A stretch of 19,591 bases of DNA from NCBI GenBank assembly GCA_036338695.1, contig JAYZBQ010000028.1, positions 1-19,591 of the forward strand. Direction: 5' to 3'. This stretch comes from Myxococcota bacterium. GTDB taxonomy: Bacteria; Myxococcota; UBA4151. Positions 1 to 19,591 of this stretch are shown here, one piece after another (positions within the stretch are counted from its first letter, which is position 1; each line of letters begins with the position of its first letter). A program made the translations under genes and the position numbers. The notes under the pieces were generated by a model that worked only from the letters and a program-made list of their open reading frames with translations, did no database searches and was not told where the DNA came from.

Positions 1-1
1 C

Positions 2-730
2 GGCTGCGGCGACGGCTCGGTCTGGGAGGGCAACGAGGAGTGCGACGACGGCAACCGCGACAACTTTGACGCCTGCCTGAACGCTTGCACCGCCGCCCGC
101 TGCGGTGACGGCGCGCAGCGCCTGGATCTGTCGGAAGGGGATGAGGGTTTTGAGGCCTGCGACGACGGCAACAGCGACTCCGATGACGCCTGCCTGACGA
201 CCTGCGAGCTGGCGCGCTGCGGCGACGGGATCCACCGCCGTGACCTCAACCCCAACCACCCAGACTTTGAAGAGTGCGATGACGGCAACGACTCCGACGA
301 TGATGAGTGCTCGACGACCTGCATCTCGCTGGGCTGCGGCAACGGCCGCCTCAACGAGGGCGAAGCCTGCGACGACGGCAACATCGAGGACGCAGACGCG
401 TGCCGCAACGACTGCACGCTTGCCGCTTGCGGTGACGGGGTCACCCGGCGCGACCTGCAGCCGGGCGAGGCGAACTATGAAGCCTGCGACGACGGCAACG
501 CGGTCGACACGGACGCGTGCACCAGCGGCTGCACCGTGGCGGTGTGCGGTGACGGGGTGGTGCGCCTTGACCTCGCCGAGGGCGCCGAGGGCTTTGAGGC
601 TTGCGATGACGGCAACGCGGTGGACGAGGACGCCTGCGTGGGTTGCCAGCCGGCGCGCTGCGGCGACGGGATCGTCCGTGAGGACCTCAACGACGGCGAT
701 GACGGCTTTGAGGAATGCGACGATGGCAAC
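2..730 (+). repeat. Diverged direct duplication of 1641-2369 (offset 1639)
   Basis: Seven consecutive repeat units are colinear between the first two genes, including distinctive ones ([66 protein letters not shown]). A 44-bp exact match links 35-78 and 1674-1717. Confidence 0.9.
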
Positions 731-1048
731 AGCGACGATGGCGATGGCTGCTCCGCTCAATGCGAGAATGAGATCACCTGCCAGCGGATGGGGTGGAAGT
801 ATGGGCGCAACAACTGGAGCTGCCCGAACGGTCTGAGGATGCCCACGCGCAACGAGTGGAACCGGGTTGAGCCCTGTGTGACGCAAGCCGATCAGGCACG
901 GTTTGGTTACTACCGAGACGTCGCCATCAGCGTCGGTGGGTGCAACTGCAAGTGGAACCGTAACTGGTGCGGTCAGCCCAGCATCGAGACGATTCGAGGT
1001 GGGCGGATGTGCGGCGATTACGACAGCCTTCACATCTGCGTTCGGTGA
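2..1048 (+). CDS. Cys-rich repeat (Myxococcus cysteine-rich/DUF4215-type) surface protein with C-terminal CLec/DUF1566-like tip; 5' end outside the window
   Basis: Frame +2 is open from base 2 ([25 protein letters not shown]...) and continuous with the listed 536..1048 ORF. Seven CDDGN units are visible, then a ~90-aa non-repeat tail with CPNGLRMPTRNEW and terminal HICVR. Confidence 0.9.
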   Translation, partial: GCGDGSVWEGNEECDDGNRDNFDACLNACTAARCGDGAQRLDLSEGDEGFEACDDGNSDSDDACLTTCELARCGDGIHRRDLNPNHPDFEECDDGNDSDDDECSTTCISLGCGNGRLNEGEACDDGNIEDADACRNDCTLAACGDGVTRRDLQPGEANYEACDDGNAVDTDACTSGCTVAVCGDGVVRLDLAEGAEGFEACDDGNAVDEDACVGCQPARCGDGIVREDLNDGDDGFEECDDGNSDDGDGCSAQCENEITCQRMGWKYGRNNWSCPNGLRMPTRNEWNRVEPCVTQADQARFGYYRDVAISVGGCNCKWNRNWCGQPSIETIRGGRMCGDYDSLHICVR

Positions 1049-1139
1049 TTCTCGAGCAGCCTGCACCTGAAGGTGCTTTGACGTGACCGTGCGGCTGGGT
1101 CAGACTGCGCTTCGGTTGACCTGACCGACGGAGTGAATC

Positions 1140-3416
1140 ATGCGCTGGTGCCTGCCCCTGTGCCTCTTTGTTGCCGCCGCTGGCTGTTCATCGCCTGATC
1201 CGGAAAGCCAGGCACGCTGCGGCGATGCGCGCCTTGGCGCAGGGGAGGAATGTGACGACGGCAACAGCGTCGATGACGACGCCTGCACCAACGCCTGTAC
1301 CCAGGCGGCGTGCGGCGACGGGATCCTGCGCACCGACCTCGCCGAGGGCGTCCTCGGCGCCGAAGGGTGTGATGACGGCAACGATTTTGACGGCGACGGC
1401 TGCTTGACCACGTGCGTGGTGGCAACCTGCGGTGATGGCGTTCTGCGCACGGACCTGAGCGTCGACGATGAGGGCTATGAAGCCTGTGATGATGGCAACG
1501 ACGAGGACTGGGATGGCTGCAACACCCGCTGCGAGGCCATCGGCTGCGGTGACGGCGTGGTTCAGCCTGAGATGGGCGAGGCCTGTGACGACGGCAACGA
1601 GATCGACACCGACGCATGCACCAACCGCTGCCGACCTGCAGGGTGCGGCGACGGCTCCGTCTGGGAGGGCCAGGAGGAGTGCGACGACGGCAACCGCGAC
1701 AACTTTGACGCCTGCCTCAACGCCTGCACCGTTGCGCGCTGCGGTGACGGCGCGGCGCGGATGGATCTGTCGGAGGGTGAGGCGGGTTATGAAGCCTGCG
1801 ACGATGGCAACAGCGACTCCGATGATGCCTGCTTGACCGACTGCAGCGCGGCGCGCTGCGGTGACGGGGTGTACCGACGCGACCTCAACCCTTCGCATCC
1901 CGACTTTGAGGAGTGCGATGATGGCAACGACTCCGACGATGATGAGTGCTCGAGCGAGTGCGTCTCGCTGGGCTGCGGCAACGGGCGCCTCAATGACGGG
2001 GAGGCTTGTGACGACGGCAACATTGAAGACGCCGACGCCTGCCGAAACGACTGCACGCTCGCAGCCTGCGGTGATGGGGTCCTCAGGCGCGACCTGGAGC
2101 GCGGCGAGGAGGGTTTTGAGGCGTGCGATGACGGCAACGTCGTGGACACCGACACCTGCACATCGCTCTGCCTGGCAGCGACCTGCGGCGACGGGTTTGT
2201 GCGCCAAGACCTCGCTGAGGACCACGAAGACTTCGAGGTCTGTGATGACGGCAACGCGCAGGACGATGACGCCTGCTTGGGCTGTCAGCCCGCTCGGTGT
2301 GGTGACGGCGTCGTGCGCACGGATCTGCAGGACGGCGAGGACGGCTTTGAGTCGTGCGATGACGGCAACGACGTCAACGATGACGCATGCCCTGACAGCT
2401 GCCTCTCGGCGCGTTGCGGCGACGGGATCCGGCGAGCTGACCTCGATGAGAACGCCCAAGGCTATGAGGCTTGTGATGACGGCAACGAGCTGCAGACGGA
2501 CGCCTGCTTGAACAACTGCGTGCTGGCGCGCTGCGGCGACGGCTTGCAGCGCCTGGATCTACAGCCCGGTCAGGACGGGTACGAAGCCTGCGATGACGGA
2601 AACCAAGTCCAGAGCGACGCCTGCCTGTCCAACTGTGCGGTCGCCGCGTGCGGTGACGGTCAGGTGCGCGCAGGGGTCGAAGCCTGCGACGACGGCAACC
2701 AGGTCGACACCGATCAATGCCGCAACAGCTGCGTCGAGGCGCGCTGCGGCGACGGTGTGGTCTACGCAGGGTTTGAGGGCTGCGATGACGGCAATCAGGT
2801 GCAAGACGACGGCTGCAACAACCTCTGCCGTTTAGGCTCATGTGGCAACGGTCAGGTCGATCAAGGCGAGCCCTGTGACGACGGCAACAACGACGACGAC
2901 GACGCCTGTCGCAACGCGTGCGCAGCGGCAGCCTGCGGCGACGGCGTAACCCGGGTAGACCTGCAAGAAGGTCAGGCGGGTTACGAGAGCTGCGACGATG
3001 GCAACTTGGTGGACGGTGACGGCTGCTCGGCAGCCTGCTTGAGCGAGCGCCCGCCCCTGAATCAAGATCTTGGCGCTGAGGGCAACGGGGTGGTGCCGAT
3101 TGCCTTCTGCGGCTTCGCACAAGGGCGGGCGGCGCCGGGCGCGCCGCTCGAGCGCGTCGGGATCTACAATTCGCGTCGCACGCCTCGCGAGCGGCACATG
3201 GGGCACGCCAACTGGGACAGCTTCTGCCGAGCGAACGGCTGGCGCGCCTCGAATTCAGGCTACGGTAACTGGAACCACGACTGCGCCCGCGTGATGACCT
3301 ACTGGTCGGATCGCAACGTCGGTACGGGCCGCGGGCCCCACCAGTCCAACAGCTACCCGCCCAACCGTCAGGCGACGAGTCACATCTACATGACCTGCAT
3401 TGGGGGTCAGGATTGA
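1140..3416 (+). CDS. Lipoprotein with 17 Cys-rich CDDGN repeats and a unique ~125-aa C-terminal domain
   Basis: GGAG at 1130-1133 before the ATG; lipobox signal MRWCLPLCLFVAAAG-C; 17 CG(D/N)x..ExCDDGNxxxxDxC units counted; Arg/Asn/Trp/Gly-rich tail from ~3039. Confidence 0.92.
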   Translation: MRWCLPLCLFVAAAGCSSPDPESQARCGDARLGAGEECDDGNSVDDDACTNACTQAACGDGILRTDLAEGVLGAEGCDDGNDFDGDGCLTTCVVATCGDGVLRTDLSVDDEGYEACDDGNDEDWDGCNTRCEAIGCGDGVVQPEMGEACDDGNEIDTDACTNRCRPAGCGDGSVWEGQEECDDGNRDNFDACLNACTVARCGDGAARMDLSEGEAGYEACDDGNSDSDDACLTDCSAARCGDGVYRRDLNPSHPDFEECDDGNDSDDDECSSECVSLGCGNGRLNDGEACDDGNIEDADACRNDCTLAACGDGVLRRDLERGEEGFEACDDGNVVDTDTCTSLCLAATCGDGFVRQDLAEDHEDFEVCDDGNAQDDDACLGCQPARCGDGVVRTDLQDGEDGFESCDDGNDVNDDACPDSCLSARCGDGIRRADLDENAQGYEACDDGNELQTDACLNNCVLARCGDGLQRLDLQPGQDGYEACDDGNQVQSDACLSNCAVAACGDGQVRAGVEACDDGNQVDTDQCRNSCVEARCGDGVVYAGFEGCDDGNQVQDDGCNNLCRLGSCGNGQVDQGEPCDDGNNDDDDACRNACAAAACGDGVTRVDLQEGQAGYESCDDGNLVDGDGCSAACLSERPPLNQDLGAEGNGVVPIAFCGFAQGRAAPGAPLERVGIYNSRRTPRERHMGHANWDSFCRANGWRASNSGYGNWNHDCARVMTYWSDRNVGTGRGPHQSNSYPPNRQATSHIYMTCIGGQD

Positions 3417-4516
3417 GGCTGCGACAGCTCGGGGTCCTCAGCGCGCTGAGCTGGGCAGCCCTCGGTTGTCAGCCACCGGTTGAGGCCGGCTGCGAGGGCG
3501 CCGAGTTCGTGGCGCTCGAGGGCGAAGGCGCCGTGGCGGTGCCGGCGGGCGTGCGGCGCTTTAACCGCTTCGGGATGAACGTTGAGATCTGGTACCCGGG
3601 TGTTCCAGGCAGTGAGGCGGGCAGGGAACCACACGTCTATGACCTGCGGCGCTACTTGCCGCCCGAGGAGGCGGCGAAGGTCAGCGATGCGCAGAACCCG
3701 TGGCAGCCATGCCCCTGCTATGACGGGCTCCCGCTCGACACCCGCCGGGGTCCTTACCCTGTGATCGTGTTCATCCACGGAACGGCGGGTTATGCAGCCC
3801 AGAGCGCACAGCTCACGGCGTATTGGGCGAGCCAAGGTTTTGTGGTGATCGCCATGGATCACCCGGGCATTTATCTGACCGACCTGCTGGCGCTGAACAT
3901 GGCGCCTCGGCAAGCTGACGATGTACGCGAGCTGCTCGCCGACCTGCGCGCCTTTCGAGGTGGCTTCGCCGAGCTTGAGGGCGCCGTCGACCTACAGCGC
4001 ATCGCGATCACGGGTCACAGCGCGGGGGGCTACGCGTCGGGCGAGCTCGGCGATGAGCAGGGGGTCCAGCTGTTGATGCCCATGGCGGCGGGCGGCACCT
4101 CGGCGGCGGGTCCCATGAGCCTTATTTTAGGGGCTGTCGACGACCAGGTCGTCCCCTACGCTGACGCTGAGTCCGGTTACGAACAGACGCCGGGTGAGAA
4201 GCTCTTGGTGGGGCTCAACAACGCAGGTCACCTTGCCTTTAGTGACCTGTGCGCCATGGGCAGCGACCAAGGCGGGTTGGTGGTCATTTTGCAAGAGACG
4301 GGGATCTCGATACCGGACGCAGCGGGTGATCTGGTCGAGCGTCTCGGCACCGACGGATGCGCTGAAGGTCAGATGAGCCCAGAGCGGGGCTGGGCGATCA
4401 CGCAAGCCGTCACCGGCAGCTACCTGAGCGCTCGGCTGCAGTGCCGCGGCGAGGAGATGTCGGCTGAAGCCATCGCCGCAGCCTTCGGAGACGATGTCAC
4501 CGTGCGCGCTCCGTAA
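3413..4516 (+). CDS. Lipoprotein alpha/beta-hydrolase (PAF-acetylhydrolase/chlorophyllase-like)
   Basis: TTG start overlaps the upstream TGA; lipobox AALG-C; PVIVFIHG, GFVVIAMDHPG, nucleophile GHSAG, Asp in GAVDDQVV, His in AGHLAFSD. Confidence 0.85.
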   Translation: MRLRQLGVLSALSWAALGCQPPVEAGCEGAEFVALEGEGAVAVPAGVRRFNRFGMNVEIWYPGVPGSEAGREPHVYDLRRYLPPEEAAKVSDAQNPWQPCPCYDGLPLDTRRGPYPVIVFIHGTAGYAAQSAQLTAYWASQGFVVIAMDHPGIYLTDLLALNMAPRQADDVRELLADLRAFRGGFAELEGAVDLQRIAITGHSAGGYASGELGDEQGVQLLMPMAAGGTSAAGPMSLILGAVDDQVVPYADAESGYEQTPGEKLLVGLNNAGHLAFSDLCAMGSDQGGLVVILQETGISIPDAAGDLVERLGTDGCAEGQMSPERGWAITQAVTGSYLSARLQCRGEEMSAEAIAAAFGDDVTVRAP

Positions 4517-5708
4517 ACCGGATCGGCAGAGTCTTGATCCCGGCGATAAAGTTGGAGCGCAGGCGGCGCACGTCGCCGGCTTGCTCGATCGATGTCATGC
4601 GCTCAGCCATCGCCTCAAAGAGGAGGCGGATCTCAAGCCGAGCCAGACTCGAGCCGAGGCAAAAGTGCTCGCCGACGCCAAAGGCGAGGTGCTCGTTGGG
4701 GCTGCGGGTGATGTCAAAGCGGAACGGGTCTTCAAAGCGCGCTTCGTCGCGGTTGGCGCTGGTATAAAACAGGGCGATCTTGTCGTTCTCTTTCATCTCG
4801 ACGCCATGGAAGTTCAGGTCCCGCGTGCAGGTGCGGCGCATGTAGATCACCGGCGTTGACCAGCGTAAAATTTCCTCCGTAGCGCTGCCAGCCAGGCTCG
4901 GGTCGTCAACGAGCCGTTGCCACTGGTCAGGGTGCTCGAGCATGGCGAGCAAACCGCTCGAGATGGCGTTGCGAGTGGTCTCGTTGCCGGCGACGCTGAG
5001 CAGCAAAAAGAAGGCGTTGAACTCGGCCTCAGTGATCGCCTCGCCGTCGACCTCGGCGTTGAGCAAGACGTGGATCAGATCATCTGCGCGGCGACCGCCG
5101 CGCCCCTCGACGAGCTCTTGGGCATACTGCCAGAGCTCCATCGCAGCGATCCGGGAGTCGTCGATCGAGGTTTGGACTTCTGGGTCGTCAAAGCCGATCA
5201 GGCGGTTCGTCCAGTCAAAGATGAGCTGAAAATCCGAGTCCGGGATGCCCACCAACCGACAGATCACCCGCAGCGGCAGCTCGGCGGCGACCTCGCGGAC
5301 AAAGTCGATCTCACCGAGCGGGAGGATGCGGTCCATGATCTCGTCGATGTCGTCGCGGATGCGCGTCTCCATCAGGCGCACCATCCGCGGGGTGAAACCC
5401 CGGCTCACCAGCTTACGGAATTTGGAGTGCTGCGGTGGGTCCATGTTGAGCATCAGCTGACGGATCGGGAACAGGTCTTCGTCGGCGTAATCATCGAGCG
5501 TGGTGCCGCCGCGCCAGGACGAGAAGTCTTGAGGGTTCTTGGACATCTCGGCGATGTGATCGGCTTTGGTGATCGCCCAGAACGGTCGCCCGTTCGGCAT
5601 CTCGTGGCGGAAGATCGGCTCCTGGTTGCGCAGCAGCGTGAGCTCGTCATGAAGGACGCGTTCAGCCCAGCTGTCCAGGTCGTAGAGATCGACGTCGGCA
5701 AGGTTCAT
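4497..5708 (-). CDS. Cytochrome P450, CYP125/CYP124/CYP142-like (steroid C26/C27 or methyl-branched lipid omega-oxidase family)
   Basis: MLNMDPPQH, RKLVSRGFTPR, I-helix VAGNETTRN, EEILR (ExxR), heme motif FGVGEHFCLG, terminal RLRSNFIAGIK; AAGGA upstream of the ATG. The subfamily is from remembered motif similarity, not a search. Confidence 0.93.
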   Translation of the reverse strand: MNLADVDLYDLDSWAERVLHDELTLLRNQEPIFRHEMPNGRPFWAITKADHIAEMSKNPQDFSSWRGGTTLDDYADEDLFPIRQLMLNMDPPQHSKFRKLVSRGFTPRMVRLMETRIRDDIDEIMDRILPLGEIDFVREVAAELPLRVICRLVGIPDSDFQLIFDWTNRLIGFDDPEVQTSIDDSRIAAMELWQYAQELVEGRGGRRADDLIHVLLNAEVDGEAITEAEFNAFFLLLSVAGNETTRNAISSGLLAMLEHPDQWQRLVDDPSLAGSATEEILRWSTPVIYMRRTCTRDLNFHGVEMKENDKIALFYTSANRDEARFEDPFRFDITRSPNEHLAFGVGEHFCLGSSLARLEIRLLFEAMAERMTSIEQAGDVRRLRSNFIAGIKTLPIRFTERAR

Positions 5709-5741
5709 AAAGGGGTCCTTTGTCGGTCATGGCTGCACGAC

Positions 5742-5755
5742 TTAAACCGGTTCGA
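5742..5755. promoter_or_regulatory. KstR-like operator box (TnnAACnnGTTnnA)
   Basis: TTAAACCGGTTCGA = T-TA-AAC-CG-GTT-CG-A, ~34 bp upstream of the P450 ATG in the divergent intergenic region. Confidence 0.6.
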
Positions 5756-5798
5756 TTTGGGATCGACAAGGGCTGAGCGGGTGATTTTGCGAACCGAT

Positions 5799-5812
5799 TG
5801 AAACATGTTCTA
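5799..5812. promoter_or_regulatory. KstR-like operator box (TnnAACnnGTTnnA)
   Basis: TGAAACATGTTCTA inside the extended dyad CGATT...AATCG (5795-5816), ~22 bp upstream of the crotonase ATG. Confidence 0.7.
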
Positions 5813-5834
5813 ATCGCTCGGCGGGAGAGCGACC

Positions 5835-6722
5835 ATGTCCGATGAGGTTCTTTTTGAGTTAGACGGTCACGTGGCGGTGGTGACGCTGAACCGTCCTACC
5901 GCGCGTAACGCCCTCAATCTCGCTGCCCTTGCAGGGTTGGCCGACGCCTGGGAGCGGATCGAGCGAGACGCCACCGTCCGCGTCGCCATCCTCACCGGCG
6001 CCGGTGGCCACTTCTGCTCAGGCAGCGACCTCAAAGACATGCACGGCGACCACAGCGCCAACCCGGTCCACAAACGCTTCGTCCCCAAAGACCAGCTCGT
6101 CGAGGCGGCGCTGACCGCGCTGCGCGAGGGGCATGAGCGCCAGGCTCAAGAGCTCCTTGAAGAGCACCAAGGACGCGCCGATGAGGTGCCGCTGCACTGG
6201 CGCGCTTTTTTGCGCGACCGCCGGCTCGCAAAGCCGCTGATCGCAGCGGTCGAGGGCTACGCGCTCGGCGGCGGCACCGAGGTGCTCCAGGCGTGCGACC
6301 TGCGCGTCGCTGGGCGCTCGGCGCAGTTTGGGCTCACCGAGGTGAAGTGGGGGCTTTTCCCCTTGGGCGGCTCGACCGCTCGGTTGCCCAAGCAGATCCC
6401 GTACACGCGTGCCATGGAGCTGTTGCTCACAGGGGCTCGTATGAGCGCTGAGGAGGCCTACCACTGCGGCTTGATCGGGCGCGTGGTTGATGACGGCGGG
6501 GCGCTCGAGTCGGCGCGTGCTTGGGCCGATCAGATCGCCGCCAACGGTCCGTTCGCGGTCCAGAGCGTACTCGCAAGCGTGCGCGCCGCCGAGGGGCTCA
6601 GCGACGCTCAAGCGGTCGCTACCGTCGACGGTCACGGCAACCCGGTGCTCTACAGTCAAGACGCTCGCGAGGGTGCGCGTGCCTTTCGAGAGCGGCGAAC
6701 TCCCGAGTTCAAGGGCGAGTGA
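5835..6722 (+). CDS. Enoyl-CoA hydratase/crotonase family, EchA19-like
   Basis: LNRP.ARNAL, ILTGAGGHFCSGSDL, RRLAKPLIAAVEGYALGGGTE, FGLTEVKWGLFPLGGS..RL..QIPYT, IAANGP.AVQ, DAREG.RAF; both catalytic Glu present; GGGAGAG upstream of the ATG. Confidence 0.92.
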   Translation: MSDEVLFELDGHVAVVTLNRPTARNALNLAALAGLADAWERIERDATVRVAILTGAGGHFCSGSDLKDMHGDHSANPVHKRFVPKDQLVEAALTALREGHERQAQELLEEHQGRADEVPLHWRAFLRDRRLAKPLIAAVEGYALGGGTEVLQACDLRVAGRSAQFGLTEVKWGLFPLGGSTARLPKQIPYTRAMELLLTGARMSAEEAYHCGLIGRVVDDGGALESARAWADQIAANGPFAVQSVLASVRAAEGLSDAQAVATVDGHGNPVLYSQDAREGARAFRERRTPEFKGE

Positions 6723-6785
6723 GGCGATTTATCCCGTTGAGAACTCGGGTGCCTTCGGCTAGGCTCTCGCCTGAGGAAAACGCCC

Positions 6786-7574
6786 ATGATGATGCTCAGT
6801 GCCGTACTTGCGCTCGCCGCACCTGCGCCGGGTGACGCGCCCGACCTTGCGATGATGGACATGAAGGCGGTCCATGGCGTCGAGGATTCGCTCGCAGCTG
6901 TTCTCAACGAGAGCTTCCTGGTGGCGCTGAAAAACAGCGGCAAGTTAGGGAACGTGGTCGGCGGTTCGGACCTGCGCGCCATGCTCGACCTCGAGCAGCA
7001 AAAGCAGGCGCTCGGTTGCGGCGACGACGGCTGCCTCGCCGAGCTCGGGGGCGCGCTGGGTGTCCCGTATCTGTTCTACACCAGCTTAGCGAAGGTCGGC
7101 TCCAAGTACGTGATGCACTACAAGGTGATGGCGGTGGAGGAGGCTAAGGTGGTCGTGCGCGGCATGAAGACGGCCGCAAGCGATGATGCGCTGCTCGAGA
7201 TGCCGCAGATTTTGGTGACGGAGGCGATGGCCGGCATGTTCCAGCAAGCGCCGTCTGCTCCAGCCACCCAACCGGCGCCTCAGGCGACGGCTACGCCATC
7301 GAGCGCGCCGAGCGCTGCGGCGCCCGCTCAGCCAAGTCAGCCGATCAAGATGAGCCGCTGGCTTGGGGTCGGGCTGACGGTCGCTGGAGGCGGATTAGCC
7401 GCTGCGGGTTACAGCGGCTTTGCCAGCGCTCGTGACAGCTACGCGGCGCTCACCGAGCCGACCAGCGCCGACTACGCCAATTATGAGGCGGCGGCTGCGC
7501 CGGCGAATTCGATGTGGATTGGCGGATTGGGGCTGGCGGTGGTCGGCGCAGGATTGGCGGTGGTCGCACCATGA
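6786..7574 (+). CDS. Secreted/membrane hypothetical protein of the myxobacterial [15 protein letters not shown] type, with Pro/Ala linker and Gly-rich hydrophobic C-terminus
   Basis: GAGG upstream; N-terminal signal; [22 protein letters not shown] motif; QPAP-rich linker; two Gly-rich hydrophobic segments; stop overlaps the next ATG (ATGA). Confidence 0.8.
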
Positions 7575-10500
7575 GGACCTTAGCGACGTGGGTATGGATC
7601 GGGAGCCTGAGCGCATGCCTTGCGCCGAGCCCTTTGGATAACCCGGTGGTCAACGCAGAGCATCAAGCCGGCGGCGCCGCCGTGTGCACGCAAGACAGCG
7701 ACTGCGACCACACCATGGTGTGTTCGGCGGGCGTCTGCCTGGCGGCGGGCGGTGACCGCGCCGTATGCGGCAACGGCGTCGTCGATGAGGGCGAGGCCTG
7801 CGACGACGGCAACGCCGAGGACAACGACGCGTGCAGCAACGCCTGCGTGGTGGCGCGCTGCGGTGACGGAGTGGTGCGAACAGACCTTGCACCCGCCGAC
7901 AGTGAGTACGAGCAGTGCGATGACGGCAACCAAGACGACACCGACGCGTGCACCAACGCCTGCCAGGTCGCACGCTGCGGCGACGGGATCGTCCGAGCCG
8001 ACGCCGACGAGGGCGAATCTTGCGATGACGGCAACGAGATCAACACCGACGCGTGCACGAACGAATGTCAGGCTGCGCACTGCGGTGACGGGATCACCCG
8101 TGAAGACGTCGCCGAGGGCGCCGAGGGCTATGAGGCGTGCGACGACGGCAACAACGACGACGATGACGCCTGCTACGACTGTCAAAACGCACGGTGCGGC
8201 GATGGCGTGGCGCGAACGGACCTCTCGGGCGCTGATGAGGGCGCCGAGGCTTGCGATGACGGAAACGAGATCGAAACAGACGGCTGTCTGAGCAGCTGCG
8301 ACCTGGCACGCTGCGGTGATGGTCACACACAAGACGGGGTCGAGGACTGCGACGACGGCGACCAGGACGACACCGACGAGTGCACCAACGCGTGTGGGGG
8401 CGCACGCTGCGGCGACGCAATCACCCGGATGGACCTTGAGGAGGGTAATGAGTTCTTTGAGGCTTGCGACGACGGCAACCAAGTGCAGACCGACGACTGC
8501 CTAAACGACTGCACCGCGGCGTCGTGCGGCGACGGCCACCTCCAAGCAGGGGTTGAAGGCTGCGACGACGGCAACGTGGACCCTGGGGACGGCTGCGACG
8601 GGCTCTGCCGCTTGGAGTCGTGCGGTAACGGGCGAGTCGATGCGGGGGAGGAATGCGATGACGGCGACCAAGACAACACCGACGCGTGCATGAACGAATG
8701 TCAGGCTGCGCGCTGCGGCGACGGTGTTGAGCGTGAAGACCTCAATGACGGGGACGAAGGCTTTGAGTCATGTGATGATGGCAACGAGATCAACACAGAC
8801 GATTGCACGAATGAATGTCAGGACGCGCGCTGCGGCGATCGCTACGTTCAAGCGGGCGTTGAAGAGTGCGATGATGGAAATCAGATCGATCAAGATCAGT
8901 GTAGAGAAAATTGCCAAACAAATAGGCTGCCGACGCTCGCAGCGGTGACGATTAGTCCTTTATCGTTGACCAAAGGAGCTTCTGCTGCCTGTGCCCCGTC
9001 ATTGCCTGGAGCAATCGATCGGGAGGGCGATGACATCGTTTACGGCTACCAATGGTTCATTGGTGGGGACGAGATCTCAACAAACCGGACGATTATTGTG
9101 ACGCATAATCCGGGTGTATCACTGGTTTGCGCGGTCACTGCGAACGATTACGAATGTGAGCTTCGTGGTCGCTGCGGAACGCCGGTCCGATCAAATCCGG
9201 TGGTCATCGGACACAGATGCGGTGACTCGGTCGTCCAACAGGGCGTTGAAGAGTGCGACGATGGTAACGAGGACAATACCGACGCTTGCGTTAACTGCAG
9301 TAACGCTCGATGCGGCGATAGTCACGTTCATGACGGCGTGGAAGCCTGTGATGATGGCAACGACAACAACAATGACCAGTGTCGAAACGATTGCACGGCT
9401 TCTGCGGTTTGCGGCAACGGCCAAGTTGAACAGGGCGAGCAGTGCGATGACGGCGACCAGGACGACACGGACGCGTGCACCAACGCCTGTCAGGCTGCAC
9501 GCTGCGGGGACGGTATTGAGCGTGAGGACCTCCAAGACGGTCAGAACGGTTTCGAGGCTTGCGATGATGGGAACAACATCGATACCGACGCCTGTTTGAC
9601 GAACTGTCAGGACGCTCGGTGCGGTGATAATCGTCTTTGGCAGGGTGAAGAAGAATGCGATGATGGAAACACCGACAACGGTGATGGATGCGATCAGAAT
9701 TGCGATATCGAAGAGCCGGATTCAGCGCTGATCACAGCGGGTGATTTTCATACCTGTGTGGTGCGCGACCTAAACGAAGACGGCAATGGGCACATCTGGT
9801 GTTGGGGCGAGAACACGCACAAACAGCTCGCTATCAACAACAATAATATCCAATTCCGAGCCCCGGCGGAGCGGATCACGAGTCAAGAACAGGCTTGGGA
9901 GGCGATCGGTGCTGGTGCACGCTTTACACACGCATCGCATGGTGCGGTGGTTTATAGTTGGGGGTCATCCATGATATCCAATAACGGCTTGGGCTGGGGT
10001 GTAAATGAGGGTGTCACTCAGTGGCAACGGTCCGAATTTGGTGCGATGCCTCTGACTCAGAGGTCTTGGGGTGAAGAGGACGTCGTCGAAATTGCTGGCG
10101 GTCATGCTATGTCCGCTTTTCGTACCGACTCTGCTGTCTATGTGGTGGGCTGTTCAATTTTCAGAAATGATTCCAACAATCTCGCTTGTCGGCCGGGTTT
10201 GAAGTGGTCAACTGAAGGCCAAGTGAACCGCGCGGAATCAATTCAAATCAGCGTGGATGGAAACGATCAAAACTTTGCAGCGGTCGACATGATGATTGGC
10301 GACAATTATCTGTGTGCCAAGCAAAGAGATAACGCAGTGTATTGTCTGGGGTCGAACATACCTGCCGTTGCGTTGGGTCGGTATAATTTTGACGGTGGTG
10401 CAACGTGGTGGCGAGGTGAGATCGCTAGGGTTCAGCACCCCCAAAACAACAATGATGATGATTGGTTACAGGCAACCGTTGAGGGTTTGGCAGCAGGCGC

Positions 10501-11026
10501 GAAAGGGCTCAATTGTGTGAACACCAACAACCAAATTCAATGCATTGGATTCCATGCCGGTCAGGTGCAGAAGATGACCATACGTCGAGGGGATGGTAAT
10601 GCCCTAATCTTGAATCAACCCCTACGCGACTTAGCCGTAGCTGAGTCGGTGGGTTGTTTTGTGGATCATGGCGGTTGCGTGAAGTGCTTTGGGTCGAACC
10701 ACGAAGGTCAACGCGGCAACGGTCAAAGAGAGAACTGCGGACAAAACCAGTGCCATTTTGACCGTGCGACACCCGTCGAAGCGTTTTGTCGACAGAACGA
10801 TCCCCTCGGTGACGGAAACATCACCAACGTAGTTGTCGGTGCGACGCACACTTGCGCGGCGACGGCGAACGGCGAAGACGTCTGGTGCTGGGGCAAAACT
10901 GATAAGGGTCAAGCGGGTTCGCAAGCACAGGGTATTTCACACTGTCTGTGTCCCGTTCAGGTCTTGTTTTCAGACAATGAGAATGAGCCTCAACCGACTT
11001 GTCCTATGGGTTGTAGCTCCAATTAG
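7571..11026 (+). CDS. Large lipoprotein (~1151 aa): 16 Cys-rich repeats, an internal Ig-like domain and a C-terminal RCC1/BLIP-II-like beta-propeller
   Basis: Start reassigned to ATG 7571 (coupled to the upstream TGA; lipobox [16 protein letters not shown]). 11 + 5 CDDG(N/D) units flank a beta-rich domain (~8921-9215). RCC1-type motifs [53 protein letters not shown]. Confidence 0.9.
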
Positions 11027-13191
11027 CTTCGGTTCCTTCGCCTCAAGCCGATCAGCCCGAGCAGCCAGAGCGCGTCGAGCCCGCCCGCGCTTGAGCAGCC
11101 GCAGCCAGCGCCCGGTGTGATCGGGGCGGGACAGCTCGGGTCGGTGCCCTCGAGCGTTGCGCAGGTCACCGGCGCGCAATCGCTCGAGCAGGATGCCAGC
11201 GCAGCGTTCGTGTTTTGCTCGCCATCATCGCAGGACTCATAGCCTGCCTCACCCTCGCTCAGGTCGTCGCGCAAGACACCGTCGCCGCAGGTCGCCAGCA
11301 CGCAGCCGTTTCGGCAGGCGTCTGTCTCGACCTCATTGGCGTCGTCGCAGCCCTCAAAGCCCTCTTCGCCAGCGCTTAGGTCCGTGCGGGTGAAGCCGTC
11401 GCCGCACTGAGCGGGGGTGCAGTCGGTTAGGCAGGCGTCGTCGTTCGCCTCGTTGCCATCATCGCAGCCCTCGAGGCCTGCGCGCAGATAGCCGTCGCCG
11501 CAGACAGCCGTGACACACCCTGAGACGCAGCCGTCGCTGTCCGAGCTGTTGCCGTCGTCGCACGCCTCCACGCCGGCTTGAACGTAGCCGTCACCGCAGC
11601 GCGCCGGCTGGCAGTCGGCGCAGGCGTCGGTGGTGTCCTCGTTGCCGTCATCGCAGCGCTCAAAGCCGTCATCACCATCTGGGATGTCTGTCCGCACGAC
11701 GCCGTCGCCGCAGCGCGCCGGCTGGCAGACGTTGGTGCAGGCGTCGTCGTCGGCTTCGTTGCCGTCGTCGCAGCCCTCGACGCCCAAGAACACCACCCCA
11801 TCCCCGCAGCGCGCAGGGGTGCACGCCCCGGTGCAGGCGTCGTTCTCCACAGCGTTGCCGTCGTCACATGCCTCGTCCTCGCCATGCACGAAGCCATCGC
11901 CGCAAGCCGCCGGGACGCAGCCCTCGACGCAGTCGTCACCGTTGTCTTGGTTGCCGTCATCGCAGGCCTCAAAACCCTCGGCGCCCTCTTCAAGGTCGGT
12001 TCGCACCACCCCGTCGCCGCAGACCGCCAGCAGGCAACCGGCTCGGCAGGCGTCGGTGTCGACGTCGTTGCCGTCGTCACAGGCCTCAAAGCCCTCCTCC
12101 TCAGGGGCTCGATCGGTGCGCCGGATCCCGTCGCCGCAGCGCGCTTGGACGCAGGAGGCGGTGCAGCCGTCGGTGTCGAGCTCGTTGCCGTCGTCACAGG
12201 CCTCAAAGCCTTCGTCGCCTGGGGCGAGGTCGCCTCGCTGGATGCCGTCGCCGCATGCGGCCTGCGCGCAGCTGCTCGTGCAGGCGTCTTCATCGACCTG
12301 GTTGCCGTCATCGCAAGCCTCAAAGCCGTCCTGACCGGCTTGTAGGTCGTCGCGGACGACGCCGTCGCCGCAGGCGGCGAGGCTGCAGTCGTTCTTGCAG
12401 CCGTCGGTGTCGACCTCGTTGCCGTCGTCGCAGGCTTCGTTGGTGTCGACGTGCTCGTTGCCGCAGGCGCGCTCAAGGCACGAGTTGGCACAGGCGTCGT
12501 CGTTGTCCCGGTTGCCGTCGTCGCAGTCTTCGTCCTCGTCGACGATCCCGTTGCCGCAGTTGGAGCTGTTCCCCCAGATCAAGGTGTCGCTCATTACGGT
12601 CGAGCCGCCTTGGCTGATCGTCGCGCCCGCCATGGCGTCGTCGTTGCAATAGAAGAACAGGGCGATCGGCTCGTCGGTCTCAAGACCGACAAAGCGGGAG
12701 TCGGAGCGAGGGGTCCAGCGCACCTGGCCGAGCAGGCGCCCTTCGGCGTTGAAGGCGACGAGGTATTGGGTGCCGTTGCGCCCGGCGGTCAGCCCGATCT
12801 GATTGACGGGGCGGTCAAAGGTACCCATCGGACAAAACCAGATGGTGTTTCCTGCGGCGACACCGCCAGCGCTCGTGTTGGGGAAATAGTTGCCCGGGTT
12901 CGGGCGGCACATCGGGCGCGCAAGGTTGCCTCGGACCAGCTGGTTTTGACCGTGATAGAGCCCGGGGCGGACCCGCTGGATGTCGCCGTTATGGAGCGTC
13001 AGACCGTCGGCAGCGTAGGTGTCGTTGCGCTGACCGTTGCCGCAGTAGCTCGTCCAGTCGGCGGTCCCGAGCGGTCGCCCGTTGAGGATGTCGTCTGCGT
13101 GATTCAGGGCGCGCACCTCGCCTTGCGCGGTCACGGTACCCGCCGCGGCGGGCAGGGCGAAGAGGGTCAAAGACAGCGCCAGAGATCGCAT
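11023..13191 (-). CDS. MYXO-CTERM-anchored surface protein (~722 aa): N-terminal beta-sandwich-like domain plus 13 Cys-rich repeats
   Basis: Start reassigned to ATG 13191 (AAGGAG 5 nt upstream; signal [17 protein letters not shown]). 13 CDD(G/A)(N/E) units. C-terminus [29 protein letters not shown] = GCGC + hydrophobic helix + Arg cluster. Confidence 0.9.
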
Positions 13192-13220
13192 AGGGGCTCC
13201 TTGCTTGGAGCCCAAGCCTA
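13191..13220 (-). promoter_or_regulatory. RBS-occluding hairpin with a mutually exclusive alternative stem
   Basis: The mRNA reads UAGGCUUGGGCUCCAAGCAAGGAGCCCCUAUG: GGGCUCC/GGAGCCC covers the SD, and GCUUGG/CCAAGC is an alternative stem. Confidence 0.4.
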
Positions 13221-13240
13221 ACGAAAAATCGGCGCGCTTC

Positions 13241-14233
13241 CTAGGCGTCGAGCCCTTGCTCGAGCCGCTCATACTGCGAGTCGGTGTAGAACTGTTTGAC
13301 CCACTTTCGGAAGATCCCGATGGGGCCGTCACCGTCGCAGAGCACCGGAGGCGAGATGTAGATCTTGTTCTCCCAGATCGGGATGTCTTGCTCGAGCTCG
13401 CGGATCACTGCGGCGCGAAATTTGGACGAGACCAGCTCGAGCATCGCCGGGTCATCGATCATCGAGCCGCCTAAGGTCTTGCGCAGCATAAAGTTGAAGC
13501 GCACGTGCACACGCTCGCCGTCGATGGGGGTCGATGAGGAGACCAGACAGGTCTCAGCGATCCCAAAAAACCGGGTCTGCGTGTAGCCAAAGCCGTAGAG
13601 GTCCGAGGTGATTTTGCCTTCGACCGGCATGCCCTTGTAGGTCATGGTCGCTGGGCTCTTCATGTGCAGGATATGCCCCTCGCGCTCGGCCTCGGTCGGC
13701 GGGATGTTTTGGGTGCCGTGCAGGTAGTGGAAATGCGCTGAGTCCACGGCGTTCTCCGCCATCTCCTGGTTGTGCGTACGGATGATCCAGTCCTTGCGGG
13801 TGTAGTCGGTCCACTCGGGGTGGCCGTACTCGGGCGCCTCGGGCGGGTCCCAGTGCGGCGCCTCGCCGTCGGGGTGGTACCAAGCCAGCACCAGCCCGCT
13901 GCGCTCGACCACGTGCCAAGCCCTCGTGTCCGCTCTTTTGGGCTGCCGGGTGGCGTAGGGCACGTCGGTGCAAGCGCCCGTGCAATCAAATTTCCAGGCA
14001 TGGAACGGGCAGACGACCGAGTTGCCCTCCACGCGGCCGCCGTGCCCGAGGTGTGCGCCGAGGTGTGGACAATAGGCGTCGAGCAGACCTAGCTTTTGGT
14101 CCTCGCCGCGAAAGAGCACCAGGTGTTGTCCAAAATAATGAAGCGGGACGACGGCGCCGACGTCTAGGTCTTCACTGTAGGCGATCTGAAACCAACCGAC
14201 GGGAAACGAGGGCATGGGGAAGCGACGCGTCAT
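13241..14233 (-). CDS. Rieske non-heme iron oxygenase, KshA (3-ketosteroid 9-alpha-hydroxylase)/Neverland-like
   Basis: Start reassigned to ATG 14233 (GGAG 5 nt upstream; ~330 aa). Rieske CPHLG...CPFH; mononuclear Fe motif ENAVDSAHFHYLH; C-terminal QDIPIWENK..PPVLCDGDGPI..FRKWVKQFY. Confidence 0.92.
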   Translation of the reverse strand: MTRRFPMPSFPVGWFQIAYSEDLDVGAVVPLHYFGQHLVLFRGEDQKLGLLDAYCPHLGAHLGHGGRVEGNSVVCPFHAWKFDCTGACTDVPYATRQPKRADTRAWHVVERSGLVLAWYHPDGEAPHWDPPEAPEYGHPEWTDYTRKDWIIRTHNQEMAENAVDSAHFHYLHGTQNIPPTEAEREGHILHMKSPATMTYKGMPVEGKITSDLYGFGYTQTRFFGIAETCLVSSSTPIDGERVHVRFNFMLRKTLGGSMIDDPAMLELVSSKFRAAVIRELEQDIPIWENKIYISPPVLCDGDGPIGIFRKWVKQFYTDSQYERLEQGLDA

Positions 14234-14882
14234 AACATCTCCGTGTGCGCCCGCCTCGGACGCCCGCTCGGCGAAGACTAGAACATGTTCTAGTTGGGGG
14301 AGGCAAGGGCGCAAGGGCGGCGCCTGGGCGCTGCTGCTCGTTTTGCTCGCCTCGGTCTCGCCGGCGGCTGCGAAGACCTCTTCTGAGGTCATTGCGGCGT
14401 CGAGCCAGCCGGTCGTGCGCGTGACCCCGGTCAAGGGGTCGTCGGCGCCCAAGTTGACCATCGAAGTGCTCGTCGATGCGCCGATCGAGAAGGTCGCTCG
14501 TGTGGTGGGCGCCTGCAGCGACTACGTTGGCGTCATCCCTCGCGTCCAGAAGGTGATCCTGCACAAGCGGGGCGTGCCGCATCACGTCTGCGAGCTCTTC
14601 CTCGACATGCCGTTTCCCTTCGCAGATGTCCGCTCGACCATCGGCTACACGGGCAGCGTGACCGCCGATGAGGTGGTGATGCGTTACCAGCAGGTCCGCG
14701 GCGACTATCGTGTGCACGACGGCATGTGGCGACTGCGGGCGCAAGGTCGCCAAACGCACATGCGCTACAGCCTGCACATCGACTTAGGGCAGCCGCTGCC
14801 TAAGTGGATCATCAATATCTTCACAAAGGACGCGCTGCGGCAGACGGTCAAAGAGGTCGCCCGCCGAGCGCAGGCGCTCTAG
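14214..14882 (+). CDS. Secreted SRPBCC/START-fold (polyketide cyclase-like) lipid-binding protein; start uncertain
   Basis: Signal-like WALLLVLLASVSPAAA; VLVDAPIEKV..VV...DY...IP.V; GD....DGMWRL; T.MRY...ID.G.PLPKWIIN. The start is problematic (see findings). Confidence 0.72.
   Translation: MGKRRVITSPCAPASDARSAKTRTCSSWGRQGRKGGAWALLLVLLASVSPAAAKTSSEVIAASSQPVVRVTPVKGSSAPKLTIEVLVDAPIEKVARVVGACSDYVGVIPRVQKVILHKRGVPHHVCELFLDMPFPFADVRSTIGYTGSVTADEVVMRYQQVRGDYRVHDGMWRLRAQGRQTHMRYSLHIDLGQPLPKWIINIFTKDALRQTVKEVARRAQAL
14277..14294. promoter_or_regulatory. Perfect 18-bp palindrome containing a KstR-like operator box
   Basis: ACTAGAACATGTTCTAGT is its own reverse complement; core 14279-14292 = T-AG-AAC-AT-GTT-CT-A; ~45 bp upstream of the Rieske ATG. 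Confidence 0.75.
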
Positions 14883-15802
14883 ACCTCGAAGGGGGTCAGC
14901 ATGGAGCGCATGAACTCGATCCGGCCGCGCACGCCGTCGCCATAGAGCTTCTGGACTTTGAGCGTCAGCTCGCCCGGGCGGCCGCTGCCCACGTCGCGGC
15001 GGTCAACCTGTCGCACCGGCGTGATCTCGGCGGCGGTGCCGGTCATAAAGACCTCGTCGGCCACGTACAAAGCGTCGCGCCCAAACAGGGTCTCATCGAC
15101 GCTGACGCCTAAGTGGTCGAGGATCTCGATCGCAGTGCGGCGCGTGATGCCAGCGAGGATGTTGGTCACCGAGGGTGTTTTGACCACGCCGTTTTTGATC
15201 GCAAAAATGTTCTCGCCGGTGCCCTCGGCGACCAGCCCGTGCGCGTCGAGCATGATCGCCTCATCGAAGCCGTTATCGTTCGCCTCGTAGCGCGCCAGGA
15301 TCGAATTCACGTAGTGACCCACGACTTTGGCGCGCTGCAGCGTGGAGCCGACGGCGTGGCGCGCAAAGCTCGAGGTGCACGCGCTGATGCCGTTCTCCAT
15401 CCCCTCGGCGCCGAGGTACGCACCCCACTTCCACACGGCGATCGCCACGTGGACGGCGTTGCTGCGGGCGCCCAAGCCCATGGCGCCCGAGCCAAGGAAC
15501 ACGAGCGGCCGGATGTAGGCTTCGGTCATCCCGTTCCGGCTCAGCGTCTCAAGGCAAGCCTGCCGCACCTCCTCTTTGGTGTGCGGGATGGTGATGTGGC
15601 ACATCTTGGCTGAGTCGTAGAGTCGATCGAGGTGCTCATCGAGTCGAAACACCGCTCCGGTGCCGTCGTCTTGCGTGTACGAGCGGATCCCCTCGAACAG
15701 CCCGAGCCCGTAGTGGAGGGTGTGGGAGAGGACATGGATGTTGGCTTCGTCAAAGGGGACAAAGGCGCCATCCATCCAGATTTCTTTCGACCGTACTGAC
15801 AC
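14879..15802 (-). CDS. ilvE: Branched-chain amino acid aminotransferase (class IV PLP)
   Basis: IWMDG, LHYGLGLFEGIR, FRLDEH..RL..SA, YIRP, AKVVGHYVNS (PLP Lys), EGTGENIF, ILAGITR, ADEVFMTGTAAEITPV; GGAGG precedes GTG 15802. Confidence 0.95.
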   Translation of the reverse strand: MSVRSKEIWMDGAFVPFDEANIHVLSHTLHYGLGLFEGIRSYTQDDGTGAVFRLDEHLDRLYDSAKMCHITIPHTKEEVRQACLETLSRNGMTEAYIRPLVFLGSGAMGLGARSNAVHVAIAVWKWGAYLGAEGMENGISACTSSFARHAVGSTLQRAKVVGHYVNSILARYEANDNGFDEAIMLDAHGLVAEGTGENIFAIKNGVVKTPSVTNILAGITRRTAIEILDHLGVSVDETLFGRDALYVADEVFMTGTAAEITPVRQVDRRDVGSGRPGELTLKVQKLYGDGVRGRIEFMRSMLTPFEV

Positions 15803-15918
15803 AAAACCTCCGAGCAGCGTCGCACCCTCCGTCAAAGGGTCGATCTCGGCAAGCCCGAAGACGCGTTATAGTCCATAATAAGGTCAGGGCTCGACCTGAC
15901 GACGGAGATGAAAACGAG

Positions 15919-17904
15919 ATGATGAGGCGCGCAGGACTGCTGATGTTGATCGCAGCGTGTTCGACTGAACCGGAGCTGGAACCCTTGGACTTTGCAGACG
16001 GCTGCCAGCCGTTGTTTGCGGGCGAGGAGTGCTTGCTCCCTTATCCCAGCGACTACTTTTTGGTCGATGATCCCAGCCAGCCGTCGGGCAAACGCGTTGC
16101 GATCTCGGGGGCGGCGGAGGTCGTGAGCGACCAGCTGCAGAACGTCGACTCGGGCGTCTTTCGGCCTCAGGATGGCTTCTCGCGCAACCCGACTATTTTG
16201 TTTTCGTTGCTCGAGGAGACGGACGGCGTGGGGCTCGTGCGGCTCGACGATGACTACGAGACCAGCCGTGACCCTTCGACCAGCGCCACCGTGCTGATCG
16301 AGGCGGGCACTGGTCGACGCATCGCCCACTTCGTCGACATCGACCCGATCCCGGCCGAAGGGACGCCGCGCGGGCTGATGATCCGCCCGCTCGAAGAGCT
16401 GCTGCCGCAGACGCGTTACGTCGTCGGCGTGCACGGCCTTGCGGGCACCCAAGGTGTGATCGCTGCGCCGGAGGGGTTTCGGCGACTGCGCGACCAGCAG
16501 AGCGGCCAAGATCCGCTGCTCGAGGCGCTGCAGGCGCGCTACGATGAGACGATTTTCGCGCCGCTCGAGCGCGCGGGGCTCGAGCGCGGCGTCTTGCAGC
16601 TCGCGTGGGATTTCACGACGGCGAGCGATGAGAGCGTCACCGGCGACATGATGCGTGTGCGGGAGCTGACGCTCGAGTGGCTGCAGACGCAGACGCCTGC
16701 GGTGCGCGTGACCGAAGTGCGTGAGTTCAACAACGAGTCACGCGGGATCTGGCGCTACGTCTACGGCAAGATCACCGGGCCCCGCTTTGTCGAGTCCAAT
16801 GAGCTCGGCGCTTGGCTGCACAAGCCGCAAGGCCAGGTGGAGCAAAATGGCGAGTTTGAGTTCTCGTTTATCGTGGCGGTGCCCAATGCGCTCAAGACCC
16901 ACTTTGAGCCAGGGCGTGCGATCGGTTACGGGCACGGCTTCTTCGGCTCGTACCGCGAGGTCGAGGCGGGATCGGTGGCTGGGATCGCCAACCATCTCAA
17001 GACGATCGTGATCGGGATCCCGTGGACTGGGATGACCGAGGTCGACGCGGCGGTGCTCGTGGGCGATATGGTCGACGAGCCCGGTCAGATGATCCGCTTT
17101 GGCGAGCGAGTCCACCAGGCGCAGGCGAACTGGTTGGTCACGACGCAGGTGGTCAAGAATCAACTCTTTGGGCTGCCCGAGCTGCGGCGGCCGACAGAGG
17201 AGGGCGCTGACGGCGTGGTGGTCAACGAGCAAGGTGAATCCAACGCCGGACAAGCCCTCTACGACCCGAGCTGGATTGGCTACATTGGGATCAGTCAGGG
17301 GCATATTCTTGGCGGCACGACCGCTGCCCTGAACCCCGATTTTGATCGCGTCGTGCTCAACGTCGGCGGCTGCGCCTTTACCCATATGATGAGCCGCTCC
17401 TCGAACTTTAGTTACTACCTGATGCTGATCGATACGCTGACGCTCGCAGACCCCTTTGAGCGGCAGAAGATGCTGGCGATGATGCAGCCGATTTTTGATC
17501 GCTTTGACCCCGCGACCTACGCCAAGTACGTCCTGCGCGAAAAGCTCCCAGGCAGCCCAGAAGACCGCCGGGTTCTGATGCAGACGGGCTTTGCGGACCC
17601 ACAGGTGCCGGACTTCACAGCGCAGCTTCACGCCCGCTTGCTCGGGATCCCGGTGCTCGAGCCGAGCCCCGAGGTCATGTGGGGACTTGAGACCACCACG
17701 TCGCCAGCGCCTGGCAGCGCCTTCACCTACTTTAAGTATGACGTCGACGCTGCGTTTCGTCAGGTCGCCCAGCCCACCGATGAGGGCAACGAGGTGCACG
17801 AAGGCATCCGGCGGCTCGACGTCACCAAGCAACAACTCGACGCCTTCTTGCGCCCGGGTGGGGTGATCGAACACTTCTGCGAGGGGCCGTGTGATCCGGA
17901 CTGA
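15919..17904 (+). CDS. Large lipoprotein alpha/beta-hydrolase (extracellular lipase/esterase-like) with N-terminal beta domain
   Basis: Lipobox LIAA-C; CLLPYPSDYF, DGFS, IRP...L.P.TRY.V; YGHGFFGS; nucleophile GISQG; Asp in GFADPQV; His in NEVHEG. Confidence 0.85.
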   Translation: MMRRAGLLMLIAACSTEPELEPLDFADGCQPLFAGEECLLPYPSDYFLVDDPSQPSGKRVAISGAAEVVSDQLQNVDSGVFRPQDGFSRNPTILFSLLEETDGVGLVRLDDDYETSRDPSTSATVLIEAGTGRRIAHFVDIDPIPAEGTPRGLMIRPLEELLPQTRYVVGVHGLAGTQGVIAAPEGFRRLRDQQSGQDPLLEALQARYDETIFAPLERAGLERGVLQLAWDFTTASDESVTGDMMRVRELTLEWLQTQTPAVRVTEVREFNNESRGIWRYVYGKITGPRFVESNELGAWLHKPQGQVEQNGEFEFSFIVAVPNALKTHFEPGRAIGYGHGFFGSYREVEAGSVAGIANHLKTIVIGIPWTGMTEVDAAVLVGDMVDEPGQMIRFGERVHQAQANWLVTTQVVKNQLFGLPELRRPTEEGADGVVVNEQGESNAGQALYDPSWIGYIGISQGHILGGTTAALNPDFDRVVLNVGGCAFTHMMSRSSNFSYYLMLIDTLTLADPFERQKMLAMMQPIFDRFDPATYAKYVLREKLPGSPEDRRVLMQTGFADPQVPDFTAQLHARLLGIPVLEPSPEVMWGLETTTSPAPGSAFTYFKYDVDAAFRQVAQPTDEGNEVHEGIRRLDVTKQQLDAFLRPGGVIEHFCEGPCDPD

Positions 17905-18913
17905 GCGCTCGGCTGTCATCGCCGCGTTGGCGATGGTTTGTGTCGGGTGCTCGTCGCCCTCCTTGCCCGGAGTGGACGCGGGGGCGGCGCCACCTGATGC
18001 GTCGCCTTTGACCGATGCGTCGCCGGGAGACGCTGGGCGGCTTGATGGTGGCTGGCTCGATGCGAGCGGCTTTGATGGGGGAGACCGCCCCGACGCAGGG
18101 GCAGACGATGACGCAGGTCAAGCGCTGGGGGCTGAGTGTGCCTCGCTTCCGCCGGGCTACGCCAAGCAGCTCTGCCTGAAGCCGTGGATTCAAGACCTGG
18201 CCCGACGGCTCGGGCCAGCCGACGCGCTCTGCCAAGCCGAGGAGCTCCTCGAGCGGGGCGAGGTGAGTGACTGTCACCTGCTCGCTCATTTTGTCGGCGA
18301 GGTGGTCTTTGAGCAGCAAGAGCAGGACGCCGCGAGGAGTTTGGTGGCGTGCCCCGCGACCTGTCTGTCGGGTTGCGGTCATCAGGTCATGCAGGAGGTG
18401 GTCGAGCAGCGCGGGCTCAACCGTATCTTTCGAGAGCAAGGCAGCGAGGCGGTCGATCAGGAGCTGCGTCAGCTCGTCCGCCTGTGCCGAGACTACGAGG
18501 ACGATGACCCGGATCAGTTTGCGCTGTGCATCCATGGCATTGGGCACGGGCTCTTGAGCAGCGGATTCTTGGGGCCGGTGGAGGCAGCTGAGCTCTGTGA
18601 TCAAGAGCTTGGCGTGGAGGGCTTCGCCTGCGCCTCGGGCGTCTTTATGGAGTACACCAGCCGGTACATCCGGCTCGATGAGGCGCAGCTGCTCGAGAGC
18701 TTACCGACGATCTGCGAGCTCGGCGGCAATCAGTGGGAGGACTTGTGCTGGCGAAACGTCGGTGAGTCGCTGATGTGGTTTTACGGACACCAGCTCGAAC
18801 GGGTTGTGGGGCGGTGCAACCGGCTCCCCGTCAGCGATGACGCCAAGGCGTGCCGAGAGGGCGCCGAGGTGGAAGCTGGCGTCGCCGATATGCAGCGCAA
18901 CACCTGCCCTTAA
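17891..18913 (+). CDS. Hypothetical lipoprotein with repeated Cys/His helical motifs
   Basis: GTG start overlaps the upstream gene end; lipobox VCVG-C; DAG-rich linker; CHLLAHFVG, GCGHQVM, CIHGIGHG, CASGVFME, CWRNVG. Confidence 0.78.
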   Translation: MIRTERSAVIAALAMVCVGCSSPSLPGVDAGAAPPDASPLTDASPGDAGRLDGGWLDASGFDGGDRPDAGADDDAGQALGAECASLPPGYAKQLCLKPWIQDLARRLGPADALCQAEELLERGEVSDCHLLAHFVGEVVFEQQEQDAARSLVACPATCLSGCGHQVMQEVVEQRGLNRIFREQGSEAVDQELRQLVRLCRDYEDDDPDQFALCIHGIGHGLLSSGFLGPVEAAELCDQELGVEGFACASGVFMEYTSRYIRLDEAQLLESLPTICELGGNQWEDLCWRNVGESLMWFYGHQLERVVGRCNRLPVSDDAKACREGAEVEAGVADMQRNTCP

Positions 18914-19590
18914 CGAAATCGGTCGGGGCTTAGCCAGTTGACGTCGTGCGCTGGACGCTCCCCGACGACCTGCGCTGCGAGCGCCTCGCCGAGCGCCGGG
19001 ACCATCTTAAAGCCATGTCCGCTCAAGCCGGCTCCGACGTACAGGTGGTGGAACCCTTCGACCGCTCCGAGCATCGGATGCTCATCGGGCGTGAGCGTGT
19101 ACATGCAGGCTGTGTGGTCTCGAGGCGCTGACGTGTCGACGCTGGCGAAGCGGCGGCTCAACAAGTCGCTGACGCGCGCCCGGTCGTCGGCGTTGACTCG
19201 GCGATCGAGCGCAAGCGGCGTAGAGCAGTCTTGCCCGCCCGAGTGTTCGGCGACCTTAAAGCCGTGCTCATCAAGACTCGGGAAGCCATAAAAGACACCG
19301 TCAGGCTCCTCAAAGAGCCAGACCGGAAACCCTGCGGTTCGGCTGAGCCCCGCCGGCGCCCCAAACCAGAAGAGCGACTTTCGCTTGACCGTCAGGAGTC
19401 CGCTCAAATGCGTGGGCAAGAGCTGGCACGCCCAGGCGCCCGGGCACAGCACCAAGCGCTCTGCGAAGACATCCCCTCGATCGGTGACGACGCGCCAGCG
19501 GTCTCGCTCGTGGCTGTAGCCGTGAACGCTTACGCCGGTGCGTAAGTCGGCGCCGAGTCGCTCAGCTCGACTCGCCCACGCGCGCACGCA
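18910..19590 (-). CDS. solA: N-methyl-L-tryptophan oxidase / monomeric sarcosine oxidase family flavoprotein; 5' end outside the window
   Basis: LVLCPGAW, FYGFP, FKVAEH, ACMYTLTPDEH (covalent-FAD Cys region), GLSGHGFKMVPALGEALA, terminal LSPDRF. Confidence 0.85.
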   Translation of the reverse strand, partial: CVRAWASRAERLGADLRTGVSVHGYSHERDRWRVVTDRGDVFAERLVLCPGAWACQLLPTHLSGLLTVKRKSLFWFGAPAGLSRTAGFPVWLFEEPDGVFYGFPSLDEHGFKVAEHSGGQDCSTPLALDRRVNADDRARVSDLLSRRFASVDTSAPRDHTACMYTLTPDEHPMLGAVEGFHHLYVGAGLSGHGFKMVPALGEALAAQVVGERPAHDVNWLSPDRFR

Positions 19591-19591
19591 G

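Follow-up and report, generated by a model that had tools for sequence, protein, structure and literature searches.

Episodic reassortment of stalks and tips in a family of about 100 genes of a marine Myxococcota genome

Analysis of the window, which is the entire contig C28 (19,591 nucleotides) of a marine Myxococcota genome, revealed that its four genes for proteins with a cysteine-rich repeat stalk and a non-repeat tip belong to a stalk-and-tip family of about 100 genes, the product of an expansion specific to this lineage. Stalks and tips of this family have been reassorted by recombination, in episodes over evolutionary time and not by fast switching. The products of this recombining family are probably a surface recognition arsenal, whose tips would be held off the outer membrane on Ca2+/disulfide beads.

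The four ORFs were found to carry at least 7, 17, 16 and 13 stalk units with a different tip on each, as the earlier note had described. Gene 1 (2-1048, forward strand) is open at its 5' end and its anchor lies beyond the window, as that note had it. The window contains the last seven of 11 inferred units of its stalk (2..763) and tip A (764..1048), a 94-amino-acid domain with eight cysteines and no Pfam family that is a mobile module of Myxococcota-type proteins; the leader and first units are probably on contig C13, which is matched at 69% by the 2.2-kb stretch that precedes the intact tip-A gene of a relative (L074). Gene 2 (1140-3416, forward strand) consists of a lipoprotein-type signal (1140..1187), 17 units of 31-39 amino acids (1218..3038) and tip B (3039..3416), a 125-amino-acid domain with four cysteines from a rare undescribed family without a fold match. 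Gene 3 (7571-11026, forward strand) begins with a lipoprotein-type signal and a small Cys-rich leader (7571..7765), both present in orthologues, followed by 11 units (7766..8914), a non-repeat insert of about 100 amino acids without a family match (8915..9217), five further units (9218..9703) and an RCC1-like beta-propeller tip (9704..11026). The insert is shared by orthologues (54-67%) and by a single paralogue, located on contig C22. It had been overlooked when the tip was described as always distal to the anchor, and it indicates that non-repeat domains are not exclusively distal. Gene 4 (13191-11023, reverse strand) has a signal peptide and a 193-amino-acid N-terminal tip without a family (12562..13191), a stalk of 13 units (11176..12558) and a MYXO-CTERM-type tail (11029..11106).

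All four proteins are members of TIGR02232, myxo_disulf_rpt (116-260 bits, cut-off 20.8), and of DUF4215 (PF13948; 79-195 bits, cut-off 27), a known repeat that is widespread in the phylum and whose function is unstudied. The unit pattern CG..E.CDDG..D.C..C, acidic and with four cysteines, was found unchanged in all 20 short units that were aligned. A profile of the unit matched six PAPP-A/PAPP-A2 sequences (E 3e-4 to 2e-3) at residues 947-978 of PAPP-A, within the M3 module, which is described as containing two Ca2+ and disulfides (PMC9579167). The CG..E.CDD..D.C..C unit is common to the stalks and to M3 of PAPP-A/PAPP-A2 (PDB 8a7d, 7ufg, 8sl1), and the cysteines and acidic residues of the M3-type unit are conserved in the stalk units. 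The final four units of gene 2 were modelled with a pLDDT of about 90 (pTM 0.49 for stalk and tip B together). The unit model overlays M3 with an rmsd of 1.2-1.5 A over 35-38 residues at Z 2.0-2.9, a short overlay that is weak by score, and Foldseek gave E 0.78 for the unit against PAPP-A; by sequence, neither the whole stalk nor tip B nor alignment A4 had a match in the PDB. On sequence grounds the stalk unit and M3, a module with Ca2+ and disulfides, are homologous, which supports the Ca2+/disulfide units of the earlier proposal. Each unit would then be a small two-disulfide module with Ca2+ held by the E/DD/D residues, as this homology and a confident model suggest. M3 occurs as a single copy in a human metalloprotease, whereas up to 31 tandem copies with predicted Ca2+ binding are present here in complete ORFs. 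Twelve such repeats are reported for a diatom adhesive-trail protein (10.1101/2023.03.06.531300). The unstudied DUF4215 repeat would thus gain a structural identity, that of a Ca2+ module like PAPP-A M3, as well as a role that can be tested.

The 3.36-Mb genome (assembly 93.6% complete) contains 104 stalk ORFs, 29 of which reach contig ends, with 1,157 TIGR02232 units; the family takes up 6.9% of the genome, and units per ORF range from 1 to 31 (median 12). The earlier "family of four" is therefore a sample from a family about 100 strong. A first look at TIGR02232 found 818-1,411 candidates per genome in all five genomes of the same family (f1). The next-highest genome outside it, among the matches listed for a 151-genome phylum sample (a listing that omits 28 genomes without a match), has 605 candidates in 11 Mb. 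In terms of density this corresponds to 273-362 first-look candidates per Mb in f1 against a maximum of 79 in the rest of the phylum sample, as computed for 16 rows picked by eye. The repeat itself is present in 103 of the 151 phylum genomes at E<=1e-12. Compared with other TIGR02232/DUF4215 proteins, copy number per Mb is several-fold to tens-fold higher here, and the units are short (31/32/39 amino acids) and form long uninterrupted runs. No account of such an expansion was found in the available text of the literature on TIGR02232/DUF4215. The expansion is thus of unusual size, family-wide and in an uncultured marine lineage, and one of its recombination events could be caught at base resolution.

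That event concerns gene 1. Its stalk (tract 1..756, forward strand) is 98.1% identical to that of a paralogue on contig C37 with an unrelated LamG tip; there are 14 mismatches and one amino-acid change, and the identity ends at 756/757, within the last unit. The join between the gene 1 stalk and tip A is spanned by single contigs from three other studies, and these independent contigs rule out an assembly artefact at the gene 1 join, the one of the pair that was checked in this way. A stalk tree of 18 colinear paralogues (two rows partial and three with deviant base composition) pairs tip A with LamG in genome G000 (support 100/100) and with tip B in genome G001 (95/88). The AU test, with hypotheses picked after the tree was seen, rejected a tip-A clade (p 5e-6 for DNA, 0.005 for protein) and a tip-B clade (p 0.003 and 0.026). 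It left the T143 clade standing (p 0.13), which indicates that some stalks have been co-inherited with their tips. One unit is 86-100% identical across six G000 paralogues and 77-83% identical to copies in relatives. Modular exchange by recombination in the repeats, as claimed in the earlier note, is thus supported by the 98% stalk pair with unrelated tips and by the incongruent stalk tree; congruence of stalks and tips, which that note had named as the finding that would speak against it, was not found for tips A and B. Stalk DNA passes between paralogues by conversion or duplication, with the transfer stopping at or in the last unit, and in this way one stalk gains different tips.

The rate of this exchange appears to be low. 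Across the genus most tips remain with their own gene, and the leader, insert and RCC1 tip of gene 3 stay together. Among 85 stalks compared (19 of the 104 ORFs, with fewer than three units, were left out), one pair at least 95% identical was found, represented by its two contig halves. The copies of tip A in contigs from three other studies differ from it by 0-3 bases, and no reverse transcriptase was found in the 93.6% complete assembly (PF00078, 0 matches; motif scan, 0). A diversity-generating retroelement or fast switching was rejected on the absence of a reverse transcriptase and the stability of tips across samples, and the term "polymorphic array" used earlier overstates the rate. At the opposite extreme, neutral birth and death of genes driven by the repeats, with little function, is highly improbable. 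Repeats favour duplication and locus content does vary, with gene 4 absent from the G003 locus and 16/10/17 units in gene 3; however, the reading frames are long and uninterrupted, the tips show conservation between genomes, nearly all differences in the 98% pair are silent and the expansion is retained in six of six family genomes searched.

Analysis of the tips across the genome placed 88 of them in 37 blastp clusters. RCC1-like (21) and fibrinogen-like (15) tips predominate, followed by Gly-rich (5), PPC-like (5), Lectin_C (3), tip B (3), LamG (2) and seven single classes, and 27 are without a class; six of the Gly-rich/PPC assignments are based on cluster membership. Many tips thus belong to binding families (RCC1-like, fibrinogen-like, C-type lectin, LamG), and a few have a relation to enzymes (PNGase F C-terminal, Vgb-type propeller). 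Tethered or vesicle-released catalytic or foraging proteins, with enzymes or substrate-capture modules mounted on the stalk to break down polymers, would be in line with the PNGase F C-terminal, FGE-sulfatase-like, PPC and Vgb-type tips and leave room among the unclassed 27. This explanation is improbable, as the assigned tips are mostly non-catalytic binding families and a search of 85 tips matched neither a glycoside hydrolase nor a protease domain.

Among the four tips of the window, the RCC1-like propeller noted earlier on gene 3 was recovered with RCC1_2 (PF13540; 41.9 bits, cut-off 22), while WD40_RLD (PF25390) scored 87 bits, below its cut-off of 150. Tip A, a putative CLec-like domain in the earlier note, had no match in Pfam; its best family match was FISUMP, below the cut-off (17.3 versus 41.65 bits, E 0.006), and a single-sequence fold model of gene 1 reached a pLDDT of 35. 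The PDB sequence matches of tip A were to designed propellers over 33 residues only and were judged to be chance. The model of tip B has the element order strand-strand-helix-strand-helix-strand, which we take to be CLec-like. The best fold match of tip B in 48,161 chains was Z 3.3, with no lectin listed, and none was found in viral models; since tip B was modelled jointly with the stalk, the lack of a fold match is not proof of a new fold. Its best Atlas value was 0.78, a blank; nine of 11 matches of the tip-B search were inspected, and P0010 looks spurious. Kinship between tips A and B was not detectable (hhalign probability 0.8). The gene 4 tip, a putative beta-sandwich in the earlier note, has a 39%-identical relative in Enhygromyxa salina, on a PF00526 Cys-repeat stalk with MYXO-CTERM. 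In the Atlas it scored 0.92-0.93 to unnamed clusters, with PEP-CTERM (0.85) and DUF4465 (0.80) as leads only, and its weak xylanase rows in the PDB sequence search (E>=0.03) were judged to be chance. Tips A and B and the gene 4 tip were also found on unrelated scaffolds (PF11617, PF02412, PF00526 and ASH-type Ig).

The N-terminal lipoprotein-type signal noted earlier in genes 2 and 3 is seen as a hydrophobic leader that ends in Cys16, with predicted lipidation, and a strict heuristic found a lipoprotein leader in 64 of the 90 5'-complete ORFs. The C-terminus of gene 4 consists of a Cys motif, a hydrophobic stretch and an Arg tail and scored 17.1-18.4 bits against TIGR03382 (cut-off 15.85) and 12.3 bits against TIGR03901, under the cut-off of 20. 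No myxosortase model matched the single PF02517 protein of the 93.6% complete assembly at E<=1e-5. Both polarities are present, in that gene 4 has a C-terminal anchor and an N-terminal tip; the reversed layout is that single gene, the only one flagged for a C-terminal anchor among 3'-complete members of the 104 ORFs. The terminal CDDGNxx(D/N)GDGC unit of the earlier description occurs in all three C-tipped genes (as CDDGNxxxGDGC) and is only an enrichment genome-wide: the GDGC motif was found in 17 of 68 last units and in 74 of the 792 units further inside the stalks (OR 3.2, p 3e-4) in the 68 ORFs kept after 3'-open ORFs, those with fewer than three units and tips under 60 amino acids were dropped. 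It is also found at internal positions in genes 2 and 3, and with 17 of 68 last units a dedicated terminal unit as a rule was rejected.

With its signal, head, Cys-repeat stalk and MYXO-CTERM-type tail, gene 4 shares the layout described for Myxococcus xanthus TraA (PMC3325183), and the tips might by analogy be identity tags that bind their own kind. Such self or kin recognition has little probability here. The TraA-like polarity is found in one gene only, PA14 and TIGR04201 had no match in the four proteins, and tip A, conserved at 73-79% between species, showed no within-species hypervariability of the TraA kind. Unlike TraA and the MYXO-CTERM proteins of PMC11980579, as described there, the family is built on a different repeat and its other members are, by prediction, N-anchored.

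The preferred explanation, a surface recognition arsenal, can be put together as follows. The products consist of a leader, 1-31 units and a non-repeat tip, and at least 37 tip clusters are present. The leader Cys would be lipidated and anchor the protein (in gene 4 the MYXO-CTERM tail would do so), and with the anchor there the tip would be the far end. Ligands of the tips would be glycans or proteins carried by particles, algae or prey. The layout of anchor, repeated stalk and distal non-repeat domain is that of fibrillar adhesins, in which a repeated-domain stalk likewise holds a domain distal to the anchor (PMC9210967); the anchor here is, by prediction, mostly an N-terminal lipid, and DUF4215, RCC1 and myxobacteria are absent from the available main text of that source. 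A conserved cell-proximal end, a long stalk and tips swapped in evolution are also described for the MAT fibres of Bdellovibrio bacteriovorus, 21 trimeric beta-prism fibres with glycan specificity shown, whose repertoire has been suggested to grow with the diversity of targets (PMC10769870). The present family differs in that it consists of some 100 putative lipoproteins with stalks of predicted Cys/Ca2+ beads, from a different repeat family. On the best reading the arsenal would work like MAT fibres or TraA while being a member of neither.

A structural role is a weaker, unlikely alternative, in which the stalks form a polyanionic, Ca2+-bridged coat (an anti-grazer or phage shield, or a matrix) with tips as cross-linkers or decoys. 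The net charge of the stalks (about -21 per 100 residues) and the share of a small genome given to the family agree with a coat, as does a 14-gene cluster in Peribacteria for large Cys-rich proteins with weak similarity to the repeat and a proposed role in rigidity or attachment (PMC4736985). In a coat, 37 tip clusters from binding families would be superfluous, and the tips are conserved between species (tip A, 73-79%) to a degree similar to adjoining enzymes (hydrolase, 68-70%). If the surface recognition role holds, the family would be a large source of new binding domains, with dozens of small candidates that fold independently and whose ligands would reveal the attachment or food targets of the organism. 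A bolder version is tentative: that this free-living marine family devotes about 7% of a small genome to a recombining target-recognition repertoire of about 100 proteins, choosing prey or particles as Bdellovibrio does with MATs. No larger use of the PAPP-A-like Ca2+ bead in stalks would then be known. On this version tips A and B, together with some two dozen further tips without assignment, would represent new lectin-like families, and tip B might have a new fold. Lifestyle markers in the genome are three secretins and one RcpC, which do not decide on predation.

Short contigs with 90-97% identity were found in four metatranscriptomes, possibly as DNA carry-over, with small and weak shares in the RNA runs (0.04-0.17). 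Upstream of gene 3, a gene of 262 amino acids (6786..7574, forward strand), whose stop overlaps the gene 3 start, belongs to a 19-member family that is possibly a partner of a subset of stalk genes.

A total of 104 stalk ORFs with 1,157 Cys-rich units were identified by a six-frame motif search of the source genome (G000; 3.36 Mb, 93.6% complete), and by stop-to-stop length they occupy 6.9% of it. The family thus extends far beyond the four members of the window, which represents the entire contig C28. Among the 75 complete stalk ORFs the median number of units is 12 (range 1-31). The commonest spacings between units are 31, 32 and 39 residues. A strict lipoprotein-leader heuristic was passed by 64 of the 90 5'-complete stalk ORFs, and most of the 26 misses still show a signal-plus-Cys leader by eye. 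First-look candidate counts for TIGR02232, which are crude but agree with the census for G000 (1,216 against 1,157), gave 818-1,411 candidates per genome in all five family genomes and at most 605 outside the family among the matches listed (123 rows from a 151-genome phylum sample). This corresponds to 273-362 candidates per Mb in family genomes versus at most 79 in the other rows compared. The repeat expansion is family-specific; that it is neutral is considered very improbable. One 5'-open ORF of 74 units (C70:2-8398) lacks a C-terminal tip, and several further stalk ORFs of G000 stop directly after the last unit. At C10:3150-5351 (-) an in-frame stop splits a stalk gene into two ORFs (11 and 4 units), representing either a pseudogene or a sequence error.

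In the window itself, the four stalk ORFs described in the earlier note (gene 1, 2-1048, +; gene 2, 1140-3416, +; gene 3, 7571-11026, +; gene 4, 13191-11023, -) do carry 7+, 17, 16 and 13 units, and their repeat belongs to the catalogued TIGR02232/DUF4215. A profile match supports the RCC1-like tip of gene 3. No Pfam family was found for tip A of gene 1 (764-1048), tip B of gene 2 (3039-3416) or the N-terminal domain of gene 4; as the FISUMP match of tip A is also below the cut-off, its designation as CLec-like is a lead only. The tip was thought to be always distal, which overlooked an insert of about 100 amino acids in the middle of the gene 3 stalk. The terminal GDGC unit is present in the three C-tipped genes, but genome-wide such a motif is only enriched (17 of 68 last units versus 74 of 792 interior units in G000 stalk ORFs). 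Gene 4 is indeed reversed, its tail scoring above the TIGR03382 and below the TIGR03901 cut-off; however, it is the sole ORF flagged genome-wide with a C-terminal anchor, so the occurrence of both polarities rests on one gene. Gene 4 is retained in two relatives (65-77%), and Enhygromyxa salina has a gene 4-type head on another Cys stalk with MYXO-CTERM.

Comparison of the start of contig C37 with window positions 1-756 revealed 98.1% identity, with 14 mismatches and one amino-acid change. The identity breaks off within the last unit, after which the C37 gene runs into a LamG domain, a join read from the G000 assembly. The matching 5' halves, on contigs C13 and C14, are 95% identical including the leader. 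Since 2.2 kb upstream in a relative's intact tip-A gene matches C13, gene 1 would be an 11-unit lipoprotein, and we infer that the C14-C37 gene is its stalk twin. Single contigs from sequencing runs of three other studies (X5, X7 and X13) cross the stalk-tip A join of gene 1; a second X13 contig matches 560-730 with 4 differences and then departs from tip A. These near-identical stalks with different tips, together with the rejection of tip-A and tip-B clades, support the proposed reassortment through recombination in the repeats. When 18 colinear stalks from four genomes were placed in one tree, the tip-A stalk of G000 groups with the LamG stalk (100/100), and that of the related genome G001 groups with a tip-B stalk (95/88). 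AU tests, selected after tree inspection and including two partial rows and uneven base composition, rejected tip-A and tip-B clades for DNA and protein alike, weakly rejected a clade of tip class T100 (p 0.02) and left that of class T143 standing (p 0.13). One unit is 86-100% identical within six G000 paralogues versus 77-83% to the relatives' copies, a mark of patchy gene conversion. With leader and stalk 95-98% identical, the leader-plus-stalk is a somewhat likelier candidate than the tip for the part that moved.

At the orthologous locus, the tip on the gene preceding the hydrolase is B in G000 and G001 and A in the relative G003. Gene 3 orthologues keep the tip, with 16/10/17 units; G003 has gained an FGE-sulfatase-like insert in gene 3 and is without gene 4 at this locus. 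The RCC1 tip region (window 9001-11000) has a GC content of 52-55% against 64% for the genome, and the gene 3 tip is 43% identical in the G001 orthologue versus 77% in G003; both are compatible with replacement or import of this tip. Reassortment is slow. Calling it a polymorphic array suggests too high a rate of exchange, as just one pair among 85 stalks reaches 95%, namely gene 1/C37, seen as its two contig halves. Between samples, the copies of tip A are 0-3 bases apart. The search of G000 for a reverse transcriptase was negative, and membership among DGR targets was not found.

Grouping of the 88 C-terminal regions of at least 60 aa by blastp yielded 37 clusters, of which one is a chain of 41 members joined through multi-domain tips. 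RCC1-like (21) and fibrinogen-like (15) tips are followed by Gly-rich (5), PPC-like (5), Lectin_C (3), tip B (3) and LamG (2); seven classes, including tip A, have one tip each, and 27 tips are unassigned. A single leader class (30 genes) bears at least six tip classes. Tip B is present in three further G000 genes (58-75% identity), and a tip A copy (80% identity) closes an RCC1 plus fibrinogen-like protein. Outside the family, tips A and B occur with PF11617, PF02412, PF00526 and ASH-type Ig scaffolds; 13 of 17 records of tip-A relatives are titled Myxococcota or Myxococcales, and tip B is rare (11 representatives in 1.84 billion searched). Multi-tip proteins include C26:66744-70175 (RCC1, fibrinogen-like, tip A) and C19:1-2373 (RCC1, tip B, one more domain). 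A stalk-less protein of 560 aa (P0007), eukaryote-like by eye, has a tip-B relative (E 8.5e-11), and the tip of C59:58812-62576 resembles the N-terminal domain of the AgmC gliding protein (NF047640, 69 bits, below the cut-off of 275).

The unit profile matches PAPP-A and PAPP-A2 at residues 947-978 (8hgg numbering; E 3e-4 to 2e-3) and, weakly, ADAM17. The matched residues fall inside M3 of PAPP-A (S944-G995; PMC9579167, boundaries also in PMC11925022), for which cryo-EM reported two Ca2+ and intradomain disulfides (PMC9579167). A model of the last four units of gene 2 with tip B (66-row alignment; pTM 0.49) has a pLDDT of about 90 in the stalk, a low-confidence linker and 54-84 in tip B, for which the fold search found no match; overlay of the model on PAPP-A gave an rmsd of 1.2-1.5 A over 35-38 residues, with low Z. 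By this homology the stalk units are predicted to be Ca2+/disulfide beads. A Ca2+-bridged acidic coat is considered unlikely.

Architecture, tip families and analogues suggest surface exposure and ligands. A lipid or CTERM anchor would hold the stalk proteins, varied binding domains would project from the surface, and homology between stalks would let new stalk-tip pairings arise. We regard such display of putative binding domains, re-paired through stalk homology, as the likelier account; kin recognition and tethered enzymes are each considered improbable. Analogues for the surface role are the 21 MAT fibres of Bdellovibrio with swapped tips (PMC10769870), TraA, with its proposed rigid Cys stalk (PMC3325183), surface-sorted MYXO-CTERM proteins (PMC11980579) and an adhesive-trail protein of a diatom in which this repeat occurs twelve times (10.1101/2023.03.06.531300); the four window proteins were not found to be members of the TraA type. 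Lifestyle markers in G000 (three secretins, one RcpC) do not decide predation, and expression of the stalk genes is weakly suggested. Neither the repeat nor the anchor-stalk-tip design is new. No description of this expansion was found under the repeat's names or marine Myxococcota adhesins, in the mostly open-access literature searched. The expansion size, the base-level recombination case and the undescribed tip families are new here, as is the PAPP-A link checked by profile and model, hinted at earlier in PMC4736985.

Profile matches assigned a secreted alpha/beta hydrolase, coupled to the gene 2 stop, a cytochrome P450, an enoyl-CoA hydratase, a KshA-type Rieske oxygenase and a START-like protein to 3413-6722 and 13241-14269, a lipid/steroid-type catabolic neighbourhood. 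Since the relative G004 keeps part of it without the stalk-gene tips searched, these genes are probably unlinked to the stalk genes. A 262-aa gene (6786-7574, +) without Pfam/NCBIfam match has a stop overlapping the gene 3 start. In its 19-member family a same-strand stalk gene lies directly downstream in 4 and within 300 nt in 9, against a crude null of 39 in 2,919 background ORFs; the gene may help to export or display the products of some stalk genes. Metagenomes with near-identical DNA are marine, seawater, estuary and salt-marsh. At 15919-18913 (+) lie two ORFs of 661 and 340 aa that are lipoprotein-like, have no Pfam/NCBIfam match and are conserved in G001 and G003 (76-84%).

Follow-up and report, generated by a model that had tools for sequence, protein, structure and literature searches.

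The Myxococcota are a phylum known for making sterols rather than for eating them. The closest described system to the locus reported here is the KstR (Rv3574) regulon of Mycobacterium tuberculosis and M. smegmatis, in which the operator core is TnnAACnnGTTnnA, the gene for the TetR repressor is itself preceded by a box, and the targets include echA19-, fadD19-, ltp3/4- and fadE-type genes (PMC1995591). Bacteria that degrade steroids by the 9,10-seco route in the Actinobacteria and Proteobacteria carry the same pathway gene families as this locus, also in clusters (PMC5790920, PMC4810484). A 2018 survey of steroid degraders names Actinobacteria and alpha- and gamma-Proteobacteria only (PMC5790920), and the regulators described in Proteobacteria are TeiR, HsdR and TesR, not KstR (PMC8399759, PMC6678751). 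The main texts of PMC5790920 and PMC4810484 mention neither Myxobacteria nor Deltaproteobacteria, and our literature search found no paper joining KstR and Myxococcota and nothing relevant on related topics.

We analyzed a 19,591 nt stretch of a Myxococcota genome (GCA_036338695.1, contig JAYZBQ010000028.1, positions 1 to 19,591; hereafter the window) and compared the source genome (G000) with three congeners (G001 to G003), a sister genus (G004) and a second family (f24). A cytochrome P450 gene on the reverse strand diverges from a crotonase gene, which is followed on the forward strand by genes for a membrane partner and a lipoprotein. A Rieske oxygenase gene and a gene for a second surface protein converge on them from the reverse strand, and a START/SRPBCC gene points away on the forward strand. 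Gene calls and coordinates agree with the order and strands given by the first-pass annotation, and with its gaps of 63 bp after the crotonase gene (6723-6785) and 49 bp after the Rieske gene (13192-13240). The mirror-image layout follows from two divergent boxed promoters and from the habit of convergent gene pairs in this genome, which usually abut or overlap.

The sterol-type enzymes named in that annotation were recovered by sequence comparison. The P450 (4497..5708, reverse strand; Pfam p450) carries the heme motif FGVGEHFCLG and, from its PDB matches, is CYP125-like and likely a steroid side-chain C26 oxidase. The crotonase (5835..6722, forward strand) resembles the enoyl-CoA hydratase EchA19 in the NCBIfam comparison, scoring 324 bits with PRK07799 (cut-off 316) and 329.5 bits, below the cut-off of 400, with the EchA19 model NF051848. 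The 330 aa Rieske protein (13241..14233, reverse strand), whose start was placed from a conserved start codon and ribosome site in the alignment, matches Pfam Rieske and KshA_C (131 bits) and has KshA as its best PDB match (E 4e-49); a Neverland/DAF-36-like sterol desaturase role is a candidate lead. The START/SRPBCC-fold protein (14309..14882, forward strand) has a signal-peptide-like N-terminus and an uncertain start codon in the source genome, where CGC aligns with the ATG of G001 and G002. Its structure model (pLDDT 92.6) has fold matches with TM up to 0.80 (3qsz) and shares its fold with START/SRPBCC lipid-binding proteins (PDB 3qsz, 2d4r); the top matches listed did not point specifically to any bacterial protein already known to bind sterols.

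Three boxes picked out by the first-pass annotation fit the KstR operator TnnAACnnGTTnnA and are likely real operators. The strong box (5799..5812) is kept in all five aligned genomes and overlaps a predicted crotonase promoter (model score 8.8), where it lies between the -35 and -10 elements. A weaker box on the P450 side (5742..5755) persists in G001 and G002, has decayed in G003 and is not present in G004. A perfect palindromic box (14279..14292) precedes the Rieske start by 45 nt, is conserved in G001 to G003 and also occurs before the G004 orthologue. The loose pattern is not striking by itself: it occurs 26 times in the genome, where patterns with other spacings occur 1-19 times. Among sites with at most one mismatch, 11 of 14 are intergenic, counting the 14279 box after correction of the Rieske start, and these 11 lie mostly upstream of 9,10-seco steroid-catabolism genes. 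The box-led operons of the source genome encode HsaA/C/D/E/G/F-like, FadD19-, Ltp3/4-, FadD3- and IpdAB/C-like proteins, a second KshA-like protein and a TetR protein, and kstD lies in the same cluster. By comparison, 16 and 31 further sites are reported for the two mycobacteria (PMC1995591), and the C/D-ring operons (fadD3, ipdAB), which share the KstR-type box here, are under KstR2 in actinobacteria (PMC4810484, PMC6678751).

The TetR gene (C13:23932-24510 in G000) is preceded by a box at 24537, and a box also stands before its orthologue in G001 to G004. Its product matches KstR over the full length (E 1.2e-15) and KstR2 over the N-terminal half only (E 2.3e-7) as best PDB matches and contains PF17925, whereas its score with the curated KstR family NF033703, 81.9 bits, is below the cut-off of 280. 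The regulon also differs from the mycobacterial one in its probable Myxococcota lineage. A search of named genomes returned four TetR loci, of which only one was close (69%), titled 'uncultured Candidatus Hydrogenedens sp.', a name at odds with that phylum. Five of six genomes in this family have 7-14 strict boxes, and five of six in f24 have 12-16; none of the other 289 of 301 genomes has more than 4. The boxes likely switch steroid-breakdown genes as a KstR-type regulon, with predicted operators and predicted repressor binding. Contigs C13 and C78 share 141 nt at their overlap, the G001 sequence suggests that C13 adjoins the window, and the window is likely one end of the steroid-catabolism gene cluster.

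We consider it probable that the window ends a KstR-operator steroid-catabolism cluster and that its two surface genes are passengers that rely mainly on their own promoters for transcription. By analogy with mycobacterial KstR, the TetR protein would repress the boxed promoters. The P450 and a CoA ligase would convert external sterol to a side-chain acyl-CoA, which would release TetR, and the EchA19-like and KshA-like enzymes would then act on the side chain and the ring. An own promoter does not prevent read-through, and some read-through into the surface genes may occur but would be incidental.

The membrane partner (6786..7574, forward strand) has a C-terminal hydrophobic hairpin and, as a lead only, a CsgG/LpoB-like N-domain (score 0.90-0.91 in atlas clusters, which are mostly from Myxococcota). 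It is one of about 18 paralogues, found immediately upstream of repeat genes at three other loci. Its stop overlaps the start of the 1151 aa lipoprotein (7571..11026, forward strand), which has an RCC1-like head and 16 DUF4215/TIGR02232 cysteine-acidic repeats. For these two genes we predict an independent sigma70-type promoter in the 63-bp gap (6737..6765, forward strand), consisting of -35 TTGAGA (6737-6742), a 17-bp spacer and -10 TAGGCT (6760-6765). A standard promoter scan missed it, as TAGGCT matches only three of the six positions of TATAAT, and a genome-specific model was therefore trained without this contig. The promoter scored 18.7, a value reached by none of 519 antisense control gaps; its footprint is conserved in all three congeners, with scores of 13.5-18.1. 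In support, TTG-N20-TAnnnT occurred in same-strand gaps 29 times in sense and never in antisense. The model is insensitive, giving 4.1, 5.9 and 0.0 for the P450, Rieske and TetR promoters.

Surface genes also adjoin boxes in relatives, which counts against the passenger reading. In G004, a gene divergent from the hsa-operon box encodes a lipoprotein that combines a C-type lectin domain with a single repeat; in G001 and G002 a partner-family gene occupies that position.

The second surface protein (11023..13191, reverse strand) has 722 aa, a signal peptide, an unclassified N-domain and 11 cysteine repeats. Its tail is MYXO-CTERM-like: GCGC, a hydrophobic stretch and RRR would correspond to the GC-C motif, hydrophobic helix and basic end of MYXO-CTERM sorted proteins, and the label of the first-pass annotation is a candidate one. 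An NCBIfam scan (E<=0.01) listed the repeat model alone and no MYXO-CTERM model. It is unlikely, if the strongest of the alternatives, that this protein alone shares a transcript with the Rieske gene and hence belongs to the sterol regulon of this genus. The 49-bp gap has no convincing -35, the tail is unique among the repeat proteins of the genome, and the pair is kept in three of four congeneric genomes (G000, G001 and G002) at 65-74% protein identity. Against this, a -10-like word TAGGCT (13215..13220, reverse strand) lies 23 nt before the start of the surface protein gene at fixed spacing in G000 to G002 and is decayed in G003, the one of three congeners that lacks the gene at this place, as does G004. 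The full promoter score of the gap is only 4.0, and with so insensitive a model this value is evidence neither for nor against a promoter. Scoring the -10 alone did not separate the strands, as 4.1% of 222 gaps reached 8 in both sense and antisense, and was discarded. The N-domain occurs in 4 of 301 genomes, namely G000 to G002 at this locus and G051 in an unrelated context, with no Rieske neighbor within the 2.4 kb examined, which also argues against this alternative. Its single-sequence model (pLDDT 39.6) is unusable, and its atlas hits were below 0.9. RNA folding of six gap sequences found no conserved structure, and a hairpin covering the gene's ribosome site is missing from both G001 and G002.

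It is improbable that the regulon is real and its substrate is not a sterol, perhaps another isoprenoid or a methyl-branched lipid. This idea draws on the P450, for which CYP124 (E 3.8e-98) ranks slightly above modern CYP125 structures (2.3e-92), on HsaA, HsaC, HsaD, KstD, EchA19 and KstR models that all score below curated cut-offs, and on the Rieske protein of the window, which is less KshA-like, at 131 bits, than the second genomic copy, at 199 bits. The P450, however, matches the reconstructed CYP125 ancestor CYP125MRCA far better than anything else (1.6e-141). Seven models pass their cut-offs (FadD19-type PRK07798, Ltp3-type PRK08313, FadD3, PRK07938, PRK08290, PRK07801 and PRK07831), and side-chain, A/B-ring and C/D-ring gene sets co-occur; KstD, KshA and HsaA/C/D homologues and C/D-ring genes are present as best-family matches, with the ring A/B models below cut-off.

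The first-pass annotation proposed that each boxed promoter could co-express a sterol enzyme and an adhesin-like protein for attachment to sterol-bearing prey or particles. This sterol-induced adhesion system now appears quite improbable. The annotation had counted a promoter in the gap against co-expression, and the conserved separate promoter predicted in the 63-bp gap speaks against it on the crotonase side. The same-strand order and the lack of a terminator, which favor the proposal, stand as observations: the scan of 6723-6785 and 13192-13240 listed no terminator. The missing terminator means little, since terminators are rare in this genome (60 of 688 convergent gene ends). The gaps called short are correctly sized but long for this genome: neighboring genes on one strand are separated by a median of 14 bp, and of 1,973 such gaps 62% and 68% fall below 49 and 63 bp, respectively. 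The head of the lipoprotein is low in GC (GC3 0.54 versus 0.78 in the stalk) and variable (43% identity to G001 and 78% to G003); such variability is typical of binding proteins, and the cysteine-repeat family may serve adhesion. The order of crotonase, partner and lipoprotein is kept in all four congeneric genomes, source included. Yet the linkage expected in relatives holds within the genus only, where one of the two surface genes is missing from G003. In G004 the same three enzymes are surrounded by steroid genes and are not followed by a repeat gene, and in f24 none of 31 boxes examined had the repeat motif in the next 6 kb. The layout occurs in a single genus, and not in full even there, and the sister genus and f24 keep the regulon without it.

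Repeat genes are also common. The family shares its repeat, signal peptide or lipobox and variable terminal domains with myxobacterial cysteine-rich acidic repeat proteins (TIGR02232, DUF4215) and is very largely expanded here, with 91 of 2,766 gene calls. Five repeat genes among the 72 of the cluster, against 2.3 expected (P=0.083), are therefore unremarkable. A nominal excess behind boxes favors the proposal: box-led runs reached a repeat gene in 4 of 19 cases at gap limits of 150-200 bp and in 3 of 19 at 100 bp, while background runs did so at a rate of 2-6% (P 0.001-0.05). This locus supplies two of the four, and in the other two the DNA just before the repeat gene has promoter scores of 11.3 and 12.7. 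Five relatives each had 560-1,180 hits of the repeat DNA motif. In G005 and f24, where the gene caller, trained on G000, overlooks many genes, repeats were counted by such a motif. With cysteine-repeat genes this frequent and terminators this scarce in these genomes, adjacency by itself says little.

The variant in which the genes respond to or modify sterols made by the cell itself is barely credible: some Myxococcota do make sterols (10.1101/2024.11.01.621555), but the gene set is degradative, and no squalene/oxidosqualene cyclase domain (PF13243) was found in any of the five genomes searched, G000 (93.6% complete), G001, G002, G004 and G065, so that any sterol would come from outside the cell.

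Sterol-induced adhesion would be a more important finding than the regulon, but its crotonase half fails its own test. There is a slim chance that a KstR-type switch has captured at least one surface protein in this genus, the CTERM-type protein with the Rieske gene, in keeping with the recurrence of surface genes beside boxes. If so, sterol would prompt the cell to present a surface protein that binds eukaryote-derived particles, and regulation would link sterol sensing to attachment. The switch itself is familiar, and a predicted KstR-type steroid regulon in two Myxococcota families would widen the list of environmental sterol degraders.

All three predicted KstR-type boxes of the window (5742-5755, 5799-5812 and 14279-14292) match TnnAACnnGTTnnA, which Kendall et al. 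(PMC1995591) give as the core bound by KstR, the mycobacterial cholesterol repressor. A loose form of the pattern occurs 26 times in the genome (G000; 3.36 Mb, 93.6% complete, with the window as its entire contig C28) versus 1-19 times with other spacings, and of the 14 sites that differ from the strict box at one position at most, 11 are intergenic. The 84 proteins scanned for domain and family around near-strict sites include HsaA/C/D/E/G/F-like, KstD-like, FadD19-, Ltp3/4-, ChsH2- and SCP2-type proteins, together with FadD3- and IpdAB/C-like proteins and a second KshA-like protein. Also led by a box, and of doubtful relevance, are murB and the genes for a pectinacetylesterase-like protein, an AI-2E transporter and small cytochrome-like proteins. 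The steroid cluster further contains a TetR gene preceded by a box; among solved structures its product comes closest to KstR, it falls short of the curated KstR model (82 bits, cut-off 280), and one orthologue was found in each of the five genomes tested. The repeat family of the surface genes, the taxa holding relatives of the membrane partner, and named homologues of the Rieske and TetR proteins place the lineage probably in Myxococcota. When 301 genomes of the phylum were scanned, the strict box occurred 7-14 times in five of the six genomes of this family, 12-16 times in five of six from a second family (f24) and at most four times in the remaining 289, and HsaA-like genes (E<=1e-80) were found in 11, four in each family and three weaker ones elsewhere. 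At the sequence level, these data argue for a real KstR-type steroid-catabolism regulon in G000. Our literature searches found no paper joining KstR with Myxococcota; the supplements of two surveys of steroid degraders may name more taxa.

The fadD3 and ipdAB operons (L034:4707-13836, contig C78) also carry a KstR-type box, as they do in the congeners G001 and G002 and in G004 from the sister genus, and a single repressor may do the work that actinobacteria divide between KstR and KstR2. Behind the C/D-ring operon lie an F420-dependent oxidoreductase of the Rv3520c family and cofE/cofD (L034:13836-17704, C78). Boxes of congeners are missing in G000 at the orthologous C13:27276-27363, C58:40539-40650 and C98:61809-61935, indicating operator turnover within the genus. 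In f24, genes for MMPL proteins with a sterol-sensing domain, LolA-like and DUF1302 proteins stand in or beside box-led operons (L067:6404-11002, L069, L070 and L076), a candidate sterol uptake system.

Among the window's enzymes, the P450 (4497-5708, -) is closest to the reconstructed CYP125 ancestor, followed by CYP124 and CYP125. The crotonase (5835-6722, +) reaches the PRK07799 cut-off and falls below that of EchA19 (NCBIfam); echA19 is a KstR target in mycobacteria (PMC1995591). The Rieske protein (13241-14233, -), whose start we place at 14233 from a start codon and ribosome site conserved in an alignment of four genomes, matches KshA structures but resembles KshA less than the second KshA-like copy does. 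A predicted model and fold matches confirmed the START fold (14309-14882, +). The START ATG of G001 and G002 aligns with CGC in G000, where the start codon may be lost or non-canonical.

The first-pass annotation had proposed that boxed promoters co-express a sterol enzyme and an adhesin. Annotation and domain scans bore out its gene order and strands, including the membrane partner (6786-7574, +), the lipoprotein (7571-11026, +), whose start, placed by us at 7571, overlaps the stop of the partner, and the converging CTERM-type gene (11023-13191, -). The gaps are indeed 63 bp (crotonase/partner) and 49 bp (Rieske/CTERM-type gene), and a terminator scan found no terminator in either. This absence is uninformative because a stem plus U-tract stands at just 60 of 688 convergent 3' ends in G000 and 185 of 344 convergent pairs overlap, figures that likewise account for the mirror layout meeting tail to tail.

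In the relatives examined, the layout was kept only inside the genus, where it is incomplete. G001 has the whole layout and G002 both halves on separate short contigs; in the congener G003, which has the lipoprotein, the stretch from there to the Rieske gene lacks a CTERM-type gene, and in G004 the three enzymes lie among steroid genes with no downstream gene for the DUF4215/TIGR02232 cysteine repeat. Looking 6 kb downstream of each box, we found a repeat motif for 3/14 boxes in G001, 3/11 in G002, 2/7 in G003 and 1/7 in G004, most being orthologous sites, and for 0/31 in f24 (31 of 72 boxes covered; many contigs short).

Within same-strand gaps, TTG-N20-TAnnnT was counted 29 times on the sense strand and not once on the antisense strand, marking it as a promoter signature of G000. 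The 63-bp gap holds TTGAGA-17-TAGGCT, a footprint conserved in all three congeners. With a model trained on G000 excluding C28, this predicted promoter scored 18.7 (congeners, 13.5-18.1), a value reached by 0/519 antisense controls. An independent promoter in this gap is what the first-pass annotation had said would refute this half of its model. In G000, G001 and G002 the 49-bp gap carries TAGGCT or TAGGAT at constant spacing; the word is decayed in G003, which is without the CTERM-type gene there. The full score of this gap is 4.0, with no good -35; the same model likewise fails to detect the P450, Rieske and TetR promoters, and the -10 score by itself does not discriminate. Read-through from boxed promoters into the surface genes is possible.

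The lipoprotein and CTERM-type genes belong to a family of repeat genes that makes up 91 of 2,766 gene calls, some being halves of genes cut at contig ends, and about 6% of G000 (own annotation); the motif has 560-1,180 copies per genome in five relatives, and the C-terminal heads vary. Two more repeat genes lie at the left end of the window (2-1048 and 1140-3416), and two lipoprotein-like genes (15919-17904, + and 17891-18913, +) are conserved in G001 and G003 and match nothing in Pfam/NCBIfam at E<=0.01. Many contigs break within repeat genes. C13, a contig of the main steroid cluster, shares a 141-nt overlap with C78 and no sequence overlap with the window; as C13 and the window each end within a repeat gene, and one matching G001 gene covers both parts, the window is probably a direct neighbour of that cluster. 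The membrane partner has about 18 paralogues, and its family directly precedes repeat genes at three other loci, so partner and lipoprotein form a recurring unit. The RCC1-like head of the lipoprotein (about 9700-11026, +) has a GC3 of 0.54 versus about 0.8 in neighbouring genes and differs among congeners, as expected of a variable tip; its composition suggests that it was recently exchanged or evolves faster. The lipoprotein and repeat proteins could serve in adhesion.

We consider the surface-protein genes most likely passengers beside the genes of the steroid regulon. Against this, 4/19 box-led runs of G000 reach a repeat gene versus a 3-6% background. Two of these are the window's own surface genes; the remaining two repeat genes score 11.3 and 12.7 for a promoter of their own, and genes on the opposite strand interrupt one of those runs in both G001 and G002. 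Among the 72 genes of the steroid cluster, 5 are repeat genes, where 2.3 would be expected (P=0.083; 0.39 when the window's two are left out). Also counting against the passenger reading, surface genes adjoin the hsa box in relatives: in G004 the gene of a lipoprotein that combines a single cysteine repeat with a C-type lectin domain (L058:15655-16596, -) is divergent from the hsa operon and its box, and in G001 and G002 a partner-family gene is likewise divergent from the hsa box. Sterol regulation restricted to the CTERM-type gene is possible but improbable, and the full sterol-induced two-adhesin system is more doubtful still.

A response to the cell's own sterols had also been suggested; no sterol cyclase domain was found in any of the five genomes searched, which contradicts that variant, and the sterol would have an external source. 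The regulon of G000 is a further instance of an already known regulon type.

Follow-up and report, generated by a model that had tools for sequence, protein, structure and literature searches.

The three operator-like boxes carried by the 19,591-nucleotide stretch of DNA analysed here (the window) are likely, with good confidence, to be operators for a repressor of the KstR family whose gene lies on another contig (C13) of the same genome (G000) and which would govern its sterol-breakdown genes from the side chain to the C/D rings. A reading made from the letters of the window alone (the sequence-only reading) had proposed a KstR-like sterol regulon, with its operator conserved, in a non-actinobacterial host; the predicted repressor, the boxes and their co-occurrence across genomes all argue in its favour.

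Boxes and steroid-type genes of the window

The pattern TnnAACnnGTTnnA is found exactly three times in the window, at the places reported by the sequence-only reading (Table 1). Its estimate of fewer than 0.1 chance matches per window agrees with the 0.09 that we compute, and 0/200 shuffles reach three. The boxes lie within the announced 20-50 bp of the P450, crotonase and Rieske genes, the last one is indeed centred in a perfect 18-bp palindrome, and two of them have AACATGTTCTA in common, as had been read.

Table 1. Predicted features of the window, and the repressor gene on contig C13
Feature	Position	Strand	Remarks
CYP125-like cytochrome P450, predicted sterol C26 oxidase	4497..5708	-	start 5708
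Weak degenerate second operator (predicted)	5742..5755	.	TTAAACCGGTTCGA; <9 bits on the genome's own matrix; 33 bp before P450
Strong KstR-type operator (predicted)	5799..5812	.	TGAAACATGTTCTA; 25.1 bits on the genome's own matrix; 22 bp before crotonase, 90 bp before divergent P450
EchA19-like enoyl-CoA hydratase (crotonase)	5835..6722	+	insertion of ~35-40 residues
KshA-family Rieske oxygenase	13241..14233	-	Rieske and KshA_C domains
Palindromic operator (predicted)	14277..14294 (core 14279-14292)	.	core TAGAACATGTTCTA; 28.1 bits; 45 bp before Rieske gene
Small gene, polyketide-cyclase/START-like	14415..14882	+	PF03364 22.9 bits, weak, under cut-off
KstR-like repressor	G000:C13:23932-24510		own box at C13:24537, 26 bp upstream

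The strong box is invariant across the four genomes of a genus alignment apart from one central base, and a -35-like TTG begins 12 bp upstream of it on the crotonase strand. On the P450 strand, a TTG begins 14 bp before the 5742 box; since the alignment shows complete boxes at this position in G001 and G002 and a loss in G003 (site kept in 2/3 genus-mates), we consider this box a weak second site. A conserved TTGCCT begins 14 bp upstream of the palindromic operator, whose 14-bp core is identical to the box upstream of Nocardia kstR. Among 111 box flanks, 43 have a TTG 13-14 bp ahead of the box, against 10 at the mirrored position. A low-depth contig of a related strain (run X2) differs at 5755, the last base of the weak box, which may be an error, and shows no difference in the strong box.

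The window P450 scores 475 bits on CYP125MRCA, 332 on CYP124, 313 on CYP125 and 242-248 on CYP142. Of all G000 proteins, it is the one that the cluster P450s of Nocardia and Tsukamurella match best, and the P450 tree does not fix its place among actinobacterial P450s. One 178-base contig from RNA run X1, in which 6% of the words are present, matches this gene exactly; it may be DNA and displays no visible start site. The crotonase reaches 329.5 bits on NF051848 (EchA19, cut-off 400) and 324 on PRK07799 (cut-off 316), and is 47-48% identical to its counterparts in the Nocardia and Tsukamurella clusters. The Rieske start at 14233 is backed by a GGAG and an ATG conserved in three genus-mates. Its protein is closest to those of sphingomonads (43%, versus 33-34% to actinobacterial ones), and kstR lies within 1.5 kb in 13/30 of its orthologue loci. 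The window Rieske gene belongs to the KshA family, but contig C32 has another boxed gene that comes closer to KshA, with 226 bits against solved KshA versus 171 for the window Rieske protein. Divergent from the Rieske gene, the small gene starts 122 bp from the same box and is a candidate member of the regulon.

The predicted repressor and the spread of KstR-type boxes

A search for a KstR orthologue led to a KstR-like TetR gene on C13, recognized by its PDB match, its fold and its own box. The best PDB match of the protein is KstR (residues 8-191, E 1e-15). With its AlphaFold model (pLDDT 93.8), KstR chains account for 11 of the top 12 Foldseek matches listed and a Rhodococcus TetR for the remaining one (TM 0.81-0.86 over the 12), the next one listed having an E of 1e-4. 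It exceeds the cut-off for PF17925 and stays below that of the NCBIfam equivalog NF033703 (KstR; 82.5 vs 280 bits), which is nonetheless its best family and is matched by 72/72 homologues. The recognition-helix stretch A41-G43-T44-L45-Y46 is invariant in these 72 homologues and common to actinobacterial KstR; the modelled protein resembles mycobacterial KstR in both fold and recognition helix. On the other hand, the repressor is ~27-30% identical to KstR of Mycobacterium and its relatives, non-actinobacterial KstR being only ~30% identical to Nocardia KstR, and the predicted ligand pocket of the C13 repressor displays a Ser at a position held by Trp in 60/72 homologues and in mycobacterial KstR. 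It retains Arg153 and has Ser159, whereas most homologues retain the Trp but not the Arg; this Arg and Trp correspond to ligand-pocket residues of mycobacterial KstR.

Box and repressor occur together. Among 301 genomes of the phylum, the 8/8 that bear the repressor carry 7-16 strict boxes, versus 0-4 in the other 293; in a set of 50 named repressor-bearing genomes, 15 carry only 0-4. A box lies within 300 bp of 55/80 non-actinobacterial kstR homologues and of 0/80 in two controls. Conservation upstream of orthologues holds for the P450 (22/25), the Rieske gene (15/30) and the crotonase (4/4), with controls at 0, in genomes hand-picked among repressor-bearing ones, mostly box-rich and mutually related. 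Genome G005 has a box at its C/D-ring (HIP) promoter, yet no kstR, P450, Rieske or hsaC match.

The sub-consensus of the boxes is also that of mycobacterial KstR-bound sites, and in the part of Kendall 2007 available to us the KstR operator overlaps the -10 region (PMC1995591). As far as these partial sources go (PMC1995591; PDB 5CW8, 5CXI, 5UA2, 3MNL), the predicted system would share with the Mycobacterium KstR regulon its 14-bp operator sub-consensus, its autoregulation and perhaps its position at the -10 region. We hold it very improbable that some other factor binds the palindrome, or that the palindrome is a mere promoter part, with the KstR-like gene as a bystander. The right half of the box does fall where a -10 element is expected, and genomes without the repressor have up to four strict matches; but box counts are cleanly split by repressor presence over the 301 genomes, boxes precede the repressor gene itself in the majority of the loci above, and a promoter element would be neither symmetric nor limited to these genes.

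According to the mechanism that we favour, the C13 repressor would keep the sterol genes silent until it is released by an acyl-CoA intermediate of steroid breakdown, its dimer sitting between the -35-like TTG and the -10 position and blocking RNA polymerase. Imported sterol would undergo C26 oxidation by the P450, then CoA ligation, and the resulting thioester would lift repression.

A predicted regulon from the side chain to the C/D rings

Genome-wide, the loose pattern has 26 matches versus 13.3 expected, 14 within genes and 12 in the intergenic DNA that makes up ~5% of the genome; several permuted control patterns reach counts near these, and by itself the loose motif discriminates poorly across a genome. 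Both the strict pattern and the matrix were built from G000's own sites, which renders strict counts in G000 circular and leaves only the C32 site and the other genomes as out of sample. Boxes concentrate, as the sequence-only reading would require, at steroid and lipid genes: about ten boxed promoters in G000 belong to genes for the sterol side chain, the A/B rings and the C/D rings. The boxes precede the P450, EchA19-like, FadD19/Ltp3/Ltp4-like, FadE26/27-like, SCP2, KshA and HsaA/C/D/E genes and, for the C/D rings, FadD3, EchA20, IpdAB, IpdC, EchA13 and FadA6. In the sources partly available, cyp125, echA19, fadD19, ltp3/4, fadE26/27, kshA and hsaA are targets common to the mycobacterial KstR regulon. 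A box is lacking at some G000 pathway operons (kstD, the ipdE2-ipdF block, a fadD17-like gene). Further boxes stand before an esterase of the PAE family, an acyltransferase/MpaB pair and a second P450, none of which is known as a member of the mycobacterial regulon; the last of these, on C98, has no PDB match at 1e-45.

G000 encodes hsaA, hsaC, hsaD, hsaE/F/G, kstD, kshA and the HIP set. FadD3, PRK07938, PRK08290, PRK07801, PRK07831 and PRK07798 exceed curated cut-offs, and KstD, HsaA, HsaC and HsaD stay below their actinobacterial equivalog cut-offs. In this 93.6% complete genome we found no HsaB-type flavin reductase (likewise 0/3 genus-mates), no KshB-sized reductase and no close Ltp2, ChsH1, ChsH2, FadE34 or FadA5 orthologues, a difference from the mycobacterial regulon as regards hsaB, kshB and ltp2/chsH; the HsaB family is present adjoining kstR in G004. 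Sphingobium Chol11, which according to the portion of PMC8399759 consulted breaks down steroids without KshB or HsaB, is alike in this respect. Control of the host's own sterol synthesis is ruled out for G000, which has no squalene cyclase family match; with no sterol cyclase found, the substrate is probably external.

It is rather unlikely that the regulon, though real, serves in this genus for partial sterol trimming or for another lipid (methyl-branched or terpenoid) with a different inducer. The slightly higher P450 score on CYP124 than on extant CYP125, the enzymes not found, the Trp-to-Ser change in the predicted pocket and the boxes at the esterase, acyltransferase/MpaB and second P450 genes point that way, against the P450's score on CYP125MRCA and the presence of hsaA, hsaC, hsaD, hsaE/F/G, kstD, kshA and the HIP set, several members of which exceed curated cut-offs.

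In delta-lineage loci a KstR box precedes echA20 in 23/31 and a KstR2 box in 0/31, eight HIP operons starting outside the loci examined. The echA20 promoters of actinobacterial references have KstR boxes in 0/6 and KstR2 boxes in 3/6, and those of proteobacterial references 0/4 of either. One repressor likely controls the whole predicted pathway, including the late steps given to a second repressor in mycobacteria, and side-chain, A/B-ring and C/D-ring steps would be opened together, whereas Actinobacteria employ KstR plus KstR2. The targets are those of the KstR2 regulon (fadD3, echA20, ipdA/B/C, echA13, fadE, fadA6 and ipdF, to the extent covered by Kendall 2010, PMC3068626, and PDB 4W97), but the promoter here has a KstR box instead of AnCAAGnnCTTGnT.

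Alternatively, KstR would run the upper pathway and a diverged KstR2-like regulator would also act on the HIP genes, the KstR box there being an added layer. We regard this as unlikely, although somewhat less so than service to another lipid. G000 is incomplete, and the KstR2 pattern is an insensitive test since it finds only 3/6 actinobacterial echA20 promoters. A diverged KstR2 could hide, given that non-actinobacterial KstR itself is so distant from that of Nocardia, and could sit among the matches of 27-35% that Nocardia KstR2 has in other genomes, the best of them being in G331 (35%, E 2e-25). Against this, G000 has no match to Nocardia KstR2 at E 1e-9, none of its eight TetR genes lies on the HIP contig C78, the fadD3-echA20 gap on C78 is only 73 bp long and holds a KstR box flanked by TTG on both sides, and KstR2 boxes are absent from the 31 loci.

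Host, origin and related systems

The taxonomy of the contig, on which the sequence-only reading depended, proved compatible with it: the genome is that of a diderm outside the Actinobacteria and shows no sign of being chimeric. In this analysis the predicted assignment to Myxococcota rests on marker families. With RpoB, no delta-lineage protein appears among the 30 of 68 matches listed for the plasmid collection, the best (55-56%) being to alpha- and gammaproteobacteria.

It seems extremely unlikely that the steroid contigs represent contaminating actinobacterial DNA or were recently acquired from an actinomycete. The G000 steroid enzymes are 40-64% identical to Nocardia/Tsukamurella proteins, and EchA20 groups with actinobacterial sequences, which in quick trees fall among the delta ones; delta EchA20 as one clade is not rejected by AU tests (p 0.065 with all 31, p 0.66 with 24), each tree including 4-8 actinobacterial references. 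However, TIGR02232 repeat genes lie in between the steroid genes of the window, the codon use of the latter equals that of the genome (CAI 0.691 vs 0.683 +/- 0.044; GC3 0.775 vs 0.776), contamination of G000 is 0.98%, orthologous genes recur at 73-91% in three genus-mates, and the non-actinobacterial KstR and P450 sequences each form their own groups.

Surveys, in the portions available, assign aerobic steroid degradation to Actinobacteria and Proteobacteria (PMC4810484, PMC5790920); the same portions, supplements aside (which could list delta-lineage matches), contain no term match for delta- or myxobacterial degraders, and our literature search found no paper on a KstR regulon in Myxococcota. 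With the proteobacterial 9,10-seco pathway of Comamonas, Pseudomonas and sphingomonads, as partly seen in PMC4810484 and PMC8399759, the present system shares a Gram-negative host and A/B-ring and HIP enzymes. Compared with the mycobacterial KstR regulon, it appears in a diderm non-actinobacterial host with a repressor of low identity, below the NCBIfam cut-off and with the pocket Ser in the genus. It would not be a plain copy of the actinobacterial one, since the predicted box also precedes the C/D-ring genes that are under KstR2 in Actinobacteria.

More tentatively, and with less than even confidence, KstR-controlled aerobic sterol degradation may be old and widespread in uncultured Myxococcota-related lineages, a third major degrader group. 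The one-repressor regulon over side chain and four rings would then be ancestral and KstR2 a later actinobacterial addition, and the actinobacterial pathway may even derive from these lineages. The exchange of KstR for KstR2 shows a possible evolution route of the two-tier mycobacterial control. The operator is almost base-for-base conserved across phyla while the repressor drifted to ~30% identity, which offers a cheap genome marker for sterol degraders, and the finding suggests that Myxococcota-type bacteria living as predators or particle feeders may be sterol recyclers so far overlooked.

Predicted operators and genes of the window

The sequence-only reading had proposed a KstR-like sterol regulon from three operator boxes before a P450, a crotonase and a Rieske gene. 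Exactly three TnnAACnnGTTnnA matches were recovered, where it had placed them, and the chance expectation is low as it had estimated (0.09 per window; at least three matches in 0 of 200 shuffles). Two lie inside the 126-bp gap between the divergent P450 and crotonase genes, and the Rieske-gene box is indeed a perfect 18-bp palindrome. That all three serve as operators is likely only in part: the box at 5742 stands as a motif match, but a degenerate one, scoring under 9 bits with the matrix of this genome. Among the genus-mates G001-G003, it is full in G001 and G002 and lost in G003.

The best PDB match of the window P450 is the reconstructed ancestor CYP125MRCA (475 bits), with at most 332 bits to any extant CYP125, CYP124 or CYP142 structure, yet CYP125 is described as actinobacterial in origin in the available text of PMC12100521. 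Judged by these scores, the P450 may be a natural enzyme that has evolved slowly and still resembles the ancestor. The crotonase carries a ~35-40-residue insertion relative to the EchA19 model, split over two stretches, and its genus-mate matches span the full length. KshA-family Rieske matches number up to three on a 62-kb plasmid record of Planktothrix agardhii (NZ_LR882940.1, hit H11), and one of them is 41% identical to the window Rieske protein. TIGR02232/DUF4215 was confirmed for three of the four window repeat proteins; one of the four has an RCC1-like C-terminus, and the 11023-13332 protein has a C-terminal GCGC... tail resembling a MYXO-CTERM/GlyGly sorting signal.

Features of the window, of other contigs (C) of the genome and of extracted loci (L)
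Feature	Position	Strand	Remark
Four large Cys/Asp-rich repeat proteins	window 2-3416, 7514-11026, 11023-13332		separate the steroid genes
Alpha/beta-hydrolase lipoprotein	window 3413-4516		converges on P450; unrelated neighbour
P450	window 4497-5708	-	two boxes in divergent gap upstream
Crotonase	window 5835-6722	+	divergent from P450
Rieske gene	window 13241-14233	-	one box 45 bp upstream
ilvE	window 14879-15835		family score over cut-off; unrelated neighbour
Two lipoprotein-like genes	window 15919-17904, 17891-18913		no family match; unrelated neighbours
FAD oxidase, cut	window 18910-19587		unrelated neighbour
KstR-like TetR gene	C13:23932-24510		box 26 bp upstream
Loose box TTGAACATGTTGAA	C18:26245 (L009)		directly before 689-aa protein without Pfam match; below matrix threshold
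F420-dependent LLM oxidoreductase and the cof-like genes after it	C78:13836-20464 (L005 and beyond)		oxidoreductase: TIGR03559 above cut-off, last in HIP operon
PAE-family esterase-like lipoprotein with DUF2817	L001:10099-12374		boxed; outside textbook regulon
Acyltransferase + MpaB/Lcp-domain protein	L006:9674-11498		boxed; outside textbook regulon
Second P450	L006:15606-18050		boxed; outside textbook regulon

A KstR-like repressor and its predicted regulon

The genome (G000, with the window as contig C28; 3.36 Mb, 99 contigs, completeness 93.6%, contamination 0.98%) does contain a KstR-like TetR, one of eight TetR genes, whose best PDB match is KstR over nearly full length. Its AlphaFold model (pLDDT 93.8) reaches TM 0.81-0.86 to KstR structures, well above other TetRs. 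NCBIfam KstR is its top family, yet its score of 82.5 bits falls short of the 280-bit cut-off. All of 72 homologues have the same recognition-helix residues, which actinobacterial KstR shares. In the predicted ligand pocket this protein has Ser where 60 of the 72 homologues have Trp, a position that we take to be ligand-binding in KstR.

The genome-wide scan that the sequence-only reading had proposed gave 26 loose matches versus 13.3 expected, 14 intragenic and 12 intergenic by in-house gene calls (14279 being intergenic after shortening of an over-long Rieske start); intergenic DNA makes up ~5% of the genome. T(A/G)(A/G)AAC(A/G)(C/T)GTT(C/T)(C/T)A is common to 10 of the 12 intergenic boxes, and a matrix trained on these ten sites found one further site above 18 bits, upstream of a second kshA on contig C32 (ten column-permuted control matrices: 0-3 sites each).

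Besides this kshA, boxed units comprise amidohydrolase-hsaA-hsaC-hsaD-hsaE, with hsaG/F downstream; a group of SCP2, aldehyde dehydrogenase, ChsH2-type OB protein, two thiolase-domain genes, FadD19-like ligase, FadE26/27-like pair and ferredoxin; kstR with an SDR gene; thiolase, FadB/J and a PRK07121 flavoprotein; fadD3, divergent from echA20-ipdA-ipdB-ipdC-echA13-fadE-fadE-fadA6 on contig C78; SCP2, divergent from the acyltransferase and MpaB-domain gene; the second P450 with a nitronate-monooxygenase-like gene; and the PAE-family esterase. Names such as ltp3/4, fadD19, ipdABC and fadE26/27 were assigned from the closest counterparts in Nocardia and Tsukamurella clusters and from what we take to be mycobacterial gene order. 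The esterase, acyltransferase/MpaB and second P450 are candidates for sterol-ester release, storage or modification. The matrix scan placed no box before kstD, the ipdE2-ipdF block or the fadD17-like gene.

No HsaB-type reductase, KshB-sized reductase or Ltp2/ChsH1/ChsH2 was found in the genome. Although G000 has hsaA, no member of the Flavin_Reduct (HsaB-type) family was found in the four genomes of the genus, G000-G003. Sphingobium Chol11 likewise degrades steroids without KshB and HsaB (PMC8399759, available text).

In Actinobacteria, KstR2 controls the C/D-ring (HIP) genes via AnCAAGnnCTTGnT (PMC3068626, available text). Here, in contrast, 23 of 31 loci (one from this genome, the others being 30 of the 37 matches in 45 genomes) have an exact KstR box no more than 200 bp from echA20, and none has a KstR2 box, even with one mismatch allowed. 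The remaining eight lack a visible promoter because echA20 follows a same-strand gene. Six actinobacterial echA20 references gave no KstR box and three KstR2 boxes; four proteobacterial ones gave neither. Nocardia KstR2, its identity confirmed, had no match in this genome at E 1e-9; the best near-full-length match across 46 genomes reached 35%, and a diverged KstR2 is possible in the other genomes.

The genome G005 (locus L153, 93% complete) keeps fadD3/echA20 and the KstR box; kstR, P450, Rieske gene and hsaC gave no match there, and the box is possibly a relict operator after loss, or the absences an assembly gap. Genes 3' of the HIP-operon LLM oxidoreductase look, we presume, like cofD, cofC, cofH and cofG, so that F420 synthesis-like genes adjoin a steroid cluster in a non-actinobacterial genome.

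Host, conservation and origin

RpoB of the genome (1393 aa) scores 1430-1626 bits to 1340-1383-residue chains, presumably proteobacterial, and ~1190-1220 bits to 1134-1181-residue chains, presumably actinobacterial; among the matches listed its identity to RpoB of alpha-, beta- and gammaproteobacteria does not exceed 54-56%. LpxC was found and WhiB was not, MYXO-CTERM has four matches above cut-off versus none in 14 control genomes, and the steroid genes alternate with TIGR02232 repeat genes on the window. Codon use of the steroid genes matches that of the genome, and tetranucleotide use of the contig is within genome range (rank 34 of 42). By these marker families and this composition the host is therefore a Myxococcota-type diderm, and the contig is non-actinobacterial, with no sign of chimerism. 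No squalene cyclase was found in the genome.

A repressor profile search of 301 genomes of the phylum, scoring at most 10 candidates per genome, gave eight matches at E 1e-25; these eight genomes carry 7-16 strict boxes, versus 0-4 in the other 293. Scanning species representatives yielded 274 relatives. The best 80 bear record labels including Myxococcota, Deltaproteobacteria, Polyangiales, Bradymonadia and Kofleriaceae, several Spirochaetales, Rickettsiales and others, and none actinobacterial; the closest are L043 (69%, Candidatus Hydrogenedens sp.) and L044 (63%, Myxococcota bacterium). In 55 of the 80 a box lies at most 300 bp upstream of the repressor gene (in-gene and reversed-pattern controls 0/80 each), and of 50 of their genomes searched whole, 35 hold 5-38 strict boxes and 15 hold 0-4 (reversed control at most 4).

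Boxes are also kept upstream of orthologues, at 22/25 P450, 15/30 Rieske (30 of 52 matches) and 4/4 crotonase loci, with controls at 0, in hand-picked repressor-bearing, mostly box-rich genomes, related ones not being independent. kstR lies within 1.5 kb at 13/30 Rieske loci, and HsaC was found in 25/34 genomes. Three genomes of family f24 (G065, G095, G100) have kstR, 12-16 boxes and a Rieske gene, and no echA20 match at E 1e-50; they are possibly upper-pathway-only degraders, or show gaps at 86-92% completeness.

In a quick tree with 38 relatives hand-picked from the species-representative and phylum searches, 39 non-actinobacterial KstRs form one group (support 94), sister to four actinobacterial ones (93). 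In another quick tree the 26 P450s group together (96). EchA20 mixes with actinobacterial sequences, with AU tests not significant. A recent transfer from an actinomycete is unlikely.

Predicted mode of control

Among 111 distinct box flanks, 43 have a TTG that starts 13-14 bp upstream, versus 10 with one at the mirrored position. The bases A(-2) and T(+15) on either side of the box widen the operator to 18 bp. A 17-bp spacer from TTG would put the -10 element at the right end of the box. In mycobacteria the KstR operator is likewise placed at the -10 region, and the boxes here share their form with the bound sites before Rv3516, Rv3545c, Rv3570c and kstR, as well as with the site predicted before Rv3526 (Kendall 2007, PMC1995591, available text). 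The KstR-like repressor would block promoters sterically, and a steroid acyl-CoA that the P450 and the FadD19-like ligase produce would lift repression.

Our searches of open-access main texts returned nothing on KstR in Myxococcota or myxobacteria; the available text of PMC4810484 does not mention 'Deltaproteobacteria' or 'myxo', nor that of PMC5790920 'delta' or 'myxo'. We consider it quite probable that the KstR system of this genome, its regulation being predicted from sequence, is real and new in its form: a single repressor would control all pathway stages at once.
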